Positions 1-64,000 of a DNA stretch of 64,000 bases are shown here, one piece after another. Made by a program: the position numbers and the translations under genes. A model generated the notes under the pieces. That model did not search any database. It was not told the origin of the DNA and saw nothing but the letters and a program-made list of their open reading frames with translations. Source of the stretch: an uncultured Clostridia bacterium (GTDB taxonomy: Bacteria; Bacillota; Clostridia; Christensenellales; Borkfalkiaceae). The stretch covers positions 6,755 to 70,754 of the forward strand of contig CAZQFP010000001.1 in assembly GCA_964592605.1 (NCBI GenBank), written 5' to 3'. Positions within the stretch are counted from its first letter, which is position 1, and the number at the start of each line of letters is the position of its first letter.

Positions 1-1
1 C

Positions 2-1450
2 GCGACGCTTACCGACGAAATTGCCGCAATAGACAATTTGAAAATAGTTCACGCAAGCGAAGCCGGCATAAGCGTAGATATTCCCGTGGCGCTTGTGAGC
101 GGAAGTTTACAGCAAAACGGTAAGTACGAAACGTACGGCGAAGTTGAGCTTAACGAAGACGACGGATTCTATCACGATAAAGCTACGGGTAATCTGGTCG
201 TTGCCGACTTAAGGAACAGCACACTCTGGACAGAACGCGTGGTTGGCAAAACGTTTATAGGAACCGACGAGCAATCGCATTCCGCCAGCCTTTACAATTT
301 GGCTTACTTCCTTATGTCAAACTATCGTCAGCTTGAAGATGACCACGACACAGACATAGAGTTGGCATATGATTTCGGTCATACCGATGCTTTACACGAA
401 TACTACTATTTGCAAATGTTTTCGGACACGGAATACGTTCCCGTAACACAAGATTTGAAAGATACGATGGTCGCATTTTTGGAAATGTACTGCGACAGAA
501 ACGAGAAAGATTACTACGACGAGCAGTGGCTTGAATTCTGCTATATCTTCAAACACTACGGCGGCGAACATGCAAAGGGCGACGTTTGCTATGAAAAAGT
601 AGACCCCACCGCAGGACGCGGACGCCACAACGCATACGTTGCCGTTGAAGACGAACTCAACAAGGTTGACATCACCCACACTTCAACTTATAACGGCGGC
701 GGCTTATACTATAAGTTCACACCTTCCAAGACGGGCGTATACAAGTTTGTTTCTTCTGAAAACGTTTACAAAAACTCGCTGGGAGACACCGAAGAAAGCG
801 ACCCCGCATTGATGGTTGAAGACGAAAACGGCACAATATTGTATTATTTCAATTCCGACCAATCTTACGATAAGGTGGGCGAAACAGGGGCTAACTACTT
901 CGGTTACGGCGAGTTGCAAGCAGGTAAAACCTACTATCTGCACTCCATTATGGGTTATATAGGCAAAGCTGGAAAGTATTCGTTCCAGACAACGTACGTT
1001 GGCACCAGTTACGATCACCTTGTAACTTGCACGGACGGTTCGTGGGCGGACGACGGAAATTACAATGCAATATCCGTTGCGCTCGGTTCTGACGGTTACT
1101 ACCACCAAGTTGACAGAGCCGGAAAGTTGAAATCGATTGTGTACCTTGATTTCGTACACGTAAACCATCTTGACTCCAACGGACATTCGGTTTACGAAAT
1201 GGTTAAAGCGGATATGTTCAATATGCTTACAACTTTCGGATTAGACTACACCGCCGATATGGAACGCTACTACGATATGTCTATCGAAGGCAAAGACCCG
1301 AGCGACGAGCTTTACGGACTTGTGCCCGTTGACCAAGAGCTGTGCGACATACTTGTAGCGTACACGCAGGTGATTAGCCTTGAAGGCGACGGCAGGGGCT
1401 CGAATTACTGGTTGTCGACGTGTTGCTACTACCAGCACTACGGCGCATAA
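2..1450 (+). CDS. hypothetical protein (probable secreted/surface protein), 5' end cut by window edge
   Basis: The frame of ORF 38..1450 stays open back to nt 2 (ATLTDEIAAIDNL precedes the first Met), so the true start lies upstream of the window. More than 470 aa, Tyr/Asp/Gly-rich, no catalytic motif recognised. TAA at 1448-1450 is followed by a strong hairpin terminator. Confidence 0.6.
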   Translation, partial: ATLTDEIAAIDNLKIVHASEAGISVDIPVALVSGSLQQNGKYETYGEVELNEDDGFYHDKATGNLVVADLRNSTLWTERVVGKTFIGTDEQSHSASLYNLAYFLMSNYRQLEDDHDTDIELAYDFGHTDALHEYYYLQMFSDTEYVPVTQDLKDTMVAFLEMYCDRNEKDYYDEQWLEFCYIFKHYGGEHAKGDVCYEKVDPTAGRGRHNAYVAVEDELNKVDITHTSTYNGGGLYYKFTPSKTGVYKFVSSENVYKNSLGDTEESDPALMVEDENGTILYYFNSDQSYDKVGETGANYFGYGELQAGKTYYLHSIMGYIGKAGKYSFQTTYVGTSYDHLVTCTDGSWADDGNYNAISVALGSDGYYHQVDRAGKLKSIVYLDFVHVNHLDSNGHSVYEMVKADMFNMLTTFGLDYTADMERYYDMSIEGKDPSDELYGLVPVDQELCDILVAYTQVISLEGDGRGSNYWLSTCCYYQHYGA

Positions 1451-1470
1451 ATTACTACAACAAAATTAAA

Positions 1471-1505
1471 AATCCCGAAGTGTAAACTTCGGGATTTTCT
1501 TTTTA
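1471..1505. terminator. bidirectional rho-independent terminator between convergent genes
   Basis: Perfect 11-bp stem AATCCCGAAGT/ACTTCGGGATT (1471-1481 / 1486-1496) with a GTAA loop. T-run TTTCTTTTT follows on the plus strand; the A-run upstream gives a T-run on the minus strand. Confidence 0.8.
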
Positions 1506-1539
1506 GCTCTTAATTGACGGAGCGCTTGTGTTTGGGAGA

Positions 1540-1596
1540 CGGAAAACAAAACGGCAAAGCAAAACCCCTTGCGTGTGCGTTTGCACGTACAAGGGG
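1540..1596 (-). terminator. rho-independent terminator ending the long minus-strand operon
   Basis: Hairpin CCCCTTG...CAAGGGG (1565-1571 / 1590-1596) with inner GTGC/GCAC pairing. On the minus strand it is followed by TTTTGCTTTGCCGTTTTGTTTT. It lies 20 nt after the stop of ORF 1617..1877. Confidence 0.7.
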
Positions 1597-1616
1597 TAAA
1601 TTCTTTAAAACTGTTT

Positions 1617-1877
1617 TCAGTGTCCTATCCACAGATAGGCAACCGCTACAACTATTCCGAAAGCCAAGATAATGCAAGCAAGCATCGGCCAGTATGCGGC
1701 GAACGCGCCGCGAACCATCTTCCAGTACTCCTTGCGCGAAACCTTCTGCCGCGGCATATTGCCGTTTTTCTTTCTCTGCGGGTCGTACCATCTGAAACCT
1801 TCTACGTTCATATCTACAATCGTAGTTTCGGTGTCCAAATCGTCCTTTTTTTTGGGCTTATCACTCTTGCGCGGCAT
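1617..1877 (-). CDS. small membrane protein (86 aa): basic N-terminal half, single C-terminal TM helix
   Basis: GGAGA lies 8 nt upstream of the ATG. The gene overlaps the 3' end of the preceding ABC ATPase gene by 17 nt. Lys/Arg-rich N-half is followed by the hydrophobic segment AFAAYWPMLACIILAFGIVVAVAYLWI. It is the last ORF before the operon terminator. Confidence 0.55.
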   Translation of the reverse strand: MPRKSDKPKKKDDLDTETTIVDMNVEGFRWYDPQRKKNGNMPRQKVSRKEYWKMVRGAFAAYWPMLACIILAFGIVVAVAYLWIGH

Positions 1878-4170
1878 CTGTCGTATCTCCGCTGTTATCT
1901 TGCGCCTTATCTGAAGTTTTATGCTTAAACAAATTCTTTAAACTGAATTTGGACTTAATTTTCTGCTCGTTCTCAAGTTCCGCTTTTTCACGCTCTTCGG
2001 CTTCTTTTAAAAGCATTGCGTTCTCTTCTTCGGTGTTGTACAAATGGCACGCGCAGAAATGTCCTTCTTCCACTTCCTTGTAAAGCGGTGCGGCTTTGGA
2101 ACAGATTTCCATACAGCTTTCGCATCTTGTGTGGAACTTGCAGCCCTTGGGCGGATTTACCGGCGAAGGAATATCGCCTTTAAGCACTATTCTGTTCATC
2201 TTCACGTGCGGATTGGGCACGGGAACTGCCGAAAACAACGCTTTTGTGTACGGATGCAGGGTGTTTTCAAACACTCTCTGCTTGCTACCGTATTCCACCA
2301 TATTACCAAGGTACATAACGCCTACGTCGTCGGAAATGTGTTTTACGACCGACAAGTCGTGCGATATGAATATATACGTAAGACCGAGCGTTTCTTTCAG
2401 CTCTATAAGCATATTTATTATCTGAGCCTGTATCGAAACGTCCAATGCGGAAACGGGTTCGTCGCAAACGACGAGTTCGGGTTTTAACGCAAGCGCCCTT
2501 GCTATACAAATTCTCTGGCGCTGTCCGCCCGAAAATTCGTGGGGGTAGCGTTCGAAGTAATGCGGTTGAAGTCCGCACTGCTTCATAACTTCCAAAACGT
2601 AGTCGTGGTAATCTTTTTTGCTAACCAGCTTATGCTGGCGCGCCGCTTCGCCGATAATTTCGCCGACCGTAAGTCTTGGTGAAAGACTTGAATAAGGGTC
2701 CTGGAAAATCATCTGCATGTTGGGACGCAATTTATCGAATTCGCGGTTTTTAAGGTCGGAAACCTTTTTGCCCTTGAACCACACTTCGCCTTTCGTAATA
2801 TCGTGCAGGCGTAAAACCGACCTGCCCATAGTTGATTTGCCGCAACCGCTTTCACCGACTATGCCGAGCGTCGTTCCCTTTTTGAGATTGAACGTTACGC
2901 CGTCTACTGCCTTTAAAAACTTATTGGGTCTGCCGAAGAAGTCCTTGCCGACAACGAAATATTTGCAAAGATTTTTAACTTCGAGCAAATTTTCGCCGAT
3001 AAACTCTTCTTCCTTTACTCTCGACCTTTTCTTTTCGATAAACGTTGTCAGCGCGGGCTGTGCAACCGAAAGCGCAAACGCCGCAACCGCTAAAACGAAG
3101 ATAGCGACGGGAACGCCGAGATTGTTTACGTACGCTATAAGCGGCGTAGGTTCAACGCCTGTCGGCAAATCCGCATTGGCATTGGCTATATCGGAATTTA
3201 TTTTCGTTACGCCTATTATGTCAAGGTAGTAACCGCCGATAAGCGCGGCAAACAAAATAGTTGCCAGAGTAATTGCAAAACCAACGGCAAAGAACACGGA
3301 ATCGTTCTTCTTTTCGTCGAAAAGCGTAAACAGCTTATTAACTATAAAAACAGAATACAGCGCCGAAATTGCCACAAGCGATATGCTTCCGATAGACGCC
3401 GCCGAAGTGAGAAGGCTTATTTTGTCTTCCACCGCGGGAACAACCGCGCCTTCTTCAACGAAGTGGAAAAATCCGCCGCTTATTTTAACCGACATACTTT
3501 CTACCGTAAGAACGTTTACGTTGCAGGTAGTTAAAATTACTATCGCCGTTAAAATTAAAATGCGGAGCGCCGCGAAACCGAAGTTTACGCAAGTGTGCTT
3601 TTGCTTGAATTTTGCGCGCTCTTCGTACGTTTTGCAAACGAAGTACGCGCCAGCCGTAAGCGTTGTTGCCGTAAGTCCTATAATTGTTGCTATATTATAG
3701 CCAACACCGTCTGCACGAACAGAAGCAAAGTGCATTGCCGCAAACACAACGTACGCAAAATACGTGTAAATTGCAAAGTTTTCCATGCGGCAGTGTTTTT
3801 TTAGCACAAACTTTTTAATAGCGCCGTAAACGGTGAATCCGGCAAGCGCAATAACGGCTACAAGTCCTATTACGGAAATTGCAAGGCGCAGGTTTGCCGC
3901 CGTATACATTGACGAAAGCGCCGATTCGCCAAGCGGAAGCGATGAAATATCGTTTTGCGCGCTACCGAAGAAATAATATATGTAGTTTTCGGAAATTTCC
4001 GTTCTGCTACCAACCAAAAACGCGAAAAGCAGAGAAAGTCCCGCCGCCGCCAGTGCAAGAAAGGGCAACAGTTTATGGAGAATTTCCGAAAAATTTAATT
4101 TGTTACGTTCCTGCCCGTCCGCAGTAACTTCCGTGCCGACGTTCTCGCCGGTATTTGCGTTATTCTGCAT
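1861..4170 (-). CDS. Opp/Dpp-type ABC transporter ATP-binding protein (OppF-like) fused to a ~375-aa N-terminal polytopic membrane domain
   Basis: The C-terminal half has Walker A GESGCGKST, signature FSGGQRQRICIARAL, Walker B VVCDEPVSALD, H-loop FISHD and the Cys-containing oligopeptide C-terminal region (GCKFHTRC...C..C). The N-terminal ~375 aa contain about 8 hydrophobic helices. AAGGAGAA RBS sits 5 nt upstream, and the ATG directly follows the TAA of the upstream gene. Confidence 0.85.
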   Translation of the reverse strand: MQNNANTGENVGTEVTADGQERNKLNFSEILHKLLPFLALAAAGLSLLFAFLVGSRTEISENYIYYFFGSAQNDISSLPLGESALSSMYTAANLRLAISVIGLVAVIALAGFTVYGAIKKFVLKKHCRMENFAIYTYFAYVVFAAMHFASVRADGVGYNIATIIGLTATTLTAGAYFVCKTYEERAKFKQKHTCVNFGFAALRILILTAIVILTTCNVNVLTVESMSVKISGGFFHFVEEGAVVPAVEDKISLLTSAASIGSISLVAISALYSVFIVNKLFTLFDEKKNDSVFFAVGFAITLATILFAALIGGYYLDIIGVTKINSDIANANADLPTGVEPTPLIAYVNNLGVPVAIFVLAVAAFALSVAQPALTTFIEKKRSRVKEEEFIGENLLEVKNLCKYFVVGKDFFGRPNKFLKAVDGVTFNLKKGTTLGIVGESGCGKSTMGRSVLRLHDITKGEVWFKGKKVSDLKNREFDKLRPNMQMIFQDPYSSLSPRLTVGEIIGEAARQHKLVSKKDYHDYVLEVMKQCGLQPHYFERYPHEFSGGQRQRICIARALALKPELVVCDEPVSALDVSIQAQIINMLIELKETLGLTYIFISHDLSVVKHISDDVGVMYLGNMVEYGSKQRVFENTLHPYTKALFSAVPVPNPHVKMNRIVLKGDIPSPVNPPKGCKFHTRCESCMEICSKAAPLYKEVEEGHFCACHLYNTEEENAMLLKEAEEREKAELENEQKIKSKFSLKNLFKHKTSDKAQDNSGDTTDAAQE

Positions 4171-5526
4171 TTAGTTCTCCTTTGCGCCCTGACCGTACAG
4201 ATAGCACGCCACCATATGCGTGGGCGATACCTGCACCATCGCGGGGTAATCGCCCGCACATTTTTCGGTACATTTTTCGCATCTGTCGCGGAAATAACAG
4301 TAATTAGGCATATTTATAGGGTTGGGAACAAACCCGGGTATGCAGTAAAGTTTGTCCACTTCCTGATCTACGGTCGGTTTCGACTTCTGCAAACCTATAG
4401 TATACGGATGCATGGGATGGTCGTAAATATCTTCCGCCGTACCGGCTTCTATAACCTTGCCCGCATACATAACCACAACGTAGTCCGCCATTTCGGCAAC
4501 CACGCCCAAATCATGTGTAATGAGCATTATCGAGCCGTTTATTTTGCCCTTTATGTCGCGCAGAAGGTCGAGTATCTGCGCCTGTATGGTTACGTCGAGT
4601 GCGGTCGTAGGTTCGTCCGCAACTATAAGTTTAGGATTGCACAAAAGCGCTATCGCTATCATAACTCTTTGACGCATACCACCCGAAAGTTCGTGCGGGT
4701 ACTTTTTGTACACGCCTTCGGGATCGGCAATACCTACGAGCTTCAACATCTCTATACTGCGCGCCTTTACGTCCTTTTTGGAAATGCCTTCAATGTGAAG
4801 TCTACCTACTTCGTCAAGCTGGTTGCCGATAGTGAATACCGGATTGAGCGACGTCATCGGCTCCTGAAATATCATTGAAATTTCTCTGCCGCGAATAGTA
4901 CGCATTGCTTCGATAGGCATTTTGGCAATATCTACCACCTGCCTTTCCATTTCGTACATATTGCCGCCGAGAGCATTCTTTTTTATAATTTTTTTGCCTT
5001 TTGAATTCAGCTTAAAGCGCTCTTGCCCGTCTTCGCCGATTTCGGTTTCGTATACGGGAATTTTTCTGCCGCGTCCGTCCAGCTTGAACATATCGGCTTT
5101 AAAGCGTATAGAACCTTCTACAATCTGACCGCTGGGCGCCTGCACAAGTTGCATAAGTGAGAGCGAAGTTACGCTTTTGCCGCAACCGCTTTCGCCTACT
5201 ACGCCGACGGTAGAACCTGCCGGAATTGAAAAAGTTACGCCGTTAACAGCTTTTACCGTACCTGCGTCCGAAAAGAAATAGGTGTGCAGATTTTCAAACT
5301 CTACGATGTTGTTGTCATCCTTCATCCGGGTAACGTACTCTTCGGGTTTAACTCTGCGCTTTTTTCTCTTTTCGTAGTAGTTTATCGCCTTTGCGTTTTC
5401 TTTTGCGATTTTTCTAGATTCTTTGCGCGATATATAATGCTTTTTGCTTTCGTTTTTCTTATCGGCTACATTCTTCTTATTTTTGCGCAATATATTTTTT
5501 TTGCTGTCTTTTTTATTATCAGCCAT
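4171..5526 (-). CDS. Opp/Dpp-type ABC transporter ATP-binding protein (OppD-like) with Lys-rich N-terminal extension and internal insertion
   Basis: Walker A GESGCGKSV, signature LSGGMRQRVMIAIAL, Walker B IVADEPTTALD, H-loop ITHD. About 75 N-terminal residues are Lys/Asn/Arg-rich (MADNKKDSKKNILRKNKKNV...). A ~60-aa insert (FKADMFKLDGRGRK...MERQVVDIAKMP) lies between Walker A and the Q-loop. Confidence 0.85.
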   Translation of the reverse strand: MADNKKDSKKNILRKNKKNVADKKNESKKHYISRKESRKIAKENAKAINYYEKRKKRRVKPEEYVTRMKDDNNIVEFENLHTYFFSDAGTVKAVNGVTFSIPAGSTVGVVGESGCGKSVTSLSLMQLVQAPSGQIVEGSIRFKADMFKLDGRGRKIPVYETEIGEDGQERFKLNSKGKKIIKKNALGGNMYEMERQVVDIAKMPIEAMRTIRGREISMIFQEPMTSLNPVFTIGNQLDEVGRLHIEGISKKDVKARSIEMLKLVGIADPEGVYKKYPHELSGGMRQRVMIAIALLCNPKLIVADEPTTALDVTIQAQILDLLRDIKGKINGSIMLITHDLGVVAEMADYVVVMYAGKVIEAGTAEDIYDHPMHPYTIGLQKSKPTVDQEVDKLYCIPGFVPNPINMPNYCYFRDRCEKCTEKCAGDYPAMVQVSPTHMVACYLYGQGAKEN

Positions 5527-5528
5527 TT

Positions 5529-6653
5529 TTACCTCTTCATTTTGGGGTCAAACGCGTCGCGCAGACCGTCGCCGACAAAATTGAACGCAAGTATTGCAAG
5601 TGTTATGCACACGCCCGAACCAAGCCACAGGTTGGGGTAGTAAGTTCTGTATCTTGAGTTGGAAGCAAGGTTAATCATATTGCCCCAGGTTGCCGTACCT
5701 TCAGGCGCGCCTATTCCAAGGAAACCGAGCGTTGCTTCCATAAGTATTACGCTACCCAATCCCAAAGTCATTGAAACTATAAGTTGCGGCACAATGTTTG
5801 GTATTAAATGTTTGAATATTTTTTTGCTTGTTGAAAGACCTGAACCCTTTGCCGCCAGCATAAAGTCTTGCTCTCGTAGCGAAAGTATCTGTCCGCGCAC
5901 AAGTCGGGCTGTGCTCGTCCAACCTAAAAGACATAGCACCGCCATCATATAATACAGCTTCATTATGTTACCCGCCAAGCCCCAGGAATCGAATACAAGT
6001 CCTAAAATCAACATTATAGGTAGCGACGGTATACAGCTTAAAATGTCCACAATACGCATTATAAGAGTATCGACCCACTTGCCGAAGTACCCCGCAAGTC
6101 CGCCGAAGAATATACCGAGCAGAGTTTCGAGTATTACGACGACAAAGCCTATGGTAAGCGAAATTCTTCCGCCGTACATAAGGTTAGTGAATACGTCGTT
6201 GCCCATATCGTCAGTGCCCATCCAGTGGTCGCCGGTAATTCCGCCGAGCGTATTATACTGGCGCGAATCGTTTACGACGACTTCCCACGCTTCGTACTCC
6301 ACTCCGTCAATTTCGTATGTAACGTTTGTGTAGAACGTTTCGGGATTTATATTATCATAGTCCTTTTTGGTTCCGTCGCCGCCGTTACTCCAAGGTGAGA
6401 ACACAGGACCTAAAAACGAGAAAACAAACAAAAAGATAATCGTTACCAAACCTATAATTGAAAGTTTGGAACGGAAAAACCTTTTTATAACGGTCATTGC
6501 AGGGGAAAGAACCTTTGCCCTTTCGGTAAGGTTTTCTCCGTGAAGGTCGTCGCTAAAGTTGCCGCCTGCCGCAGTTTCTTCAACGGGTGCCGCCGCAATT
6601 TCTTCCGCAACCGTTTCCCCTTCGGGTAAATTGTTTAATTTTTTCTTTTTCAT
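5529..6653 (-). CDS. ABC transporter permease, OppC/DppC-like
   Basis: Binding-protein-dependent transport inner-membrane component pattern with multiple TM helices, positioned after the OppB-like gene. I prefer the ATG at 6653 (MKKKKL..., GGTGAG RBS 4 nt upstream) over the TTG at 6671 used by the ORF track. The N-terminal ~60 aa are a hydrophilic extension. Confidence 0.8.
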   Translation of the reverse strand: MKKKKLNNLPEGETVAEEIAAAPVEETAAGGNFSDDLHGENLTERAKVLSPAMTVIKRFFRSKLSIIGLVTIIFLFVFSFLGPVFSPWSNGGDGTKKDYDNINPETFYTNVTYEIDGVEYEAWEVVVNDSRQYNTLGGITGDHWMGTDDMGNDVFTNLMYGGRISLTIGFVVVILETLLGIFFGGLAGYFGKWVDTLIMRIVDILSCIPSLPIMLILGLVFDSWGLAGNIMKLYYMMAVLCLLGWTSTARLVRGQILSLREQDFMLAAKGSGLSTSKKIFKHLIPNIVPQLIVSMTLGLGSVILMEATLGFLGIGAPEGTATWGNMINLASNSRYRTYYPNLWLGSGVCITLAILAFNFVGDGLRDAFDPKMKR

Positions 6654-6663
6654 AAACTCACCG

Positions 6664-7665
6664 TTATGCAACCAGCTTTACTCTGGGGTCTACTACCGCA
6701 TACATTATGTCGGCAAGCAAAGTACCCAATACCGTCAGCACCGCAAGAAACATATTATACGCCATTGCAAGCGGTATATCGCCGACTTTCAGCGCCTGAT
6801 AAGCAATATTACCTATACCGGGAATATCGAACACTGTTTCGGTAATCATCGCGCCGCCGAAAAGCGTGGGAAGCGTAAACGAAAGCGTTGTGATAAGCGG
6901 AATTAAAGTATTCCTGAAAACGTGCTTGTATACAACCTTTCCGTTTGAAAGTCCCTTTGCGCGCGCCGTTCTTATGTAGTCGGCGTTGAGAACTTCAAGC
7001 GTGTTCGTACGCGTGTATCTCATAAGCGAGCCTATGCTCAGCAACACCATAACTATTATCGGCAACACAAGGTGCCACAGCATATCGCCAAATCTTTGGG
7101 CTCCGGTTGCGTCTACGGGCATATTCGACGAAACAAGTCCGCCTAAATCGAACCAACCCAAATCTACCGCAAACCACTTTATAAACAAGTTGCCTATAAA
7201 GAACGTGGGGAAAGCCATAAGCACCATGCAGACTACCGTTGTAAAATAGTCGAACTTGCCGTACTGATTGCACGCGCATTTTATTCCCAGCGGAATTGCT
7301 ATTATGAGTTCGAGTATGAGCGAGAAGAACGAAATGCCGAAAGACGTTCCCATATTTTTGGAGATAACGTTTTCTACCTTGTCGTCGAACTGGAACGAAG
7401 TTCCCATATCTCCCGACATGAAACTTGTAAGCCAGCTCCAATAGCCTTTTAAAATACCTAAAAAGCTATTGTCGTTCAAGCCGAACTGTGCGAGCATTTG
7501 ATCTAACACAGCCAGTTCTTCTTCGGTTGCATTGGGATGCTGATCGTAGAACCTACTTGTAAAGAAGTCCGTAGGCATCATGCGCAGCAAACAATACAAA
7601 AGTATTGAAACGCCGAAGAGAACAAGCAGTGCTAGCAAAACTCTCTTTAATAAATACTTTGCCAT
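6664..7665 (-). CDS. ABC transporter permease, OppB/DppB-like
   Basis: 333 aa. N-terminal MAKYLLKRVLLALLVLFGVSILLY and C-terminal AVVDPRVKL are typical of OppB/DppB permeases. Six predicted TM segments. Lies between the binding-protein gene and the OppC-like gene. Confidence 0.85.
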   Translation of the reverse strand: MAKYLLKRVLLALLVLFGVSILLYCLLRMMPTDFFTSRFYDQHPNATEEELAVLDQMLAQFGLNDNSFLGILKGYWSWLTSFMSGDMGTSFQFDDKVENVISKNMGTSFGISFFSLILELIIAIPLGIKCACNQYGKFDYFTTVVCMVLMAFPTFFIGNLFIKWFAVDLGWFDLGGLVSSNMPVDATGAQRFGDMLWHLVLPIIVMVLLSIGSLMRYTRTNTLEVLNADYIRTARAKGLSNGKVVYKHVFRNTLIPLITTLSFTLPTLFGGAMITETVFDIPGIGNIAYQALKVGDIPLAMAYNMFLAVLTVLGTLLADIMYAVVDPRVKLVA

Positions 7666-7694
7666 AAGTTGAAGTTTACTCCGTAAAAGTTACA

Positions 7695-10466
7695 TTAAAC
7701 GTAGCTTATTTGCCAAATTTTATCGAAAAGACCGATGTAGCTGTTAGGTTTTTGAACAAGCGTGTTTCTATCAATAACCTTATTGTTATAAACGCAAAGG
7801 TCCATTCTCTGATAGGTGGGCATTTCCACGTACAGCGACATTATCATATCAAGACATTCTGCATATTTGGGAATACGGTCGTCCTGTTCTGCATACGAAC
7901 GCGCTTCCATTATCTTATCGCTTAAGTTTTCAATAACGTTGCTTTCGTAGGGCCAGCTACCGGGAGCGCTTAAAATGTTTGTATAGTTCCAGTTCTTAAC
8001 GCTGGTTGCCTTACTGTCCTTGTGGTAAACCTGATACAGGTCGGGGTCGGTAGCCGCCGTCCACGCAGCCGCCCATATAGCAAGGTTACCGGTGTTCATC
8101 TTTTTGAGCGCCTGAATATCGGTTGCAACGGTAATTTTGAAACCGATTTCGTTTAACTCTCTTGCCGTATCAACAAACAGTTTGTATGTGGGGTGGTCCT
8201 TGGATTCGCCCGCGATTGTAAACGTGAAGTCAAGAGCCGAGCCCAAAGGCGCATTGTTCATGCCGTCCATAATTTTAGTCTTTTTATAGACGCCGTCTAC
8301 AAGTTCGTAGCCCGCCTGAGCTATAAGCGTTTTAACTTCTTCAAGGCTGGAGTCGTAAGCAACGCCCGAGTACTCGCCTACGGGTCTGGAGTTGCCGTCC
8401 TTAGGGTAAGCCCAGGAAGTGAGCGACATAGGTCTGTAAATTACCTGCGCAAGGTTTGCGCCTTCGCCGCCGTAATAGTCCTTAATGATATTTGCCGTGT
8501 TGAACGACTTCATTATAGCCTGTCTTACCTTATATTCGGGAACGTATTTGGGGTTGATGCCTATATAGCCGTAACCGCCAGTATAGTAATTTTCTTTGCT
8601 AAGGAAACTGCTGTTTTGAGTAACGGTTGCAATATTGGTCGTCGTTGCGTTGGGAGTACCGTAATCGATAGTTTTCGAAGTGAGCGCTTCCATAATTTTG
8701 TCGTCTGACATAACCTTGTAGTTGACGTACTTTATTTTAGCGTTCTGTATGCCGTTTTCCTTTCCGCCGCCAAGGGTATGGAAATTATCGTTACGCTTGA
8801 AATAAACCACGTTGTTTTCATAGAACGAATTACCGTCGGGATTGTCGCCGCCGCTTGCCGTGGTAGCCTTGTAAGCACCTGCGCCTACGGGCAACTTGTT
8901 CTTTTCGCTTGCCTTCAGAACGTCGTCGAAGAAGTTGCTGTCGCCCATTTCTATACCGAAATGAGTAATCTGCTCGCCGTCAAGCGCCTTGCCGCCGTTG
9001 TCGTTCAAGGCTTCCTGAACATAGTTTTTATGGTCCTTTTTAGCATAGTCTGTTGTGGAATAATAGTGCATGGGTGCAACCGTAAAGCCGAAGTTATATA
9101 CGGCTTTGGGGTCTATTCCGTTTACTTCTACCCTTAAAACGTAGTTGTTGTCAAGTTGTACGTTGCCCGCCGCCTTGTCTTTGAAGGTGCCGGAAGAAAG
9201 ATACGTCTTAATTCCTGAAACGGTGGGTACGGGAAGCGAGCCGCCCGCTTTGATTTCGTTGTAGTGTTCGGTACGCGCTTCGTTAGCAAACTTAGTTAAA
9301 ACTTCACTACCCGTTGCCCAATACAAAAGAATTTGGTCAAGAGTACTTTTATCGCTGTAGAAGTTGTATACGATATCAATACAAGCCGCTTTCTGAAGAG
9401 CAATTTTTGCGTCTGCGCGCGAAGGTTTTGTACCGGTAACGCTGTTGATATACTCGGTAATTTTGTCTTCAGTACAAGCCGCGTTAACCATATCTATATA
9501 GTCCTGGTGAACGGCAACGCCTTCCTGTCCGCCGTCTGCGTTGGGCTGCTGGGGATCGAGCGTGGTGTAGTAAAGTTCGCCGTCGTCCTTTTTGCCGTCG
9601 CCGTTTTTATCTTCAAACAACTGGTTCTTAACGGGGGGATCACTGTCTACCACCCAGCCTTCCTGTACCTTTACAACGCCTTCGTTGAAAAGATACGCCT
9701 GCCATGCTTCGGTAAATCTGTAAGAATCTTTATAGCTTTCGTACCAGCTGGTTTCGATAGCCGTCCAGTCGGTAGTGATTTCCTGTTTGAAAAGTTCGTA
9801 AGTTGTAGCAACGTCCGCCGCAATTTTTGCGTCTGCGGGCGTTGTTTCGGATTCGGGGCTGTCTTCAAGCCAGTCCAAAATAGCGTCAATTCTGTTCATT
9901 GCCGAAGCGGTGTATTCGGAATCGATATCTACCACGTCGTCGTCTTCAACGTTTCCGTCCTGCGCGCGGTAAGCCTTAAGTCCCACGATGTTCGTAGAAT
10001 AGAGCGTTGACGAACCTGAATACGAAGGGTCGAGATAAGTGTAAAGGTTGAAAAGTACGTCGTGAATGGTAAGATCGGTACCGTCGCTGAACTTTAAGCC
10101 GTTCTTAATTACGAACTCGTAAACGGTTTTGCCGTCTTCGTCGCCCTTAGTCGTTACGTTGCCGGCGGCGTCGTACATAGTTTCGTTGTAATACGCAACT
10201 GCGCAGGCTTCGTCGTAGCCGACCTTTATACCGCCCTTGTTATCTATGGAGAGCATAGTTATCTGCGTCATGGAAAGAATACTGCCGTCCGTTGCAGAAG
10301 TATAGAAGAACGGGTTGAAGTTGCCGTCAAGCGCCGCCGTGGAAAGCTGCAACTGACGCGTTTCGGTGTCTAACTTTGCACCGCCGCCGCACGCCGTTGC
10401 AAGCGTTGTGGAAAGCATTATCGCACCTAAACCAACACAGGCCAATCCTTTTAAAGTTTTTTTCAT
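7695..10466 (-). CDS. ABC transporter substrate-binding lipoprotein, family 5 (peptide/nickel type), unusually large (923 aa)
   Basis: Signal peptide with lipobox LATAC-GG. The family-5 motif region IKNGLKFSDGTDLTIHDVLFNLYTYLDP is present. Strong RBS GGAAGGAGA. First gene of the transporter block. Confidence 0.8.
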   Translation of the reverse strand: MKKTLKGLACVGLGAIMLSTTLATACGGGAKLDTETRQLQLSTAALDGNFNPFFYTSATDGSILSMTQITMLSIDNKGGIKVGYDEACAVAYYNETMYDAAGNVTTKGDEDGKTVYEFVIKNGLKFSDGTDLTIHDVLFNLYTYLDPSYSGSSTLYSTNIVGLKAYRAQDGNVEDDDVVDIDSEYTASAMNRIDAILDWLEDSPESETTPADAKIAADVATTYELFKQEITTDWTAIETSWYESYKDSYRFTEAWQAYLFNEGVVKVQEGWVVDSDPPVKNQLFEDKNGDGKKDDGELYYTTLDPQQPNADGGQEGVAVHQDYIDMVNAACTEDKITEYINSVTGTKPSRADAKIALQKAACIDIVYNFYSDKSTLDQILLYWATGSEVLTKFANEARTEHYNEIKAGGSLPVPTVSGIKTYLSSGTFKDKAAGNVQLDNNYVLRVEVNGIDPKAVYNFGFTVAPMHYYSTTDYAKKDHKNYVQEALNDNGGKALDGEQITHFGIEMGDSNFFDDVLKASEKNKLPVGAGAYKATTASGGDNPDGNSFYENNVVYFKRNDNFHTLGGGKENGIQNAKIKYVNYKVMSDDKIMEALTSKTIDYGTPNATTTNIATVTQNSSFLSKENYYTGGYGYIGINPKYVPEYKVRQAIMKSFNTANIIKDYYGGEGANLAQVIYRPMSLTSWAYPKDGNSRPVGEYSGVAYDSSLEEVKTLIAQAGYELVDGVYKKTKIMDGMNNAPLGSALDFTFTIAGESKDHPTYKLFVDTARELNEIGFKITVATDIQALKKMNTGNLAIWAAAWTAATDPDLYQVYHKDSKATSVKNWNYTNILSAPGSWPYESNVIENLSDKIMEARSYAEQDDRIPKYAECLDMIMSLYVEMPTYQRMDLCVYNNKVIDRNTLVQKPNSYIGLFDKIWQISYV

Positions 10467-10490
10467 TTTTATATCTCCTTCCTTGTTTGT

Positions 10491-11849
10491 TTACTTGTTT
10501 ATTTCTATTTCCGCGCCGCTTACGCTTACGGTTGTAAAGCGCTGTATGAACGCTTCGTCGCTACCTTCACCGCCGAACAGCCAGTTATTGGTAACGTACA
10601 CGCCGTCGGTCAAGGGAATGTTACTTATGCTTGAAGTTGCGGGAATTGTCATTGTCATCTTAATTCCGTCTATTGCAACGTTTTCAAGCGTGGCGCCAGC
10701 TTCCGCTTCGCGCGTTATTGCAAAGAACGACGCTACGGCGTTTGCTCTCACCTGTATGTTCAGAGTTATATCTTGGAACGTAAGGTCTTTAATGCTTGCA
10801 TCCTTTGTAAGTTTGCCTAATATTGAATAGTTAGAGCTTGCCGTTATAAATCCGCGCCCGGGATTGTAGGTAAGGTTTTTGATTGTAAAGCCGTTGCCTG
10901 CAATTTTTATGTTACACTCGCCTGTTTTAAGAGTAACGGAACGGTTGTCCATATCTATTTCTTTCTTCTCCACCGTGTTGAAGAAATAGTAGCTGTTGCC
11001 GCTGTTCAAGTTGAGTAGCATATTCGCAACGCCTGACGCATCCTTGACGATTACGTGCTTACCCGAAATGTATTTTGCGTAAATTTCGGAATCTTCGTCT
11101 TCACCTTCGCCGTTTTCACCGCGGGTATATCTGTCTATAGGTTGCGTACATTCGGCATCCTTATAGTATTGCAGGAAGGTATGTTCGGCACCTTCGGCAA
11201 CAGTAATACCGCTGAGCGATACCGTGCCGCTTTTGGGGAATATTGCACTGCCCACACTGTCGCCCGAGTTGAACGTATGCCCTTTCGCAAATTCTTCACC
11301 GTCGATCGTAACCGCTTTGTCAAGAGTTATCGATTGGTCGCTGACAAGTTTTACAAGCAGAACTTTTTCCTTCAACCAGTCCGCACAAAAATACCTGTGT
11401 TCGTCCTTCTTTATTTTACTTAAGTCCGCGGGAGTATCGGAAATTTGCAAAAGTTTTACCGCAATATTGTCGGCGTCTGCGGAAACCTGGTTTCCGTTTT
11501 CGTCGTAACACAGATAATCGGGGTTGCCGTCTGCGTCGACTTTAGCCGCATACCAGCCAAGGAAAATATAGCCGGGGCGTATAAGGTGATAGTTGGTGTC
11601 GCCGACGCATTCAAAGTCATCCGAAATAATATCGGCGTTTTCCCTGTAATACATATCTATCGTTTCTTTGCCCTGACCTATTTCACCGAACCAACCGCCG
11701 TTTGCGTAGTAAGTTACGCCCTGCATTGCGTTTTGACCTTCAAGAAATTCCCAAGCAGTCATTTCGCCGATACAACCGGCGCACAATACGCACAGCACCA
11801 TTGCCAACGCACAAAGTATTACGAATTTTACTTTAGTTTTAAAGTTCAT
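10491..11849 (-). CDS. hypothetical lipoprotein (452 aa)
   Basis: Signal peptide with lipobox LCAGC-IG. One GYIFLGWY segment resembles the Listeria/Bacteroides-type repeat (GYxFxGW). The rest is not recognised. Sits 24 nt upstream of the binding-protein gene on the same strand. Confidence 0.6.
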   Translation of the reverse strand: MNFKTKVKFVILCALAMVLCVLCAGCIGEMTAWEFLEGQNAMQGVTYYANGGWFGEIGQGKETIDMYYRENADIISDDFECVGDTNYHLIRPGYIFLGWYAAKVDADGNPDYLCYDENGNQVSADADNIAVKLLQISDTPADLSKIKKDEHRYFCADWLKEKVLLVKLVSDQSITLDKAVTIDGEEFAKGHTFNSGDSVGSAIFPKSGTVSLSGITVAEGAEHTFLQYYKDAECTQPIDRYTRGENGEGEDEDSEIYAKYISGKHVIVKDASGVANMLLNLNSGNSYYFFNTVEKKEIDMDNRSVTLKTGECNIKIAGNGFTIKNLTYNPGRGFITASSNYSILGKLTKDASIKDLTFQDITLNIQVRANAVASFFAITREAEAGATLENVAIDGIKMTMTIPATSSISNIPLTDGVYVTNNWLFGGEGSDEAFIQRFTTVSVSGAEIEINK

Positions 11850-11943
11850 TTTTTTCTCGCAAAAATATATTTTAAATTAACTTAAAATAAATTATAAACC
11901 AAAACGCAAAAACAAACAAGTTATATGCGCCGCAAAAAACAAC

Positions 11944-14900
11944 TTAATTGCGTTTTTTGAATTTTGCTACCATCGTTGCCGCAAACATTATGCCGACAGC
12001 GCCTAAAAGTACAAGGAAGCCGCCGTCAAAACCGCCGTCCGAGCCGATTGTTCCGCAACCTGAGCAATTACCGCCCTCTTCCCCTTCGTTAGGGTTGCCG
12101 CCCTGATTTTGCGATACCGTTACGTTTACTCTCAGTTTTACACCGTAACCTTCTACCTGAACGTATCTGTCAAGCGAGCTGAGCGCGCCGTCGGAGCCTG
12201 CACTCAACTTGATTTTGGACATATCTGCAAGCTCTTCAGAGAAGTCGTCGTATACGACTACCAGCTTAAGTCCGGACATATCGAACTTTTCACCCGACAC
12301 GTACGAAGTTTTGTGCGTGCTGTCTTCCGCAAGTTTAAGCGATTCAGCCTTTGTGGGGATACCGAACTTTGTTTTAATTGCACGAAGTTCTGTTTCGACA
12401 GCGGTGAGTTTTTCAATATTTTCCACACCGAGAAGCTCAAGCTGTTTAGAGTTGTAAACGCCACGGTTAATGTTGTCGTTTACCTGGTTTAAAAGTGCGT
12501 GCGCATCTTTAACTTCTTTGGCAAAAGCAGAAACCATTGCTTTGTTTTCGTCGTTTACGGTCAGGCTTGCCCAGCCCTTTACCGTTTCGGCAGATTCAAG
12601 CGCTTCGATTTTTTGCTTTAATTCGCTTGTAACTTCTTCAAGAATTTCTTCGCCCACTATTTTGTTAGCGAAGTACGCGTTATAAACAAAGTTGTTGTAA
12701 CCCGTTCCGTTGGAAGGATAGGTCATTGTAAGAGTTGCGGGGAATTTATTTGCCGCAATTAAATCGGTATTTACAATACCCGTATATTCGATAAAGCGGC
12801 TTTCAAAGTTGTAATAGAACATTGTGTTTATTCTTTGACCGGTTATCGAAGGGTATACCGAAGCAAGGTCTACGTATTCTTCCATAAGCACCGGAGCGGT
12901 CAACGAGCGGAACTCGTATTCCGTTATGCCGCTACCCGCAAACGCGTTTATGCCGACCGTCTTTAAGCTGTAGGGAAGAATTACCTTTGTTACCGGTGAA
13001 TTGCCCTGTGATTTAAGCAAGCCTGAGAACGCGTAGTCGCCTATTGCAACAGTGCCGTCCTTTACAGTGTACGTGCCCGTTGTCAGCGTGCTGGGGTAAA
13101 GCACAAGCTCGAATTCGTTTGACGTGATATAGCGGTAAAGCACGTTGTTTTCAACGAAGAATTTATCGTTTTCAGCTATTGAAATTCTGTTAAGTCTGGA
13201 AGTTGCAAATGCGCCTGCCCCGACGCTTTCAAGACTGGCGGGCAACGAAACGCTGTCTGCGCCGCCGCCGTAGAACGCAAGGTAGCCTATTGAAACCACT
13301 TTAGGCATTGAAACTGACGTGTATCTTGTAGACGAAGTCGTGCCGTCGTCAAGAATTACGCAGAACGCCAGGTCGCCGATATATTCAGCCGAAGCAAGGT
13401 TAAGCGATGAAAGTGCGGAACAGCCCCTGAACGCTTCGTCGCCGATAACTACAAGGTTTTCCATTCCTGTAACCTGCGCAAGACTTGAGCAGGCTTTGAA
13501 TGCGGCCGCTCCCGCTACTACAACGTTTTTAAGGTCAATATTTACAAGGCTACCGCATGCTTCAAACGCGCTTGCACCTATCGTAAGCGTATTGTCGCCG
13601 AGTGTTACGCTTGTAAGCGAGCTGTGATAAGTGCCTATGCCGTCGTTACCGGGATAGAACGTGTAGCTACCAGTTGTTGACGAGCCTGCACCGAACGTTA
13701 CCGTTGTAAGCGAATAGCATCCGAAGAATGTGTAAGCGCCGAGATAGGTGAGCGAAGGCAACTCTACGCTTTGCAGATTAAAACAGCCGTAGAACACTTC
13801 ACTGCCCATCATTGCGCCGCCGGTAATGCCGCTTTCGCCGACAACCACTGCGGGACCTGCGGGGAATTCAACGGTTAAAAGCGAAGTGCAGTTTTTAAAC
13901 GCGCTGTCCGAAATAACTTCGAGCAAAGAATTTTCAGCAAACTCAATCGTAGCGAGCGAACCGCATCCTTCAAACGCGCTTGCGCCTATAACTTTGACGC
14001 TTGCGGGAATTGTAATTGAAGTGATATTTTCCGCGCCGTACAGCAAGAAGTTAGGAATTTCCGCAATGGCGGGCAACTGCAACGTCTGCAAGTTGAGATA
14101 TGCGAACGCGCCTTCGCCGATTTTTGTTACGCTTGCGGGGATCGTAATAGTTGTTACGCCGCTTGCAAGAGTGCTGTCAGAGAACGCATAGGGAGCAATT
14201 TCCGTAGTATCGGACTTAATTGCCCAGCCCGCGCCTATCGTCTTGGGAGCAAGCACGAGCGTTGTGCCCGAATAGAGAGCGCCGTCCTGCGTGGTTATAC
14301 CCGTTATCGTTACGTTTGAATTTTTGAATACGCCGTCGCCGAAAGCAACGTCTTCGTTGGGCAATGCCACAGTTGTAAGCGACGGGCAGTTTGCAAACGC
14401 CATATCGCCGAGTGATACGACCTTATCTCCGGTAAACGTAACGCTGTTTAAGTTTGCACAATTATTGAACGCAAACGCGCCGATATAGAATTCGAGATTA
14501 GGTTGCGACGCTCCGAACGCTACGGTTTTAAGATTTATACAGTTTTCAAACGCATAATTGCCGACGCGAGCGCAGTTGATTTCAACGTTTTGCAACGAAG
14601 TACAGCCGTAGAACATATAGTCGCTTATTGACGTATATTTGCCGGTCGTTACCGTTGTAAGCGAAGTACAGCCGTAGAACACGCCGCACTTTTCGGAGTG
14701 AATTCCCGTAACGTAGCCGTTTTCGTCCACGTCGCAGAAGTATTCGTTGAAGGGCATTGAACCCGAGCCGGAATTGTGCAGACCGCTGATGTCGGCTTCT
14801 TCCAACTTGGAGCAGTTTGTAAACGCGCCCATGTTCATCGTGCCGATATTGTCCATTGCACGCACTTCTTCCAAAGCGGTACAATCTTTAAACACGAACT

Positions 14901-17900
14901 TATCGAGCGTTATCGTCTTTACGTTGCTGAAATCAACGAGTTTTAACGACGTACAGCCTTCGAACGCGTTCTGAAGTATTGAAGACAATTTCGAGTTTGC
15001 TATGGGCTGTTTGTCTTTAGATATAAAGTAAACTTCTTCCAGAGCGGTGCAGTTTTTAAACGCGCGCTCCTGAATTTGCGTTACCGTTTCGGGAATGACA
15101 ATCGAAGTAATGTTTTTGTTGTTCTTAAACGCATCCGGACCTATCGTAGTGATATTTTCGTTTACGGGAAGAACCACTTCGCCGCCAGTGCCGTTGTATT
15201 CTGTAAGCGTTGAGTTCGTAATTGTAAACGGATCCAAAACTCTTAGCGTTACGCTTGCGGAATAGCTTGATTCGGTGCCGTTTTCGTTGAGAACGACAGC
15301 CTTAATGAACGCGTTACCCTTTTCGTCGTATGTGGTAACTTTGCCGTTCTGGTCAACCGAAGCCACGTTTTCGTTGTCGCTCGTCCACTTCAGTTTAAGG
15401 TTATCAGCAGGGTAATACCACGGGTTGCAAATTACGTTTAAATTGAAGTTCTGTCCCGCGCTTACCGAAACAGTACCCACGGCAGGTTGCAAACCTTTAT
15501 CGCTGTTTTTTATTACTTCAAAGGAAATGGAATTGAGCCTTACGGTATTTTTAGCTTCCACTACCTTTACGTTAAGGAACTTTCTCGATTCGTTTTTACC
15601 GATAACGGTAATTGTGGTTTCGCCAACGCTCTTCGCGAAAATCTGTCCGTTTTTAACCAACGCAACGTCGGGATTGCCCGTTTCCCAACCGAAGTTGGAA
15701 AGATCGGCTTCACCAGTGCCGGTAAGTTTTACGGTGAACGCTTCGTTAAGTCCGAGCGTCAACTGCTTTTCGCCTTTTTTGTCAATCGTAATTTTGCTGT
15801 TTTCAGCGATGTCGAAGTTTTCGGGCAGATTTGCCGAATTTGTACTCGACATATTGAGAGTATAAACGGTGTAATTGAGTGCGTAATCCGTAACCTGTAC
15901 GTACAGACTGTTTTTGTACTTATCGCTCTTTAAAATATCGGTTATATCTATTGTAACAGTGGTTATATCGTTCTTCTTTGCATTGTATACGGGCGTTACA
16001 TAATTCGTTGCAAGCTGAATTACAACACTTCCGTCCGCGTTTGCGTTTTCGTCTTCCGAAGCGTAGCAAAGCATTACCGCCTGCGGGTAATGGTTATCGA
16101 AAACATCGAGTTCGAGCGTAGCCGTCTGAACTGCGTTTGCGCCTGTGCCAGAAGTTCTGTACTTAATGCGCGATTCTATGAGCACGGGGGCTTCGTAGTC
16201 CACGTAGAAAGTCATGTTGAACGTGTTGCCCTTTGCGTACTCAGCCTTCTCTTCCGCAGTCATCTTATCTTCCGCTTCCTTGTCTTCTATAGTGCGGTAG
16301 AAGTGGAATTCAAGCGCGTACTTGCCGTTGGCTTTAAGACCGAGCTGGTCGGGAGTATATTCGAGTTTTACGTTTGCAGGCACAGTTGAGCCGCCGCCGG
16401 AGAACGCCTTTGCTACCCTGTAAAGTTCGCGGTATTCGTTGCCGTTTTCGTCGTAAATAACTTCGCCCGTGTCTGCGTTGGTAAGCCTGTAAGTTACGAG
16501 TTCGGCGTTTCTTAAAAGTCCCGTATAGAGAGCTTTTAAGCCCGTAGTCGTCATATAGTTGCCAAGGTTTTCTTCGTCGGTGTAGTCGTTATAACGCGAT
16601 ATTGCCATGTGTTCGGCGTCGAAATAAATCTGCTGTTCGTTTTCGTCCTGAACGTAAATGTACGAACCCATGGGAATGGTGTAACGGTCGTTATAGTATG
16701 TTGCATACGGGTGCGTTGCCCAAACCTGGGGCTGGGGACGCGTAAGGTTCGTATACTGGCTGTCCTTGTCGTACTCGGCCTTTTTGTAGCAGTCCATATC
16801 GAGCATGGGAGCCTTACCCCAGTCGCCGTAGAAGCCCATGAACGGACAGGTAAGGTCGCACTGACCGTCGGTTTCGGCAATGAGCTTTAAGAAGCCTTCA
16901 ACGTACATACCGTTTACAAAGCTGTTTTCAAGGTAGTCCTTTTCCGTCTTGGTAAGCGTAAGCGTTACTGAAATTTCAGCCGTATCACCCTTTGAAACGG
17001 TGAAAGTTTGCCCGTCCGCAAGCGCGGTACCGTTTACTTTCCACGTACCCTTGTCTGAGAAGAGATGAGCCTTTTCCGCAACAGCCAAGCCGTTTAAAGC
17101 GGTCGTTTCGGTGAAGAATATTGCCTGCGTTTTGAACGTAAGACTGTCCGCGCCGAAGTTCTTGACTTTGAAAGTCATATTGTATACGCCGTTGCCCTTG
17201 TTTGAGCCTTTTTTAAGCATATCTGCGCCGAGTTCTATTTTGGGACGCTTGTCGTCGTCGTTATCGGTGTAAAGATATGCGTTTGTCGTAAACGCGTTAT
17301 CAAGCGTTGCAAGACCGGCGCCCTGTTTTCTGGGAGAATAAGGCAAGCCTTCCCTGTCGTAAACCGTAGTTGCCGTACTCATTAAAATCTGGTTGGTAAG
17401 CTCGGTGTACTTATCGGGAGTGCAAACCAAATTTTCGTTTGTTTTGATATAGCTTGTGAGAAGCGCCGCAAAGCCCGCCATGTTGGGCGAAGCCATCGAA
17501 GTACCGCTCTGCTCGTCGTAGCCGCCGGCAACGGTGGAAGTTATTTCACCGCCGTGCGCGGTTAAATCGGGTTTAAGTTTTAAATCGGGAGTTGCGCCCC
17601 AGCTGGAGTAATCGTTCATGAACGGACCTTCCTGGAAGGACTCGTTCAGCGTTATATAGCCCACTCTGCCGCCGTTGGTGGCTTTTCTTAAAAGTTCGCC
17701 CGCGTCAAGCGAAACCGAAGCCGACGGAATGGGATTTTCCATGTCGCCAAGGTTCATTCTTATTGTACCGGCAACGTTGTTGTAAACGATTATCGCCGCC
17801 GCACCGTTACGCATTGCAACGCCGACTTTGTCTTCAAACGTGTTGCTACCGCGCTGAACGACTGCAATTACGGGCTCTTCACCTTTAAATTCTTTGGAAA

Positions 17901-19473
17901 CGGCAATATAGTCGCCGTTTTCGCCGTAGCCCGAAATCATAACGTACTTATAGGTTTTTGTCTGTTCGCCCTTCAACATTTGCTCGTTGAAGTCGTACAT
18001 CTTCATATTTACGTTACTTGAATCTTCGTAGTAAATGGGTTGAGCTTTGCCGTCCGCCTGCACCGTCATATAGCGCGAAAGCTGACCGTTGATACTTGCA
18101 ACGGAAAGCGCGCCCGTAAACGTTGAAGGCGAACCTACCGTACCCGAGTCGGGACTGTCCGCACGGTTTGTACCGTATGCACTGCCGTAGCCCGAGCTGA
18201 ACTCGTTACTTGCCGCGCAAACAAGGTTTATGCCGCCGTCCCTTATTTTGCCGTAAACTTCGTTCATCCACTTGCCTTCGGTATCGCCGTCTATATCTAT
18301 GGACGAGAAACCGCCCGAAGTTCCGAGCGACATATTTATTATGTCTACGTCAAGTTTAATGCAATCTTCAAGTGCGGCAAGTATATCTTCAGTTACGGCG
18401 CCGCCCAAATCTTTGCTTTCGAAGTCGTCCGTGAACACTTTACATATTACGAGCTGAGATTCGGGAGCAACGCCGCGGAAAGTCAACGGATTGCCGTCTT
18501 TGTCCTTTGCCACTTCGCCTTCTTTATTCGTATAGCTGTCATCCTTGCCGCCTATGATGCCCGCAACGTGCGTGCCGTGCTGGGAGTACGAAGGATAAAC
18601 GTCCGCGTCATGATCGGCGTAGTCGTAGGCAAAGGGAACTTTTGCGCTTACGTATACGTCGTCCACGGTAGAATTTGTGGCTTCGACGGAAAAGTCGTTG
18701 GAATTCATTAAACTACGCACTCTTTCTTTGGTGAGCGAAACTTCTGCGGGGTCGTGGCTGAAAGCGCTGTGCGTGTAATCGAGACCGGTATCGAGTATGG
18801 CAACCACCATTCCGCGGCCGTCTATGCCCTGTTCAACGTACTTTGAAGAATTGTAAATACCTGTTGCGTATACGTTACTGGGGTTTATGGTTTCAGACTG
18901 CTGTTCGGATTCAACAGCCTGCGGGTATGCGTATGTTGAAGAATAAACCACCGATTTAACGGAGTTTATGCTCTTGATTTTTGAAACATTAGCGGCGTCA
19001 GTAGTTATAGCCACCGCGTTGGTTACGGTGTTGTAGCTGTCAATGTATTTATAGCCTATTCCCTTGCTTGTAAGCTGGGTAAAGAAGTCGCGCTGACTGC
19101 TTTCTATTGATTTCAGCGCCTTTGCGCCTGCCGAGCTTGCAACGTATTCGGTAACAGGCATACCTGCGGGAGCGCTTTCGAGTATGCTGTCCGCGTCAAG
19201 TTCGACTATGACGGTGTGCTTTCCGCTTACGTTGCTTGTGGAAGACGCCGAGCCGTCGCTTTTTAAAACGCTTGAATTGAGATTGCTTAAAGCTACGCCC
19301 TGCAAGTCGATTTGACCTGTTACGTCTTCAAACGATACGGTATCGTAATCGCGCGACGAGCCGCTTGCGCTTTTATTGTCGTCGGCAAAAGCAAGCACGT
19401 TGCCCGCTACAAACGTTGAAACCATTAACGCGCTTAAACATATACACGACGCGTTCTTTAACTTTTTAGTCAT
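11944..19473 (-). CDS. giant cell-surface subtilisin-family (S8) serine protease with PA-domain insert, Big_2-like Ig domains, long BspA-type leucine-rich-repeat region and C-terminal TM anchor (2509 aa)
   Basis: Signal peptide (..VLAFA/DD). Catalytic triad motifs are VAILDTGLDYTH (Asp, about nt 18795), SQHGTHVAGIIGG (His) and SGTSMASPNMAG (Ser, about nt 17496). PA-like insert PVIAVVQRGSNTFEDKVGVAMRNGAAAIIVYNN. Big_2-like segments (VALVKNGQIFAKSVGETTITVIG; NVASVDQNGKVT). About 25-30 repeats of the I-x-IP-x-SVT-x-IG-x-x-AF-x-x-C-x-x-L type. C-terminus is GGNCSGCG, then a TM helix, then KKRN. GGAG RBS. Confidence 0.85.
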   Translation of the reverse strand: MTKKLKNASCICLSALMVSTFVAGNVLAFADDNKSASGSSRDYDTVSFEDVTGQIDLQGVALSNLNSSVLKSDGSASSTSNVSGKHTVIVELDADSILESAPAGMPVTEYVASSAGAKALKSIESSQRDFFTQLTSKGIGYKYIDSYNTVTNAVAITTDAANVSKIKSINSVKSVVYSSTYAYPQAVESEQQSETINPSNVYATGIYNSSKYVEQGIDGRGMVVAILDTGLDYTHSAFSHDPAEVSLTKERVRSLMNSNDFSVEATNSTVDDVYVSAKVPFAYDYADHDADVYPSYSQHGTHVAGIIGGKDDSYTNKEGEVAKDKDGNPLTFRGVAPESQLVICKVFTDDFESKDLGGAVTEDILAALEDCIKLDVDIINMSLGTSGGFSSIDIDGDTEGKWMNEVYGKIRDGGINLVCAASNEFSSGYGSAYGTNRADSPDSGTVGSPSTFTGALSVASINGQLSRYMTVQADGKAQPIYYEDSSNVNMKMYDFNEQMLKGEQTKTYKYVMISGYGENGDYIAVSKEFKGEEPVIAVVQRGSNTFEDKVGVAMRNGAAAIIVYNNVAGTIRMNLGDMENPIPSASVSLDAGELLRKATNGGRVGYITLNESFQEGPFMNDYSSWGATPDLKLKPDLTAHGGEITSTVAGGYDEQSGTSMASPNMAGFAALLTSYIKTNENLVCTPDKYTELTNQILMSTATTVYDREGLPYSPRKQGAGLATLDNAFTTNAYLYTDNDDDKRPKIELGADMLKKGSNKGNGVYNMTFKVKNFGADSLTFKTQAIFFTETTALNGLAVAEKAHLFSDKGTWKVNGTALADGQTFTVSKGDTAEISVTLTLTKTEKDYLENSFVNGMYVEGFLKLIAETDGQCDLTCPFMGFYGDWGKAPMLDMDCYKKAEYDKDSQYTNLTRPQPQVWATHPYATYYNDRYTIPMGSYIYVQDENEQQIYFDAEHMAISRYNDYTDEENLGNYMTTTGLKALYTGLLRNAELVTYRLTNADTGEVIYDENGNEYRELYRVAKAFSGGGSTVPANVKLEYTPDQLGLKANGKYALEFHFYRTIEDKEAEDKMTAEEKAEYAKGNTFNMTFYVDYEAPVLIESRIKYRTSGTGANAVQTATLELDVFDNHYPQAVMLCYASEDENANADGSVVIQLATNYVTPVYNAKKNDITTVTIDITDILKSDKYKNSLYVQVTDYALNYTVYTLNMSSTNSANLPENFDIAENSKITIDKKGEKQLTLGLNEAFTVKLTGTGEADLSNFGWETGNPDVALVKNGQIFAKSVGETTITVIGKNESRKFLNVKVVEAKNTVRLNSISFEVIKNSDKGLQPAVGTVSVSAGQNFNLNVICNPWYYPADNLKLKWTSDNENVASVDQNGKVTTYDEKGNAFIKAVVLNENGTESSYSASVTLRVLDPFTITNSTLTEYNGTGGEVVLPVNENITTIGPDAFKNNKNITSIVIPETVTQIQERAFKNCTALEEVYFISKDKQPIANSKLSSILQNAFEGCTSLKLVDFSNVKTITLDKFVFKDCTALEEVRAMDNIGTMNMGAFTNCSKLEEADISGLHNSGSGSMPFNEYFCDVDENGYVTGIHSEKCGVFYGCTSLTTVTTGKYTSISDYMFYGCTSLQNVEINCARVGNYAFENCINLKTVAFGASQPNLEFYIGAFAFNNCANLNSVTFTGDKVVSLGDMAFANCPSLTTVALPNEDVAFGDGVFKNSNVTITGITTQDGALYSGTTLVLAPKTIGAGWAIKSDTTEIAPYAFSDSTLASGVTTITIPASVTKIGEGAFAYLNLQTLQLPAIAEIPNFLLYGAENITSITIPASVKVIGASAFEGCGSLATIEFAENSLLEVISDSAFKNCTSLLTVEFPAGPAVVVGESGITGGAMMGSEVFYGCFNLQSVELPSLTYLGAYTFFGCYSLTTVTFGAGSSTTGSYTFYPGNDGIGTYHSSLTSVTLGDNTLTIGASAFEACGSLVNIDLKNVVVAGAAAFKACSSLAQVTGMENLVVIGDEAFRGCSALSSLNLASAEYIGDLAFCVILDDGTTSSTRYTSVSMPKVVSIGYLAFYGGGADSVSLPASLESVGAGAFATSRLNRISIAENDKFFVENNVLYRYITSNEFELVLYPSTLTTGTYTVKDGTVAIGDYAFSGLLKSQGNSPVTKVILPYSLKTVGINAFAGSGITEYEFRSLTAPVLMEEYVDLASVYPSITGQRINTMFYYNFESRFIEYTGIVNTDLIAANKFPATLTMTYPSNGTGYNNFVYNAYFANKIVGEEILEEVTSELKQKIEALESAETVKGWASLTVNDENKAMVSAFAKEVKDAHALLNQVNDNINRGVYNSKQLELLGVENIEKLTAVETELRAIKTKFGIPTKAESLKLAEDSTHKTSYVSGEKFDMSGLKLVVVYDDFSEELADMSKIKLSAGSDGALSSLDRYVQVEGYGVKLRVNVTVSQNQGGNPNEGEEGGNCSGCGTIGSDGGFDGGFLVLLGAVGIMFAATMVAKFKKRN

Positions 19474-19572
19474 AACTACTCCGAAATTTATTGTTTACGG
19501 AAAAATTCCGCTTGTGTGCTTTTTAAACCTAACGGGAAAGCGGTGCGGTAGCACCACTTCCCCTTGTTTCAG

Positions 19573-22500
19573 TTAGTTTTTAGTTATTGTCATAGGATAT
19601 TCGCTGGTTCCATAGCTCATCTCAGCCGTGTAGGTATTACCCTGCGCGTCGGTAAGCGTGAACACGAATACGAGTTTATCGACGTCTGGTTCGGGAATGG
19701 TCGTATAGCTGTAAACGGTGCCGTCGGAGCAGATAATCTGTCCCACGCCGTTGAAGTCGTAAGTTACGCCTTCATTTTCCGCGTCGTTGGAATGCACTTT
19801 ATAGAACTTGTCGGGTTTTATAAGCTCGAACCAGTTGCCGTTTAATGCGTACGCGCCGTCCTGCTTACCACTCAACGGATTGAGAACGTATTTGACAACG
19901 CCCTGCAATCTGAGCTCCACAACGCCGAATGCGTTTTCCGAATAGTCGTACTCGGTCATTTTGCCTTCAAGCCCTATAACGGTTGCCTTACCACTGCCTA
20001 CGGTGCTTACTATAAAGCCGTCCAAAACAATCTTCTGACCGTCTTCCGCCACGTACTCGCCGGCAAATTTATCAAGCGCACCCGCCTTTATGCAACGGGT
20101 GAAGCCGTAGCGCGTACTGGGTGCTTGGCAGAGAGCTATTTCCTGCTGTTTACCCGTTACTATGCTGAGTTTAATAAGGTACAGCGTTTTGCCGCCGTAT
20201 TTAAACGACATAAGGTTTTCGGACTCATAAACGAACGTTACGTTTTCACCGCAGTAAGTGCCGCTTGCCGTGCTGTCGGAACCGACTTCGCCTACGGTTA
20301 TACTGCCGCCCAAGCCGCCGATTGTCCAGCTACCCGTAAACACGTTGACTATTTTAAGGCTTGCGTCGGGTGAGCCGCTCTTTTTAAGAACGTAACCGTT
20401 TGCGTTTTTAACTATCGTTTCGCCGCTTGTAAGCGTTACGGTATTGCCGTCTGCGCTTACAGTATAGCCGCACTCGGTGGTGTTTGCACCGTTTGTTACG
20501 GTAGCCTTACCGCCGCCCGAAAGCAAGCCGTAGCCGTTAAACGCGTAAACGTTGCCGCCGTTATCGGAAAGTTTAACGTTGCGCCATGTATCGTAGTGGT
20601 GCATTACGAAGTTATCTCCGCCGCCCGTTACCGTTACAGTATCGTTTGCGGGGCTGTATACTATGCTGTAAGTAGTACCGTTGTATTCGAACGAACCGTT
20701 GAAGCCAGTGCCATCAACGGTATAGGGTATATATTCGCCGGAAATTATCACCGTACCTTCCACGGCAATTCCCGTAGCCTGGCTTGCGCTGAGTGAATAT
20801 GCGCCGAAGCCGTCGAACGTTACGATACCGAACTTCGTGCTAAGCCATTCGCCCCTGAAATTATCGTACAGACAGAACGCCGCATTCGACAACGCACCGC
20901 CGTCTTTAATTGAATAAATTTGACCCGAAAGCGTAAGTTTTTGCAAATCGAAACCGAGCTGAGCATACATATCGCTGTCAAGGAAAATGCGCACGTAGCT
21001 GTTTTCGCCCTGCTTAACGTTTTCGTACTTCATTTCCATAGGTTGCGTAAGATAGGTGCTTGAAAGCGTTACCGTTCCGTAGCCGTCCTTGCCTATGCCG
21101 TTGAATTTAAGAGTTATCGATTCTTCGTAGAACATCTTCCACTCGCCCACGTTGCTGTTTTCGCGGTAGAAGGTCTTTTGAACGGAATTTGCAGTTACTT
21201 GCAGATAGCCGTTTTCGTCAAACTGTGCACTGCCGCAAACCGCATTACTGCCGTTATATAGCGTAACTACGCCGCCTGCAACGGTATAAGTGCCGTTCGA
21301 AGTCGAAACTTCTTTTACGGAATTTGTGCCGCCGACTTTTTCGTATTCAAAACTTGTGTATTTCCAGGTGTTTTTGCCGTCGAATTCGTAAAGTTCGTGC
21401 GCGGAAGCCGCGGTTTCCCAAACGCCTTCGAATGCGTCGTATGCCGTATACGTCGTACCGTTTACCGTAACGGTATCGGTGCCGAACGTAGCCGCAATAC
21501 CGTTTATTAAAAGGTTGGTGCCGTTGAACATATAGGTTACCGAATTGCCGTTATACTCTGCAGTACCGTCGGAGTTGAGAACCAAATTTTGATTACCCGA
21601 ATAGTACTTGCCGTAAGTTAAACCTTCAATCTTCTTTACGCCGTTGAGCGTTGCCGTCTGCGTATAGCTCTGGTTGTCGTACATTTTTATAAGGTTGCCG
21701 TCAACCGTTGCCTTGCCCGCATACAAAGCTCCGCCCGTAACAAACAGGGGACATCCGTAAAGTGTGATATACGTGCCGTCGTAAGCGTAATACGAAAGGT
21801 TCTGTGCCGCGCCGCTTGCGTACAACAACGAGCCGTCCGCTTTAAGTTCGATATAAGTTCCGCTACCTTGAACGGAAGTTTTAACGTAGTACACGCCTGC
21901 AATCTGGGAATAATCCGCAAACCCGACGTAGAGTTCTTCGCCCGTAGGCACGTACGCCGCGGGCGCCTTATAGTAATTTTCGCCGTCCTTCAAATAATAG
22001 CCGTACGATAATTCACCGTTCTTTGCTATATATTCTTCAACGCCGTTCGAAGCATACCAAAGCGACAGCGGCTGATATTTATTGAGTGTAAATGAAGCGG
22101 CATTGCCGTTCGCGCCGTTCATTTCAAGCACGTTCAAAGTTACGCTCTTTACTGCGCTTATACCCTGCTTAGCCACGGGATATGTGCCGCCGAACGTCCA
22201 ATCGGCTTCACTGAAGCCGAGAGTATTTTTAAGCGCTTCCGCACTTGTAAAATCAACACCCGAATTTTTTGCAAAGTTATTTAAAGCAAGGCCGGCAACC
22301 GATTCAACTCTGCCGCTGTCAGCGGGCCGTATTCCGCCGACTATATCGCCCCTGTGCGCATAGCTTGCACCTGCCGTTGCGTTTGCGTTAACCGTTGCAA
22401 CCGAGAAACAGTCCTTAACTATGCTGTCGCTATATACGTAACCGGCAACGCCGCCGGCATACGAACTTAAGCTGTCCGCAGTGCTGCCCGCAACAAAACT

Positions 22501-24000
22501 CGTACGGTTGTACGCGCTTACTGAAGAAGCCGAGCAATAACTCTTTTGAAGAGATGCGAAACTGTCAAGGAAACCGACGAGTCCGCCAGCATAAATAGCG
22601 CCGTTAATACTGCCGGAAGCCGCACTGTTAATTACCATTGCGGGAGCAGTTTCCGACATACCGCTCATTGCGCCGACAATTCCGCCCGCCGCAAACAGTC
22701 TGCCCGATCTGCCGTTGATGGCAACGTTAGACATACAGCCGCTAATCTGGGAAACGTGCTTATACTGTTCGTCAGCGTAATACGCCTGGTCAAAACCGAC
22801 AAGTCCGCCCGCATAGCCGCCTTCGCTCGAGTCGGCGTCCACGGTTATTTTTCCGCTTGCGGTGCAACCGCTGATTTCGGTACCCATTGCGTAGCCGATA
22901 AGTCCGCCCGCATAGAAACCGCTACGGTATTTTGCGGCGTCAACCACTATTTCGTAGTTCTCAAGATTTAAGTCCTTGATTACGCAGGGTGTCAACGAAA
23001 TTTCGCCGGTTTTCGTACGCTCGAGATTAGGACTTGTTCTGCCGAAAAGTCCGATGTATTTAACGAAAACGTCCGTAAAGCCGGACTGTTCTATTAAAGT
23101 GTCTTCCAACACGAAGTTGCTTATTTTGTGCCCGTTGCCAAGGAAAGTTCCGCTGAAATATGCAGTTTCCGTAGTTCCGTCGCCGATAATGTAAAGCTGT
23201 TCGCCCTTCATATCGATGTCGTTTTCAAGGCTGTAATACGCGCCGTTGTAAAGACCGCCATAGTAACTGTCGTTCACGATATCGGCAAGCAGGTACAAAT
23301 CCATTGCTTCCCTTATACGGTAGGGATTCTCGTAAGAGCCGTCGCCGTCTTCTCTTTGTCCGAAGTTTTTCTTAAGTTCAAGACCGGTAACGGTTATGTT
23401 CGTGTCGCGTATGGGCGAGATAGAATAAACGGTTTTGCCGCCTATTTCTTCCCCGATAAGCACCATATCGTTTGCAAGTACGGTGTAGGGATTTTCCTTA
23501 TCAACGTCGTAGTAGACGCTTATATCGATAGTGAACTTGATTTCGGTGCCCGATTCAACGTTAAGATTGTCAAGCTCGTTGCCGTCCAAATCCAAATAAT
23601 TAAGGCGGTTTTCAACCAAAGTATTGTCCGCGCCGGTGAATATTTTCAGGAAGGAAACTTTGTAAGAGCCGGACGTTGAAACGCCGCCAACCGTTACGTT
23701 GCTGTCTTCTTTCATTACGAACGAATAGGTGCCGTCAGCGTTCTTTGTAAGCGTTTGACCGTTGACTTTAACCTGCGCATCGTCCTTGCCCTGCAACTGG
23801 TCGCTGAATTCCGCGGTAAACACAACGGTGTAGCCGTCCTTTACTTCCGCACCGCTTTCAATTCCGTTAAAGTCGAAAGTTACTCCTTCGATATTTTCGT
23901 AAGTGAGTTTATAATACGCAGGGGTACCACAGCCGACAAGCGCGCAAATCGCGCAGGCTATGCTTATCATTCCCAATAAAACAGTTAAAAACTTTTTCAT
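19573..24000 (-). CDS. giant surface lipoprotein with GLUG-motif repeats (1475 aa)
   Basis: Lipobox ALVGC-GT. Repeated GGL(I/V)G motifs (YAGGLIGYAMG, GYAGGLVGF, AAGGIVGA, YAGGLVGF, YAGGVAGY) are typical of GLUG-motif domains. The remainder is Gly/Tyr/Thr-rich and looks beta-rich. I prefer the ATG at 24000 (GGAAGG RBS 7 nt upstream) over the TTG at 24003. Confidence 0.7.
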   Translation of the reverse strand: MKKFLTVLLGMISIACAICALVGCGTPAYYKLTYENIEGVTFDFNGIESGAEVKDGYTVVFTAEFSDQLQGKDDAQVKVNGQTLTKNADGTYSFVMKEDSNVTVGGVSTSGSYKVSFLKIFTGADNTLVENRLNYLDLDGNELDNLNVESGTEIKFTIDISVYYDVDKENPYTVLANDMVLIGEEIGGKTVYSISPIRDTNITVTGLELKKNFGQREDGDGSYENPYRIREAMDLYLLADIVNDSYYGGLYNGAYYSLENDIDMKGEQLYIIGDGTTETAYFSGTFLGNGHKISNFVLEDTLIEQSGFTDVFVKYIGLFGRTSPNLERTKTGEISLTPCVIKDLNLENYEIVVDAAKYRSGFYAGGLIGYAMGTEISGCTASGKITVDADSSEGGYAGGLVGFDQAYYADEQYKHVSQISGCMSNVAINGRSGRLFAAGGIVGAMSGMSETAPAMVINSAASGSINGAIYAGGLVGFLDSFASLQKSYCSASSVSAYNRTSFVAGSTADSLSSYAGGVAGYVYSDSIVKDCFSVATVNANATAGASYAHRGDIVGGIRPADSGRVESVAGLALNNFAKNSGVDFTSAEALKNTLGFSEADWTFGGTYPVAKQGISAVKSVTLNVLEMNGANGNAASFTLNKYQPLSLWYASNGVEEYIAKNGELSYGYYLKDGENYYKAPAAYVPTGEELYVGFADYSQIAGVYYVKTSVQGSGTYIELKADGSLLYASGAAQNLSYYAYDGTYITLYGCPLFVTGGALYAGKATVDGNLIKMYDNQSYTQTATLNGVKKIEGLTYGKYYSGNQNLVLNSDGTAEYNGNSVTYMFNGTNLLINGIAATFGTDTVTVNGTTYTAYDAFEGVWETAASAHELYEFDGKNTWKYTSFEYEKVGGTNSVKEVSTSNGTYTVAGGVVTLYNGSNAVCGSAQFDENGYLQVTANSVQKTFYRENSNVGEWKMFYEESITLKFNGIGKDGYGTVTLSSTYLTQPMEMKYENVKQGENSYVRIFLDSDMYAQLGFDLQKLTLSGQIYSIKDGGALSNAAFCLYDNFRGEWLSTKFGIVTFDGFGAYSLSASQATGIAVEGTVIISGEYIPYTVDGTGFNGSFEYNGTTYSIVYSPANDTVTVTGGGDNFVMHHYDTWRNVKLSDNGGNVYAFNGYGLLSGGGKATVTNGANTTECGYTVSADGNTVTLTSGETIVKNANGYVLKKSGSPDASLKIVNVFTGSWTIGGLGGSITVGEVGSDSTASGTYCGENVTFVYESENLMSFKYGGKTLYLIKLSIVTGKQQEIALCQAPSTRYGFTRCIKAGALDKFAGEYVAEDGQKIVLDGFIVSTVGSGKATVIGLEGKMTEYDYSENAFGVVELRLQGVVKYVLNPLSGKQDGAYALNGNWFELIKPDKFYKVHSNDAENEGVTYDFNGVGQIICSDGTVYSYTTIPEPDVDKLVFVFTLTDAQGNTYTAEMSYGTSEYPMTITKN

Positions 24001-24090
24001 CAAAATACCTTCCTGTGAACGCGTTTACAGGCTCCTTTTTTCAAGGTTCAGCCGCAAACAAGCTATATGTCCCATAATAATAGCCTTAAC

Positions 24091-24119
24091 ATTATACAAT
24101 ATAGTAAACAAAAATTCAA
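24091..24119 (-). promoter_or_regulatory. candidate sigma-A promoter of the surface-protein/Opp locus
   Basis: On the minus strand: TTGAAT (24119-24114), 17 nt, TATAAT (24096-24091), about 90 nt upstream of the start codon at 24000. Confidence 0.4.
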
Positions 24120-24425
24120 CTGATTTCCAATCGTTTAATAATTATAAGTATGCGCATTTTTATAGCGGTAATAAGCACAGATTATACCCCAATTAACGTA
24201 TATCCTTCGTTTTTGTCGTTTTCCGCAATAAAACAAGCAATTTTTTGTCAAAAACGGATAAAAACGCATCAGTTTTAAAACTTTTTATAAGAAAATCTTT
24301 TTAAAATAATATGCCGTCCGCAAAATAATCGTAATATTTTTGTATGCATAATTTTTGTATAATTTTATATTTTAACCATTGCAACAGGCTAAAAAACTGT
24401 TTTTTTGTCCTTTACTAAGAAAAGC

Positions 24426-24452
24426 GGCGCAAGCGTTTAAAGCGCTTGCGCC
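24426..24452. terminator. second (outer) hairpin closing array A; bidirectional terminator-like
   Basis: GGCGCAAGCG / CGCTTGCGCC 10-bp stem, followed by T-rich runs on both strands. It occupies the same position as hairpin 32091-32117 of array B but has an unrelated sequence. Confidence 0.6.
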
Positions 24453-24467
24453 TGATTTTAATTTTAA

Positions 24468-24739
24468 GCCCCCGAAAGGGGGCGACCTGCCCGCTTAGAA
24501 ATAAGCTAATGCGGGTAAAAGCGCGGCTATTCCACGCCGTTACCGCAAGGACGGTCCAGTTCGCCATGCATCAAAGCAAGGCAGGACAAAGTTCCCTTCA
24601 ACTCATAACAATTCTGTTACGTATTCCTTGAAATACGCAATACCGGTAAACCTGCTTTTTTCTTGTCATACTGAGCCTTGGCGAAGTATCTCGTGAGATT
24701 CTTCACTACGTTCAGAATGACATTCACAGGTGAGTTCAT
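24468..24739 (-). ncRNA. conserved structured RNA-like segment ('scaffold') terminating cassette array A; class not recognised
   Basis: Reverse complement of 31861-32072 with roughly 85% identity by eye outside indels. It shares the same series of hairpins, with compensatory or loop-restricted differences. It ends (minus strand) in GCCCCC-UUUC-GGGGGC plus a U/A-rich tract (24468-24483). It carries a 73-nt insertion in the first hairpin loop. Confidence 0.55.
24664..24722. repeat. MITE-like imperfect palindrome (TGTCATxCTGAG...GAAG-ATCTC / GAGATTCTTC...CAGAATGACA) inserted in scaffold A
   Basis: Left arm TGTCATACTGAGCCTTGGCGAAGTATCTC and right arm GAGATTCTTCACTACGTTCAGAATGACA are inverted copies. 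Absent from the otherwise collinear scaffold B. Same family as 42170-42248 and the half-copies listed below. Confidence 0.7.
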
Positions 24740-24911
24740 GCGCGGGCCGCACCGAATACCAACGGAAATCATCGCCCTGGCTAGTAGCACCAGACTGAGA
24801 AACTGCAAGTGTAAGGTTTGTATGTTCGTGGTAGCCGGAGCGCAGCGGTGCGTAAAAATAAAAAAACTTTGCCCTTTTGCACATTTTAACATATTAAGCC
24901 GTATGTTACAA
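24740..24911 (-). repeat. cassette unit A1 (promoter + leader box + invariant 18-mer + variable core + invariant 14-mer)
   Basis: Minus strand: TTGTAA (24911-24906), 17 nt, TAAAAT (24888-24883), AGGGCAAA box, T-run, GCACCGCTGCGCTCCGGC (24852-24834), 80-nt core (24833-24754), GGTGCGGCCCGCGC (24753-24740). Confidence 0.75.
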
Positions 24912-24926
24912 CTAAACCGAGTTGGA

Positions 24927-25096
24927 GCGCGGGCCGCACCGTGTACCAGCGGTCAGACCTACCATTGCCCATACCGCCATCGACGTAGAGAATGTAAGCA
25001 TTTCTCGTGTCGCCGTAGGCGCCGGAGCGCAGCGGTGCGAAAAATAAAACTTTTGCCCTATATGCGCATTTTAACATATTAAGTTGGTCGTTGCAA
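24927..25096 (-). repeat. cassette unit A2
   Basis: Minus strand: TTGCAA (25096-25091), 17 nt, TAAAAT (25073-25068), AGGGCAAA, T-run, 18-mer (25039-25021), 80-nt core (25020-24941), 14-mer (24940-24927). Confidence 0.75.
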
Positions 25097-25111
25097 CTAA
25101 CCTGAGTTGGA

Positions 25112-25260
25112 GCGCGGGCCGCACCGATAGCCAATCAGTAACGTCGTGCCCGTAAAGATAGCCCGAAACACGGAAACTGAAACACTGCCGCGTGCCGCCA
25201 CGGTCGCCGGAGCGCAGCGGTGCGTAAAATAAAAAACTTTACCCTTCTACGAGTGTTTAA
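25112..25260 (-). repeat. cassette unit A3 (promoter-proximal unit, degenerate -10)
   Basis: Minus strand: TTAAAC instead of TAAAAT (25260-25255), AGGGTAAA, T-run, 18-mer (25224-25206), 80-nt core (25205-25126), 14-mer (25125-25112). Confidence 0.65.
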
Positions 25261-25448
25261 CCCAAATAGAATACACCTAAAAGCAATGTTTTTGCCTATC
25301 TCGGCGTTAAACTCGCTTGTCGTAGCACGCAGGCACGGCAAGAGGCGTTTTGGGTGTATTGACCGTGATTTTTCCGTAAAAATGTATTTTATATGGAGTT
25401 ATACACTCGTCCTAATTATAGCAAAGGGCAATTTTATTTGCAAACTTT

Positions 25449-25745
25449 TTATACGTTGGATTTTAATGCACTTTTCTGTTTTTTGTAGGTGGAATTGGCT
25501 TCGTCAATAAGATTTTTATTGGCGGGCTTAGGTTCGTAGTAGCCGCGTGTGTTCATCTGCGTATATATCGAATACTGGTTTTCGGCAACGCCCAAAAGAT
25601 TTGTAGAAAAATTTTTGCGCATAGATTTGGTGCTACCTTCAAACAGCGCGGTCGTATAAAGAGCCATAAGCTGTTTTTCGGATTCAAGCATATCCTGAAG
25701 CGCGTCCTTTTCGTTTAACATGCAATCGCTTTTTGTAAGTTTCAT
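25449..25745 (-). CDS. spore coat protein, CotF-like (coat F domain)
   Basis: 98 aa. The pattern LNEKDALQDMLESEKQLMALYTTALFEGSTKSMRKNF...AENQYSIY matches my memory of the coat-F-domain family. The start follows 2 nt after the upstream small gene. Confidence 0.65.
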   Translation of the reverse strand: MKLTKSDCMLNEKDALQDMLESEKQLMALYTTALFEGSTKSMRKNFSTNLLGVAENQYSIYTQMNTRGYYEPKPANKNLIDEANSTYKKQKSALKSNV

Positions 25746-25747
25746 TT

Positions 25748-25936
25748 TCAGCCCCCCAAAACGTTTAAAAGCGCGTTATAACGCTGTTCGTGTTCGTCCG
25801 CAATTTTCGTCATACATTCGGCAAGTTCCATATCGGTAAGTGTTTTCGAATACGCCCTTGCCTTTTTGCAGATAAGACCTTCGGCGCAAAGCGCGTCGGA
25901 GATGAGTTCAAGTTCCTTTGAAGTTATGTCCTGCAT
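25748..25936 (-). CDS. small hypothetical protein (62 aa), co-transcribed with the CotF-like gene
   Basis: GGAGG RBS 7 nt upstream of the ATG. Helical-looking sequence with conserved-looking Cys/Glu positions. No function recognised. Confidence 0.55.
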   Translation of the reverse strand: MQDITSKELELISDALCAEGLICKKARAYSKTLTDMELAECMTKIADEHEQRYNALLNVLGG

Positions 25937-26004
25937 AAAAAATACCTCCGCATAATGTTTTGACTTATGCGAAGGTTTTTATTCGGAAATTGAATTTATT
26001 TAGT

Positions 26005-26835
26005 TTACTGCTTTTTTTCGCCGCCGAATATATCGGCTTCGGATACGCTGTGCGCCGAAATTATCTGATAGTACGGGTCGGAAGAAAAATCGCGCTGTTT
26101 TGTGTACTCGCCGCCGAGAGCTTCGATAGCGTATTTAAGTTCCTGATACTCGATAAACGGAATATTCTCTTCGTCTATTTTGTCTAAAAGATATTTCAGC
26201 GCGCGCTCGTCGCCGTAGGACGCAAGATAGCTTGCGTGCATGGGAACGTTTTCTATATCGCCGCGGAATTCGCTGAGCAAAATTTCGAAAACCTTGTCGT
26301 TTTTTACTACCGAACGCGACATTATTTCAAGCATATATTCCCTGTCAACGCCCTTAGAATAATTTTCAAGCGCTTCACTAATTACAAGGTCGGCTTTTTC
26401 CTTTATGAAGTCCACGCACCTGTTTTTCATATCTTCGTCGTCGGTGGAAACGAGTATGGTCATATACTTTTTTATAGCCTTGTCGTCAGCGCCTATTAAA
26501 TTCATTGCATACTCGCGCTCGGCTTCCGTGCCGTCTAAAAGCGGCATAAGTTTTTCCACTTCGGCTTTGCTCTCTATTGCTTCGCACAAGAATTCGGAAA
26601 CGGGGATTTCCTGCTTAATATGTGCCCGCAAACACTTAATAAGCTCGTCGCCGTCCATTTCGCCGTAGTACTCGCGCGGGGTTTTTCCAAGCGACTTTAT
26701 AGTGGTGTCGCCGAAGCGTTGATAAAGCTGGGGAATTACGTCTTCCCATTCGCTTTCGTTGTATTTTTCGGAATTCTTCTTGACGTATTCGGCGAGCTTT
26801 TCGTCGAACATACCGTCGAAATCGTACAGTTTCAT
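26005..26835 (-). CDS. hypothetical protein (276 aa), helical-repeat-like
   Basis: I prefer the start at ATG 26835 (MKLYDFDGMF...). It has a GGAGAA RBS and an ATGA overlap with the stop of the upstream TPR gene. The ORF-track start at 26949 would add an Arg-rich 38-aa extension overlapping that gene by 118 nt. Confidence 0.6.
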   Translation of the reverse strand: MKLYDFDGMFDEKLAEYVKKNSEKYNESEWEDVIPQLYQRFGDTTIKSLGKTPREYYGEMDGDELIKCLRAHIKQEIPVSEFLCEAIESKAEVEKLMPLLDGTEAEREYAMNLIGADDKAIKKYMTILVSTDDEDMKNRCVDFIKEKADLVISEALENYSKGVDREYMLEIMSRSVVKNDKVFEILLSEFRGDIENVPMHASYLASYGDERALKYLLDKIDEENIPFIEYQELKYAIEALGGEYTKQRDFSSDPYYQIISAHSVSEADIFGGEKKQ

Positions 26836-28490
26836 ATTTTCTCCGTAATTTTTTGAACGCGCTCTTCTTCTATATCGAAAAACGCGCATACTCCGCCTTC
26901 TGCAACGACGGCTTCCTTTACGCCCGACCGCATAAATATTGCGGCGCAAAGCGCGTCCACGTCCTTAGCCGCATCCAGCCGCCCATCGTTTTTCAACTCG
27001 TCGTAAATGCTTTCCGCGGCAATCGCAAACGCCTTGCCGTGCTCGTCGTCGAGTATCGAAAAATGCGCAATGAGCCGCGCATATGCCTGAACGAAGCACT
27101 TTTTTTTGTTTTTGCCGAGTGCAAGCTGTTGCATTGTAACGCGCTTATAAACGTTGCATATAACCACGCCGAAGCTATCAAAACGGTTGCGCTCCGCAAG
27201 CGCGGTTAAAACGTCTATTTTAAGTTGGTCTTCCAAAAACGCGTTTAAAAGAATATCGCGCACGATACCGTCAAGTTCCGCCTTCACTGCAACCTGCGCC
27301 GCAAGGTATTGCAACTCGCCGCCGCCCTTGCCTTCGCACTCGTCAAAGCACCACAGCACGCACGACGACAAATCCAGCTCGGACGAAAGTTTTTGCGCCG
27401 CACCCTGCGAAAGCCGCATATATGCCGCAAGCATTTTAAGTGAAGATTCGCGTATGCGTTGCGGAAGTCTGTAAAAATAGCTTAACTCGGCTATATCACC
27501 GCTCTTAACCATAGCGCGCGCCGCATTATAGTAAAACCGCGCGGTTACCGCTTCGGGGTAAATTGTAACTATATCGTCGAAAGCCGAAAAGCTGTCTTCG
27601 TACTTTCCGCAGTTGAACGCCGACACCGCCTTAAAGTACAAAACGGTTAAATCGTATGCGTAATCTTCCGAAAGTTTGCAAAACATCGAGTACGCTTCGG
27701 CGTGCAGTTTGTTCTCGCAACATACCGTGGCTATTTTATAAATTTCGTCGGGGTTGTCAAGGTCGAGTGAAAGCAACTTTTTTGCAAGTTGCAACGCTTC
27801 GTCGCTTTTACCCGCTTCGGTCTTTACCGCGGCAAGCGTAGTAAGCGCCTGAACGTCGTCGGGACGCTTTTTCAAAATGTTTTCGCACTCGGCTTCGGCT
27901 TCTTCAATTTTGTCGGAAATAATATTGCACATCGCAATATAGTTGCGGGCGGACGAATATTTTTCGTTGCCTTCGCCCACCTTTGCAAACTCTTCCGCCG
28001 CCGCTTCGTACTCGCCGTTTTTCATGCGCGAAATGCCTTCCGAAATAATGTCCGAACAGTCTGCAAGCGCGGGCGGGTATACGAATTTTAAGGGATTTTT
28101 ACTTGTGGTTAAAAAATCGCGTGCTATCTCTTCGCGCATTTCGCCGTCTATCTCGTTGCACTCGAAAAGCAGCTTATTGTAGTAGTAAGCCGAAAAGTGT
28201 TCCGCGCCCAAATTCATATAGCTTACCGCAAGCCCTTCGTAGCATTCGGACATATCGCTCGGCGCGGCAAAGTCCATATACCTGAACCAGCCGTTAACGC
28301 ACTTTTCGTACAGCCCCAAATCGTCGAAAATTTCGGCGTAAAGCATATACGAATCTTCGTCGTTAAAGCCCAGTTGCGCGTTCTTGTTCAGCATTTTAAG
28401 CGCGCCTATAAAGTTGTGGTCTTCGACCATGTCGGCGGCCATGCCTATAAGCCTGTCCGCGCCAAGGTCTATCTTCAATGTTTTAGCCAT
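26832..28490 (-). CDS. TPR-repeat protein (552 aa)
   Basis: Multiple 34-aa-like helical repeats with small and aromatic positions (e.g. ALQLAKKLLSLDLDNPDEIY, AYSMFCKLSEDYAYD, YYNKLLFE). Function not assignable. Confidence 0.55.
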   Translation of the reverse strand: MAKTLKIDLGADRLIGMAADMVEDHNFIGALKMLNKNAQLGFNDEDSYMLYAEIFDDLGLYEKCVNGWFRYMDFAAPSDMSECYEGLAVSYMNLGAEHFSAYYYNKLLFECNEIDGEMREEIARDFLTTSKNPLKFVYPPALADCSDIISEGISRMKNGEYEAAAEEFAKVGEGNEKYSSARNYIAMCNIISDKIEEAEAECENILKKRPDDVQALTTLAAVKTEAGKSDEALQLAKKLLSLDLDNPDEIYKIATVCCENKLHAEAYSMFCKLSEDYAYDLTVLYFKAVSAFNCGKYEDSFSAFDDIVTIYPEAVTARFYYNAARAMVKSGDIAELSYFYRLPQRIRESSLKMLAAYMRLSQGAAQKLSSELDLSSCVLWCFDECEGKGGGELQYLAAQVAVKAELDGIVRDILLNAFLEDQLKIDVLTALAERNRFDSFGVVICNVYKRVTMQQLALGKNKKKCFVQAYARLIAHFSILDDEHGKAFAIAAESIYDELKNDGRLDAAKDVDALCAAIFMRSGVKEAVVAEGGVCAFFDIEEERVQKITEKI

Positions 28491-28510
28491 GTTATCGTAA
28501 GATATTATTT

Positions 28511-29329
28511 TTAAAAGAGTTTTAAAACGTCTTCTTCAAAAAAATCGTAATCGGTGTTGCAATAATGGCAGTGAACGCTCACTTTTCCGCGTTCGACTAC
28601 TATATTCAAAAGCTCCGCCTTGCCAAGGGGAAGTATTACCCCTTCTATTTTTTTGCGCGAACAGTTGCATTTATATTCGGGAAACGAAAGATACGAGCCA
28701 TATTTTAAAGTTTCTTCGGCAAAGTACCCGTTAATAATTCCTTCCGCGCCCAGTTTTGAAAGCACGCTAACCACGTCGGAAAAGTTCTGCATAGCGTCTT
28801 CGGCTTTGCGCATATTCTCTTCCTTAGCGCCTGGCATAAGCTGCATAACCACGCCGCCCGCGCAAACGCATTTTCCGCCCTGCATTTTTACGCCTATCGC
28901 AACGGCGGTATCAATCTGCTCGCTCTTAAAAAAATACTGCATTAAATTTTCGGAAACGTCGCAAGACTTCAACTCGCACGTTCCAGTAAACGGTCTGAAA
29001 AAGCCGTCGTCCTTAATTACGGTCATAGTGCCGCCGGCAAGTCCGCCGTCCGCTCCGTCTATATACCCGCGTATATGCCCCGAACTGTCGCCCGAAACGC
29101 TTACGGTTGCGCTTCCGTCGCCTGACTTTACAGTCAGCGAAACGGCTCCCTTTTCACTCTTCAAACAGCCTGCCATATAAGCGCATGCAGTAAGCATACC
29201 GCCCAGTATTTCCGCGCCCTTTTCGTCGAGATTGTGTATTTTTATAGCGTCGTTTACCATGTCCGTCGTTTCCAGTACGGAAAGCGAAACGTCCATTCCG
29301 TAAACAAGCGCCTTATACAGTTTGTTCAT
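28511..29329 (-). CDS. hslO: Hsp33 family redox-regulated chaperone
   Basis: 272 aa, the typical Hsp33 length, with the C-terminal zinc centre C-x-C (YKCNCSRKKIE) ... C-x-x-C (VHCHYCNTDYDF). Confidence 0.8.
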   Translation of the reverse strand: MNKLYKALVYGMDVSLSVLETTDMVNDAIKIHNLDEKGAEILGGMLTACAYMAGCLKSEKGAVSLTVKSGDGSATVSVSGDSSGHIRGYIDGADGGLAGGTMTVIKDDGFFRPFTGTCELKSCDVSENLMQYFFKSEQIDTAVAIGVKMQGGKCVCAGGVVMQLMPGAKEENMRKAEDAMQNFSDVVSVLSKLGAEGIINGYFAEETLKYGSYLSFPEYKCNCSRKKIEGVILPLGKAELLNIVVERGKVSVHCHYCNTDYDFFEEDVLKLF

Positions 29330-29397
29330 TATATGATTACCCTAACCTTAAATTCAAGCGGCAATTTTTGCATAAATCAATACGCACCGGCAACGTT

Positions 29398-30141
29398 TTA
29401 ATCTTTGCGGCAGATAAAGTTAATTCTCTGTTCCTTGCTACCGCCAAGGTGCCCTTCGGTTTGCGCCGTAAAGCCTGCCGCGTTCAAAGCCGCCAAAATT
29501 TCGTTTTCCCCGTATATATATTGCGTTTGACGCTCGTCCGAGCGCGTGTAATCTCCGTCCGTCCTGCGCGAAAACACGGTAATTTCCATATCAACACAGT
29601 CTTCTTTCAGCGTGTTAAACCACATGTACGAAAGCTCTTCCCTGTCTTCGCAAAATACGTTTGAACCGATGATATGTTTGAGTTTATACTCCGAACTTAT
29701 ATCGAATATAAACGCGCCGCCCTTTTTCAAACTTGCGTAAATCCTTTTAAAAGTTTGGCACAGCTTGTCTTTGGGAACGTAATTTATACAGTCGTTTACG
29801 GCGGTTATAAAATCGCACTTAAAGTCGAGCTTCAGCTTTGTTACGTCCTGCAATAAAAACTGCGCCGCAACGCCTTCGCTCCTTGCAATTTCCACAGCCC
29901 TATTCAGCATTTGCGGCGATATATCTGCGCCCCAAACGTCAAAACCCGCCTTATAGAGCGCGCGAGTAAAATAGCCGTTTCCGCACCCTATATCAACTCC
30001 GCGCGCGCCGCTTTTTAAGCCCAACGCGCGTAGCGTTTCAATTAAATACTGCGACCATTTTTCATAGCCGCAGTCGTCGTTTAAATATTCAAAAACCGAG
30101 CCGAGCGCGGAATACGCTCCCGAATACTCTTCATTTTTCAT
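29398..30141 (-). CDS. class I SAM-dependent methyltransferase
   Basis: Motif I VDIGCGNGYFT, motif post-I GADISPQML, and motif II-like FITAVNDCINY. ATGA overlap with the upstream gene. Confidence 0.75.
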   Translation of the reverse strand: MKNEEYSGAYSALGSVFEYLNDDCGYEKWSQYLIETLRALGLKSGARGVDIGCGNGYFTRALYKAGFDVWGADISPQMLNRAVEIARSEGVAAQFLLQDVTKLKLDFKCDFITAVNDCINYVPKDKLCQTFKRIYASLKKGGAFIFDISSEYKLKHIIGSNVFCEDREELSYMWFNTLKEDCVDMEITVFSRRTDGDYTRSDERQTQYIYGENEILAALNAAGFTAQTEGHLGGSKEQRINFICRKD

Positions 30142-31388
30142 TTCAATAAATTGTCCGAACTTATCTTTTTAGCCTTTTTGCCTTTCTTGCCGGTGGACTG
30201 CAACGCCTTTTCACGTTCGGCAAACAGCTTGTTGTACTCCACGTAAACGGGATCGTTTTTGTGTTCTTCTTCATAGCCGCTTATATCTGCCGAAAGTTTG
30301 GCTCTGTCCGCATCGGCGCGTGCAAGGTCTGCGCGGTTAAAAGTGAGCGAAGGAGTTTTAACAGCCGCTTCCGCCGCAATGGGCATTATAGGGCGGGCAA
30401 TCAGCTCGCTTTTGCCTGCGGCAAGCAGTTCCATTGCCGCTTTTTTGTCGCTTTCCTGTTTTTCAATAGCAAGTTCCTTTTCGCTCTTTTTGGAATTTGC
30501 ATCTTCCTGCGCCGCTTTTATGTTGGGCGTTACGTACAAATCGAAGCCCCACTGCGTGAACGAAAGCCAGCACATAAGCATAAACGAGAAGCCTATGAAT
30601 ATGAAAATTATCATAGCTATCGTTTCCGCAAAGCCGCCTATAAGATAAATCCATATGGGAATAAGCGAGAAACCCGCCATAAGCACGGTCTGCAAGGGTG
30701 TGCCCAAAATCATAACGAATGCGTTTTTGAAAAGCTGACCGAACTTAACGCGGTAACTGTTACCTACCGCAAACAGCCAGCCGCAGTAAACGCCCACGAT
30801 TACCGTGGCGATTATTACGAAAATCTGCGCCGTAATTGCGCCGGCTACGTTCCCGCCGGTTGCCGCAACAACGTCCTTCCAGTCGCCGATAACAACTGAT
30901 GCGAATACGAAAATCAAGAGAATAGTAACAGGCAAAACCGTTGAAAAATAACCGACTTTTATGCCGTGGAAAAAGTTTTTCAGCTTAAATTCGCCGTGCG
31001 TGTAAAGCATTTTGCGTATACAGTAAGTCGCACCAGATATGCCTATGGAAGCAATAAAGCCGGCAACCAGCAAAAGCGAATAGAACAAAAGGTCGGCGGA
31101 AAGTCTTACGCTTTCACTCCAGCCCTGAATATTGGGGTCGAAGGTTATAGCTATACTGGAATTGCCGGGACCAAGCGTTTCCATACCGCTTATATACGCA
31201 CCGCGGAAAACCATTACGGCGACGCCGGGAACTACCGTTATAAGAACAAAAATGTTCAGCAAAATAAGTTTAAAGAAATTAGACTTAAATATGGACCAAG
31301 TTTCGCCCCATCTGCCGCGAGTGGCAGGTTTTCTTATAAAGTCGTCGGCAAGTTCGTTGCCTTCGAGACCGCTTACATTTATAGCCAT
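30138..31388 (-). CDS. polytopic membrane protein (YesL/DUF624-like N-terminal domain) with Lys/Glu/Ala-rich C-terminal tail
   Basis: AGGGGAA RBS. The N-terminal WSIFKSNFFKLILLNIFVLITVVPG segment and about 6 TM helices resemble the DUF624 family as I remember it. The last ~130 aa are charged and coiled-coil-like. Confidence 0.45.
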   Translation of the reverse strand: MAINVSGLEGNELADDFIRKPATRGRWGETWSIFKSNFFKLILLNIFVLITVVPGVAVMVFRGAYISGMETLGPGNSSIAITFDPNIQGWSESVRLSADLLFYSLLLVAGFIASIGISGATYCIRKMLYTHGEFKLKNFFHGIKVGYFSTVLPVTILLIFVFASVVIGDWKDVVAATGGNVAGAITAQIFVIIATVIVGVYCGWLFAVGNSYRVKFGQLFKNAFVMILGTPLQTVLMAGFSLIPIWIYLIGGFAETIAMIIFIFIGFSFMLMCWLSFTQWGFDLYVTPNIKAAQEDANSKKSEKELAIEKQESDKKAAMELLAAGKSELIARPIMPIAAEAAVKTPSLTFNRADLARADADRAKLSADISGYEEEHKNDPVYVEYNKLFAEREKALQSTGKKGKKAKKISSDNLLK

Positions 31389-31514
31389 AAAAATTCCCCT
31401 GAATGTAGGATTGCTTGTATTATTCTATCATATAATAACGAATAATTCAACTGTTTTTTAAGTCATTTACGCATTTGTTTAAGCCGAAAAATGCTACCGC
31501 AAACCCCAAAACGC

Positions 31515-31682
31515 TTGCAAGTTTTTTATTGCACCGTTAAAATGCGCTTATAGGGCAAAAGTTTTTTATTTTCGCACCGCTGCGCTCCTGCTCAGACTAC
31601 GGTACAAGCGTTGGCTTTACTCTGTCAGATGCCGGTCTCAGTTACACTTTGGTAGTCGATTGGCTAGCGGTGCGGCCCGCGC
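31515..31682 (+). repeat. cassette unit B1
   Basis: TTGCAA (31515-31520), 17 nt, TAAAAT (31538-31543), AGGGCAAA, T-run, GCACCGCTGCGCTCCTGC (31574-31591, one G>T), 77-nt core (31592-31668), GGTGCGGCCCGCGC (31669-31682). The promoter spacer contains GTTTTTTATTGCACCG, a vestige of a further unit. Confidence 0.75.
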
Positions 31683-31692
31683 TTCAACTTAA

Positions 31693-31860
31693 TTGCTTTT
31701 TTATATCTCACATGCTAAAATGTGCGAAAGGGCAAACGTTTTTATTTTGCACCGCTGCGCTCCGGCTACTTTTACTATGCTGGCAATGCTTACAACCTTA
31801 CGGTAGGTGGTAGCCTTAACACTGACATCACTGCTTATTGGTTCTCGGTGCGGCCCGCGC
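31693..31860 (+). repeat. cassette unit B2
   Basis: TTGCTT (31693-31698), 17 nt, TAAAAT (31716-31721), AGGGCAAA, T-run, 18-mer (31749-31766), 80-nt core (31767-31846), 14-mer (31847-31860). Confidence 0.75.
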
Positions 31861-32072
31861 ATGAACTCACCTGCAAAAACAGGTTTACCCGTATTGCGTA
31901 TTTCAAGGAATACGTAACAGAAACGTTACGAGTTGAAGGGAACTTTGTCCTGCCTTGCAAAGTTATTGCATGGCGAACTTGACCGTCCTTGCGGTAACGG
32001 CGCAAAACAAGTTGCACTTTTATTCGCATTAGCTTTTACGTAAAGCGGGCAGGTCGCCCCCCTTACGGGGGC
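31861..32072 (+). ncRNA. conserved structured RNA-like segment ('scaffold') terminating cassette array B; class not recognised
   Basis: Hairpins: ACCTG-CAAAAA-CAGGT; CGTATT-TCAAGG-AATACG; GTAAC-AGAAAC-GTTAC; GCCTTGC-loop-GCATGGC; GCAA-AACAAG-TTGC; GCTTT-TACGT-AAAGC. Possible long-range pairing TCCTGCC/GGCAGG. Terminator GCCCCC(C)-TTAC-GGGGGC plus TTAAATTT (32056-32080). Confidence 0.55.
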
Positions 32073-32090
32073 TTAAATTTAAAAATAAAA

Positions 32091-32117
32091 GCGGCGTGTG
32101 CTTAAAGCTCACGCCGC
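32091..32117. terminator. second (outer) hairpin closing array B; also the terminator of the convergent gene 32135..33004
   Basis: GCGGCGTG / CACGCCGC stem. TTTGTT follows on the plus strand and TTTTATTTTT on the minus strand. It lies 18 nt from the stop of the minus-strand membrane-protein gene. Confidence 0.7.
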
Positions 32118-32134
32118 TTTGTTCATTTAAAAAA

Positions 32135-33004
32135 CTATATTCCCAAAAGAGCCATAAAGCCGTTTATTGCAATTCCCGCAACAACGCCGACCGCGTACAA
32201 GGTTACGGTAAGCAAGATATTGCGCTTAATTTTTTTAGTGTTTTTAAAAAGCACAACAAGCCCTATTCCCGCATTTGCGCACAAGCCACCGACAAAACTT
32301 CCGAAAAGTATTCCGCCGCCCGTAAACGCACCGGTCAAAATTACGCTTGACGCGCAGTTGGGTATTAGACCGATAAGCGCGGTTAAAAGCGGTTGCCAGT
32401 ACCTTCCGCCCATAAGCATTGCCGCTTCTATCGATTCCTTTGCGGCGTCCATAACAAAACCCAAAACAAGGTTTACAATTAAAAGATACAGCACAACTTT
32501 AAGCGCGTGCAACAGCGGCGACAAAAAGTAAACGTAAACGTCGGATTTTTTGGAATGTGCTTCTTCTTCGGAATGCGCGCGGTAATCGGCAAGGAGTGTT
32601 ACTTCTTCCAGCTTTTCCTTGGGCAAAATGAAATTGGAAAGATAGCCAATAGCAACGGCAAGCGCAAGTTTAATAAAAATAAGCGGCATAATCCAGCCCG
32701 CCACGCTGAATTTGGCAAGCATTATAATAAGTGCTTCGTCGCTGGTTGCAATAAACACCGCAAGCAGTGTACCCGTGCGTATAAAGCCCTTATCGTACAA
32801 TTTTGCCGCCATTGCCGAAAAGCCGCACTGCGGAATTATACCCGTAGCCGAACCTATAAGCGGCGCAAGCTCGCCCTGCAAAATTTTGCGGTTTTGTGTG
32901 AGCGACGTTCTGTGTTCCAAAATCTCAATCAAAATGTAAATTAAGAGTATGAACGGAAACACTAGCGCCGTGTCTATAACCGCGTCCTTTATAATCTCCC
33001 ACAT
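32135..33004 (-). CDS. polytopic membrane protein, putative permease/exporter (resembles the ArsP_2/DUF2899 '10-TM' family)
   Basis: 289 aa with about 9-10 TM helices. The N-terminal MWEIIKDAVIDTALVFPFILLIYILIEILEH matches my memory of that family's start. Function uncertain. Confidence 0.45.
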   Translation of the reverse strand: MWEIIKDAVIDTALVFPFILLIYILIEILEHRTSLTQNRKILQGELAPLIGSATGIIPQCGFSAMAAKLYDKGFIRTGTLLAVFIATSDEALIIMLAKFSVAGWIMPLIFIKLALAVAIGYLSNFILPKEKLEEVTLLADYRAHSEEEAHSKKSDVYVYFLSPLLHALKVVLYLLIVNLVLGFVMDAAKESIEAAMLMGGRYWQPLLTALIGLIPNCASSVILTGAFTGGGILFGSFVGGLCANAGIGLVVLFKNTKKIKRNILLTVTLYAVGVVAGIAINGFMALLGI

Positions 33005-33036
33005 AGAATAATTTATTGCCTAAGTTGCTTCTTTTT

Positions 33037-33071
33037 AAACGTACGACCCCGGTTTGCGGGGTCGTACGTTT
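33037..33071. terminator. long perfect hairpin between two minus-strand genes (terminator or attenuator-like)
   Basis: 14-bp stem AAACGTACGACCCC / GGGGTCGTACGTTT with a 7-nt loop. The T-run is on the plus-strand side only, so its function as a minus-strand terminator is uncertain. Confidence 0.4.
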
Positions 33072-33080
33072 AAATTTTGT

Positions 33081-34304
33081 TTATCTCTTTTTGTTTTTAT
33101 TTTCTTTTTTCGGTTTTAACTTTTCTGTTACGGCTTTTTCGTCGTCAAACGGCATAGGCACAAAATCCGCGTCGGCATAACCAGTTGCCTTGTAACCTTC
33201 GTCGCGCGATAAAAGCGTAAGCCTTGTCTGTCCGTCGAACACGTAAAGTTTTTGAGTGTTTACCGTAAGTTTAACAGTGCTTCCCTTAACGGTGTTTGCG
33301 TTCGCGGTAACTATAACGTAGCTACCGTCGGCAAGTTTAACTTCGGCAAATACCGTACCGTCAGCTTCTTCAACTTTTTCAACCGTGCCAGAAAGTTCGC
33401 CGTCTGCCGCCACGCATATATCTTCGGGTCTTACGCCCAGCCAAACTTCTTTTTCTGCGTTTGCGTATTCGGTAGCCGCAGTAAACCTTTTGCTTATATT
33501 TTCGGGCAAAACAATTTCGCAAACGGGCGTAACCGCAACATATTCGCTACCCTGCGCCTTTATTTTAACGTTTTTAATAAAGTTGATAGTCGGCGAACCG
33601 ATTAAAAACGCAACGTACACGTTAGCGGGGTAATCGTAAAGGTTTACAGGGGTGTCTATCTGCTGAACAAGTCCGTTTTTAAGCACTACAACGCGCGTTG
33701 CAACCGTCATTGCTTCTGCTATATTCTTGGTCGAATATATAAACGTGCCCTGCATTCTCGCCTGCAAATTTACGATAATGTTCAGCATATCGGCTTTTAA
33801 CTTATCGTCTAGGCCGGCAAGCGGCTCGTCAAACAAATACAGCTTGGGTTCGCGCGCAATCGCTCTGCCTATCGCTACGCGCTGTTTTGCCGCGGCGGTC
33901 AAAGCCTTGGGTTTGCGGTACAAAATTTCGTTAAGTCCCAAAATGTTGGAAACCGCTTTAACGCGCTGTTCTATAAGCGCCTGCGGCGCTTTTCTCATTC
34001 TCAGTCCGAACGCCATATTGTCGAACACGGTAAGCGCGGGATACAGAGTGTTCTCTCTGAAAACCATTGCAATGTCCCTGTCCTTGGGGTCGACGTCGGT
34101 AACGTCCTTTCCGTCGATATTCACCGTGCCGGAAGTTGCGTCTTCAATGCCGGCGATAATTCTTAAAAGCGTGGTTTTGCCGCACTTTTCGCCGCCGACA
34201 ATCGCAATAAATTCTCTGTCGCCCGTTTCAAGGTTGACGTCGTACAATGCGGCTTCACCCGAAGGGTAAATTTTGTTAACGCCGCTCAATTTTAAACTCG
34301 ACAT
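33081..34304 (-). CDS. MalK/MsmX-like ABC ATPase with degenerate catalytic motifs (orphan, no adjacent permease)
   Basis: The fold is clear: Walker A GGEKCGKTT, Walker B LYLFDEPLAGLD, and a C-terminal MalK-type regulatory/TOBE-like domain. However, the Q-loop reads MVFRENTLYP, the signature reads LTAAAKQRVAIGRA instead of LSGGQ, and the H-loop reads YSTKN. I prefer the start at ATG 34304 (GGAG RBS, MSSLKLSGVNKIY). Confidence 0.75.
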   Translation of the reverse strand: MSSLKLSGVNKIYPSGEAALYDVNLETGDREFIAIVGGEKCGKTTLLRIIAGIEDATSGTVNIDGKDVTDVDPKDRDIAMVFRENTLYPALTVFDNMAFGLRMRKAPQALIEQRVKAVSNILGLNEILYRKPKALTAAAKQRVAIGRAIAREPKLYLFDEPLAGLDDKLKADMLNIIVNLQARMQGTFIYSTKNIAEAMTVATRVVVLKNGLVQQIDTPVNLYDYPANVYVAFLIGSPTINFIKNVKIKAQGSEYVAVTPVCEIVLPENISKRFTAATEYANAEKEVWLGVRPEDICVAADGELSGTVEKVEEADGTVFAEVKLADGSYVIVTANANTVKGSTVKLTVNTQKLYVFDGQTRLTLLSRDEGYKATGYADADFVPMPFDDEKAVTEKLKPKKENKNKKR

Positions 34305-34435
34305 AATAAACTCCGAAAATCGTATATGCATATAATACCATATTTTTTAATTTTTACCAACGTTTATAACGTGTTTTTTGCGTTAAATTTTTAAAATTCC
34401 TTGCGCGCGTAAGATATTTGTGTTAAACTTCGGGT

Positions 34436-35023
34436 ATGAACGCCTTATCTTTCGACGCGCTGATGCAAAAAGAAATTGAAAATTCGGGCGGCGGAAAGCG
34501 GCTTTTACTGCACTGCTGTTGCGCGCCTTGCTCGTCGGCGTGTCTTGAACGGCTTGCGCCGCACTTCAAAATTACGGTGTTTTTCTATAATCCGAACATT
34601 GAAGACGGCGAATACGAAAAGCGAAAGGCGGAACTTATGCGCTTTATAGCCCAAACGGGCTACGCCGATTACATTGACTGCGACCACGATACTTCACAAT
34701 TTTTTACCGCCGTGCGCGGGCTTGAAAGAGAAAAAGAAGGCGGCGAAAGATGCAAAAAATGCTTTGAACTCCGCCTTGAAAAGACGGCGCGCACAGCCGA
34801 CGAACACGGCTACGACTACTTTGCAACCACTCTTACGCTAAGCCCGTTGAAAAACGCGCAAGCTATAAACGAAATAGGCAAAAGTTGCGAGCAAAAAGCT
34901 AAATGGCTGTATTCCGACTTCAAAAAGCGGGGCGGCTATCAAAGAAGCATTGAACTTTCAAAAGAGCACAGTCTTTACAGACAGAATTTTTGCGGCTGCG
35001 TATTCTCGCGCGGCGAAAACTAA
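34436..35023 (+). CDS. queH: epoxyqueuosine reductase QueH (DUF208)
   Basis: 195 aa with the characteristic LLLHCCCAPCS motif and later Cys residues (CKKCF, FCGC). Confidence 0.8.
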   Translation: MNALSFDALMQKEIENSGGGKRLLLHCCCAPCSSACLERLAPHFKITVFFYNPNIEDGEYEKRKAELMRFIAQTGYADYIDCDHDTSQFFTAVRGLEREKEGGERCKKCFELRLEKTARTADEHGYDYFATTLTLSPLKNAQAINEIGKSCEQKAKWLYSDFKKRGGYQRSIELSKEHSLYRQNFCGCVFSRGEN

Positions 35024-35038
35024 AAAAGGAATTATTTT

Positions 35039-35977
35039 ATGGACATTAACCGCTACACCCCGTCATATGGCGTAAAGAACGAACATTTAACCGCGCTTGC
35101 CGACTACTCTACCGAAGAAATTTTTGAAATTCTGTACGCAACTAAAGTTATGAAAGGCAAATTCTGCGCGCACGAAGACACGCGCATTTTAGAAGGCGTA
35201 ACGATTGCGCTTTTGTTCGGCGATACTTCGCTGAGAACGCGCTCGGCAATAGAAATAGGCGTGCGCCAGCTCGGCGCGGAATGCGTGGATTTGCCGTACA
35301 GCGAAGACGATATGCGCGCGGGCGAAAACATAAGCGACGTGGTAAAAGCTATCAGCCGCTACGGCGTCGGTGCGCTTATAACCCGCGGAATAAATTACGA
35401 CGAACTTAAAGAATTCTGCGCCGTTTCACCCATGCCCGTAATCAATTCCACAAACGACTACTCCACTCCGCTTCAAACGCTGAGCGACTTGTATACTATT
35501 TGGGAAAAGAAAAACAAACTCGAAGGTCTTAAACTCGCGTACGTGGGCAAAGGATGCAGTAACTCGGCTTCGCTCATCATGGGCGCCATAAAGTGCGGAC
35601 TTGACGTTTCCATAGCCACGCCGAAAGAGTATGCTCTGCCCGAAAAAGTTTTAGATAAAGTAAGACAGTACGGAAATCTTTTGGTTACGCAAAACCCTAT
35701 TGAAGCCGTAAAAAACGCCGACATAGTTTATACAGACAACTATAACTATCACTCGTCGGTAACCGAAAAAGAACGCGAAACTATGGCGCCCTACCAGGTG
35801 AACAATTCGCTTATGTCCGTTGCGGCGCACGGCGCGCTGTTTATGCACTCTCTGCCCGCAAACCGCGGCGTAGAAGTTATGCCCGAAATTATCGACGGCA
35901 AAAGCAGTCTTGTTTTGGAACAGGCTGAAAACAAGCTCCACGCAGTAAAAGCTACTCTTGCATTACTTATAAAATAG
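35039..35977 (+). CDS. aspartate/ornithine carbamoyltransferase-family protein, divergent (substrate unknown)
   Basis: 312 aa. SLRTR stands in place of STRTR, TPLQTLSDL in place of HPxQxLAD, and MHSLPANRGVEV is close to the OTCase HCLPAxRGxEV. AAGGAA RBS. Confidence 0.65.
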   Translation: MDINRYTPSYGVKNEHLTALADYSTEEIFEILYATKVMKGKFCAHEDTRILEGVTIALLFGDTSLRTRSAIEIGVRQLGAECVDLPYSEDDMRAGENISDVVKAISRYGVGALITRGINYDELKEFCAVSPMPVINSTNDYSTPLQTLSDLYTIWEKKNKLEGLKLAYVGKGCSNSASLIMGAIKCGLDVSIATPKEYALPEKVLDKVRQYGNLLVTQNPIEAVKNADIVYTDNYNYHSSVTEKERETMAPYQVNNSLMSVAAHGALFMHSLPANRGVEVMPEIIDGKSSLVLEQAENKLHAVKATLALLIK

Positions 35978-35990
35978 TTACAATAATAAA

Positions 35991-36023
35991 GCCGCCGCGG
36001 CACATGCCGCGGCGGCTTTTTCT
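35991..36023. terminator. bidirectional rho-independent terminator
   Basis: 12-bp GC-rich stem AGCCGCCGCGGC / GCCGCGGCGGCT with an ACAT loop, followed by TTTTTCTG. It lies between convergent genes. Confidence 0.8.
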
Positions 36024-36053
36024 GTTTTACACGAAATTTAACACGCTATACCC

Positions 36054-36848
36054 CTATATATGCGGTAACAAATCAATTACCACGACTTCAGGTCTGTTAA
36101 AAAGTCTTAAAGGAAACTCCGAATTACCTAAACCGCGCGATATTATCATTTTAGTTTTTCCGCTCTCGTGTATACCCGAAGTGTATTTTGGGAAAGCCCC
36201 CTGCCCGGGCGCATACAAGCCTATGCCCGTAAACGGTATGCGCCATTGTCCACCGTGCGCGTGCCCGCTTAAAACCAACTTATAGCCCGCCTGCACATAT
36301 TTTTCAAAGTACTGCGGAAAGTGCGCAAGCAAAATATCGGCTTTGCCGTCTTCGTTTAATTTAAAGAATTCGCCCCGCTTTATCGAAGCGCAGTTTACGC
36401 CTGCAACCGTTAAACCGCATATATCAGCGGTGCAATCGTCCAAAACCACCGCCCCCGCTTCGGCAATATCGCGCCTGAAAAAGCGGTAGCCCTTGTTGCG
36501 CATTTCGTGATTACCCGAAACGAACAGTACGGGTGCAATTCGCGAAAGCGCCGATACAAGCCCCAGCGCGGCGCGACGGTCTCTTTCTCTGTACCTGTGT
36601 ACGATATCGCCCGTAAACGCTATGAAGTCGGGTTTTTCTTCCATCACTTTTTTTATAAGGCGCGCGTTGTTCTTTGAAAAACTTTTGCCGTGCAAATCGC
36701 TGAGCTGCACAATCTTAACGCCGCTTTTCAAACCGCCCGCTTCAACACGGTAACGCGTAGTTTTCAAAAGGCTGTTATTTAGCCATATAAACAGCGCGCA
36801 AAGGGCTAAGCCCCCTAATATGCCCAAACCAATCCACAAATAAATCAT
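36054..36848 (-). CDS. membrane-anchored metallophosphoesterase (YkuE-like)
   Basis: N-terminal TM helix. Calcineurin-like motifs LSDLHG, GDIVH, GNHE and GHAHGG. TAATG overlap with trmB. Confidence 0.8.
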   Translation of the reverse strand: MIYLWIGLGILGGLALCALFIWLNNSLLKTTRYRVEAGGLKSGVKIVQLSDLHGKSFSKNNARLIKKVMEEKPDFIAFTGDIVHRYRERDRRAALGLVSALSRIAPVLFVSGNHEMRNKGYRFFRRDIAEAGAVVLDDCTADICGLTVAGVNCASIKRGEFFKLNEDGKADILLAHFPQYFEKYVQAGYKLVLSGHAHGGQWRIPFTGIGLYAPGQGAFPKYTSGIHESGKTKMIISRGLGNSEFPLRLFNRPEVVVIDLLPHI

Positions 36849-37519
36849 TATACTTTCTTTACTTCGGCACGAAAAATGCGCTTACCCTGCTCTTTAAACT
36901 TGCGCTCGTGCTCGGTCTCAATATCGCCTTCAACGGGTTGCACGGCAAGGTCGCGGCAGACCGAGCAAACTTCAAATCCGCAAGATACAAAACTTTCAAG
37001 CGAAAATTCAAAAAAGTTTTCGTCGTCCGTCTTTTGTATTATATAACCGCCGTTACGCAAAAGCCGCTTGTAAATTTCCAAAAAGCGCGGGTGAGTAAGC
37101 CGCTGTTTTTTATACCCTTCCTTGGGGAGCGGATTTGAAAAATTTAAATATATTTTCTCAACCGCGCCGTTCGGAATATACTTTTCCAAAACTTCCGCCG
37201 CACAGTTCAAAAAATATACGTTTTTAAGGTTTTTATCTTTCGCCTGCTCCAGCGCTTCTATTAAAACGTTTGAAATTTTTTCAACGGCAATAAAGTTTAG
37301 GTTCGGGTTTTTCGCCGCTGTTTCGCACACGAACTTCCCTTTGCCGCAACCTATTTCAAGGTGAACGGGGTTGCCGTTATTAAAAATCTTTTCAAAATCA
37401 AGGTACTCGCTCAAAGTAGCCGCGCGCTTCATATTCTTGTCCGTAAGATCGGCAACGGTAACAATGTCGCCGCAAGCCGCAATGCGCTCTTCAAGATGAC
37501 CTTTTTTATGCATTCTCAT
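36848..37519 (-). CDS. trmB: tRNA (guanine-N7)-methyltransferase
   Basis: 223 aa. SAM motif HLEIGCGKGKF; LNFSNPLPKEGYKKQRL corresponds to the TrmB FPDPWxKxRHxKRR region. Confidence 0.75.
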   Translation of the reverse strand: MRMHKKGHLEERIAACGDIVTVADLTDKNMKRAATLSEYLDFEKIFNNGNPVHLEIGCGKGKFVCETAAKNPNLNFIAVEKISNVLIEALEQAKDKNLKNVYFLNCAAEVLEKYIPNGAVEKIYLNFSNPLPKEGYKKQRLTHPRFLEIYKRLLRNGGYIIQKTDDENFFEFSLESFVSCGFEVCSVCRDLAVQPVEGDIETEHERKFKEQGKRIFRAEVKKV

Positions 37520-37713
37520 ACCCGTATATTATCATATGCGGAAAGTTTTTGCAAATTTTTATGTGTGAAAGCGCAACGCTTTTATTTTATATTTATTATT
37601 GCTTTTCGCGTTTAAAAATATCGGCACGGCATTATAAAACCGAAGTCGGGTGAAAATCAAAAAAATTATCGGGCGTGCGGAGCGTCGGGCGCTACCCTGT
37701 ACGGAGAAATATT

Positions 37714-38265
37714 TTGTCGATAATTCAAATAATAGATACATTCACCTTTTACGGTATAGACGTGCTTTTGCTCGCCGTGTTAACCTGCTTTACCGTTCAG
37801 CTTTTAAAAGTTACTCTGCTTAAAAAGCTCAACAAAAAACTTATAACCTTTTTACCGTTTGCTTTCGGAACGCTGTTTTACGCCGCGTACGCCGCAATCA
37901 GAAATTTAAGCCTTGAATACCTTTTAACGGAATACGTTTCCGTTTTGGAACACGGCGTTTCAGTAGGCGCGGCGGCTACGCTTATTTACGTACTGTACGA
38001 ACAGTTCGTGCGCGAAAAAAAGAACGGACTTTCAACGGTAGAAAACGTTATAAAAACTCTTATCGAAGGCTACGTGCCGACGGCAAACCTTGAAAGCGTC
38101 GCTAAAAAAATTGCCAAAGCTATTGAAAAAGACGTTACGGGTAGCGGAGCTGAACGCGCAAAAGAAATACTTTTGGAAAACACTGAAGAAGGCGTAACCG
38201 AGCACGATATTCAGCTTGTTGCAACGCTGATTATAGAAACTCTTGCGCACACTTCAATAAAGTAA
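37714..38265 (+). CDS. hypothetical membrane protein
   Basis: The ORF has no internal Met. I prefer the TTG at 37714 (GGAGA 8 nt upstream) over the GTG at 37675. Two or three TM helices are followed by a charged helical C-terminus. A terminator follows at 38298. Confidence 0.5.
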   Translation: MSIIQIIDTFTFYGIDVLLLAVLTCFTVQLLKVTLLKKLNKKLITFLPFAFGTLFYAAYAAIRNLSLEYLLTEYVSVLEHGVSVGAAATLIYVLYEQFVREKKNGLSTVENVIKTLIEGYVPTANLESVAKKIAKAIEKDVTGSGAERAKEILLENTEEGVTEHDIQLVATLIIETLAHTSIK

Positions 38266-38297
38266 AGTAGCAAAACATCGTTATACCAAAAAAACGG

Positions 38298-38333
38298 GCG
38301 GTGCAGGCGTTAATGCCTGCACCGCTTGTTTTT
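38298..38333. terminator. bidirectional rho-independent terminator
   Basis: GCGGTGCAGGC / GCCTGCACCGC 11-bp stem, followed by TTGTTTTT. The A-run upstream serves the convergent ger operon. Confidence 0.8.
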
Positions 38334-38338
38334 AAATT

Positions 38339-39619
38339 TCAGTTTATATTGCCTATATCTATTTTGTACACTATCTGCATACGCGTAAGCAAATCGTCCT
38401 TAAACGCTTCGTAGTACTTGTTGTTGTACTTATAAAGCAATTCCTTAGCGCCCAACACGTCGCAGTCGCTCTCTACAAATTTTTCCGTAAGCGATTCAAG
38501 CCTTGACTGCAATTCTTCCTTGCACGCATTTAAAACTCCTGAAGGAACGCTCGCCTGCCGCGAGTTCTTTTTAGGCTCGCTCGCTTCGGTAACGCCGTTT
38601 ATCTGCGCCTTTGCGTTAAAGCCTATGGTAAGTTTAGGAACGCCGTTTTCAACGCTTAGTCCTACGCTTCCCGAAGCGTCTTTAAGTCTCAGCGTGTAGC
38701 TCAGTCCTTCGTACTCGCAAGGCACGACGGCAATATGCACTTCGTTTTTTATAATGTCAAGCGCGAACGACTGCTTGTCGTCAAGTACACCTACATACGC
38801 GCCGTCTTTGAACATTACGGTTTTTCTTGCCGAATAGTCGGCTTCCTGCATCGAGCTTTCGCTTGAACCGCCGCCACCGCCGCCTTCACTTCCGCCGGAA
38901 CCGCCGCTACCGCCTGAGCCACCGCCGCCGCCCGAACTTTCACTGCCCTGTTCGGGGGCTTCACCGCCCACGCTGTCGCCACCGCCGCCGCCCTGCGAAG
39001 TGCCGGGTTTATGCGCTTCTACAAGCGGCATATAGCACATTCCGCTCGGCGAATACTGCATCATTGCAATATCTTTCAAGCTGACGGTAGAAACGTTAGC
39101 CGACTTTTTAAGCTCTTCCGAAAGCACTCTCTGCACCGAAAGCGCGTTCAAATCGGTAATGGGCGTATGGTTGCACATTAAATCGCACGATTTGCCGTCG
39201 AACATTGCAACCAGCGTGGTAAGTTCGGAAAAAGTATTTCGGTAAAAGCAATCTAAAATTTCGAATATATTGCCGTTCTGACAGGTTTTGCCAAGAACTA
39301 TCAACTTGCAGAATAAAAGTTTGGGGTAAAAGCCCGTTTTGGAATTTATTTCGTTCAAAGCGTCGGCAACCGTAAGCCCCCTACCCTGCACGGCGGTGTA
39401 AGTTATCGCTTCACCGCTCTGCGAAGGTTGCGGCACGGCAAGCTGTGCGGTAACCACAACGTCGCCTTCTTCCAGTTCTATGCCTATGGCCGTTATTATA
39501 GAAGTTTTACGTATGTCCACAAGCCCGTAGTCGTTCGTAAAAAACAATCCCAAAAGCGCTATTAAAATCGCCCAGTAAACCAACACAGAAAATCTGCTTA
39601 TCGCACGCAAACGCTTCAT
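38339..39619 (-). CDS. spore germination receptor subunit C (Ger(x)C family) with Gly/Ser-rich insertion
   Basis: Third gene of a GerA-type operon, with an ATGA overlap. Family-like N-region (ITAIGIELEEGDVVVTAQL) and C-region (DVLGAKELLYKYNNKYYEAFKDDL). A ~55-aa G/S/E low-complexity insert (GGGGGDSVGG...GGGGGGSSESS). The N-terminus has a TM helix but no lipobox Cys. Confidence 0.75.
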   Translation of the reverse strand: MKRLRAISRFSVLVYWAILIALLGLFFTNDYGLVDIRKTSIITAIGIELEEGDVVVTAQLAVPQPSQSGEAITYTAVQGRGLTVADALNEINSKTGFYPKLLFCKLIVLGKTCQNGNIFEILDCFYRNTFSELTTLVAMFDGKSCDLMCNHTPITDLNALSVQRVLSEELKKSANVSTVSLKDIAMMQYSPSGMCYMPLVEAHKPGTSQGGGGGDSVGGEAPEQGSESSGGGGGSGGSGGSGGSEGGGGGGSSESSMQEADYSARKTVMFKDGAYVGVLDDKQSFALDIIKNEVHIAVVPCEYEGLSYTLRLKDASGSVGLSVENGVPKLTIGFNAKAQINGVTEASEPKKNSRQASVPSGVLNACKEELQSRLESLTEKFVESDCDVLGAKELLYKYNNKYYEAFKDDLLTRMQIVYKIDIGNIN

Positions 39620-40680
39620 CTCTTTTCTCTCCTTTTAAGCGCCCATGCACAGAGCGGAATTATTATTGCAAATATCAGCATTGCAATCCACATCCATTTT
39701 CCGAAGAAGGTGGCAACCGCCGAAAAGCTGTTGTTGAAAACCAAGGTAAGCGCAAAAATTATTGCGCTCATTGCAAGCGACCACACCATTGAATTTTTGT
39801 ACCCCGTGCAGTCTGAAATGCAGTACACCGAAAACTGAATATTGAGTAGCACGCTGAACAGCATAACGATTTCCATAACGTACAAGAATATCAAATCTAT
39901 TCTTCCTATAACTTCTATCGCGGGGAAGTGCACAGCTATCTGCGTAATTGCAAACTGGCGTATGGGAGCAATGTTTCCGTAAATTGCAACAAACGTTGCA
40001 AGGAATACAAGCACCAGAAGCGCGCCGCCGACGTATGAAAGCGTTATTTTTGCGGCGTCTCCCTTTTTGTATTTGAAATGCCCCATCATCATAAGTAGCC
40101 AGCAAGGCTCTACAAAATGGAAAACCGTACTATATGTGCCGCCCAACACTCCGGTAGCCGGCGTTTTTAATACGGGCAGAAGGTTGGAAAAATCGGCTTT
40201 TCCGAGCGACATCGAAAGTATTGCGATAAACGAAACTACAAACAGCGGAAAGCAGAAATCCGCACATCTGCCCACGTTTCCCAAGTCCTTGCTTCCCGCA
40301 TACACGGAAAAGAAGAAAAAGGGCAAAAACGCCATAAGCGAAGGTATGGTATCGTAAAAAATGGACTGCACGTACAGCTTTTGTTCAAGCACCGTAAATA
40401 TGGTGCACGCAATGAAAAATAACGCGAAAACGCCGTATATTATGCGGGCAACCACGTTTCCGAACGTGTTTTCAAGCAGTCCGAAAAACGTTTTGTCAGT
40501 GCGCGAACAAAGATAGCTCACCGCCCATATTACAATTCCCGTAACCACAAAATTTATCGCGGCGGAAAACAGCAAATCTCTTCCGCTTATCAGGCTTAGC
40601 GCCGTAGGGTAAGTTATAACTTTGGTAACCACCGTATACGCCAGCATTATAAAACATATCTGTCTTACCGAAATTTTCAT
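39616..40680 (-). CDS. spore germination receptor subunit B (GerAB-type APC-family permease)
   Basis: 354 aa with 10 TM helices. N-terminal KISVRQICFIMLAYTVV is typical of the spore permease family. 4-nt overlaps with both neighbours. Confidence 0.8.
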   Translation of the reverse strand: MKISVRQICFIMLAYTVVTKVITYPTALSLISGRDLLFSAAINFVVTGIVIWAVSYLCSRTDKTFFGLLENTFGNVVARIIYGVFALFFIACTIFTVLEQKLYVQSIFYDTIPSLMAFLPFFFFSVYAGSKDLGNVGRCADFCFPLFVVSFIAILSMSLGKADFSNLLPVLKTPATGVLGGTYSTVFHFVEPCWLLMMMGHFKYKKGDAAKITLSYVGGALLVLVFLATFVAIYGNIAPIRQFAITQIAVHFPAIEVIGRIDLIFLYVMEIVMLFSVLLNIQFSVYCISDCTGYKNSMVWSLAMSAIIFALTLVFNNSFSAVATFFGKWMWIAMLIFAIIIPLCAWALKRREKR

Positions 40681-42104
40681 TTTCTTTTAAGTCTCACTTT
40701 GTCGCCCGTATTCAGCGACTCCGGTCTTTTGTTTAGTTTAAATATATTGGCTTTTACCATGCTGTCGTACAAATCACTCTTGACAAGCGGCGCAAACGGC
40801 GTTAAAAGCGGCGTTCCGTAGCTCTGTTCGCCCGTAAGATATGCCACGAGATAGGCCACGAAAATTATTATACCGAAGGGTCCCACACTACCCGCCACAA
40901 TAAGGAAAATCCAGCGCAAAGTAGACGTTATTTCAACCATATTCGGCACCGTATAAAGTCCGATTGCCGAAAACGCAATAATTATAATAGCCGGCGTAGA
41001 TATTATTCCCGCCTTAACCGCGGTATCGCCCAGAACGAGCGCGCCAACGACTGAAAGCGCAAGTCCAACGTACTTTGGCATTCGTATCGACGCTTCCGTT
41101 AAAACTTCCAGTAGGAACAGCGTTAAAAACATTTCCACACTCGGCGAAACCGGTAGTCCCGAAACCGAGCTTGAAATTTTTAAAAGTAGCTGGAAGGGTA
41201 TAAGCTGTATTTTGAACAGCTGCGCACCGATATACAGCGCGGGCAAAAGAATACCTATCAGCAGTGCCGAAACGCGCAAAATTCTCAGCGTTGTCGAACG
41301 GTACGAAGTAACATAATAGTCTTCCACCGACTGAAAATCTTCAACCAGCATATAGGGCACGGTTAGCGCAATGGGCGAACCGTCCACAATTATTCCCACT
41401 CTTCCTTCGCAAACCTTGGCGCAGAAAATATCGGGCTTTTCGGCAGTGCCGCAACGCTTAAAAAGCGAGCGCGGCTTTTTAGATATAAACTGCGCCACGT
41501 ACGAAGAATCGGGCACAAGGTCTATATTGCCCTTTAAAATTTCCTTTTCTATGCGCTTGGGCAATCCCTTATCGCACACGCCTTCAATGTAAACAATCGC
41601 CACCGCCGTGTCCGAGCGCTCGCCGATATTTATAGTTTTAACCTGTAATTTTTCGCTCTTTATACGCTTTCTCACCAGCGCAAGATTGGTCTTTATATCT
41701 TCGATAAAACCTTCGCGCGGGCCGCGTACTGCAATCTGCGTGGGCGGTTCGGCAACAGCTCTTGCGGGCGGATTTTTCAAACCAATTATAAAGAAGTCCT
41801 TTTCGCCGTCTATAAAGAGTACGGCGTTACCGTTTGAAACTTCCTTTATAGCGTCTTCCATTTTGCCGCCGTCCTTAACTTCGGGCGAAGCGAGCAAAAG
41901 TTTAACGTCCTGAACTGTTGCGTTTTTTTCAACGTCGCGCAGCGGCTTTGCAACAAGCTCGCCCAAAAGCTGTTTGTCTGCAAGCCCGTCGGCGTAAATT
42001 GCCGCAAACTTTTTACCGCCGCCGGACATAAACTCGTAGACGAGTATGTCTTCGCTCGTTAAAACGTCCTTAACGGCTTTAATATTCTTTTCAAGTGTAA
42101 CCAT
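40677..42104 (-). CDS. spore germination receptor subunit A (GerAA-type)
   Basis: 475 aa. Soluble N-domain plus C-terminal TM region, with the conserved LTVPYMLVEDFQSVEDYY motif. Confidence 0.8.
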   Translation of the reverse strand: MVTLEKNIKAVKDVLTSEDILVYEFMSGGGKKFAAIYADGLADKQLLGELVAKPLRDVEKNATVQDVKLLLASPEVKDGGKMEDAIKEVSNGNAVLFIDGEKDFFIIGLKNPPARAVAEPPTQIAVRGPREGFIEDIKTNLALVRKRIKSEKLQVKTINIGERSDTAVAIVYIEGVCDKGLPKRIEKEILKGNIDLVPDSSYVAQFISKKPRSLFKRCGTAEKPDIFCAKVCEGRVGIIVDGSPIALTVPYMLVEDFQSVEDYYVTSYRSTTLRILRVSALLIGILLPALYIGAQLFKIQLIPFQLLLKISSSVSGLPVSPSVEMFLTLFLLEVLTEASIRMPKYVGLALSVVGALVLGDTAVKAGIISTPAIIIIAFSAIGLYTVPNMVEITSTLRWIFLIVAGSVGPFGIIIFVAYLVAYLTGEQSYGTPLLTPFAPLVKSDLYDSMVKANIFKLNKRPESLNTGDKVRLKRK

Positions 42105-42169
42105 ACAATTACTTTTTGTATTTTTTTATAAATAATTCAAAACAACAAAACATTTCCCATTCCCCCGCT

Positions 42170-42248
42170 TGTCATTCTAAGCCTTCGGCGAAGAATCCCA
42201 TAAAAAACCGCTACAAAATGGGGCCCTTCGCCAAGGCTCAGTGCGACA
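42170..42248. repeat. MITE-like inverted-repeat element (full copy)
   Basis: Left arm TGTCATTCTAAGCCTTCGGCGAAGAATCCC and right arm GGGGCCCTTCGCCAAGGCTCAGTGCGACA are inverted, separated by ~20 nt. Intergenic. Confidence 0.7.
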
Positions 42249-42300
42249 GATACAAACCTTCCCCCGCCCCAAAAAATTTTAAAAATTTTCACAAAAACAC

Positions 42301-42331
42301 TTGACAAGCAATACTATGCAATGTATAGTAT
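42301..42331 (+). promoter_or_regulatory. sigma-A promoter of the PadR operon with overlapping inverted-repeat operator
   Basis: TTGACA (42301-42306), 17 nt, TATAGT (42324-42329). Inverted repeat ATACTAT-N7-ATAGTAT (42311-42317 / 42325-42331) covers the spacer and the -10. Confidence 0.65.
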
Positions 42332-42352
42332 TAGACAAAACGGGGTATTTGT

Positions 42353-42664
42353 ATGGATATACAACTTAAAAAAGGAATTTTAGACGTTTGCGTTCTCCAT
42401 GCAATTTCCAACGGAGAAAGCTACGGCTATAAAATAATCAGCGATTTGCAGGGAGTTATCGAAATTTCCGAAAGCACTCTCTACCCCATTTTAAAGCGGC
42501 TTGAAGCGGCGGGCTACGTAACAACGCGAACGGCTGAATACAGCGGCAGACTTCGCAGATACTATAAAATAACTACTCTCGGTTTAAAAAGGCTTGTTTC
42601 GGGAAAATGCGACCTGCTTGAAATAAACCAAATTTACAAAAAACTGTTCGGAGGGAAAATATGA
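42353..42664 (+). CDS. PadR family transcriptional regulator
   Basis: 103 aa. Winged-helix pattern LDVCVLHAISNGESYGYKIISDL...STLYPILKRLEAAGYV...YYKIT. Confidence 0.85.
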   Translation: MDIQLKKGILDVCVLHAISNGESYGYKIISDLQGVIEISESTLYPILKRLEAAGYVTTRTAEYSGRLRRYYKITTLGLKRLVSGKCDLLEINQIYKKLFGGKI

Positions 42665-43431
42665 CCTATAACGAATGGCGCGACGAACTTAAAAGCAATT
42701 TATTGTGCGTTTCCGAAAGCGAACGCAGGCGCGTACTCGACTACTATGCCGAAGCCTACGCAGACAGGCGCGAAGCGGGTTTTACCGAAAAGGAAATTAT
42801 AGACTACTTCGGCGCACCCTACGACGCGGCGCAGAGAATACTCGGCGAAGGTCAAAGCACTAACGACTACTACGAGCAGCCGCAAGAAGATAAAAAATCT
42901 TCCCGCCGCGAAGAAAGAGAGCGCATGCACGCCGAAAAGGAACGTATACGCCGCGAACGCCATTCCAAGCGCGCCGACGATTTTGACGACGTCTTTTACG
43001 AAAACGGCAACCGTAACGAAAACCGTTACGACGGGTACGATAACGCAAGCTACAACAGCCAAAGCGCACCCCCTTCGTACACTCAACACGAACAGCGCGG
43101 AGACTACACCTGGGTATTTGTACTGCTGTGCATACTTTTCGCCATTCCTATCTTCTGGGTAGTTATGGCAATGGTCGGCGTAACGATAGGCTTTTGCGTA
43201 GCCCCCTTCGCGGTTCTCATCTCTGGCGTGGCTTCGGTGGGCGCGGGCATAGGTCAGCTTTTTGTGGACCCGGTAGGCGGCGCAATAACCATCGGCTCGG
43301 GACTGATAATCTTCGGCATAAGTTTAATTTTAATGCCGCTGTGCTTCAAGCTCGTAAAATGGATGTGGAAACTATTTCACATGTTCTTTGCCTGGCTTAG
43401 AAGATTTTTCAGCGGAAGGGAGAAAATATAA
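42661..43431 (+). CDS. DUF1700-like membrane protein (PadR-operon partner)
   Basis: The N-terminal segment YNEWRDELKSNL...ESERRRVLDYYAEAY...EKEIIDYFGAP is typical of DUF1700. Charged linker, C-terminal TM helices, ATGA overlap with padR. Confidence 0.7.
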   Translation: MTYNEWRDELKSNLLCVSESERRRVLDYYAEAYADRREAGFTEKEIIDYFGAPYDAAQRILGEGQSTNDYYEQPQEDKKSSRREERERMHAEKERIRRERHSKRADDFDDVFYENGNRNENRYDGYDNASYNSQSAPPSYTQHEQRGDYTWVFVLLCILFAIPIFWVVMAMVGVTIGFCVAPFAVLISGVASVGAGIGQLFVDPVGGAITIGSGLIIFGISLILMPLCFKLVKWMWKLFHMFFAWLRRFFSGREKI

Positions 43432-44222
43432 TGAAAGGATTTGTAAAAGTGATTATTGCAGGTGCGGTTATAATAGGTTTGGGTATAGCGGTTTTACTTA
43501 TAGCGTTGGGACTGAACGGCTGGTCGTTCACCCCTAACTTTGAAATGCAGGACTTCGCCGCCGAACAGGAGAACACTTCTCTTTCGGTCAATCTCGACGC
43601 AGGCAGACTTAAAGTTGAATATCTTGAAGACGGTAGCGACAAAATTCAGATTACCTACCCCACCGCAAAGGGCTGGGAAACCACTATTTCTGAAAACGGC
43701 GGCAAACTTACGCTTGTCGGCAACAAACACAACTGGTACACGTTCACATGGGGCGTAACCTTCCCCGAAACGGTAATTAAAATTCCCAAAAACACAATCG
43801 GCACCGTTGATATAACCTTGAACGCGGGCACCGTTGATCTTGCCGGCGGCGAATACCAAAGCGTAAAAATTCAGGTCAATGCAGGCACATGCAACGTCGG
43901 CGAAATAAGCGGTTGCAATACGCTCGATTTAACGGTAAACGCAGGCACGTTAAACGTGGAAGGCGCGCAGTGCAACAAGGTTACAAGCGAAGTTAACGCC
44001 GGCTCTGCCACTATTAAGAAGATTGACAGCGCGCAAACCGACGTTACCGTAAGCGCAGGCTCGGCAACGCTTGCCTTCACGGGAGCTAAAACCGAGTACA
44101 ACGCTACGGTAGACGTAAGCCTTGGCAAATGCGAAGGTTTGGAAACGCAGTCGGGCAACGGCGACAAAAATATTTCAATAAACGTTTCGGCAGGCTCGGC
44201 AAAAGTATCGTTCTCAAACTAA
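43431..44222 (+). CDS. DUF4097-like 'putative adhesin' beta-repeat protein with N-terminal TM anchor
   Basis: Repeated VNAGT/VNAGS/VSAGSA strands are characteristic of DUF4097. This is the common third gene of PadR-DUF1700 operons. TAATG overlap. Confidence 0.7.
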   Translation: MKGFVKVIIAGAVIIGLGIAVLLIALGLNGWSFTPNFEMQDFAAEQENTSLSVNLDAGRLKVEYLEDGSDKIQITYPTAKGWETTISENGGKLTLVGNKHNWYTFTWGVTFPETVIKIPKNTIGTVDITLNAGTVDLAGGEYQSVKIQVNAGTCNVGEISGCNTLDLTVNAGTLNVEGAQCNKVTSEVNAGSATIKKIDSAQTDVTVSAGSATLAFTGAKTEYNATVDVSLGKCEGLETQSGNGDKNISINVSAGSAKVSFSN

Positions 44223-44228
44223 CACTAT

Positions 44229-44258
44229 TGTCATTCCGAGTAAAACGAAGAATTCCCC
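44229..44258. repeat. MITE-like repeat, left-arm half copy
   Basis: TGTCATTCCGAGTAAAACGAAGAATTCCCC, followed by AATACAAG. Starts 7 nt after the stop codon at 44222. Confidence 0.6.
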
Positions 44259-44384
44259 AATACAAGCGCAACACAACGCGAATAATCCCATAATTCACCA
44301 AACTTCACAAAGTTGACAACAAAATATACAAATGCTAAAATACAGCCGTATACAACGGCTGTATTTTTTTACTAAGGTGAACAT

Positions 44385-45206
44385 ATGAAATTTGATTACA
44401 ATGCGGAATACTTCAATCCCGAACACGTTTTGGAATGCGGACAGACCTTCCGCTTTTCCCCGTATAAAAACGGCTATCTCGTCAACTCTGCGGACAAAAT
44501 CTGCTACGTTTACACCGACGGCGATAAAACGGTTGTAGAAAGCGACGACAATGACTATTTTTACAACTATTTCGACCTTGACCGCGACTATAAAAGCATT
44601 GTGGAACGCGCAAAAGTCCACAATATTCCCCTACTTACGCGCTCGTGCGAGCTGTGCAAGGGACTGCGGCTTTTAAACCAGAACCGCGAAGAAATGCTGT
44701 TTTCTTTCATTATTTCGCAAAACAACAACATACCGCGCATAAAGGGCATTATCTCGCGCATATGTGCGGGGCTAGGCGAAAAACGTGAGTTTTTAGGCGA
44801 AGAATATTTCACCTTCCCCACCGCGCAAAAACTTACTTCGGCTGGCAAAGAATTTTTTAAAAACGCAGGTTGCGGCTACCGCGACAGCTATCTTGCCGAA
44901 ACGTCCGCAAGGGTATGCGCCGAAGGACTTGCCCAGCTTGAAAACCTGCCCACGGAAGAGCTTAAACGCCGCCTTTTAACCTACAAGGGCGTCGGCGGAA
45001 AAGTTGCCGACTGCATTTCGCTTTTCGGCTTTTCAAAACGCGACAGCTTCCCCGTAGACACGTGGATTGAAAAAGTGTACCGCGAAGACTTCGGCGGCGA
45101 GCTTACCGACAGAAACAAAATAACGCAATACTTTATGTCGCTGTTCGGCGAAGACGCAGGTTATATTCAGCAGTATTTATTTTACGGAAAACGGCAAAAC
45201 TTATAG
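44385..45206 (+). CDS. ogg: 8-oxoguanine DNA glycosylase/AP lyase (HhH-GPD superfamily, Ogg-type)
   Basis: AAGGTGA RBS. ECGQTFRF N-domain motif, HhH with catalytic Lys YKGVGGKVADCISLFGF, and Asp in FPVDTWI. Confidence 0.8.
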   Translation: MKFDYNAEYFNPEHVLECGQTFRFSPYKNGYLVNSADKICYVYTDGDKTVVESDDNDYFYNYFDLDRDYKSIVERAKVHNIPLLTRSCELCKGLRLLNQNREEMLFSFIISQNNNIPRIKGIISRICAGLGEKREFLGEEYFTFPTAQKLTSAGKEFFKNAGCGYRDSYLAETSARVCAEGLAQLENLPTEELKRRLLTYKGVGGKVADCISLFGFSKRDSFPVDTWIEKVYREDFGGELTDRNKITQYFMSLFGEDAGYIQQYLFYGKRQNL

Positions 45207-45207
45207 T

Positions 45208-45882
45208 ATGCCCGATTACTTTTCACACATTATCGTAGCCGAAAAAATTTACGAACGGCTTGAACCTGACTTAAAAGAAAAAATAACTAACCAGACCCTG
45301 TACTTTTTGGGCTCGCAAGGACCCGACATATTTTTCACGTACAGCGCAAAACCCACCAAAACCAATTTAGGGCGGGTTATTCACGGTCGTAGCGCGGTTG
45401 AAGTTTTTACCGCTCTTACAAGCGCAAACCCTTCGTATGCGGCGGGCTTTGCCGCACACTACGCGCTAGACAGTATGCTTCATCCCGCAGTATATGCGTA
45501 CGAAAGCGGTAAGCGCTCCCCGTTTGCGCACCAGCGCTTTGAAAAAGATTTGGGGCTGTATATAAGCAAGTTTTACCGCACGCGCCGCACGATTTTACAG
45601 CGCGAAAAGATACTTGAATGCACCTTTGCCATTTACGACAGCGCAAAACTTTTGGACGACGAAATTACGGTTACCGGCGTTGAACGTTGCTTAAAGCGCC
45701 ACTTCGAATACACCCGCTACCTTTACCGCACTAAAAAGCAAAGCTATAAGTGCCGTTTCGATTTCTCGTCGCTTGCCGGCGCGGTTGAAGACGCCGTAAC
45801 TTTGGGCGCGGAGTGCGTTAAATGCGTGCTTACTGGCGATATAAACGCTGAAACTTTCGAAAGAGAATTTCTGCAACATTAA
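45208..45882 (+). CDS. zinc-dependent phospholipase C-like family protein
   Basis: N-terminal FSHIIVAE, GSQGPDIFF, HG and FAAHYALDSMLHP match the His/Asp-rich pattern I associate with that family. Starts 2 nt after ogg. Confidence 0.5.
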   Translation: MPDYFSHIIVAEKIYERLEPDLKEKITNQTLYFLGSQGPDIFFTYSAKPTKTNLGRVIHGRSAVEVFTALTSANPSYAAGFAAHYALDSMLHPAVYAYESGKRSPFAHQRFEKDLGLYISKFYRTRRTILQREKILECTFAIYDSAKLLDDEITVTGVERCLKRHFEYTRYLYRTKKQSYKCRFDFSSLAGAVEDAVTLGAECVKCVLTGDINAETFEREFLQH

Positions 45883-45889
45883 CCATAAC

Positions 45890-45917
45890 TGTCATTTTGA
45901 GTGAAACGAAAAATCCC
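45890..45917. repeat. MITE-like repeat, left-arm half copy
   Basis: TGTCATTTTGAGTGAAACGAAAAATCCC, followed by ACAATACAAATG. Starts 8 nt after the stop codon at 45882. Confidence 0.6.
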
Positions 45918-45974
45918 ACAATACAAATGCAAAGCCTTACAAAAAATCCCGTTATAGCAAGAAAAAACAATTAA

Positions 45975-46020
45975 AGACCGCGGAAAGTCAAACATATTCC
46001 GCGGTCTATTCTATTATTTT
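45975..46020. terminator. hairpin terminator shared by convergent genes
   Basis: AGACCGCGGAA / TTCCGCGGTCT 11-bp stem (45975-45985 / 45997-46007), followed by ATTCTATTATTTT. It overlaps the stop of the minus-strand M50 protease gene. Confidence 0.65.
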
Positions 46021-46803
46021 ATCGTATATATTCTTTTCAAGTAATTTCTCGTACAGCTCGTCTTCGGTAATCTCGTCGATAAATTTGTCGCCGTAAATCT
46101 GCAAAACCAGATACCTGCTTCCGTCCAAAAAGCGCAAGGCGTCGCGGTACGTCGCCGCTTCGTCCAAAATTACGTAACGGATGTCCTTGCCCCGCTTTTT
46201 CTTTCTCAGCGCAAAGTTTATCTTTTTTGCAGGCGGGCTCTTTGCAAATACCGAACCGAACAACATTACCGCAGAACTCAAAAGCGACATATTGTGAAAT
46301 GCAAAAAAGTACAGCAAAACCATTGCCGCAACAACCAGCACGTTTATAGCTCTAAGGCATATATTTGCGGCTTTGGGCTTCAAAAATTTGCACAAAACGC
46401 ACTTTGCAACTCTGCCGCCGTCCAAAGGGTAAGCGGGCAACAAATTCAGCAAAAGCATACCTGCGCTGGCGTAAAAAACGGTGTCGGTATATGCGTAGGT
46501 TACTGGGTAAAACCACCACAGCCCCCCTATTATAAGGCAAATAACGCAGTTTACCGCAGGACCGGCAAGCGCAAGTTTCGTTTCGTCGGCAAAAGAAATT
46601 CCTTCAATGTCGCACACCGCCGCCGCGCCGTAAGCCATAAGCGAAACCTTACTGCACTCATACCCCATTTTCGCCGCGCAAAATATATGACCGCACTCGT
46701 GTAAAAGTGCGGTCAGTGCGCATATTATAAATTCGGGAAATCCGCCGAATATTGCGCAGAACAGTCCCACCGCAAAGAACAGCGGGTGTATTGTTATTTT
46801 CAC
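46006..46803 (-). CDS. spoIVFB: site-2 (M50) intramembrane metalloprotease, SpoIVFB-like
   Basis: HECGH zinc motif in a TM helix, NLLPAYPLDGGRV second motif, and a C-terminal CBS-like segment. Overlaps the upstream LytM-like gene as in spoIVF operons. Confidence 0.7.
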   Translation of the reverse strand: MKITIHPLFFAVGLFCAIFGGFPEFIICALTALLHECGHIFCAAKMGYECSKVSLMAYGAAAVCDIEGISFADETKLALAGPAVNCVICLIIGGLWWFYPVTYAYTDTVFYASAGMLLLNLLPAYPLDGGRVAKCVLCKFLKPKAANICLRAINVLVVAAMVLLYFFAFHNMSLLSSAVMLFGSVFAKSPPAKKINFALRKKKRGKDIRYVILDEAATYRDALRFLDGSRYLVLQIYGDKFIDEITEDELYEKLLEKNIYDKIIE

Positions 46804-47576
46804 GAATTCCAGACGGGTACTACGCCCGAAAGCGTGTAGCAGTTCAAAAGAGTGTCGCCGTCGTACATAGAAACTTTAATTTCGTTTTCGCCGTCGCTGT
46901 AACCTAAGGGCAGGTTCGCAGCAATCTTCGTTCCCTTTTCGGCGTAAACGTTTGTAAGCCCGGTAACAACGCTTTTAAAGGTAGACGAGTGCGCAATCTG
47001 CACCGAATACAGTCCGTCGCTTTCGCTTATGGAAGCAACCGTACCGCCGCACACGGGATAAACCGCTCCCTTTTCGGTAAACGAAAGCACACCGTTAGAA
47101 GCAACGGTAATTTCCGCGTCGGAAAAATCGCTTACAACCGGCGTTAAAGTAAAGCTGGTGTACGCGGGTTCTTCCGCCGTAACAGTGCCGTCCTTGAACG
47201 AGCCGATAAACGTATTTATAGCGCTTTGCGGCATAAGCATATTTGTTATGAAAATAGCGAACGCAATTACGCAAACGGCGATAAGCTCGCTAAAAAGCAC
47301 AATACTTCCCTTGTCGCGCGTCAGCTTTTTAAAGGGCGCGTTAGTATTTTCCTTTTCTTCGGCGTTTACCGGCGGATCGGACAAATCTTCGGCGTAAACG
47401 TACGCGCCTACGCGCTCGTTAACGCTGTCCACAACAAGTTCTTTCAAATCGTCCTGCTGTTGCGGCAGCTTTTCCGCCGTCTTGCGCTTGAAAAGATTAA
47501 AACTCTTCTTTTTTACAACGTTTACGGTGCTTACGGGTATTTCAAGCATCTCGGCATAATCAAGTTCCTGATTCAT
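46800..47576 (-). CDS. membrane protein with degenerate LytM/M23-like C-terminal domain, SpoIVFA-like
   Basis: Single TM helix (IVLFSELIAVCVIAFAIFITNML). C-terminal beta-rich domain (GAVYPVCGGTVASISESDGLYSVQIAHSSTFKSVVTGL) lacks the HxxxD/HxH metal ligands. Lies immediately upstream of the M50 protease gene. Confidence 0.55.
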   Translation of the reverse strand: MNQELDYAEMLEIPVSTVNVVKKKSFNLFKRKTAEKLPQQQDDLKELVVDSVNERVGAYVYAEDLSDPPVNAEEKENTNAPFKKLTRDKGSIVLFSELIAVCVIAFAIFITNMLMPQSAINTFIGSFKDGTVTAEEPAYTSFTLTPVVSDFSDAEITVASNGVLSFTEKGAVYPVCGGTVASISESDGLYSVQIAHSSTFKSVVTGLTNVYAEKGTKIAANLPLGYSDGENEIKVSMYDGDTLLNCYTLSGVVPVWNS

Positions 47577-47732
47577 ATCTTTCTCCTAATTTTTAAGTCT
47601 AAGATAATGTATTCAGTGCCTAATTTATTTAGAACAAAATTTTTAACCGCGGCATATAATGAACGCCACCAAGCATTAAAAAACCGCCGACTGCAGAAAA
47701 TTGCAATCGGCGTTAAAAACAATATATTTAAT

Positions 47733-48563
47733 TTAAAAACTCGGAAGTCTGTCCGAAAGACAAGCAAACTGTTCGGGCGAAAGCGTTTCGCCGCGCGCCT
47801 TAATATCAATTCCGCACTCGCAAAGTATGCGTTCCGCGTCTTCGCGCGAAAGTTTAAACGAGTTCATCAAATTGTTTGCAAGCGTCTTTCTGCGCGCCGA
47901 AAACGCCGCACGCACGGTCTTTTTGTAAGTTTCCGCGTCCTTTACGGCAATTCTGCCGTCTTGTATAACAAGATTTACTACCGCGCTGTCAACGTTAGGG
48001 CGCGGGTAAAAATACGTGCGCGGCACTTTTTTAACTGTCGTTGCCTGTGCTCTCAGCGCTATCGCCGCCGTTATCGCCCCGTATTCGGGCGTGTTCGCCG
48101 CCGCACAAAACCTGTCTGCAACTTCTTCCTGTACCATCACGGTAAGGCTCTTGCACTTTTTGCTCTCTTCCAAAAATTTCATAATTACGGGCGTTGTAAT
48201 GTAATAAGGAAGGTTCGCCACCACAAAATATTCGCCGGTTTTTTCTTCAAGCGCCTTCAAATTAACCTTTAAAAAGTCCTGAAAAACTATTTCAGCGTTT
48301 TCAACGCCGGCAAGCGTGCGTGCAAGCACTCCTTCAAGCGTTTTGTCTACTTCAAAAGAAATAATCTTTTTAACGCGCTTTGCCACCGCGCGCGTAAGCG
48401 TACCAGCGCCGCAACCTATTTCTATAACGGTATCGTCCGCACCCGCGCCCGAAAGTTCGGCAATTTCGTCTAAAAGCGCTTCGTCGGTAATAAAATTCTG
48501 CCCGAATTTCTTTTTAAAGCCGAAACCGCTCGCCGCAATGGCACTTTTAACGTCATTTCCCAT
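47733..48563 (-). CDS. rsmA: 16S rRNA (adenine1518/1519-N6)-dimethyltransferase
   Basis: KKKFGQNFI motif, SAM motif VIEIGCGAGTLT, and NLPYYITTP. Confidence 0.9.
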   Translation of the reverse strand: MGNDVKSAIAASGFGFKKKFGQNFITDEALLDEIAELSGAGADDTVIEIGCGAGTLTRAVAKRVKKIISFEVDKTLEGVLARTLAGVENAEIVFQDFLKVNLKALEEKTGEYFVVANLPYYITTPVIMKFLEESKKCKSLTVMVQEEVADRFCAAANTPEYGAITAAIALRAQATTVKKVPRTYFYPRPNVDSAVVNLVIQDGRIAVKDAETYKKTVRAAFSARRKTLANNLMNSFKLSREDAERILCECGIDIKARGETLSPEQFACLSDRLPSF

Positions 48564-48659
48564 ATTTTAGCCGCCCGATAAAATGTATAAAGCAATTATA
48601 ACAACTTAAACTAAGATTGTAAACGAAATTAAACCGTTTGCCATACTTCCGATAAAAAA

Positions 48660-48682
48660 GCCCGCGAGCATCGCTCGCGGGC
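48660..48682 (-). terminator. rho-independent terminator after tatD
   Basis: GCCCGCGAGC / GCTCGCGGGC stem with a 3-nt loop. On the minus strand it is followed by TTTTTTATCGG. Confidence 0.75.
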
Positions 48683-48698
48683 TTCAATCTTTATATCG

Positions 48699-49475
48699 TC
48701 AATTCAGTTTTTTAAAAAGCCTATGCGCGTTTTGCCACACAACGTCCGTCATTATTTCAACGCTTTCGCCGCGAAGCTCCGCCATATTTTGCAAAATTTC
48801 GGGTATGCTTTCGGGCGTGTTCGGATACTGCCCCGCTTTTGATTTTGGCGCAAGATACGGGCTGTCCGTTTCGGTCAAAAGCCTTTCACCGCTTATCGCG
48901 GCAATACTTTTTCTTGCGCGCTTACTGCCAGAATACGTGCTTGTACCGCCGAAAGAAAAGTAAAAGCCCATTTGTTGCAATTCAAGCGCAATTTCAGCGG
49001 AATGAGAATAACAGTGCATAAGCGCGCCGTTTTTCAGCAAACTTTTATGCTCTTTAAGCATATTAAGCATATCTTCCGCACAGTCTCGCGAATGTATCTG
49101 CACAGGCAAGCGTAATTTGTCGGCAAGCTGTAACTGCCGCACAAACATTTGCTTTTGTAACGGCTTATCGGTATCGGGGTAATGGTAATCAAGCCCTATT
49201 TCGCCGATAGCAACGCACTTTTTGTCGTTTGCAAGCTCTTCCACCCTTTCAAGGTCGCCTTCTCTGCATTTTGAAAGCTCCGTTGGATGTAAACCTGCCG
49301 TAAAGTAAACGCAAGAGTACTTTTTTGAAAGTTCTCGGCTGAACTCGCTTGACGGTACGTCAAACCCCGCCGCAATCACCTTATGCACGCCCGCCGCTTC
49401 CAGTCTTTCAAAAAACGCGTTCAAATCGCCGTAGTGTCCGCCGTCAAGGTGGCAATGCACGTCGATAAACTTCAC
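48699..49475 (-). CDS. tatD: TatD family metal-dependent hydrolase (DNase)
   Basis: IDVHCHLD N-terminal motif, later HSR and H-C-Y-S motifs, 258 aa. 4-nt overlap with metG, the conserved metG-tatD pairing. Confidence 0.85.
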   Translation of the reverse strand: MKFIDVHCHLDGGHYGDLNAFFERLEAAGVHKVIAAGFDVPSSEFSRELSKKYSCVYFTAGLHPTELSKCREGDLERVEELANDKKCVAIGEIGLDYHYPDTDKPLQKQMFVRQLQLADKLRLPVQIHSRDCAEDMLNMLKEHKSLLKNGALMHCYSHSAEIALELQQMGFYFSFGGTSTYSGSKRARKSIAAISGERLLTETDSPYLAPKSKAGQYPNTPESIPEILQNMAELRGESVEIMTDVVWQNAHRLFKKLN

Positions 49476-51424
49476 GAAAGCAAGCTCCCGTCGGGCAAAT
49501 CTTTTTCGGGCGAAACCAAACTAAGCGTACCGTCGGGCGCTTCCGCGCACACAATCATACCTTCGCTTAAAAGCCCTTTCATCTCGCGCGGCGGCAAATT
49601 GCAAACAACTATAACCTTTTTGCCGACCATCTCTTCGGGCGTGTAATACTTTGCTATGCCCGAAAGTATTGAAAGCGTTTTGCTTCCCACTTTCACCGTT
49701 TCGTGCAACAGTTTGCTCTTTTTAACGGCTTCGCACGCAATAACCGTGCCCGTGCGCATCTCTATCTTTGCAAAATCGTCTATGGTTATCTGCGGTTTGC
49801 TTTCAATTTCTATCTCTTCCACAACGCTCTCCTTTTTAGTAAACGCGGGTAAAACGTCTTCCTGCTTAATCCTTTCAAACAGCGTCTGCGGCGCCAAAGT
49901 AACGCGGTATTCCTTTCCGCCTTCGGTTGCGCCTACTTCGGCAAGTATCTTTTCGGCAGTTGAAGGCATAAACGGCTTCAACGTCTGTGCGCCGACTTCC
50001 AACGCGTTTAAAAGATTATATAAAACTGTGCTAAGCGTTTCGCGCTTGCTCTCGTCCTTAGCCAAAATCCAAGGACAGGTTTCGTCAATGTACTTGTTCG
50101 CGCGGCGGAACAGCGTCCACAGCGCGTCCAACGCTTCGGCAACCTTATATTCTTCCATCTTCGCGTCAACCTTTTCACACACTGCGGAAAGAGTGCTGCG
50201 CAAATCTTCGTCGAAGTCCGTTTTTGCCGAAGTTTTTTTAGCAACTCCGCCCAAATACTGGTTTGTCATAGAAACGGTGCGTTTCAACAAATTGCCCAAA
50301 GTGTTTGCAAGATCGGAATTTATGCGCTCGCACATAAGCTCAACCGTTATAATTCCGTCGTCCTGATATGGCATTTCGTGTAAAATGAAATACCTTACCG
50401 CATCCACTCCGAAAACGTTTGCCAGCTCGTCCGCGTACAATACGTTGCCTTTGGACTTTGACATCTTGTCGCCGCCCTGCAACAGCCAGGGGTGCCCTAA
50501 AACGCACTTAGGCAGCGGCTGACCCAACGCCGTTAAAAATATAGGCCAGTAAATGGTATGGAAACGCAAAATGTCCTTACCTATAACGTGCACGTCGCAA
50601 GGCCACCACTTTTTGTAAGCGTTTTCGGGTTTTTCCACGTCGTAACCAACGCCCGTTATATAGTTTGTAAGCGCGTCCAGCCACACGTATACGACGTGCT
50701 TATCGTCGAAGTCCACGGGCACGCCCCATTTGAACGTCGAACGCGAAACGCACAAATCCTGTAATTTAGTATTTAATTTTCCGCTCTTGGCAATGGCGAG
50801 AATTTCTTCGTCGCTCTTTGCCGCGTCTTCTTCGCACAATAAAAAATTGTTAAGCATTTCGCGCTTGCGCGATGCGGGTTTAATAAATTCGGGATGGCTT
50901 AAAATATGCTCCACAAGTCTAGGCGCATATTTACCCATCTTAAAAAAGTACGCATCTTCGCGCGCGGGTTTTACTTCTCTGCCGCAGTCGGGGCACTTTC
51001 CGTTTACAAGCTGGCTTTCCGACCAAAAGCTCTCGCACGGAGTGCAGTACAATCCTTCGTACGCGCCCTTGTAAATATCGCCCTGCTGGTACAGTTTTTT
51101 AAATATTTTTTGAACCTGCCGCTCGTGATAATCGTCGGTAGTGCGTATGAATTTATCGTACGAAACGCCCATTAAGTCCCAAATGCGCTTAATTTCGCCC
51201 GAAACTTCGTCTACGAACTGCTTGGGCGTAACGCCGCGGTCGGCGGCTTTCTGCTCCACTTTAAGCCCGTGTTCGTCCGTGCCCGTCATAAAGAATACGT
51301 CGTAGCCCTTAGCGCGCTTAAACCGCGCAATGCTGTCCGCAAAAACGCTTTCGTAGGTGTTGCCTATATGCGGCTTGCCCGAAGTATAGGTTATAGCCGT
51401 AGTCAAATAAAACTTCTGCTTCAT
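49472..51424 (-). CDS. metG: methionine--tRNA ligase with C-terminal tRNA-binding (EMAP/Trbp111-like) domain
   Basis: HIGN variant of HIGH (GKPHIGNTYE), KMSKS (DKMSKSKGN), zinc knuckle CPDCGRE, and a C-terminal OB-fold segment (IDDFAKIEMRTGTVIACEAV). Confidence 0.9.
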   Translation of the reverse strand: MKQKFYLTTAITYTSGKPHIGNTYESVFADSIARFKRAKGYDVFFMTGTDEHGLKVEQKAADRGVTPKQFVDEVSGEIKRIWDLMGVSYDKFIRTTDDYHERQVQKIFKKLYQQGDIYKGAYEGLYCTPCESFWSESQLVNGKCPDCGREVKPAREDAYFFKMGKYAPRLVEHILSHPEFIKPASRKREMLNNFLLCEEDAAKSDEEILAIAKSGKLNTKLQDLCVSRSTFKWGVPVDFDDKHVVYVWLDALTNYITGVGYDVEKPENAYKKWWPCDVHVIGKDILRFHTIYWPIFLTALGQPLPKCVLGHPWLLQGGDKMSKSKGNVLYADELANVFGVDAVRYFILHEMPYQDDGIITVELMCERINSDLANTLGNLLKRTVSMTNQYLGGVAKKTSAKTDFDEDLRSTLSAVCEKVDAKMEEYKVAEALDALWTLFRRANKYIDETCPWILAKDESKRETLSTVLYNLLNALEVGAQTLKPFMPSTAEKILAEVGATEGGKEYRVTLAPQTLFERIKQEDVLPAFTKKESVVEEIEIESKPQITIDDFAKIEMRTGTVIACEAVKKSKLLHETVKVGSKTLSILSGIAKYYTPEEMVGKKVIVVCNLPPREMKGLLSEGMIVCAEAPDGTLSLVSPEKDLPDGSLLS

Positions 51425-51482
51425 AATTTAACTCCTTCAAAATTTTAACATAATCGCCGCCGATTGTAAATAAAAATAACTT

Positions 51483-52046
51483 ATGAACGCAATTTTTGCG
51501 GTAATCTTCATCTCATCGCTGATAGCAATAACCTTTATCGAACCCGATAAACTTCTTCCGTCTCTTCTCGGCGGCGCGCAAAACTCCCTTAAAATGGCGG
51601 TTACTCTCTTTTGCATATACGCCGTATGGATGGGGCTTAGCCGCCTTGCCGAAAAAAGCGGACTTTCTAAGGGCGCGGCGCGCGCGTTAAAGCCGCTTTC
51701 GCGCAGGCTCTTCAAAACGCAGAACGAAACCGCGCTTGAAAGCATTGCAATGAATCTTTCGTGCAATCTTTTGGGTATCGGCGGCGCGGCGACGCCGTAC
51801 GCAGTTAAAGCTATCGGCGAGCTTGAAAAGGACAAGAACGACTACGCGCAAAAACTGCTTTTCGTAATAAACGCAACTTCTATTCAGCTTTTACCAACGA
51901 CGGTAATAGCTCTGCGCGCCAGCGCTGGAAGTGCGGCGGCTTTCGATATATTTTTACCGTCGCTCATATGCACAGCTTTTTCAACCGTGCTTGCCGCAGG
52001 GCTGTTTATTTTAAGCCGCAAACTGAAATTGCGCAAAAAAAGATAA
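51483..52046 (+). CDS. spmA: spore maturation protein A (nucleoside-recognition domain)
   Basis: 187 aa membrane protein. N-terminal MNAIFAVIFISSLI... and the gate-domain pattern. Followed by an overlapping spmB-like gene. Confidence 0.75.
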   Translation: MNAIFAVIFISSLIAITFIEPDKLLPSLLGGAQNSLKMAVTLFCIYAVWMGLSRLAEKSGLSKGAARALKPLSRRLFKTQNETALESIAMNLSCNLLGIGGAATPYAVKAIGELEKDKNDYAQKLLFVINATSIQLLPTTVIALRASAGSAAAFDIFLPSLICTAFSTVLAAGLFILSRKLKLRKKR

Positions 52047-52549
52047 TGGCGTACGTACTTCCAGTAATTTTTATATTTGTTTTCATATTCGCCGCAATAA
52101 AAAAAGTACGGCTGTACGACGAATTTTCGGCGGGAATACGCGAAGCCGTAAAATTTACAATTTCGCTTCTTCCTTGCCTTGCGGCAATGTTTATGTTCTG
52201 CGAGCTGTTTGAAGTTTCGCATCTTTCGGACATGCTTACAAACCTTCTTTCGCCGGTATTCGGCGCGCTGGGAATTCCGCCCGAGCTTACCAAACTTGTA
52301 CTGATAAAACCCTTTTCGGGAAGCGGTTCGCTTACGTATTTGAACAATATTATTACGGAATACGGCGCGGACAGCTACATAGCGCGGTGTGCATGCGTGT
52401 GCTTCGGTTCGTCCGAAACGGTTTTCTATATTTCTGCCGTTTATTTTGCTGGCGCTAAAAACAAAAAACTTGCCCTGCCGATAATAATTGTGTTAATTTC
52501 AATCTTTTTAACAACGATTTTGGCGTGTTTAATATGTAAAATTATGTGA
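52046..52549 (+). CDS. spmB: spore maturation protein B
   Basis: I prefer the ATG at 52046 (MAYVLPVIFIFVF...), which shares one base with the spmA stop (TAATG). 167-aa membrane protein paired with spmA. Confidence 0.7.
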   Translation: MAYVLPVIFIFVFIFAAIKKVRLYDEFSAGIREAVKFTISLLPCLAAMFMFCELFEVSHLSDMLTNLLSPVFGALGIPPELTKLVLIKPFSGSGSLTYLNNIITEYGADSYIARCACVCFGSSETVFYISAVYFAGAKNKKLALPIIIVLISIFLTTILACLICKIM

Positions 52550-52701
52550 ATTGTTAATTTACAACAAAAAATGTGAACCGCACTTAATTTTTAAATATGT
52601 CAAATTTTTTTACCGATTATGTTTTAAATATTTTGTCGAAAGTATATAATTTAAGCGTAAACGAAATTTACTTATCATTTTTCCCCCTTATCATATAGAG
52701 A

Positions 52702-52738
52702 CGGCGCAAATTCCGGTTTGCGTCGTTTCTGTTTTTTA
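52702..52738 (+). terminator. rho-independent terminator about 150 nt downstream of spmB
   Basis: ACGGCGCAAA / TTTGCGTCGT stem with one mismatch, followed by TTTCTGTTTTTT. Confidence 0.6.
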
Positions 52739-52746
52739 TCAAATAA

Positions 52747-52777
52747 AGCTGCCCGCGCTTTTTAAGCGCGGGCAGCT
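52747..52777 (-). terminator. rho-independent terminator of the cysteine desulfurase operon
   Basis: AGCTGCCCGCGC / GCGCGGGCAGCT 12-bp stem. On the minus strand it is followed by TTTATTTG. Confidence 0.75.
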
Positions 52778-52791
52778 AAATTATAATATTT

Positions 52792-53916
52792 TCAGTTTTT
52801 TCTTATCTTTTCAACTGCTGTTTTCAGCGCGTTTACGGCAAAATCAACTTCTTTTAAAGTGTTGTATTTGCCGAACGTAAACCTTACCGCACCTTTAACT
52901 CTGTCTTTTTCAAGCCCCATAGCCGTAAGCACGTGCGAAGACTCTACCGCCCCCGCCGAGCACGCCGAACCCGTTGAAACGCACACACCCTGCAAATCCA
53001 GCAAAAACAGTATTTTTTCACCCGTACAGCCGTCGAACGATAAATTCGCATTAGAAGGCAATCGCAATTCGGCATCTCCGTTAAGGTGCGCGCCGTCTAT
53101 TTCCTTTAAAACGCGGCTTACAAACTCGTCGCGAACAGCCATAACTTTAGCGCAGTTTTTTTCTCTGTCGCGTTCGGCAACTTCAAGCGCTTCGGCAAGC
53201 CCTACAATAGCCGCCGCGTTCAGAGTGCCGCCGCGGAAACCGCGCTCCTGCATTCCCCCCGAAATAAGCCTTTGCAATTTACTCGCCTTTTTAATATACA
53301 GCGCGCCGCAACCGTGCGGACCGTAAAATTTATGCGAAGAAATGCCCAGCCCGTCGCAGTTTTTTGTATTCAGTGTAAGCCAGCCAGCCGCCTGAACGCC
53401 GTCGCAATAGTAAAAAACGCCCCTTTTGCGGCAGATTTCACCTATTTTATCCACCGGCTGAATTGTTCCCACTTCGTTATTCGCCGCCATAACCGCGCAA
53501 AAAACGGTGTCAGGTCGCATAGCCCTTTCAATATCTTCGGGAGAAATTATTCCGCGACTGTCGGGTTGCACGTAAGTTACTTCAAAGCCGAACTTTTTCA
53601 TATCTTCCGCGCTTTCTATAATGCAGTGATGCTCTATGGCGGAAATTACAAGGTGTCCGCCGCCGTGAGCGCCGCACACGCCTTTAAGCGCGGTATTTCC
53701 CGCTTCGGTGCCGCCAGAAACAAAGTAAACTTCATCAGCATTACAGCCTAAAATACGCGCAACGCTGTCGCGCGCCGCAATGACGGCGTTAGCCGCTTCC
53801 CGTCCGACCGCGTGTTGCGACTGCGGATTTCCGAATTTTTCGCTCATATACAGCAACATTTTCCGCAAAACGCCGCTATCGAGCGGAGTTGTCGCCGCAT
53901 TATCAAGATAAATCAT
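52792..53916 (-). CDS. cysteine desulfurase (NifS/IscS family, class V aminotransferase)
   Basis: PLP-lysine motif SSHKFYGP, active-site Cys loop GSACSAG, N-terminal IYLDNAATTP. Confidence 0.85.
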   Translation of the reverse strand: MIYLDNAATTPLDSGVLRKMLLYMSEKFGNPQSQHAVGREAANAVIAARDSVARILGCNADEVYFVSGGTEAGNTALKGVCGAHGGGHLVISAIEHHCIIESAEDMKKFGFEVTYVQPDSRGIISPEDIERAMRPDTVFCAVMAANNEVGTIQPVDKIGEICRKRGVFYYCDGVQAAGWLTLNTKNCDGLGISSHKFYGPHGCGALYIKKASKLQRLISGGMQERGFRGGTLNAAAIVGLAEALEVAERDREKNCAKVMAVRDEFVSRVLKEIDGAHLNGDAELRLPSNANLSFDGCTGEKILFLLDLQGVCVSTGSACSAGAVESSHVLTAMGLEKDRVKGAVRFTFGKYNTLKEVDFAVNALKTAVEKIRKN

Positions 53917-54817
53917 TATTGACCTTTATAGCCTGTGCCACCGCGTTCAGTTTTTCAAGTTCGGCGCGGTTTTTTTCGTATTCGCGCCCAACCTTTGTGC
54001 GCAAATTGTTTTCGTTTAGCTTTAAATTGCGCTTGGCAACCCAAATTTTATGCGCCGCAACCAAAAATACTATGAACGCGGCGCCCGCGAGAGAAGCAAA
54101 AACAATGGTTAAAACAACGTTCGTTCCGTCTTCGCGCGCGTAAATCATACTTGCGAATACCGCCGCAACTATTGCAAGCGCAACAAATACCGCCGAGCTT
54201 ATTGCAAAAAATTTAGTAGCCGTTTTAGCGCGGCTTTGGAATACAGGTCTGCGCTCGTCCTTTTTGCGCTCGTTTTCTTCGTTAAGCCGCTCAACTTCAA
54301 CCTTAACTTCTTCAATTCTGTTATAAAGCGGCAAAGCAACTTCACAAAGCTCGTTCTTTTGCCCGTCGTCGCAGTACTCGGCAACGCCCTTAGCCGCATC
54401 CACGCACTCGTCAATGCGTGTAAAATCGCTCAAACCGCAACTTTCCGCAATGAGTTTAAGTTTATAAACTTCGCCGTTTTCGGGCGCAATCTCTTCAGCT
54501 TCCGCAAGAACTTCTCTCGCGCTTTCGTACTCGCCGTCCGCAACAGCCTTGCGCGCCTTTTTGAGTTTTTCTTCGGTTTCTTCAAGAATTCTTTTCTCTT
54601 CTTCTTCGCGCGCCCTTTTAAGCTCTGCAAGCTGTTCGGGAGTAAGCACCGCCGCTTCTTCGTCGTCGCTTTCCTGCTCGCTCACTTCAAAAACGGGTTC
54701 TTCTCTCTCTTCGTCTTCGCCCTGCGGCACAAGCACGAGTTCTTCTTCACCGTCGGCGTTTTTTATAACTTTGTATTTTCTGTCCTTGTCGTCGTCAATC
54801 AATCTCTCTTCAGCCAT
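53903..54817 (-). CDS. hypothetical protein: acidic coiled-coil N-terminal region, two TM helices, basic C-terminal helix
   Basis: 304 aa, Glu/Asp-rich first 200 aa, hydrophobic segments FFAISSAVFVALAIVAAVFASMIY and VVLTIVFASLAGAAFIVFLVAA. Overlaps the desulfurase gene by 14 nt. Confidence 0.55.
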   Translation of the reverse strand: MAEERLIDDDKDRKYKVIKNADGEEELVLVPQGEDEEREEPVFEVSEQESDDEEAAVLTPEQLAELKRAREEEEKRILEETEEKLKKARKAVADGEYESAREVLAEAEEIAPENGEVYKLKLIAESCGLSDFTRIDECVDAAKGVAEYCDDGQKNELCEVALPLYNRIEEVKVEVERLNEENERKKDERRPVFQSRAKTATKFFAISSAVFVALAIVAAVFASMIYAREDGTNVVLTIVFASLAGAAFIVFLVAAHKIWVAKRNLKLNENNLRTKVGREYEKNRAELEKLNAVAQAIKVNNDLS

Positions 54818-54827
54818 TTTTCACTCC

Positions 54828-55682
54828 TTAAAATTCTTGCGGCTCAACCGTTTTAAGCCTTATACATTCGAACGCGCCGCGGTATCTGCTCTTTGCCCAG
54901 TCGCACATTTCACGGCTTTCAAACAGCGCGAACACTGCGCTACCCGAACCTGTCATTCCAACTCCGTACGGCGAAAAGTCTTTCAACTCATCAAAAGCCC
55001 TTTTAACTTCGGAATTGATTTTTGCCGCAGGCTCGTACAAAGCGTTTGAAAAAGCTGCGCCCAAATCCGTTAAATTACCCTTTCTCAGCGCAAGTGCGGC
55101 TAAATCCGCCGTATTTTCTTCACCGTGCGACAAATACTCGCGGAAGCATTGCGCCGTTGAAACGCCGCTTTTAGGCACGAGCGCCAAAAAATTCAACTGC
55201 TTAGAAGAACTCAGCTTTTCAACTATCTCTCCCCTGCCGCGAAGCCTTGCAAAGCCGCCCGAAAGCATATAGCCGCAATCGCTCCCCAGGCTGTCGGCAA
55301 TTTGTTTAAGCTGTCTTTCGCTACCGTAGCCGTAAAGTTTACTCATTCCGCGAAGTACTCCGGCGATATCGGCGGACGAACCGCCCATACCCGCGCCTAC
55401 GGGAATATTTTTGTAAATTTTTATGTCCGCGCCGCAGGTTGAAAACGCCTTAACGTAGGCTTCCGCCGCCTTTACCGCGTTGTTTTCTTCGGGCGCAAGC
55501 GTTTCAAGCCCCATGCCGTACATTCTCACGTTTACAAGCTCGTCTTTGCGCTTTGTAAGTTTTATCAAATCGAACAAGTCAACAGTACAGACAACGCTGT
55601 CAAGCATATGAAAGCCGCCGCTCTCGCCCGTTACGGCAAGCGTTAAATTAAGTTTTGCATACGCCTTAACCCTTTGGCTCAT
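54828..55682 (-). CDS. ispE: 4-diphosphocytidyl-2-C-methyl-D-erythritol kinase
   Basis: AKLNLTL N-terminal motif and GHMP kinase motif PVGAGMGGSSADIAG. I prefer the ATG at 55682 (MSQRVKAYAKLNL) because the ATG at 55712 lies inside the promoter spacer described next. Confidence 0.85.
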   Translation of the reverse strand: MSQRVKAYAKLNLTLAVTGESGGFHMLDSVVCTVDLFDLIKLTKRKDELVNVRMYGMGLETLAPEENNAVKAAEAYVKAFSTCGADIKIYKNIPVGAGMGGSSADIAGVLRGMSKLYGYGSERQLKQIADSLGSDCGYMLSGGFARLRGRGEIVEKLSSSKQLNFLALVPKSGVSTAQCFREYLSHGEENTADLAALALRKGNLTDLGAAFSNALYEPAAKINSEVKRAFDELKDFSPYGVGMTGSGSAVFALFESREMCDWAKSRYRGAFECIRLKTVEPQEF

Positions 55683-55688
55683 AAACAA

Positions 55689-55717
55689 ATTATACCACGC
55701 CGCACCGCGCATTTCAA
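55689..55717 (-). promoter_or_regulatory. near-consensus sigma-A promoter placed for a leaderless ispE mRNA
   Basis: Minus strand: TTGAAA (55717-55712), 17 nt, TATAAT (55694-55689), then 6 nt (TTGTTT), then ATG at 55682. No Shine-Dalgarno in between. Confidence 0.5.
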
Positions 55718-55759
55718 TCTATTTCAAAAAGTTTTTAAAAGGCACATTGCGTAACTTAA

Positions 55760-55787
55760 GCCGCGGAAGCGTAAACGCTTCCGCGGC
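55760..55787. terminator. GC-rich hairpin after the DUF3794/LysM gene
   Basis: GCCGCGGAAGCG-TAAA-CGCTTCCGCGGC perfect 12-bp stem. The U-tract is weak on both strands. Confidence 0.5.
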
Positions 55788-55821
55788 TGTAAATTCTTAA
55801 ATATTAAATTTTATTTTTGTT

Positions 55822-57294
55822 TCAGCCCTGTTTTGCCCTGTAAACCAAAATTCTTTCTTTGCCCGTCAACGGGAAAGTCAAATCGGGGTTTGAACTCTGT
55901 ATGCTTTCGGGGCTGGACGAAAGTTTTTTAGCCGTTTCCCAAAGTCCGTCGCCTGCGGTGGGAATATACACGCTTATAGCGCAGTCGTTAACCTGCTTTT
56001 TGTCGCCTTCGGTAATTTCGGTAACGTACGTGCATTTGCACTGCGTGCCGTCGAAAGCGGCTATTTTAAGCGTAGCTTCGCCTTCACATTCGCCTTCCGC
56101 ACGCTGGCGCAGGCTTGCCGAAAGCACAGCAACCGATATATTTTTGCAATTTGCGGAAAGCCCGGGCAAGCTCAAAGTAAACGGCATATTTACTTCGGTA
56201 GAATGAACTTCACCGCCCTGTTCGTACAAAAGCGTTGCGGTAACCGCACCTTCCAAGCCGTCCGCCGTGCGCTCGAATTCGGCACGCGGCAACGAAGCCG
56301 CAAGGAACGCGCACGTGTAGTCCAGTTTTGCTTTCACCGCGCACGCACCGCTTACTCTTTCGGAATAAACCTTTACGTCGTCGTCCGTTTCGCACACTTC
56401 TTCGGCGGTTGAAAGATTAAGCTCGCACTCGGGCGAAAACGCGTCGTCAAGCAACGATATTTCTTCTTCTTCGTAGAAGTGTCCGTAAAGCCCCAACGTT
56501 GCGTTCAACTCAACCGAGCACTGATTTTTTTCTTCGTTAACTTTGCAATTTACGCTAACGTTCTTAATTTCGGCGCGGCAGTAAGCTCTGCGCGAAAGCA
56601 ACGCCTGATCGCACTCGGTTTCGCATCTAAAAGGAATAACTCTGTCAAGCCCGACCGGCATACCGTCGCGTACGGCGAGCAACGAAAGATAAATTTCTCC
56701 GCTCGTTTCTACAACGCCAGCCTTTACCGAACAGTCAAGTACGAGCGCCTGAGCGGCAGGAATAAGCACGTCGGTTGCAACGCATTCGAATTCGTCTTCA
56801 ACTTCGCTTTCGCCCGAAAAATTAACCAAAGAATACAGTTTTTTAGTTTCGTTTTTGCAAATCGCACCGTCCGCCGAAGTCAAGTAGCTCCTTGCCGCTT
56901 CTTCGAACACGGTTATTTCCGCGCCTGCAACGACGGCTACAATCACCGTAGAACCTTCGCGCTTTACCTGATAGCGCTCGCAGGAAAGGCGGCACTCCAC
57001 GTTCTGCGCGGGCGTAAGCCGCTCGTCGTCGGCATAGTGCGTAAACTCCGCGCCTTTCTGAACGCGGCAAAGTTTATTTTCGCCGTCAGAATACACAAGC
57101 GTTGCAATTAGTCTGCCGCCGTAGTTTACTCTGCCAGACGACGCTTCACACGTTGTAAGCGAAATCTGCGGGTATACCGCCGCAACCTCTATTGCTTCAG
57201 TGTTAGCGAATTTTATTTCAATCACCGATTGTGTGTGCAGAACGGCAAGTTTGCGTGTATAAGAACCCGTCTGCAACTGAGAATTAACTGCCAT
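55822..57294 (-). CDS. hypothetical sporulation-associated protein (DUF3794-like repeats) with C-terminal LysM-like domain
   Basis: 490 aa. Beta-rich repeats resemble DUF3794 as I remember it. The C-terminal ISVYIPTAGDGLWETAKKLSSSPESIQSSNPDLTFPLTGKERILV fits the LysM pattern. Located between veg and ispE. Confidence 0.5.
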   Translation of the reverse strand: MAVNSQLQTGSYTRKLAVLHTQSVIEIKFANTEAIEVAAVYPQISLTTCEASSGRVNYGGRLIATLVYSDGENKLCRVQKGAEFTHYADDERLTPAQNVECRLSCERYQVKREGSTVIVAVVAGAEITVFEEAARSYLTSADGAICKNETKKLYSLVNFSGESEVEDEFECVATDVLIPAAQALVLDCSVKAGVVETSGEIYLSLLAVRDGMPVGLDRVIPFRCETECDQALLSRRAYCRAEIKNVSVNCKVNEEKNQCSVELNATLGLYGHFYEEEEISLLDDAFSPECELNLSTAEEVCETDDDVKVYSERVSGACAVKAKLDYTCAFLAASLPRAEFERTADGLEGAVTATLLYEQGGEVHSTEVNMPFTLSLPGLSANCKNISVAVLSASLRQRAEGECEGEATLKIAAFDGTQCKCTYVTEITEGDKKQVNDCAISVYIPTAGDGLWETAKKLSSSPESIQSSNPDLTFPLTGKERILVYRAKQG

Positions 57295-57359
57295 ATTACG
57301 ACCTCCGACCGTTACAAGGCTATAATATGCCGTTTTAATTCCCGATATTACAAAAAATT

Positions 57360-57617
57360 TTACTCCGATTTACTTTCGGCGCTTTCCGAAACTTTTACTC
57401 TGCCGCAAAGAATTTCAGAATACGAATACGCCGTTTTACCCAAAAAGTTTTTATCGAAGGGGCTTACCGTGAACAGCGAAGGATACACGCCGCTTACAAC
57501 CGCGGGAAAAGTTACGAATTTATTGCGCCCTAAATTGAGCTTTACAGTAACGTACTTGCCGCTAAGCGCTTTTATTTTTTCTTTAATTGCGTTTACCGTT
57601 AAATTTACTTTAATCAT
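57360..57617 (-). CDS. veg: Veg (biofilm/sporulation-associated small DNA-binding protein, DUF1021)
   Basis: 85 aa. IKEKIKALSGKYVTVKLNLGRNKF...GVYPSLFTV...AYSYSEILCGRVKV aligns with the Veg family pattern. Confidence 0.8.
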   Translation of the reverse strand: MIKVNLTVNAIKEKIKALSGKYVTVKLNLGRNKFVTFPAVVSGVYPSLFTVSPFDKNFLGKTAYSYSEILCGRVKVSESAESKSE

Positions 57618-57685
57618 ACAATTATTTTTGCCAAAAAACGGTAAATTATGCGTATTTTGTTACGGTTTGAAGCGACAATAAAAAT

Positions 57686-57713
57686 ACCGCTTCCCCGAAT
57701 ATTCGGGAAAGCG
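57686..57713 (-). terminator. rho-independent terminator
   Basis: CCGCTTCCCCGAA / TTCGGGAAAGCGG stem. On the minus strand it is followed by TATTTTTATT. It lies 35 nt after the stop of 57748..58257. Confidence 0.7.
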
Positions 57714-57747
57714 GCACACTTTATTTAAAATTACGCATTATTCAAAA

Positions 57748-58257
57748 TTAAAAATCATCGTCGTCATCGTCTTCTTCGTCGTCATACTCGTCGTCATCGT
57801 CTTCTTCGTCGTCGTATTCGTCCAAATCGCCGTCCAAATCGTCAAGTTCGTCTTCGCCGTCGTAGTACTCGTCGTCATCGTCTTCGTTTTCGGCGAACTC
57901 TTCTTCTATTTCTTCCTGTAACTCTTCGTCTACGGTAAGGTCGCCGTCGTCTTCTTCAATGTAGTTTTTCCACTCTTCGTCCTTGTCAATGTCAACTTCC
58001 TGCTCTTCTTCGTAGTCTTGCTGCTGTTTGCAGGTTTCGCACATTTTTTCGCCGGCTTTTATATGATTAACTCCGCAAACGGGGCAAAGTTCAACCTGTT
58101 CAAGCTCGGCGTCCAACTCTTCGTAATCGTCGACGTCAAGGTCTGCGAACTGCAACTTGTTGCCCTTCATTTCGGCAATACAAACGTCGCAGTATTCCTG
58201 TTTATCGGAGTCTATATAATTCAATTCGCATCTGGGACATTTAACGTATCTGACCAT
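57748..58257 (-). CDS. double zinc-ribbon protein with extremely acidic C-terminal tail
   Basis: CPRC...CDVC and CPVC...CETC pairs. The last ~90 residues are almost only Asp/Glu/Tyr and end in DDDDDDF. Confidence 0.6.
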   Translation of the reverse strand: MVRYVKCPRCELNYIDSDKQEYCDVCIAEMKGNKLQFADLDVDDYEELDAELEQVELCPVCGVNHIKAGEKMCETCKQQQDYEEEQEVDIDKDEEWKNYIEEDDGDLTVDEELQEEIEEEFAENEDDDDEYYDGEDELDDLDGDLDEYDDEEDDDDEYDDEEDDDDDDF

Positions 58258-58522
58258 AAAAACTTTCTCCGTTTTTTATAACATATGCCGCAACTCGGAT
58301 ATATGCTTATTTACCTTTAATTTCGGTAACATTATATTAGTTATTAACCTGTTTGTAAACTAATTTAAAAAACTTTATTCGCAATTTTATAAATTTTTTA
58401 TATAAAATTGCCGCACGCAATGCGCCGTCCTTTAAAAACACTTTGCGATACGTAAATCAAGTATAATATTGCGCAAAAAAATTCCCGCCCATACACAGGG
58501 CGGGAATTTTCTTTATAATTTT

Positions 58523-60877
58523 TTATTTGTCGCCGTTTTCTTCAGTTTCGCTCTCGTCGCCGGCGTAAACGTCAATATTCTTGTCGTCGGTCGTGTCAAC
58601 CTTAATTCTTCTGCGCTTAGGTTCGCCGTCCGAGCTCTTGCGGCGGAATATGCGTTCAAGCACGTCCTTTTTGCCGCAAAGCACAAGTATAAGCGCAACG
58701 ATTGCCGCTAGAACTATCAGTCCTATAACGCACATACCGAATACAAAGAAGCCTTTCGCCACGTCGGAAAGTCCGTCCCACCAGCTTTCTTCTTCGGGCA
58801 TGCTCTGCAAATACGTGTTCTTGTAACCGTCCGCAAGCGCGTCCTTGTCGGTTTCGGTCATTTCACCGATAACCGAATAATAATAATCGCGGCGGTTTGC
58901 GTAAACTTCTTTGCCGTTCACGGTTTTCGTAGCCGAATAGTCGTAATCTCCGCTGTTCCACTTGTTGCCTTCGGTTGCGGGGTTAAGGAAGTCTTCGTAT
59001 TCTTTAAGCGTCTTTTCGGAATAAATAAGGTCCGCGTCTTCTTCAAGCTCCGCATTGACTGCAACCGCAAGCTCCTTTATATACTCGCTTTCGCCAGTAT
59101 AATATGCGTATCTTACCGCATTTTTAACGTTTGCATAGTCCTTTGCAGGGTACTTTTCGCTATCGTCGTATTCGTTGATAACCTTGTCGATGCCCTTGAA
59201 CTGTCTGTTGAGTTCTTCAAGCTCTTTGTTGTCTAAAATTTTGCCGTCTTCGCCGCGCAAATCGCAAGCCATAACGTAGTTTACGTTGGCAATATTAGTA
59301 TCGGTTTCGCTTGCAAATAAAAGCTGTCCGTCAATCAGTTCGGGAACGAACCAGTTCGAGCTTGCGTCTATATTCAAAATCCGCACGTCGGTGTAATCGT
59401 CCGCATCGCCGGTTGCGGGGTACTTGCCGTAAGCGCCCTTTTCGCCGGTGTACTTTATGCGGTTAACCGAATAGCCGTTACTTGCCGCGCCGCTAACCGA
59501 ATAATATACAAACTCGTCGTCGGTGAAAAGCAACGTACAAGTGCCTTCGTTGCGCAGATAATAGTAATCGTCTGTGCCGATTTTTTCCGAGAACTTGCCG
59601 TCTTTAAATTTGTTTACGGTAAGTCCGCCGCCGCTTTCGGCAATCAACGCGCCGCTGAGCGCGCCTTCGTCGTCGAATAAGAATTTATAACCCGTAGCCG
59701 AAGAACCGTTTTGAAGAAGTCTGTCTTCCTGCGCGGGGTTGCCTGCAACGGGGTTGTTTTCTTCGGTATTCCAGCTTGAAAGCACGCCGTCGCTAATTGC
59801 AAAGAGATTTTTCGAACCGTTGCCGTTGTCGTCTCTCGTATAGAACAACGTATTGCCCTGATAGGTTGAAAGCGTGTACGTATATCTGTTCGCGCCGTTG
59901 TTGGTTGCGCCCGTGGAGTCGTAGTTGAAAATAGTTGCGCTGTAATCGTCGTTCGCAAGCGTATCGGCTTTACTTATGCCGTCAAGTACAAGGTCGCCGC
60001 AGTTTATATATCTGTCTACCGTGCCTTCTTCTTCGTCGTCGTTCCAGCCTTCTATTTTGTCCGCGCCCACTTTATCGGCAAACTTGTCTTCGGTTGCCGA
60101 AGCCGTAACCGTGTAAATCTGGTTGTAGCCGTAATTCGAATCGGTAACGTAATTTCTTACGTTCATCGTATAGTAAACTCTGGGGTTTGTTTTGTCCGCG
60201 CCGTCGAAAACAACGCCGCCGACGTTATATGCAAGCAGAGTATCTTCGCCCGTAGCAGTGTTGTACGAATGAAGGTTGTTAACGCCCGTGCTCTCTTCAT
60301 ACAGCTTTTCGCTTGTAGCTACATATAAAATATATACCGTACCTTCTTCTTCAACGTATCTGAATTCGTACGTATTGGAAGGGAACTGCACGTACGCATT
60401 GTAAAGCGTGTCCGTTCCGTCGAGCTTGGTGCTCTTCAATTCGAGATAGTTATTTAAAATTGTGCCGTCCGAAGTTTTAGCCGTTGAAGGCGTAGAATAA
60501 TAAATTCTGTCGCCGTAAATATAAAGTCCCGAATTGTAGTCGGCGGTGTAAGCTACGTGCTTTGCAACCGGCTCTGCGCTGGAATAATTGCGCGCCGCCA
60601 AATCGCTTGCGGCAATGCGGTAAATCGCGCCCTTTACGGGTGTGCCGAAAGTATTGTCTGCAGTGTTGCTTTCCACGCCGTTTACAAAGTAAACGTAATT
60701 GCCCTTTTTAACGGCGAAGCCGCCGTTGGATTCCGCTTTGTCGGCGGTAAAAATTTCACCCTTTTCCGTGCCGAGCTGCGTTCCGCCGTAGTTTCCGCAA
60801 CCGAATGATGCGGCAACGCCGAATGCGGCAATTACTGCGACCGACGCGCATATAATTTTAGTAAAGCGTTTACTCAT
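58523..60877 (-). CDS. large extracytoplasmic protein with N-terminal lipobox and C-terminal TM helix plus cytoplasmic tail
   Basis: I prefer the ATG at 60877 (GGAG RBS 9 nt upstream). Lipobox ASFGC-GN. Tyr/Gly/Asp/Asn-rich beta-rich body. TM segment FFVFGMCVIGLIVLAAIVALILVLCG is followed by a charged 55-aa tail. Confidence 0.6.
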   Translation of the reverse strand: MSKRFTKIICASVAVIAAFGVAASFGCGNYGGTQLGTEKGEIFTADKAESNGGFAVKKGNYVYFVNGVESNTADNTFGTPVKGAIYRIAASDLAARNYSSAEPVAKHVAYTADYNSGLYIYGDRIYYSTPSTAKTSDGTILNNYLELKSTKLDGTDTLYNAYVQFPSNTYEFRYVEEEGTVYILYVATSEKLYEESTGVNNLHSYNTATGEDTLLAYNVGGVVFDGADKTNPRVYYTMNVRNYVTDSNYGYNQIYTVTASATEDKFADKVGADKIEGWNDDEEEGTVDRYINCGDLVLDGISKADTLANDDYSATIFNYDSTGATNNGANRYTYTLSTYQGNTLFYTRDDNGNGSKNLFAISDGVLSSWNTEENNPVAGNPAQEDRLLQNGSSATGYKFLFDDEGALSGALIAESGGGLTVNKFKDGKFSEKIGTDDYYYLRNEGTCTLLFTDDEFVYYSVSGAASNGYSVNRIKYTGEKGAYGKYPATGDADDYTDVRILNIDASSNWFVPELIDGQLLFASETDTNIANVNYVMACDLRGEDGKILDNKELEELNRQFKGIDKVINEYDDSEKYPAKDYANVKNAVRYAYYTGESEYIKELAVAVNAELEEDADLIYSEKTLKEYEDFLNPATEGNKWNSGDYDYSATKTVNGKEVYANRRDYYYSVIGEMTETDKDALADGYKNTYLQSMPEEESWWDGLSDVAKGFFVFGMCVIGLIVLAAIVALILVLCGKKDVLERIFRRKSSDGEPKRRRIKVDTTDDKNIDVYAGDESETEENGDK

Positions 60878-61019
60878 TGTTAAAACTCCGTTTATAAACA
60901 CGAATGTGAATACATTTTGTGCATACAGTCTATACGGTAAAAATTATAACCCAATCAAATTTTTTAAGCAATAAAAAACGGCTTGATTTTAAAAAAAACA
61001 ATAAAATAAGGAAATAATT

Positions 61020-61244
61020 TTGGAAAAATTCGCACTTTTGAATTTACTTAAAGCATTGCAGAGTTTGTCGCCGCAAAATCAAAGTCAGACTGAAAGCGGC
61101 GAAACGCCGCCACAGCCGACAGAAAAACCGCCAGTACCCCCTGCGGAAACCGTTAGCGTTCGGCAATCCCCCTACCCCAACGTTATGGCTTCGGTAATCG
61201 AACGGCACGAAGCAATTTCAAACCGCTTAAAAAACAAACGTTAA
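61020..61244 (+). CDS. small hypothetical protein (74 aa, Pro/Gln-rich), TTG start
   Basis: AAGGAA lies 6 nt upstream of the TTG. Low-complexity centre (PPQPTEKPPVPPAE). Coding status uncertain. Confidence 0.35.
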   Translation: MEKFALLNLLKALQSLSPQNQSQTESGETPPQPTEKPPVPPAETVSVRQSPYPNVMASVIERHEAISNRLKNKR

Positions 61245-61248
61245 CCTT

Positions 61249-61286
61249 TGTCATTCTGAACGGACGAAGCGCAATAAAAAATCTCA
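61249..61286. repeat. MITE-like repeat, left-arm half copy
   Basis: TGTCATTCTGAACGGACGAAGCGCAATAAAAAATCTCA. Starts 5 nt after the stop at 61244. Confidence 0.55.
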
Positions 61287-61308
61287 CTCCCCCAACTTAC
61301 ATAAAAAA

Positions 61309-61331
61309 GCCCGCAGGCGTAGTCTGCGGGC
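61309..61331 (-). terminator. rho-independent terminator of pfk
   Basis: GCCCGCAG / CTGCGGGC stem. On the minus strand it is followed by TTTTTTAT. Confidence 0.75.
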
Positions 61332-61356
61332 TTAAACAGCGTTATAAAAATTTATA

Positions 61357-62586
61357 TTACTTTTTTGCGTGAAGCCTTATATGGCGGGGCAAACCGTTTA
61401 CCCAAAGCGGCGTAATTTCAGCCTGAATAAGCGGCAAAATGTAGTGTACGAGTTCGGGCTTTACGTTGGTGCCGTCGTCGTTAATCCATTCGCGCGGCAC
61501 CTTCTTTTCAACGTTTGCAATAAGATGAACGTCGGCTTCTTCGGCAATGCACATATAAGGATCGTCGGAAACGCGCTTTAAGGTTATAACAAGACCGCTC
61601 TTGCCTGCAAAAGCGGCTTTAACGCCAGCACCGCCGCAGTTGAACGCTTCGGTTACGTCTATTCTCGACTGAATGTGCGCCGCACAGCGTTGCAACGACG
61701 AAAGTTCTATTGCTCTCGTCTTTACGCCGTACTTTTCGGCAACCTTGCCTGCAAGGTAACGCGCCGTGCCTGCAAGCTGTTTATGACCGAACGCGTCAAC
61801 GTAGTCAACGTGGTCGGAAAGTTCGCAAACGTATCTGCCGTCGGCGATTTTTACGCCTTCGGAAACGGCTATAACAACCGAACGCTCTTCTTTAAGCAGT
61901 TTGCCTACGTCTTTTACGAATTTATCTACGTCGAACACAACTTCGGGCAGATAAACAAGGTCAACGCCTTCGCAGTCTTCGCTCTTTGCAAGCGCGGTTG
62001 CGGCTGTAAGCCAGCCCGCGTTTCTTCCCATTACTTCTATTACGGAAACTACGGGGTAATCGTAAACCAAACCGTCGCGAATAATTTCCTTCGTGGTTGC
62101 CGCAATATACTTTGCCGCACTGCCGAAACCGGGAGTATGGTCGGTTATTGCAAGGTCGTTATCAATGGTTTTGGGAACGCCTATAAAACGGATGGGGCTT
62201 TTAATCTTTTGACCGTAGTCGGTAAGCCGCATTATCGTGTCCATAGAATCGTTGCCGCCTATGTAGAAGAACGCGTAAATATCGAGTTCCTTCAATATTT
62301 CGAAAATTTTATCGTAGGTCTTTTCGTTGCCTTTAATATCGGGCAGTTTATAGCGGCACGAGCCTAAAAACGACGAAGGCGTTCTCTTCAACAAGTCCAT
62401 ATCAAGGTCGTTTTTAAGGCGCGTTGAAAGGTCCACTATGTCGCCGTCCAAAAGTCCCTTAATGCCGTGCACCATGCCGTAAACTTTGTCCGCTCCCCTG
62501 TCCTTTGCGGTTTTGTAAACGCCCAAAAGCGACGCGTTGATTACAGAAGTAGGTCCGCCGGACTGTCCTACGATTACATTTTTCAT
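61357..62586 (-). CDS. pfk: 6-phosphofructokinase, long PfkA-family form (phosphoryl donor uncertain)
   Basis: I prefer the ATG at 62586 (GGGGGA RBS; MKNVIVGQSGGPTSVINAS). Motifs GGNDS, PKTIDNDL and MGRNAGW. 409 aa. Confidence 0.85.
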   Translation of the reverse strand: MKNVIVGQSGGPTSVINASLLGVYKTAKDRGADKVYGMVHGIKGLLDGDIVDLSTRLKNDLDMDLLKRTPSSFLGSCRYKLPDIKGNEKTYDKIFEILKELDIYAFFYIGGNDSMDTIMRLTDYGQKIKSPIRFIGVPKTIDNDLAITDHTPGFGSAAKYIAATTKEIIRDGLVYDYPVVSVIEVMGRNAGWLTAATALAKSEDCEGVDLVYLPEVVFDVDKFVKDVGKLLKEERSVVIAVSEGVKIADGRYVCELSDHVDYVDAFGHKQLAGTARYLAGKVAEKYGVKTRAIELSSLQRCAAHIQSRIDVTEAFNCGGAGVKAAFAGKSGLVITLKRVSDDPYMCIAEEADVHLIANVEKKVPREWINDDGTNVKPELVHYILPLIQAEITPLWVNGLPRHIRLHAKK

Positions 62587-62757
62587 TATTATTCCCCCGA
62601 GAATATTTATTTTTAAGTTGCAAAGCGCAAACCGCGCCAGCCGTATATTTGAATTATAATACAAACCGTTTAAAAAATCAATAGCAAATAAAAAAATCTA
62701 CGCCCCATTAGCATAGATTTTTAAGCAATTTTGTTTTTTGCAGATTGTAAAATACGG

Positions 62758-62958
62758 TTAATCTTCCAAACCCAACAAATAATCGGCGGAAACTTCGTAA
62801 AATTTACAAATACGTTTAATTATTTCAACTGAAGGCTGGCGAATACCGTGTTCATAATTTGCATATGCACTTAACGTCAGTTGCAGAGCAGACGACGTTT
62901 GTTTTAACGTCAGCCCCCTTTCAATTCTCAATTCTTTTAACCGTTCATATAATTCCAT
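62758..62958 (-). CDS. XRE-family helix-turn-helix transcriptional regulator
   Basis: 66 aa from ATG 62958 (MELYERLKELRIERGLTLKQTS...YEHGIRQPSVEIIKRICKFYEVSADYLLG), the classic Cro/CI-type HTH. The ORF-track TTG start at 62976 lies inside an operator-like repeat. Confidence 0.8.
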   Translation of the reverse strand: MELYERLKELRIERGLTLKQTSSALQLTLSAYANYEHGIRQPSVEIIKRICKFYEVSADYLLGLED

Positions 62959-62968
62959 ATTTATATTT

Positions 62969-63039
62969 TTACACAATTTGTGAAATAATACTTGACTTTA
63001 CACAATTTGTGCAATATAATTATTACACAAAATGTGTAA
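62969..63039. promoter_or_regulatory. divergent control region: three operator-like inverted repeats plus a consensus promoter
   Basis: TTACACAATTTGTG (62969-62982), TTACACAATTTGTGCAA (62998-63014) and TTACACAAAATGTGTAA (63023-63039). Plus-strand promoter TTGACT (62992-62997), 17 nt, TATAAT (63015-63020), with the middle repeat as its spacer. Confidence 0.65.
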
Positions 63040-63052
63040 TAAGGTAAATTTT

Positions 63053-63340
63053 ATGGAAGCTGAAAAAACTTGTAAAAATTGCAGATGGTTTTTACAACAT
63101 TACGTTAAGGGCAAAACTTTGTCTACTTATTTTTCAACAACGTCGTGCGGGCATTGCATTTGCCGCGAATTGACCTTAAAAGAGCGAAACCGCGTTCCAA
63201 ACGTTGCCGATTGCAGATGCTGGCAACCGATTGAAATTCAAAAAGCCGAACGACTGGAAAGCATTGAAGCAGTTTTGCGTAGTATGCAAAAGCATTTAAA
63301 ACAAATTGCTTTTATACTTAAAGAAGATTTCGGCAAATAG
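63053..63340 (+). CDS. small Cys-rich hypothetical protein (95 aa)
   Basis: I prefer the ATG at 63053 (TAAGG 9 nt upstream). The ATG at 63032 would lie about 5 nt from the predicted transcription start. Cys pattern CKNC...CGHCIC...CRC suggests a zinc-binding protein. Confidence 0.55.
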   Translation: MEAEKTCKNCRWFLQHYVKGKTLSTYFSTTSCGHCICRELTLKERNRVPNVADCRCWQPIEIQKAERLESIEAVLRSMQKHLKQIAFILKEDFGK

Positions 63341-63365
63341 CTTAGGAATTTGATTTTTGGCTTAC

Positions 63366-63414
63366 TCTCAAAATGACGGTAATTTAGTCATGTTGAGCCT
63401 TGGCGAAACATCCC
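63366..63414. repeat. MITE-like repeat, rearranged copy
   Basis: TCTCAAAATGAC (right-arm-like) followed by AGTCATGTTGAGCCTTGGCGAAACATCCC (left-arm-like), then AATACG. Confidence 0.55.
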
Positions 63415-63427
63415 AATACGTAAAAAA

Positions 63428-63450
63428 AGAGATGCGGTGAACGCATCTCT
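63428..63450. terminator. bidirectional rho-independent terminator
   Basis: AGAGATGCG / CGCATCTCT stem with a GTGAA loop. TTGATTTT follows on the plus strand and TTTTTTTACG on the minus strand, after rpsI. Confidence 0.75.
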
Positions 63451-63456
63451 TTGATT

Positions 63457-63870
63457 TTATCTCTTTGAGAACTGGGGTGCTTTACGCGCTTTCTTCAAGC
63501 CGTACTTCTTTCTTTCCTTAACTCTCGGGTCGCGGGTAAGGAAGCCAGCCTTTTTAAGTGCGGGACGGCATCCTTCTTCCGCCTGCAACAGTGCGCGCGC
63601 AATGCCCAAACGAATTGCGTTTGCCTGACCGGTATAACCGCCGCCGTATACGTTTACAAGAACGTCGTACTTAGCTTCTGCGCCGATAAGCGTAAGGGGC
63701 TGTTTTACAACGTACTGCAAAACCGACTGCGGAAAGTAGTCTTCAAAAGTTCTGTCGTTAATTTCTATAACGCCCGTTCCGGCAGGAATAAGACGAACGC
63801 GAGCGATAGCCTTTTTACGTCTGCCCGTTCCCCAGAACTGGAGCTTTTTCTTTAAATTAGCCTTTGCCAT
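63457..63870 (-). CDS. rpsI: 30S ribosomal protein S9
   Basis: [33 protein letters not shown], and C-terminal [21 protein letters not shown] at 63870 preceded by AAAGGTGGG. Confidence 0.9.
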
Positions 63871-63887
63871 AATATCTTTTCCCACCT

Positions 63888-64000
63888 TTAAAATAATTTA
63901 AGCTCTTCGGGTTTCTGCGCAGCATGATTGTGCTCGCCGCCCTTGTATACTCTCAGTTTTTTAATCATATCTCTGCCGAGCGAATTTTTGGGAAGCATAC
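63888..64000 (-). CDS. rplM: 50S ribosomal protein L13, 3' end only (cut by window edge)
   Basis: The minus-strand translation ...[36 protein letters not shown]-stop matches the L13 C-terminus. It lies immediately upstream of rpsI, as in the conserved rplM-rpsI operon. Confidence 0.8.

What the first reader, a model, noticed from the sequence alone, without database searches (positions are those of the whole stretch)
24424..32117. Two inverted arrays of promoter-bearing, start-less cassettes, each capped by a ~210-nt structured RNA: a system I cannot place in any known class
Seen in the sequence:
1. 24424-25260 (read on the minus strand) and 31515-32117 (plus strand) are reverse-complement versions of one architecture: 3 and 2 tandem units respectively, then a conserved ~210-nt segment, then two hairpins.
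2. Each unit reads as follows: TTG(C/T)(A/T)(A/T), 17 nt, TAAAAT, G(T/C)GC, an AGGGCAAA box, an 11-13-nt T-run, the invariant 18-mer GCACCGCTGCGCTCCGGC, 69-72 nt of mutually unrelated sequence, TGG-NNN-NCG, and the invariant 14-mer GGTGCGGCCCGCGC.
3. Unit periods are 187, 185 and 175 nt.
4. I recognised no cas, reverse-transcriptase, recombinase or transposase gene anywhere in the 64 kb.

Inference on what it is not:
- Not a canonical CRISPR. The repeat is ~100 bp and contains a promoter, and the 'spacer' is ~80 bp.
- Not a classical DGR pair. The cores differ at all base types, not only at adenines.
- Not a tandem-repeat protein. The unit periods are not multiples of 3, and a TAA inside each -10 box closes the frame.

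Working hypotheses:
- (a) Silent donor cassettes for gene conversion into an expression locus elsewhere (vls/pilS logic), with the invariant flanks acting as recombination handles.
- (b) Template RNAs for a reverse transcriptase encoded elsewhere. The almost pure G/C 14-mer at the 3' edge of each core and the structured RNA after the last core recall the DGR IMH element and the TR-spacer RNA.
- (c) A new multi-copy RNA family with a hypervariable module.
Basis: partly seen in the sequence, partly recalled or inferred. Interest (0 to 1): 0.9.

Follow-up and report, generated by a model that had tools for sequence, protein, structure and literature searches.

The report
Satellite arrays of DGR template repeats
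The two inverted arrays are libraries of non-coding "template" cassettes, each array ending in the structured RNA that a diversity-generating retroelement (DGR) reverse transcriptase uses to rewrite part of a surface-protein gene, and here they stand alone, with the enzyme and the target gene outside these 64 kb.

Summary
In detail: 3 + 2 tandem units with invariant flanks and unrelated cores. Each array ends in a conserved ~210-nt RNA and a terminator.

These are DGR template repeats (TRs) followed by the DGR spacer (Sp) RNA.

- **Coding constraint.** Every core is an open, start-less frame encoding the C-terminal ~40 residues of a DUF6273-type lectin domain (APLRSG…W.SVRPA). Across 14 cassettes there are 0 stops in 377 codons.
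- **Link to DGR enzymes.** The same unit-plus-scaffold architecture lies directly after a DGR reverse transcriptase (RT) and bAvd in related Clostridia contigs.
- **Proof of template use.** In those contigs a variable repeat (VR) in a giant surface protein differs from one array unit only at adenines. Two related strains used different units, with 0 non-A mismatches each.
- **RNA pairing.** The "AGGGCAAA + T-run" box pairs over 13 bp with the scaffold and covaries. This matches the published cPRT-Stop duplex.

Not shown for this window: the RT, Avd and the target. None lies in the 64 kb, and no matching VR was found in the databases.

Not found described in the literature searched: tandem, individually promoted alternative TRs sharing one Sp RNA, and RT-less satellite arrays whose cores have diverged to saturation.

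Verdict: new variant of a known kind.

The parts
25415..25443 (-). Strong sigma-70-like promoter (TTGCAA-17-TATAAT with TG) upstream of array 1. It is the likely driver of unit A1 and of read-through of the whole array.
25233..25245 (-). Unit A1 5' box AGGGTAAAGTTTT, the upstream strand of the cPRT-Stop-like duplex.
   Evidence: 13 of 13 positions pair with scaffold 24583-24595.
25112..25223 (-). Template repeat A1. It comprises the 18-mer (25223..25206), an 81-nt core and the 14-mer (25125..25112). It reads APLRSGDRGGTRQCFSFRVSGYLYGHDVTDWLSVRPA and is followed by AACTCA (25108..25103).
25068..25096 (-). Promoter of unit A2 (TTGCAA-17-TAAAAT, with TG).
25047..25059 (-). Unit A2 5' box AGGGCAAAAGTTT.
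   Evidence: 11 of 13 positions pair without a gap. By reading, a 1-nt bulge would restore the rest.
24927..25038 (-). Template repeat A2 (APLRSGAYGDTRNAYILYVDGGMGNGRSDRWYTVRPA).
24883..24911 (-). Promoter of unit A3 (TTGTAA-17-TAAAAT, with TG). The predicted start falls at the first bases of the box.
24863..24875 (-). Unit A3 5' box AGGGCAAAGTTTT.
   Evidence: 13 of 13 positions pair.
24740..24851 (-). Template repeat A3, the terminal unit of array 1 (APLRSGYHEHTNLTLAVSQSGATSQGDDFRWYSVRPA).
24455..24739 (-). Sp-like scaffold RNA of array 1. In order it contains: the TR-proximal site AACTCA; hairpins; the primer-side strand TGAGTT (24605..24600) followed by GAA; the Stop strand GGAACTTTGTCCT (24595..24583); a stem-loop followed by GAA; a long stem; and the GCCCCC hairpin.
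   Evidence: The order of elements matches the Bordetella-phage Sp RNA.
24652..24727 (-). MITE-like palindromic insertion in the loop of the first scaffold hairpin. It is not part of the functional RNA core.
   Evidence: Absent from array 2. Single copy in the window. The same family is inserted in the scaffolds of L004, L013 and L015.
24418..24452 (-). Intrinsic terminator of array 1.
31515..31543 (+). Promoter of unit B1 (TTGCAA-17-TAAAAT).
31552..31564 (+). Unit B1 5' box AGGGCAAAAGTTT.
31574..31682 (+). Template repeat B1 (APLRSCSDYGTSVGFTLSDAGLSYTLVVDWLAVRPA). It is one codon shorter than the others and has one mismatch in the 18-mer. It is followed by AACTTA.
31693..31721 (+). Promoter-like site of unit B2 (TTGCTT-17-TAAAAT).
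   Evidence: Read from the sequence. It is below the threshold of the scan.
31729..31741 (+). Unit B2 5' box AGGGCAAACGTTT.
   Evidence: The long-range helix with 31935-31951 appears in both the MFE and the centroid fold.
31749..31860 (+). Template repeat B2, the terminal unit of array 2 (APLRSGYFYYAGNAYNLTVGGSLNTDITAYWFSVRPA).
31861..32085 (+). Sp-like scaffold RNA of array 2. It contains the primer-side strand GAGTT (31930..31934) followed by GAA, and the Stop strand GGAACTTTGTCCT (31939..31951).
32091..32128 (+). Terminator hairpin (GCGGCGTG...CACGCCGC) followed by TTTGTTCATTT.
   Evidence: Read from the sequence and predicted as a hairpin.

Best explanation
Each array is a transcription unit that carries several alternative DGR template repeats and ends in one DGR spacer (Sp) RNA.

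**What each unit contains.**
- A promoter whose predicted start lies at a 13-nt box (AGGGCAAAGUUUU).
- A template repeat (TR) bounded by an invariant 5' homology (the 18-mer) and a G/C-rich 3' element (the 14-mer, IMH-like).
- A short AACUC site just after the TR.

**How it most likely works.**
1. Transcripts run through to the terminal scaffold.
2. In the scaffold, the strand GAGUU-GAA can pair with the AACUC site after any unit, forming a template:primer duplex with a priming adenosine.
3. The adjacent strand GGAACUUUGUCCU pairs with that unit's 5' box, forming the cPRT-Stop duplex.
4. An RT-Avd complex encoded elsewhere in the genome would then copy that one TR into adenine-mutagenised cDNA.
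5. The invariant flanks direct the cDNA into a single VR at the C-terminal end of a DUF6273 lectin-like domain of a surface protein.
6. The array therefore offers whole-cassette choice on top of adenine mutagenesis.

**Shown here:** the anatomy, the coding constraint, homology with RT-linked arrays, the covarying box:scaffold duplex, and, in related loci, VRs written from different internal units.

**Inferred:** transcription, action of the RT in trans, the existence of a VR in this genome, and the way a unit is selected.
For: **Coding signature of the cores.**
- All five cores read as (F/Y)(F/Y)APLRSG…W.(S/T/A)VRPA in one frame, and their lengths differ only by multiples of 3.
- 14 cassettes of this type have 0 stops in 377 in-frame codons, against 9 and 33 in the other two frames (P about 3e-8).
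- Third codon positions are C/T in 74% of codons, against 55% in genes of the window (p = 6e-6).
- Only 15% of adenines are at codon position 3, against 26% in window genes (p = 0.012).

**Homologous arrays next to DGR genes.** The RT has the IGNQTSQ and YMDD motifs and a Pfam RVT_1 match; the neighbouring protein matches bAvd.
- L006.
- L010.
- L007.
- L017, with about 11 units and one scaffold.
- L025.

**True TR/VR relations in those loci.**
- The L010 VR differs from internal unit 3 at 17 A and 2 non-A positions.
- The L017 VR differs from unit 6 at 16 A and 0 non-A positions.
- The L018 VR (same RT protein) differs from unit 1 at 15 A and 0 non-A positions.
- All other units differ from these VRs at 11-24 non-A positions.
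- The VR lies at the C-terminal end of DUF6273, a known DGR target domain (PMC11792537, PMC10743442).

**Box:scaffold duplex.**
- 90.7% of cells pair, against 31-64% when the partner is slid.
- 6 of 13 pairs change on both sides, and 0 of 500 shuffles reach the observed covariation score (table).
- The helix is predicted in the MFE and centroid folds.
- It matches the avd:Sp 'cPRT Stop' duplex: 11 bp in the Bordetella phage, a mean of 13 bp in 207 DGRs, followed by a stem-loop and adenosines (bioRxiv 10.1101/2023.10.23.563531).

**Primer-side pairing.** GAGUU pairs with AACUC at every window unit. The pair covaries in L006 (GAGUG:CACUC versus GAGCG:CGCUC) (by reading).
Against: - No RT or Avd lies in the 64 kb.
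- No VR or DUF6273 domain lies in the window.
- No protein carrying the APLRSG…VRPA flanks turned up, apart from spurious ORFs called across arrays. This held for a word-indexed search of 5.8 billion proteins and an exhaustive profile search of 1.84 billion representatives.
- The RTs seen in assemblies that also hold arrays of this type (L021; possibly L024) serve TRs with different flanks.
- The cores are less adenine-rich (20%) than L010 TRs (35%), although similar to L007 TRs (20%).
- Some arrays of this type (L012, L013, L015) have two mismatches in the middle of the box:scaffold duplex.
- Transcription has not been measured.
Confidence: 0.8

Rival explanations
1. The arrays are orphaned relics. 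They would be left over from a DGR whose RT, Avd and target were lost or were never in this genome, and they persist without function.
For: - No RT, Avd or VR was found in the window.
- No cognate VR protein was found in large protein collections.
- The arrays lie among housekeeping genes.
- A MITE has inserted into one scaffold.
Against: - The flanks are invariant in all 5 units here and in at least 9 units at four other loci.
- All 14 cassettes keep an open frame.
- The promoters, the 13-bp box:scaffold pairing and the scaffold helices are kept. Compensatory changes are seen between this window and L004/L013.
- The MITEs sit only in hairpin loops.
- The arrays are identical between samples.
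Confidence: 0.12
2. The cassettes are silent donors for RecA-dependent gene conversion into an expression site, following vls/pilS logic. The invariant flanks would act as recombination handles, with no reverse transcription involved.
For: - Invariant flanks surround diverse, in-frame, start-less cores.
- Related strains differ by replacement of a whole cassette.
Against: - DNA donors would not need a promoter for each unit, nor a conserved terminal structured RNA with a covarying long-range helix to each unit's 5' end.
- Homologous arrays are physically linked to a DGR RT and Avd.
- The VRs in those loci differ from their template only at adenines. That pattern is the signature of mutagenic retrohoming, not of gene conversion.
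Confidence: 0.04
3. The arrays encode a stand-alone family of regulatory or guide RNAs with a hypervariable module, unrelated to protein diversification.
For: - Promoters, a terminator and a structured scaffold are present.
- There is no Rfam match.
Against: - The variable module is under protein-coding constraint and is homologous to the DUF6273 C-terminus.
- The scaffold is homologous to RNAs that lie next to DGR RTs.
Confidence: 0.03

Closest known systems
Bordetella phage BPP-1 DGR (avd-TR-Sp-brt; mtd VR)
   Same: - A template repeat with a G/C-rich 3' element.
- A downstream structured Sp RNA with the same order of elements: stem-loop(s), a primer strand ending in adenosines, 2-3 nt, the Stop-duplex strand, a small stem-loop followed by adenosines, then a long stem.
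- The upstream strand of the Stop duplex lies just 5' of the TR (searches compared).
   Different: - BPP-1 has one TR, embedded between avd and brt and transcribed with them.
- Here there are 2-3 different TRs per array (up to about 11 in relatives).
- Each TR has its own promoter and its own Stop strand, and all share one Sp RNA.
- No RT, Avd or VR lies nearby.
- The upstream Stop strand is non-coding rather than the end of avd.
RT-linked multi-TR arrays of Clostridia found here (L010, L017/L018, L006, L007, L025; RT proteins P0015, P0056, P0002, P0016, P0117)
   Same: - The same unit anatomy: promoter, AGGGC box, TR of the same length class (81-nt core), CGGCCCGCGC element, ACUC site.
- The same scaffold core, GAAGGG…UCCUGCC.
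- The same target domain type (WLRSG…VRPA, DUF6273).
   Different: - Those arrays lie directly after the RT and bAvd and before a giant DUF6273 surface protein.
- Their cores are 61-75% identical on average (L007, L017, L010) and, in L010 and L017, Asn-codon-rich.
- The window arrays are detached from any RT.
- The window cores are no more alike than shuffled sequence.
- The window 5' flank reads APLRSG rather than WLRSG.
DGRs with remote targets or more than one TR, noted in surveys (Treponema denticola, Stenotrophomonas SKA14)
   Same: - DGR components can act in trans over long distances (PMC5758913).
- A minority of DGRs are listed with more than one TR (PMC6642488).
   Different: - In those cases the remote element is the VR, not the TR-Sp module.
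- The multiple TRs are described as each having its own VRs.
- I found no description of tandem alternative TRs for one VR, of promoters for each TR, or of RT-less TR-Sp satellites.
Silent-cassette antigenic variation (Borrelia vls, Neisseria pilS)
   Same: Functional logic only: a library of promoter-distal, start-less alternative segments with shared flanks that can replace one segment of an expressed surface protein.
   Different: Transfer in this case is via RNA and reverse transcription with adenine mutagenesis, as shown in related loci, and not via DNA gene conversion. Each cassette is also transcribed.
CRISPR arrays
   Same: A repeat-and-variable-segment layout with a single terminal structured element.
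   Different: - No cas genes are present.
- The repeat is about 100 nt long and contains a promoter.
- The variable segments encode protein and have a fixed length.

Membership tests
Diversity-generating retroelement (DGR) | A DGR-clade reverse transcriptase (I/LGxxxSQ motif) encoded with the element | tested here: not met
   - tblastn with the L006 RT finds nothing in the window (best E = 1.3).
- No RVT_1 match among about 40 ORFs.
- The feature is met in homologous loci (IGNQTSQ and YMDD in the L006 RT).
- Whether an RT exists elsewhere in this genome cannot be tested with these tools.
Diversity-generating retroelement (DGR) | An accessory protein (Avd or HRDC type) | tested here: not met
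   - No Avd match in the window.
- bAvd is adjacent to the RT in L006, L007, L010, L017, L019, L021 and L025.
Diversity-generating retroelement (DGR) | A TR/VR pair that differs essentially only at template adenines | tested here: inconclusive
   - No VR was found in the window or in the protein collections.
- In homologous arrays the relation holds: 16 A and 0 non-A differences (L017), 15 and 0 (L018), 17 and 2 (L010), 16 and 1 (L019).
Diversity-generating retroelement (DGR) | A TR that carries coding information for the target, with adenines placed at codon positions 1-2 | tested here: met
   - The frame is open in 14 of 14 cassettes.
- 85% of adenines are at codon positions 1-2, and third positions are C/T in 74% of codons.
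- The cassette peptides share the LRSG…VRPA pattern with the VRs of L010 and L021, which lie at the C-terminal end of a DUF6273 domain.
Diversity-generating retroelement (DGR) | A G/C-rich element at the 3' end of the TR (IMH*-like) | tested here: met
   GGTGCGGCCCGCGC is invariant in all 5 units. The L010 VR shares CGGCCCGCGC with its TRs.
Diversity-generating retroelement (DGR) | An Sp RNA downstream of the TR that forms a duplex with sequence upstream of the TR (cPRT Stop), plus a primer strand that pairs with the 3' end of the TR | tested here: met
   - A 13-bp box:scaffold helix with covariation, also predicted in the fold.
- GAGUU:AACUC pairing at each unit.
- The definition comes from bioRxiv 10.1101/2023.10.23.563531.
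- Priming itself is not testable with these tools.
CRISPR-Cas | Short direct repeats of 23-50 nt, spacers, and cas genes | tested here: not met
   The repeat unit is about 100 nt and contains a promoter. No cas genes were found.
Gene-conversion cassette systems (vls/pilS type) | An expression locus that shares the cassette flanks, with DNA-level copying without base bias | tested here: not met
   No expression site was found in the window or the databases. In homologous systems the copies show adenine-only changes.
Rfam RNA families | A match to a curated covariance model | tested here: not met
   No match at gathering thresholds across the 64 kb. Only chance-level matches appeared at E up to 10.

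The most novel reading that the evidence does not exclude
The window shows one half of a two-tier diversification system. In this reading, a genome keeps several detached, individually transcribed libraries of alternative DGR templates, each with its own Sp RNA. One RT-Avd encoded elsewhere serves all of them in trans.

The RT could then replace a whole binding loop of a DUF6273 surface protein with any of many unrelated cassettes, and mutagenise its adenines in the same event. This would be a prokaryotic, RNA-templated analogue of V-segment choice followed by hypermutation.

The saturated divergence of the cores, their VR-like NNY codon make-up and the cassette replacement seen between strains (L017 versus L018) further allow that the libraries are themselves renewed by retrohoming into template slots.
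Probability: 0.45. Interest if true: 0.85.

Novelty: new variant of a known kind. Interest (0 to 1): 0.68.

Why it matters
DGRs are understood as one invariant template that diversifies only the positions encoded by adenines.

**Wider sequence space.** Arrays of alternative templates that share homing flanks enlarge the reachable sequence space to whole-loop replacement. Related strains were seen to have written the same VR from different array units.

**Mechanism made testable.** Each template carries its own promoter and its own strand of the cPRT-Stop duplex, while one Sp RNA serves them all. This gives a concrete, testable rule for how an RT picks a template. It is also a natural design for multiplexed, programmable DGR mutagenesis tools.

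**Consequence for surveys.** RT-less TR-Sp satellites would be missed by all RT-anchored DGR finders, so the true reach of DGRs in Clostridia genomes may be underestimated.

Tried and rejected
**Searches that found nothing useful.**
- Rfam at gathering and permissive thresholds gave nothing meaningful.
- The phage collection had no match by blastn.
- Pfam and NCBIfam gave no match to the cassette peptides alone.
- The exact flank pattern had 0 matches in GTDB species genomes and viral contigs. Its one match in JGI metagenomes was a chance hit in a high-GC membrane-protein gene.

**Looking for the VR or target of the APLRSG type.**
- A six-frame regular-expression scan and a cassette HMM on the window found only the five cassettes.
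- Word-indexed searches with one ORF and with a 21-cassette profile found nothing else.
- An exhaustive profile search of 1.84 billion representatives returned mainly spurious ORFs called across other arrays, plus a few long proteins, none of which carries the APLRSG flank.

**Looking for the RT of this lineage.**
- L021 comes from the same assembly as L004, and L024 from a run series similar to those holding the window's Hsp33.
- Both carry TRs with other flanks.

**Ideas considered and dropped.**
- tmRNA-like tagging. The frames have no consistent stop and the RNA has no tRNA-like end. ARAGORN was not run.
- Small proteins. The offset between ATG/GTG and the frame differs from unit to unit because the T-run varies in length.
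- DRT2-like rolling-circle products. The units differ from each other.
- Ongoing hypermutation of the arrays themselves. The arrays are identical between samples.

**Literature.** Nine searches, plus targeted reading of DGR surveys, found no description of tandem TR arrays. The library is limited to open-access papers and bioRxiv, so prior description cannot be excluded.

Full report
**1.

Read on the minus strand, 25260-24424 holds three tandem units (A1-A3). Read on the plus strand, 31515-32117 holds two (B1, B2). Each array is followed by a conserved RNA-like segment, a G/C hairpin and a terminator hairpin with a T-rich tail; the scan calls it for array 1, while for array 2 it is read from the sequence and predicted in the fold.

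The 18-mer and the 14-mer occur five times each, and only in the arrays. Core identity between units averages 0.52, against 0.49 for shuffled cores.

Sigma-70-like sites are called for A2, A3 and B1. B2 reads TTGCTT-17-TAAAAT. A1's own site is poor, but a strong promoter lies further upstream at 25443..25415.

Genes between and around the arrays are housekeeping or sporulation genes: Hsp33, a methyltransferase, a TPR protein, CotF, the gerA operon and MetRS. There is no RT, Avd, cas, recombinase or transposase.

**2. The cores are coding information.**

The distance from 18-mer to 14-mer is 98, 98, 98, 95 and 98 nt. In one frame every unit reads (F/Y)(F/Y)APLRSG, about 27 residues, then W.(S/T/A)VRPA(L/H)(Q/E)L.

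The frame has no consistent start, because the T-run varies in length. It is nevertheless open in all 14 cassettes of this type that I collected: 0 stops in 377 codons, against 9 and 33 in the other frames (P about 3e-8).

Third codon positions are C/T in 74% of codons, against 55% in window genes (p = 6e-6). Only 15% of adenines are at position 3, against 26% (p = 0.012). Placing adenines at codon positions 1-2 is the make-up expected of DGR templates (established knowledge of DGR TRs).

**3. Relatives link the arrays to a DGR.**

A spurious ORF called across a related array led to L004, which has the same flanks and scaffold. The invariant scaffold 20-mer then found L006, a Christensenella MAG. 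There an RT (RVT_1; IGNQTSQ and YMDD motifs) and bAvd are followed directly by at least 9 such units and three scaffolds.

RT homologues at 55-65% identity are numerous in Clostridia. Their contigs show several layouts:
- L010: RT-Avd, four promoter-bearing units, one scaffold.
- L017: RT-Avd, about eleven units, one scaffold.
- L007: RT-Avd, then several TR-scaffold modules on the opposite strand among MITEs.
- L025: RT-Avd, then complete modules repeated.
- L019 and L021: the classical single TR.

Most arrays are followed by a giant surface protein.

**4. The units are true templates, including internal ones.**

The VR lies at the C-terminal end of a DUF6273 domain. That is a lectin-like domain already known as a DGR target (PMC11792537, PMC10743442).

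- The L010 VR differs from unit 3 of 4 at 17 A and 2 non-A positions.
- The L017 VR differs from unit 6 at 16 A and 0 non-A positions.
- In L018, which has the same RT protein, the VR differs from unit 1 at 15 A and 0 non-A positions.
- Every other unit differs from these VRs at 11-24 non-A positions.

So one VR is written from different array units in related strains. The units used lie up to about 1.85 kb upstream of the only scaffold. L017 and L018 also differ by replacement of one whole cassette.

**5. The scaffold is an Sp RNA and the box is its partner.**

The 13 nt that start at AGGGC, at the predicted 5' end of each unit's transcript, pair with the scaffold's GGAACUUUGUCCU. I tested 24 distinct box/scaffold combinations from nine sources (the window and eight related loci):
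- 90.7% of cells pair, against 31-64% when the partner is slid.
- 6 of 13 pairs change on both sides.
- No shuffle out of 500 reaches the observed covariation score.

Within single loci (L006, L025) each box matches its own downstream scaffold. The helix appears in both the MFE and the centroid fold of B2 plus scaffold.

This matches the avd:Sp 'cPRT Stop' duplex of the Bordetella-phage DGR. That duplex is 11 bp in the phage and averages 13 bp in 207 DGRs, and it is followed by a stem-loop and adenosines (bioRxiv 10.1101/2023.10.23.563531).

Three nucleotides upstream of the Stop strand, GAGUU can pair with the AACUC that follows every unit's 14-mer. This pairing covaries in L006. It corresponds to the template:primer duplex, with the priming adenosine placed a few nucleotides before the Stop strand.

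The order of the remaining elements also matches the phage RNA: TR-proximal stem-loops before the primer strand, and a long stem after the adenosines.

**6. Mechanism proposed.**

Nested transcripts start at each box and run to the scaffold. The two adjacent scaffold strands clamp the two ends of one TR, which is then copied by an RT-Avd supplied in trans. The invariant flanks home the cDNA to a single VR.

Transcription, action in trans and the rule for choosing a unit are inferred. The rest is shown here or in homologous loci.

**7. What is missing for this window.**

No RT, Avd, DUF6273 domain or VR lies in the 64 kb. No protein with the APLRSG…VRPA flanks was found in the protein collections.

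Arrays of exactly this type occur without an RT at four or more other chromosomal contexts in related assemblies: L004, L012, L013/L014 and L015/L016. RTs from the same or similar samples serve TRs with other flanks.

The orphan-relic reading therefore cannot be excluded. It fits poorly, however, with the invariant flanks, the open frames, the retained promoters, the retained pairing and the compensatory changes in the scaffold.

**8. Novelty.**

Surveys note remote VRs and occasional DGRs with more than one TR (PMC5758913, PMC6642488). In the searchable literature I found no description of the following:
- tandem, individually promoted alternative TRs for one VR;
- a shared Sp RNA with a Stop strand for each unit;
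- RT-less TR-Sp satellites.

I therefore file the finding as a new variant of a known kind, not a new class.

Noticed in passing
window 24652-24727 (minus strand): A ~75-nt palindromic MITE-like element (GTCATTCTGAACGTAGTGAAGAATC…CTCAGTATGACA) is inserted in the loop of the first scaffold hairpin of array 1 and is absent from array 2. It is a single copy in the window. The same family is inserted in scaffold loops of L004, L013 and L015.
   Followed up: partly
window 25415-25443 (minus strand): A strong TTGCAA-17-TATAAT promoter with an extended TG lies about 170 nt upstream of unit A1, just after the cotF-like gene.
   Followed up: partly
window 11944-24003 (minus strand): Two giant surface proteins lie directly downstream of array 1. 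One is a 1476-aa lipoprotein with GLUG motifs; the other is a 2509-aa protein with subtilase, PA, BspA-LRR and Big_2 domains. Their position mirrors the DUF6273 targets in RT-linked loci, but neither has a DUF6273 domain or a VR.
   Followed up: yes
L017 12560-12760 compared with L018: These two assemblies share the same RT protein, yet array unit 6 is replaced by a different cassette and leader. Their VRs derive from different units (unit 6 in L017, unit 1 in L018).
   Followed up: yes
L012 1854-2582; L013 9921-10034: A second 5'-flank class occurs among arrays of this type. GCAC---TGCGCTCCGGC (ALRSG) appears in place of GCACCGCTGCGCTCCGGC (APLRSG), which may point to two VR classes.
   Followed up: no
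L007 11640-16900: Dozens of copies of a second MITE family (CTGTCACCTCGAGCGAAGTCGAGAGGTCTC…) are interleaved with the TR-scaffold modules. A small GIY-YIG gene lies between the array and the 1877-aa target-like gene.
   Followed up: no
L010 11737-11850: TR1 of this bona fide array carries an in-frame TAA, and one L007 TR also has an in-frame stop. All 14 APLRSG-type cassettes are free of stops.
   Followed up: partly
window 38339-42104, 25449-25745, 55822-57294: A gerA-type germination operon, a CotF-domain protein and a SipL-domain protein place the window on the chromosome of a spore-forming member of the Clostridia. Contigs from three public sequencing runs (L001-L003) are 100% identical to the window.
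   Followed up: partly

Follow-up and report, generated by a model that had tools for sequence, protein, structure and literature searches.

Five cassettes in two arrays

The analyzed window, a stretch of 64 kb, contains five related cassettes, which are arranged in two arrays: three minus-strand units at 24740-25260 (A1-A3) and two plus-strand units at 31573-31860 (B1 and B2). The initial annotation had placed all of them at 24740-25260; this holds for A1-A3, but B1 and B2 sit 6.3 kb off on the opposite strand. Every unit contains an 18-mer, CGCACCGCTGCGCTCCGG, found at 24835, 25022 and 25207 (minus strand) and at 31573 and 31748 (plus strand), compared with 0.1 copies expected by chance in the window. 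A 14-mer, GGTGCGGCCCGCGC, lies 3' of each 18-mer, at a gap of 81 nt (78 nt in B1). The 18-mer had been described as invariant except for a G>T in B1; this change is present, but B2 adds a C>T at the first base, so that both plus-strand copies carry one mismatch. No further copies of the 18-mer, the 14-mer or the unit occur in the 64-kb window beyond the five units. The unit periods are 185, 187 and 175 nt, none of which is divisible by three.

The general unit plan comprises a sigma-70-like promoter (in most units), a leader formed by the AGGGCAAAG box, the 18-mer, an 81-nt core and the GC-rich 14-mer, with CUUCAACUC or AACUC added to it. Promoter-like sites (TTGCAA or TTGTAA, 17 nt, TAAAAT) passed the scan threshold in A2, A1 and B1; the sites of these units and of B2 are clear, whereas that of A3 is weak. 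The promoter hexamers are retained, and the spacer sequence around them is unlike from unit to unit. Each array closes with a structured RNA of about 200 nt and a terminator, one common to all its units. The features are as follows:

24426..24452, minus strand: predicted intrinsic, bidirectional terminator hairpin, closing the array A transcript
24480..24661, minus strand: tail A, structured RNA scaffold (Sp-like; nhmmer tail profile, E = 5e-42), with hairpins P1 and P2, GAGTTGAAG, the stop strand GGGAACTTTGTCCT and a 3' domain
24662..24726, minus strand: miniature inverted-repeat element (GTCATTCTGAACGTAGTGAAGAATC...), inserted in the loop of the first hairpin of tail A (CACCTG...CAGG)
24727..24926, minus strand: unit A1, final in array A; promoter TTGTAA-17-TAAAAT 24911-24883 (promoter scan), leader box AGGGCAAAG 24867-24875, 18-mer 24835-24852, core 24754-24834, 14-mer 24740-24753, 3' flank in the variant form ATGAACTCACCTG
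24927..25111, minus strand: unit A2 (nhmmer unit profile match), beginning with the 3' flank of A3, TCCAACTCAGG; promoter TTGCAA-17-TAAAAT 25096-25068 (promoter scan), leader box AGGGCAAAAG 25050-25059, 18-mer 25022-25039, core 24941-25021, 14-mer 24927-24940
25112..25300, minus strand: unit A3 (nhmmer unit profile match 25250-25108); weak promoter-like region, leader box AGGGTAAAG, 18-mer 25207-25224, core of 81 nt 25126-25206, GC-rich 14-mer 25112-25125
31515..31692, plus strand: unit B1 (nhmmer unit profile match); promoter TTGCAA-17-TAAAAT 31515-31543 (promoter scan), leader box AGGGCAAAAG 31552-31561, 18-mer with G>T 31573-31590, core of 78 nt 31591-31668, 14-mer 31669-31682, 3' flank TTCAACTT
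31693..31873, plus strand: unit B2, final in array B (nhmmer unit profile match); promoter TTGCTT-17-TAAAAT 31693-31721 (by eye, under the scan threshold), leader box AGGGCAAACG 31729-31738, 18-mer 31748-31765, core 31766-31846, 14-mer 31847-31860, 3' flank ATGAACTCACCTG
31861..32075, plus strand: tail B, structured RNA scaffold (nhmmer tail profile, E = 8e-44), with P1 (CACCTG...CAGG), P2 31893-31918, GAGTTGAAG 31930-31938, stop strand GGGAACTTTGTCCT 31938-31951, a 3' domain and a GC hairpin 32056-32072
32088..32122, plus strand: terminator hairpin AAAGCGGCGTGTGC...GCTCACGCCGCTTT 3' of tail B, read from the sequence and present in the minimum-free-energy fold

The miniature inverted-repeat element is single-copy in the window and missing from array B; an element of the same type occupies the identical loop in the tail of the related locus L001. 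It is foreign to the cassette system. The Pfam matches of the genes neighbouring the arrays are all housekeeping.

Open frames without translation signals

The reading frame proposed in the initial annotation is stop-free in all five cores, and we reproduced the five translations, their VRPA(L/H)(Q/E)L ends, the invariant Gly and Trp, and the synonymous variants GGT/GGC and ACA/ACG. At n = 5 the stop-free frame is a weaker argument than had been claimed: frame +1 is open in three of the five cores, as is one antisense frame. The signal is real in a larger sample of same-type units (window, L001, L120, L121 and L122), where this frame is open in 13/13 and the remaining five frames contain stops in 6 to 13 of the 13 units. 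Third codon positions in these cores are C or T in 70% of cases and A in 10%.

Start codons are inconsistent, as had been stated: A1 and A2 contain an in-frame ATG and B2 a GTG, all overlapping the -10 hexamer or the promoter spacer, whereas A3 and B1 have a stop in frame and no start codon. A Shine-Dalgarno sequence was found in none of the five units, so that the five do not share the start codon and ribosome-binding site expected in every member of a family of small genes. The leader box falls in differing reading phases among units. None of the window units lies inside a long ORF, and a long repeat protein was rejected on account of unit periods that are not multiples of three and stops between units.

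The conserved residues and open frames, cited earlier as evidence for selection at the protein level, are partly a by-product of DGR template origin. Adenine changes in AAY codons cannot yield stops; open frames and fixed framework residues are therefore inherent to DGR templates and do not prove present selection on the window copies.

Structured tails that pair with every unit

The structured tail is missing from the initial annotation and is the key to the identity of the cassettes. Tails A and B share >90% identity, and the fold of tail B has a z-score of -5.9. Rfam gave no match at gathering threshold in the window and, at 24000-32500, only chance-level matches up to E = 5. The tails are homologous to the sequence 3' of the canonical template repeats in L047, L062, L116 and L003. 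RNAalifold, applied to ten sequences (window arrays A and B and eight relatives, four of them canonical template repeats), recovered the leader-tail helix, P1, P2 and the 3' domain. Paired cells amounted to 93%, compared with 42-49% when the partners were slid, and 33 of 49 pairs showed compensatory changes; 0 of 500 shuffles reached the observed values. Seven of the 14 pairs of the leader-tail helix carry compensatory changes, and P1, P2 and the 3' domain likewise covary.

In all arrays, each leader is complementary to the tail of that array, where it pairs with the segment GGGAACUUUGUCCU. The duplex of the A1 leader with the tail reaches -21.5 kcal/mol, and that of the A3 leader with the array A tail -13.6 kcal/mol (shuffles, -8.6). 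The AGGGCAAA box, previously noted to be conserved as nucleotides, is indeed so conserved and forms the 5' strand of this covarying long-range helix. The 3' flank of each unit is complementary to GAGUUGAAG, directly upstream of the leader-pairing segment, with a match of 9 nt in B1 and in the internal units of L120. The window arrays accordingly possess the RNA features that flank a DGR template, namely an upstream:downstream duplex and downstream stem-loops. The RNA of the BPP-1 DGR contains a template:primer duplex and a cPRT Stop duplex (10.1101/2023.10.23.563531), and by analogy the geometry of the flank-tail and leader-tail pairings matches these duplexes of the Bordetella phage DGR ribonucleoprotein.

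Related arrays and their DGR context

A profile built from the five peptides retrieved 32 short ORF calls with one to three tandem (W/A)LRSG...VRPAL modules, many of them Asn-rich, like DGR templates. Of the other profile matches, P0020 is a genuine multi-DUF6273 protein, and P0006 and P0009 were discarded as unrelated repeat proteins. In L003 and L008 (Christensenella MAG), an RVT_1 reverse transcriptase gene and bAvd are directly followed by arrays of 4-5 units and a tail; L003 contains an additional Asn-rich unit with a tail of its own. In L002, the 3' end of an Avd gene is followed by six units and then a tail, and four of these units are Asn-rich and differ from one another by synonymous AAC/AAT changes. 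L047 is a canonical DGR, whose template repeat, followed by a tail, has its counterpart variable region in a long ORF; mismatches within the shared repeat fall only at template adenines (core, 11/11), save one in the 3' GC block. No template/variable pair with such adenine-only differences exists among the window units.

The RT/Avd context of DGRs is present in the relatives L003, L008, L062, L047 and L002 and absent from the window. Within the 64 kb we found no RT, Avd, Asn-rich master template or DUF6273 target gene, and tblastn of the window with the L003 RT and Avd gave no match better than E = 4. A CRISPR-like array, integron attC sites and a shufflon had also been considered and were dropped on finding the RT-Avd context in relatives. 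At least three diverged clades show the array architecture (periods of roughly 185, 158 and 183 nt), and leader and tail covary within each. Unit number differs between the near-identical strains L003 and L008. Mobile elements interrupt the tail of window array A and that of L001; in L120 they lie between units.

Further searches placed these arrays in context. An exact two-anchor DNA scan of GTDB genomes gave zero matches, and the source species is therefore absent from the GTDB representatives; a looser scan returned mostly chance matches in high-GC genomes and gave L008, L047, L062, L102, L115 and L116. Scanning JGI metagenomes yielded two chance matches and nothing else, viral scans yielded canonical DGRs and no arrays, and a word-based protein search gave one match, P0001. 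Where the neighbouring window proteins occur in other assemblies, the contigs end at or before the arrays, except for L129, which spans B1. The source organism is also represented in the Logan runs SRR13282553, SRR9122728 and SRR9130365.

The cassettes copy the variable tip of DUF6273

The initial annotation had compared the modules to the last strands of a C-type-lectin fold of the kind used by DGRs. This assignment is borne out, as the modules align to the C-terminal variable region of DUF6273, but none of the Pfam families proposed (FGE-sulfatase, DUF1566 and FISUMP) is the one that matches. The canonical variable-region proteins of L047, L116 and L102 match PF19789 (DUF6273) in alignments that end at the variable region, and hhalign places the window cassette profile on the L047 variable region with a probability of 93.6%. 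A Pfam search with the 40-residue cassette peptides alone gave no match because the peptides are too short; P0002 gave a faint match to DUF6273. The cassette peptide corresponds to the last ~40 residues, or last quarter, of the 172-position domain. DUF6273 has been reported as a C-lectin-like DGR target with a C-terminal variable region (PMC11792537; PMC10743442). The window cassettes correspond to the variable region of a C-lectin-type target domain.

Adenine content and stability of the cassettes

Core adenine content is 0.12-0.24 in the cassettes and 0.13-0.23 in the window units, compared with 0.29-0.42 in canonical templates, and lies within the range of protein-borne variable regions. 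Such adenine-poor cores are poor diversifiers and would equally fit acceptors or burnt-out templates. The array units of L003 differ from the local template at 58-81% of adenines and at 25-57% of other bases, a bias which suggests that adenine mutagenesis acted on these units at some time. Evidence for stability comes from one strain pair and one second sample: L003 and L008 are 99.0% identical in RT-Avd and 96-100% in their shared units, with one of the six differences at an A, and B1 is unchanged in the independent assembly Logan SRR13282553.

The array units of L002, L003 and L008 have the template-type 3' flank CTTCACTCG and lack the GC hairpin seen 3' of in-gene variable regions. This hairpin is likewise absent 3' of internal units, whereas the L047 and L116 variable regions are followed by hairpins of the CTGCCGCC...GGCGGCAG type. 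A DGR acceptor is part of a target ORF, with the IMH and a hairpin rich in GC on its 3' side, an arrangement that the window units do not have. All of them keep the GC block GCGGCCCGCGC uninterrupted; in L047 and L116 this block is intact in the variable region and T-interrupted in the template. The last unit of an array was rejected as the template from which its internal units derive, since it differs from them across all bases. No protein variable region was found that equals an array cassette save at cassette adenines.

A proposed model for the use of the cassettes

DGR template repeats duplicate the variable-region coding sequence of a protein without being translated, and are used via an RNA and cDNA intermediate. 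It is well supported that the cassettes are non-translated modules of this template-repeat type, which copy the last ~40 residues of the C-lectin-like variable tip of DUF6273. This nature explains why the initial annotation took them for coding modules whose frames are kept open to serve at another site, and not for small genes. Template origin and use account for the uninterrupted frame, the fixed flanks and the conserved Thr, Leu, Gly and Trp residues, and translation signals are missing because the cassettes are never translated in place.

Judging from sequence, the cassettes most likely act in trans as alternative non-translated templates. Use in trans is an assumption, made because the window contains no RT, Avd, master template or target gene. 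We consider it somewhat probable that these template-type modules, with their shared scaffold, would together serve as a library in this way. Transcripts would begin at the unit promoters, about 7 nt past each -10 hexamer and shortly before the AGGGCAAAG box, and finish at the tail, with shared 3' ends at 24426-24452 (minus strand) and 32056-32122 (plus strand). The tail would be bound by a DGR reverse transcriptase and Avd encoded outside the window. The tail would pair with the leader and flank of one unit, whose core would be copied into cDNA; this cDNA would be installed in a DUF6273-type surface protein gene elsewhere, in place of its variable region, with the 18-mer and 14-mer as homology arms. 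The target gene would then show the pattern CTGCGCTCCGG-~81 nt-GGTGCGGCCCGCGC. For an internal unit, which is separated from the tail by 185-370 nt, copying would need the downstream units to be looped out, known DGR cDNAs being short. The arrays would represent a small library of pre-diversified alternative templates instead of one Asn-rich master, a view taken because the cores contain little adenine and diverge along their whole length.

More tentatively, the sequences may reflect a DGR variant that performs retroelement-driven cassette switching, in which any of several stored binding-site variants would be re-installed, with light adenine mutagenesis, in a lectin-like surface protein. Such a system would join the logic of silent-cassette antigenic variation to mutagenic retrohoming. 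Tandem, individually promoted cassettes would then share one RT-binding scaffold, and arrays might sit far from the enzyme genes and work in trans, a possibility that we rate below the general template reading. An origin of the arrays by cDNA insertion was rejected, because the repeat unit holds ~43 nt of promoter upstream of the leader, a part that would be lacking from a cDNA ending at the leader duplex.

Alternative explanations

The units could instead be non-coding, variable-region-like acceptors, duplicates of the template gene into which the DGR itself retrohomes, their diversity being the output and not an input of mutagenesis, for instance in a sink or buffer for cDNA or in a sandbox from which content is passed on later. 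We regard this as unlikely, although several observations agree with it: an adenine content like that of in-protein variable regions, L003 mismatches enriched at template adenines, third positions rich in C/T and poor in A as expected from mutagenised AAY codons, an uninterrupted GC block as in the L047 and L116 variable regions and unlike their templates, and internal window-type units that fit the tail GAGUUGAAG better than the last unit does. Under such a scheme, however, one would not expect so many non-adenine positions to differ from the local template as well, nor shared L003 and L008 units to remain nearly identical, with differences lacking adenine bias, and B1 to be unaltered in a second sample. 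The GC hairpin of true variable regions is missing from the units, no window unit is plausible as a template for the others, given differences over all bases, and an acceptor would have no evident need of its own promoter and tail-complementary leader. Translation of the units into a family of small proteins or peptides, each about 45-60 residues long, is highly improbable. ORF callers do annotate cassette-type peptides in public assemblies, and three units offer an in-frame ATG or GTG, but these starts coincide with promoter elements, two units have a stop and no start, Shine-Dalgarno sequences are absent throughout and the leader box shifts phase. Moreover, the last quarter of a domain would not fold alone, and RNA helices account for the flanks.

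It is unlikely, to the same degree as the acceptor reading, that the arrays are inert by-products, that is, tandem duplications of the template gene made by unequal recombination, scrambled by self-targeting and drift, and orphaned once the DGR had moved or been lost. The flanks would then seem conserved only since the core mutates far faster, and targeted hypermutation could indeed diversify cores before flanks have time to change. The lack of RT and Avd around the window arrays, the mobile elements in the tails of array A and L001 and between L120 units, and the varying unit number among near-identical strains are in line with such decay. Yet the architecture persists in at least three diverged clades, with leader and tail covarying in each, and promoter hexamers are kept amid differing surroundings. 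All 13 cores are open despite near-total divergence, which includes sites beyond the reach of adenine mutagenesis, and the synonymous AAC/AAT changes among the Asn-rich units of L002 point to purifying selection for template function. The mobile elements occupy loops of hairpins, positions at which structured RNAs can accommodate insertions. The template-type reading remains the preferred one.

Comparison with known systems

Like the canonical DGR template repeat (the BPP-1 avd-TR-Sp RNA), the window units are untranslated variable-region copies with a 3' block rich in GC. RNA upstream of the copy likewise base-pairs with the spacer RNA downstream of it (cPRT Stop), stem-loops come directly after it, and the C-lectin-like DUF6273 target fold is shared with DGRs of Clostridia and Faecalibacterium phages. 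They differ from canonical DGRs in having several cassettes per scaffold instead of one, cassettes that are adenine-poor and differ at all positions instead of a single Asn-rich template, a leader for each unit and a sigma-70-like promoter for most, and no RT, Avd or target within 64 kb. The unusual feature is this combination of several diverged adenine-poor cassettes per array with per-unit leaders and a common scaffold, with RT and target absent from the 64 kb. We found no description of tandem non-coding template/variable arrays in the literature.

Borrelia vls and Neisseria pilS also consist of tandem untranslated, stop-free coding segments bounded by short conserved repeats, which are possible homology arms for partial gene replacement. 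In contrast to these systems, most window units carry a promoter, the arrays end in a retroelement-scaffold-like RNA, which would imply transfer by RNA and cDNA and not by DNA recombination, and no expression site was identified for the cassettes within the 64 kb. CRISPR arrays share the alternation of conserved (~100 nt in the cassettes) and variable (81 nt) parts and the gain and loss of units between strains. However, the conserved part of the cassettes greatly exceeds a CRISPR repeat in length and includes a promoter, their variable part is of fixed length, in frame and homologous to a protein domain, and cas genes are absent. DRT2-type defence RTs likewise use an RNA without translation signals, whose coding information serves only after reverse transcription. 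DRT2, however, makes a new concatemeric gene by rolling-circle reverse transcription, whereas the window information matches the variable region of an existing domain, and the enzymes of the relatives are DGR-type RT and Avd.

Implications

DGR finders that demand adenine-only mismatches or an adjacent reverse transcriptase miss or reject such arrays, and ORF callers mis-annotate them, so that public databases list dozens of small hypothetical proteins in their place. The pairings of leader and flank with the tail, which covary, provide a concrete, testable RNA model for this DGR clade, which could guide the design of multiplexed templates for DGR-based mutagenesis tools. In the standard picture of DGRs, a single invariant adenine-rich template rewrites one or few variable regions. 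If the cassettes do act as alternative templates, the reachable sequence space would not be confined to the adenines of one template, and the system could carry a repertoire of such templates that is inherited.

Organization of the cassette arrays

The 18-mer CGCACCGCTGCGCTCCGG is present in five copies in the window, against a chance expectation of 0.1. These copies mark the units of two arrays, each unit consisting of a leader box, the 18-mer, a core of ~81 nt and a 14-mer.

Features of the cassette arrays and sites of the associated inserted element
24835, 25022 and 25207, minus strand: 18-mer copies of array A (units A1, A2, A3, respectively)
31573 and 31748, plus strand: 18-mer copies of array B (units B1, B2), one mismatch each, 6.3 kb from the array A copies
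24662-24726: mobile-element insertion of 65 nt, array A, within the first hairpin loop of the tail
Further sites of this miniature inverted-repeat element in related loci of other genomes or contigs: L001, about 413-500 and 588-690; L120, about 2000-2070

The sequence GGTGCGGCCCGCGC stands 81 nt after every 18-mer copy (78 nt in B1). Translation in the frame GCA-CCG-CTG-CGC-TCC-GGC is free of stops in all five units and recovers the core peptides listed in the initial annotation, which end in VRPALQL in internal units and in VRPAHEL in the last unit of each array. The lack of ordinary translation signals noted there is likewise borne out, as start codons vary between units and none of the unit periods (185, 187 and 175 nt) is a multiple of three. 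An Rfam search of the window matched no family.

Each array is followed on its 3' side by a tail of ~200 nt, a feature absent from the initial annotation, which is >90% identical between arrays A and B, folds much more strongly than shuffled sequence (z = -5.9) and is closed by a terminator in both arrays. The element inserted in the array A tail (GTCATTCTGAACGYAGTGAAGAATC ... GCTCAGTGTGACA) has a single copy in the whole window; several independent arrays carry it in tail hairpin loops and between units. It may prefer tail hairpins or may simply be tolerated there.

The two arrays face outwards around six ordinary genes (encoding Hsp33, a methyltransferase, a TPR protein and a Coat F protein, among others). 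They form inverted repeats of each other (24400-25300, minus, and 31500-32125, plus) with identical unit flanks, and recombination between them could invert the intervening 6.2-kb block with its six housekeeping genes. Within this block, a 314-residue ORF (26005-26949), listed with a TTG start and an Arg-rich beginning, overlaps the 552-residue TPR gene (26832-28490) by 118 nt, both lying on the minus strand; its real start is probably an internal ATG (MKLYDFDG...). Immediately downstream of array A, two very large predicted surface proteins are encoded on the minus strand (11944-19473 and 19573-24003). One comprises 2509 residues with subtilase S8, PA, Big_2 and six BspA-type LRR_5 regions, and the other, a lipoprotein, has 1476 residues and a GLUG motif. 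The cassette module is absent from both.

Relatives of the cassettes in diversity-generating retroelements

A profile built from the five window peptides was run against 1.8 billion representative proteins and matched 32 short ORF calls, in which the module (W/A)LRSG-27 residues-VRPAL occurs in one to three tandem copies. Many of these are rich in Asn, a hallmark of the template repeats of diversity-generating retroelements (DGRs). The contigs that carry them provide a DGR context, which settled the identity of the cassettes. In L003 and in L008, the latter from a Christensenella MAG, genes for a reverse transcriptase (RT; RVT_1) and bAvd are directly followed by arrays of four or five units, and every array closes with a tail homologous to those of the window. 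L003 additionally contains one lone Asn-rich unit with its own tail. In L002, the 3' end of an Avd gene is followed by six units and a tail. The successive arrays behind RT-Avd lie within 2130-4309 in L003 and locus positions 1-2480 (minus strand) in L008. The first three L003 units are mutually in frame, and the ORF caller thus reports a 189-residue repeat protein (P0010); further public "hypothetical proteins" among the profile matches are the same artefact.

Other genomes contain canonical DGRs of the same module. One is L047, whose template repeat carries a tail and is paired with a variable region within a long ORF; a GC hairpin follows this variable region. Mismatches between template and variable region fall only at template adenines, except for one in the 3' GC block (11/11 in the core as delimited for this count). 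L116, L102 and the pair L115 and L062 resemble L047. The canonical variable-region proteins match Pfam DUF6273, with the aligned stretch ending at the variable region, and the window cassette profile matches the variable region of L047 at an hhalign probability of 93.6%. DUF6273 is a C-lectin-like DGR target with a C-terminal variable region (PMC11792537, PMC10743442). The initial annotation had thus pointed to the right kind of module, a lectin fold diversified by DGRs, while the family itself is DUF6273.

In L047 (7515-7700) and L116 (2184-2330, minus strand), the template 3' flank CTTCA-CTCG equals the variable-region flank CTTCAYCTCR less one nucleotide, and the tail segment GAGAUGAAG is a perfect complement of the L047 variable-region flank. 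This one-nucleotide difference may be the basis of IMH versus IMH* in this clade. In L116, a masked N run (7901-8000, minus-strand view) lies directly upstream of a tail 3' end (...AAAGCGGTTGAGT) that precedes the canonical template; a second tail or array beside the template repeat of this genome is therefore probable.

RNA structure of the flanks

Ten sequences were aligned from leader to tail end; four of them are canonical template repeats, and the others are window arrays A and B, L001, L002 and two arrays from L003 and L008. Unaided, RNAalifold predicted that the leader (AGGGCAAA box) forms a long-range helix with the tail segment GGGAACUUUGUCCU; two hairpins directly after the template and a 3' domain were also predicted. 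In this predicted structure, 93% of cells are paired, compared with 42-49% after displacement of the partners by 1-3 columns, compensatory changes occur in 33 of 49 pairs, and none of 500 shuffles reached the observed pairing values. Support for the modelled consensus is therefore strong. The leader-tail helix covaries across clades: the L003 arrays combine leader UUAUCGCUC with tail GAGCGAUAG, unlike the Asn-rich template on the same contig, in which CUGUCGUCC pairs with GGACGACAG. In every array, all unit leaders are complementary to that array's own tail. In addition, the unit 3' flank is complementary to GAG(U/A)UGAAG, directly 5' of the leader-pairing tail segment, with a match of nine nucleotides, CUUCAACU(C/U), in B1 and the L120 internal units.

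In the Bordetella phage DGR RNA, cryo-EM shows a template:primer duplex and an upstream:spacer "cPRT Stop" duplex at a distance of two nucleotides; both are required for cis-primed reverse transcription, and such duplexes are predicted in 207 of 278 Avd-containing DGRs examined (10.1101/2023.10.23.563531). The pairings predicted in the arrays reproduce this arrangement. The box, whose nucleotide-level conservation had been noted initially, is the leader strand of the covarying helix. The role of the flanks as RNA elements accounts for the nucleotide-level fixation of box, 18-mer and 14-mer alongside a variable core.

Coding character of the cores

Thirteen window-type units were gathered directly from DNA rather than by ORF calling (window, L001, L120, L121 and L122). 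The frame proposed initially is stop-free in all 13, whereas the other five frames contain stops in 6 to 13 units, which upholds the claim of an open frame beyond chance. Third codon positions are 70% C/T and 10% A. DGR templates use AAY codons, in which adenine mutagenesis cannot create stops, and the residues of the framework (Gly, Trp, Thr, Leu) have codons largely without adenines; part of the pattern is therefore inherited. The cores diverge at nearly every position, including those beyond the reach of adenine mutagenesis, and the four Asn-rich units of L002 are separated by synonymous AAC/AAT changes. Both observations make some purifying selection on coding content or template quality likely.

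Templates, acceptors or relics

Three tests group the cassettes with DGR templates: their RNA architecture, their target domain and their homology to canonical template repeats. Within the 64-kb window, neither RT, Avd, master template nor target was found, and tests for the enzymes and for an adenine-only template/variable-region pair were both negative. In the open-access text of DGR surveys and recent preprints, no account was found of orphan arrays, or of diverged template-type cassettes that stand in tandem on one scaffold, each having its own promoter and leader.

The units combine a template-like context with a variable-region-like content. Most have a promoter, the leader is paired to the tail, the 3' flank is of the template type, and the hairpin found after in-gene variable regions is absent. 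Their adenine fraction of 0.12-0.24 matches that of protein variable regions (0.12-0.29) rather than canonical templates (0.29-0.42). The units may thus be acceptors, as is also suggested by L003, in which 58-81% of adenine positions differ between units and local template; however, 25-57% of the other bases differ as well. Ongoing targeting is further opposed by the comparison of L003 and L008, which are 99.0% identical across RT-Avd: the five units they share show 96-100% identity, only one of the six differences lies at an A, and the arrays differ through gain, loss or replacement of whole units. B1 is likewise unchanged in an independent Logan assembly. Among the protein variable regions compared, none matched an array cassette. 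The units may also be relics. The template-like context and the stability of the units favour a reading of the cassettes as alternative, stable templates that would act in trans; the tail would pair with one unit's leader and flank, and the downstream units would be looped out.

Follow-up and report, generated by a model that had tools for sequence, protein, structure and literature searches.

Diversity-generating retroelements (DGRs) are understood as one-way systems in which an invariant template (TR) rewrites a protein gene, and their repeats usually sit at the C-terminus of the encoded protein. In Bordetella phage BPP-1, cryo-EM of the DGR RNA indicates that the template needs a short upstream segment together with a structured downstream RNA, which envelops RT-Avd and primes cDNA synthesis (bioRxiv 10.1101/2023.10.23.563531). 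The recipients of surveyed DGRs sit in the coding sequence of target proteins (PMC8144416). The literature searched contains no description of promoter-bearing, scaffold-sharing, non-coding DGR cassettes or of non-coding recipients, and the 2017 DGR survey mentions neither promoters nor multi-TR arrays.

The stretch of DNA analysed here (the window, 64 kb in length) comes from an assembly of 1.33 Mb, 83% complete, and contains five repeat units in two arrays, A1-A3 in array A and B1-B2 in array B. These units are non-coding DGR modules that probably possess working sigma-A promoters of their own and would be transcribed into nested, co-terminal RNAs; cassette cores of this kind also act as recipients. 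The initial annotation of the window missed both the DGR membership of the units and the adenine-mutagenic retrohoming into their cores. As in BPP-1 (avd 3' end, TR, Sp; bRT-Avd), the repeat is preceded by a short segment and followed by a structured RNA, mutagenesis is adenine-specific, and a hairpin comes after the GC-rich element at the 3' end of the repeat. Unlike BPP-1, many units share one scaffold, each unit has a promoter, the arrays are located far from the reverse transcriptase (RT), and most units are adenine-poor, non-coding recipients. No counterparts of the BPP-1 priming duplex or stop duplex were identified here. One candidate priming duplex, between GCGGGC of the scaffold and GCCCGC of the 3' box, was rejected because the scaffold segment is part of a long-range closing helix and the pairing shows no co-variation in relatives.

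Canonical variable repeats (VRs), such as those of Treponema TvpA, Legionella LdtA and others, resemble the recipients described below in differing from the TR only at TR adenines and in possessing a GC-rich 3' box with a downstream hairpin. Unlike them, the cassettes have no start codon, are closed by stops on both sides and carry template-type flanks. The multi-template DGRs of gut Christensenellales (L039, L048, L051, L062 and others) belong to the same RT family, at 57-69% identity, and have in common with the present system the 5' AGGGC hairpin, the repeat boxes, the GAGTTGAAGGG scaffold, the per-unit promoter and a mixture of adenine-rich and adenine-poor units. Most of these relatives have a scaffold and a terminator for each unit, unlike the window arrays. 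New here are the genome-wide and cross-genome evidence for the promoters, the corrected promoter of A3, and the rewriting of cassette cores from master TRs.

The DGR locus and the arrays of the window

The sole RT of the genome is encoded on contig C3, a different contig from that of the window, at a locus that comprises RT, Avd, six tandem adenine-rich TRs, a segment homologous to the scaffold and a surface protein of 4270 amino acids. The combination of an IGxxxSQ motif with YMDD is diagnostic of DGR-type RTs; the C3 RT possesses PIGNQTSQ and YMDD and matches Pfam RVT_1, and it passes no NCBIfam model. The Avd beside it scores 43.9 bits against Pfam bAvd (cut-off 40), and its best NCBIfam match is DivGenRetAVD, yet under the cut-off of that model. 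The six TRs contain 25-31 A per 80-nt core. The surface protein holds one repeat copy, which is the only coding VR of the genome and differs from TR5 over the 80-nt core at 16 of 27 A sites and at none of the 53 other sites. RT, Avd and an adenine-specific TR/VR pair make this locus a DGR. The coding VR (about 4780-4890 on the minus strand of L014, which corresponds to C3:27000-42000) lies some 450 residues into the 4270-aa protein and not at its C-terminus.

All five units of the window follow one plan, consisting of a promoter-like box, a AGGGCAAA box with a U-run, GCACCG, CTGCGCTCCGGC, a core of about 80 nt and the 3' box CGGTGCGGCCCGCGC. The last unit of each array leads into a conserved segment of about 220 nt and then a terminator. 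Within the 64 kb, the 5' and 3' boxes are confined to A1-A3, B1 and B2; across the genome, the 3' box has 43 copies at about 17 loci.

Array A lies on the minus strand and begins with a promoter at 25443-25415 (TTGCAA-17-TATAAT with an upstream TG), which matches in form the first-unit promoters of other arrays. It is separated from the AGGGT box of A3 by an element of about 150 nt (25249-25410) with 13-nt inverted ends at 25249-25261 and 25398-25410 that are 92% complementary; the same leader also stands ahead of the first array unit on contig C7. Cassette A3 (25112-25248), complete from 5' box, U-run, GCACCG and CTGCGCTCCGGC through core to CGGTGCGGCCCGCGC, is non-coding and has a cognate in none of the six TRs. 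The A2 promoter (25068-25096, TTGCAA-17-TAAAAT with TG, predicted start at about 25061) precedes the non-coding cassette A2 (24927-25061), and the A1 promoter (24883-24911, TTGTAA-17-TAAAAT with TG, predicted start at about 24876) precedes A1 (24740-24876), the terminal unit. Scaffold A (24453-24739), a predicted structured RNA whose homologue at the RT locus follows TR6, contains a small palindromic insertion inside its first hairpin loop (24655-24727) and is followed by an intrinsic terminator detected by the terminator scan (24426-24452).

Array B lies on the plus strand. The B1 promoter (31515-31543, TTGCAA-17-TAAAAT, predicted start at about 31550) holds in its spacer GTTTTTTATTGCACCG (31521-31536), in which the 5' segment of a unit recurs in truncated form, as the initial annotation had recognized in describing it as the relic of one more unit. 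Cassette B1 (31550-31682) is non-coding and without a cognate TR. The B2 promoter (31693-31721, TTGCTT-17-TAAAAT with TG, predicted start at about 31728) is followed by cassette B2 (31728-31860), whose core is an adenine-specific derivative of master TR3. Scaffold B (31861-32089), likewise a predicted structured RNA, shows compensatory changes relative to other copies; hairpins occur at 32056-32072 and 32090-32118, and the terminator at 32090-32128 consists of a 9-bp GC-rich stem and a T-run.

From these coordinates, the RNAs of array B would start at about 31550 and 31728 and stop at about 32128 on the plus strand, giving sizes of about 0.58 and 0.40 kb, and those of array A would start at about 25408, 25061 and 24876 and stop at about 24420 on the minus strand, giving 0.99, 0.64 and 0.46 kb. 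The predicted ladder thus spans about 0.4-1.0 kb and replaces the earlier estimate of 0.35-0.75 kb.

In total, 36 non-coding cassettes, including the five of the window, are distributed over 16 arrays of 2-5 units, each of which closes with a scaffold. In the genomes of two relatives that were searched whole (G041 and G042), all modules are found at the RT locus and adjoin the RT; by this comparison, dispersal over 16 loci appears special to the genome of the window.

Promoters and RNA elements of the cassettes

The initial annotation had read TTG(C/T)(A/T)(A/T), a 17-nt spacer and TAAAAT ahead of A1, A2, B1 and B2, and the pattern TTGHWW-N17-TAAAAT has exactly these 4 matches in the 64 kb, compared with 0.55 expected; none of 100 shuffles reached 4. 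An independent consensus scan picks up A1, A2 and B1 together with the site at 25443-25415(-), which is better than any of the four, and the -35 box of B2, TTGCTT, matches the consensus at 3 of 6 positions and so fails the stricter filter of that scan. An extended -10 TG is present in the A1, A2 and B2 promoters. A3 had been assigned a degenerate TTAAAC; by position weight matrix (PWM) it has no local promoter (score 2.7), and this unit is served instead by the displaced consensus promoter at 25443-25415, with the element of about 150 nt in between.

The 95 nt ahead of each unit were scanned in an unbiased manner with the PWM, using the 95th percentile of the genome (8.9) as threshold. This value is exceeded by 33 of the 36 cassettes, and the spacer is 17 nt in all 33. 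The two clear exceptions, A3 and C7+26464, both have an inserted leader, a small inverted-repeat element having displaced the consensus promoter about 150 nt upstream; C36+6521 falls just under the threshold (8.5 against 8.9). By pattern, TT[G/T]nnn-17-TAnnnT is found at a constant relative position in 34 of the 36 cassettes, counts that are not independent because the cassettes are paralogues. Three unrelated spacer classes, and related genomes as well, preserve TTG, TG and TAnnnT. The array-head class reads TTGCAA-17-TA(C/G/T)nAT, internal type 1 reads AGTTGCAAC...TTAATATGTTAAAAT, and internal type 2 reads TTGCTT-17-TATACT. Information peaks at TTGC, TG and TAnAAT, and the pairwise identity among the 16 type-1 internal promoters is 100% for TTG, 98% for the -10 box and 96% for TG, compared with 68-78% for the spacer. 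These sequences have the form of sigma-A promoters, with a -35 box TTGnnn, a spacer of 17 +/- 1 nt, a -10 box TAnnnT and an optional TG. The earlier proposal that every cassette has its own promoter appears, judged by sequence, to hold for 34 of the 36 paralogous cassettes, across the three spacer classes and for the modules of relatives.

The -10 box always ends 5-9 nt ahead of the AGGGC box, in agreement with the earlier placement of the predicted RNA 5' end at this box. On contigs C39 and C70, the 3' box of one unit is separated from the next promoter by a small inserted element, and the spacing from that promoter to the next unit is intact. The promoter therefore belongs to the downstream unit, as these insertions part it from the upstream unit and not from the AGGGC box. 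In six array heads (C15, C27, C32, C46, C58 and C59), the -10 box lies in the loop of an 11-13-bp hairpin that is followed by a U-run; these hairpins have energies of -15 to -25 kcal/mol and show compensatory changes between arrays. Such a structure would be a combined terminator and promoter, which would halt transcription arriving from upstream and let the RNA start afresh at the AGGGC box.

The six master TRs on C3 are without per-unit promoters (PWM scores 2.3-6.8), and the spacers between them (about 6960-8070 on the minus strand of L014) carry a conserved hairpin, AAAGCG...CGCTTT, in place of a promoter. TRs 1, 3, 4 and 5, which are internal and do not adjoin the scaffold, have clean cognates, so a per-unit promoter is not needed for template service.

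At the RNA level, the AGGGC box pairs across a 4-nt loop with the GYYUU behind it (the first U's), giving a small 5' hairpin that co-varies among paralogues and relatives, and the scaffold helices show compensatory changes between copies. Terminators are found in both window arrays after the scaffolds only and not between units; the terminator scan of the window here agrees with the first reading, and the CAACT/AGTTG hairpin that it reported in array A is present. No Rfam family passed its gathering threshold, and the matches at E<1 amounted to terminator-like noise. A small-ORF reading of the units was rejected, since the ATG within TAAAATG changes frame from unit to unit and neither a start codon nor a ribosome-binding site is conserved. 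Scaffold hairpin loops have repeatedly received insertions of a small palindromic element (core GTCATTCTGAAC...GAAGAATC), which is found at 24655-24727 in the window and on contigs C7, C32, C36, C39 and C70; on C39 and C70, it has entered the stretch that separates one unit from the following promoter. Stems and the spacing from promoter to unit are never disrupted by it.

A related RT, with 32-69% identity (most 51-69%), is encoded at 58 loci, the majority from Christensenellales MAGs of mouse and other animal guts, and many of these loci contain multiple units after RT-Avd. In L039, L048, L052, L057 and L062, each module possesses TTGnnA-17/18-TATAAT, TACAAT or TATAGT, followed after 6-9 nt by the 5' hairpin, the unit and the scaffold; in L039 and L048, the last scaffold helix with its U-run is visibly the terminator, and the next -35 box follows directly. 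L051 contains four adenine-rich TRs, each with a promoter (TTGCAA or TTGCTA-17-TATAAT, TATTAT or TAATAT), and one scaffold after the last TR. It thus appears to have the array design of the window with true templates in place of cassettes. L029, L036, L037 and L045, among others, have no per-unit promoters, as in the C3 array.

Cassette cores as recipients of master TRs

In the repeat frame, each of the 36 cassettes is enclosed by stop codons, at 100-225 nt on the upstream and 15-156 nt on the downstream side, and a start codon is not conserved; the cassettes are therefore untranslated. Their cores contain 11-24 A per 80 nt, against 25-31 in the six TRs, and are not adenine-rich as expected of a TR; a VR within a coding gene is found in the 4270-aa C3 protein only and in none of the 36. 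The cassettes are part of the DGR system and are neither canonical VRs nor canonical TRs; judged by the flanks they are template-type, judged by the cores variable-type. Adenine-poor and adenine-rich modules are also mixed beside the RT in L036, L039, L048 and L052.

The mismatches between seven cassettes and a master TR are concentrated at TR adenines over the 80-nt core (Fisher p 1e-3 to 5e-10). Changes are confined to adenines in C7+26464, compared with TR1 (16 of 29 A sites, 0 of 51 others), and in C23+1262, compared with TR4 (13/25 and 0/55). B2 of the window differs from TR3 at 13 of 31 A sites and 3 of 49 other sites. The remaining four are C46-6553 (TR1; 16/29 and 3/51), C59-762 (TR1; 12/29 and 5/51), C23+1456 (TR5; 16/27 and 6/53) and C70+1450 (TR2; 16/25 and 9/55). 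A weaker eighth case outside the Fisher set, C10-13436, shows 12 A-site and 12 other mismatches to TR4. The substitution spectrum consists of 118 A>N against 26 other changes, and the reverse direction, with the cassette as template, fails, as it leaves 13-16 mismatches at non-A positions of the cassette. At least 8 of the 36 cassettes, B2 included, are by this sequence evidence recipients, with a core that appears to be an A-to-any-base copy of a master TR. Their flanks remain cassette-type and the core alone is replaced, which argues for retrohoming into the cassettes in place. The cassettes C10 (13436) and C46 (6553), at different loci, carry at the 5' end of the core the same diversified stretch of 14 nt, which none of the TRs contains; beyond it, the C10 core matches TR4, a pattern compatible with an overwriting that proceeded from the 3' end and was only partial.

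No current TR matches about 27 of the 36 cassettes, including A1-A3 and B1. Mosaics of two TRs do not account for them, and templating of cassettes by one another was rejected, as in no ordered pair are the mismatches confined to A; the only very close pair consists of nearly identical duplicates in a single C10 array. A contig from a strain with about 94-95% identity extends from the flanking gene through most of the B1 core (to 31652), so the turnover of B1 is not rapid. Related sequence was found in only three gut metagenomes, all of them DNA, and in no RNA run; the DNA contigs represent one related strain and many paralogous fragments. Of two metagenome pattern scans, the first was empty and the second returned only unrelated single GC-rich matches. 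Orthologous arrays were not recovered from other assemblies, in which contigs with the flanking proteins end at the arrays, and blastn of same-genus genomes found the arrays in none of the 24 species searched.

Proposed working and alternative explanations

In the proposed working, a sigma-A promoter at the head of each module would drive an RNA that starts at the 5' hairpin, traverses the repeat core, continues across whatever modules lie downstream, enters the shared scaffold of about 220 nt and ends at the terminator behind it, so that each array would yield nested, co-terminal RNAs. The scaffold would be the counterpart of the Bordetella phage DGR spacer RNA, which wraps RT-Avd and primes cDNA, and cDNA from the master TRs would overwrite the cassette cores in place. 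A promoter that stands ahead of the 5' segment of a unit and reads into the scaffold fits the need of the BPP-1 template for an upstream segment and a downstream RNA. Promoter function and nested, co-terminal RNAs of about 0.4-1.0 kb are well supported by the comparisons above; the cassettes would accordingly be transcribed, with the 5' ends predicted here, and their RNAs may bind RT-Avd.

The boxes might alternatively act at the DNA level, in the recognition of retrohoming targets through a hairpin or cruciform and AT-rich DNA after the GC-rich 3' box, and not in transcription. DGR targets require a hairpin downstream of the variable repeat. In the present arrays, each internal unit has a CAACT/AGTTG hairpin after its 3' box, with whose 3' arm the -35 box overlaps. 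This explanation is nevertheless highly improbable, as the distance of the boxes is fixed to the downstream and not the upstream unit (the C39 and C70 insertions), the boxes are present at first units, which have no upstream unit, terminal units carry the hairpin without the boxes, and the sigma-A pattern with 17-nt spacing is exact in three spacer sequences and in relatives. That the functional transcripts are antisense, from TTGCCC-17/18-TATTAA, deserves the least credence of all: the reverse complement of the AGGGCAA box does resemble a -35 box, TTGCCC, with TATTAA at about the right distance, but TATTAA lacks the final T, the terminators and the promoter-to-terminator modules of relatives share the orientation of the cassettes, and the G-U pairs of the 5' hairpin and scaffold helices, which are possible on the cassette-sense strand only, would turn into C-A mismatches.

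A different view holds that the cassettes are decaying template modules hit by the element's own cDNA, their promoters and scaffolds being leftovers and any transcripts without a role. In favour of decay, the majority of cores are poor in adenine and have no counterpart among the current TRs, no coding repeat of relatives is explained by an adenine-poor cassette, the B1 promoter was made from a truncated unit, and small mobile elements have inserted in several arrays. On the other side, the key promoter positions are far better conserved than the spacer between them, compensatory changes are found in the scaffold helices and array-head hairpins, insertions are tolerated just in loops or between modules, and 16 arrays are retained in a genome of about 1.3-1.6 Mb. 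That promoters, head hairpins and scaffold helices are under selection speaks against the cassettes being junk, and decay is considered unlikely.

For modules that are transcribed and rewritten as proposed, service of their RNAs as extra templates is the leading guess and a tentative one. More doubtful is a two-tier DGR, in which the master adenine-rich TRs would keep rewriting a dispersed library of individually transcribed, scaffold-bearing cassettes whose RNAs form a second evolvable template layer, or diversified RNA or cDNA products; such an element would diversify its own templates besides a protein gene. It is unusual that one DGR also rewrites dozens of untranslated cassettes that keep promoters and a putatively RT-binding RNA. 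Either the templates themselves may be diversified and stored, or retrohoming may need just short flanking homology and a hairpin, which would make paralogous template modules unavoidable sinks. Both possibilities bear on the confinement of DGR targeting, on template choice in multi-template DGRs and on how DGRs could serve as programmable mutators. The per-unit promoters provide a simple experimental handle, with a predicted 5' end and size for each cassette RNA.

The coding repeats of the relatives bear directly on the template role. Across 22 related loci, the best source for the coding repeat is in every case an adenine-rich TR, at varying array positions, and in no case an adenine-poor cassette, so a template role for adenine-poor cassettes receives no support from these loci and a simple one is doubtful. 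One coding repeat, at 11625-11720 of L048, is mosaic-like, its 5' half resembling the TR at 8845 and its 3' half the TR at 8157.
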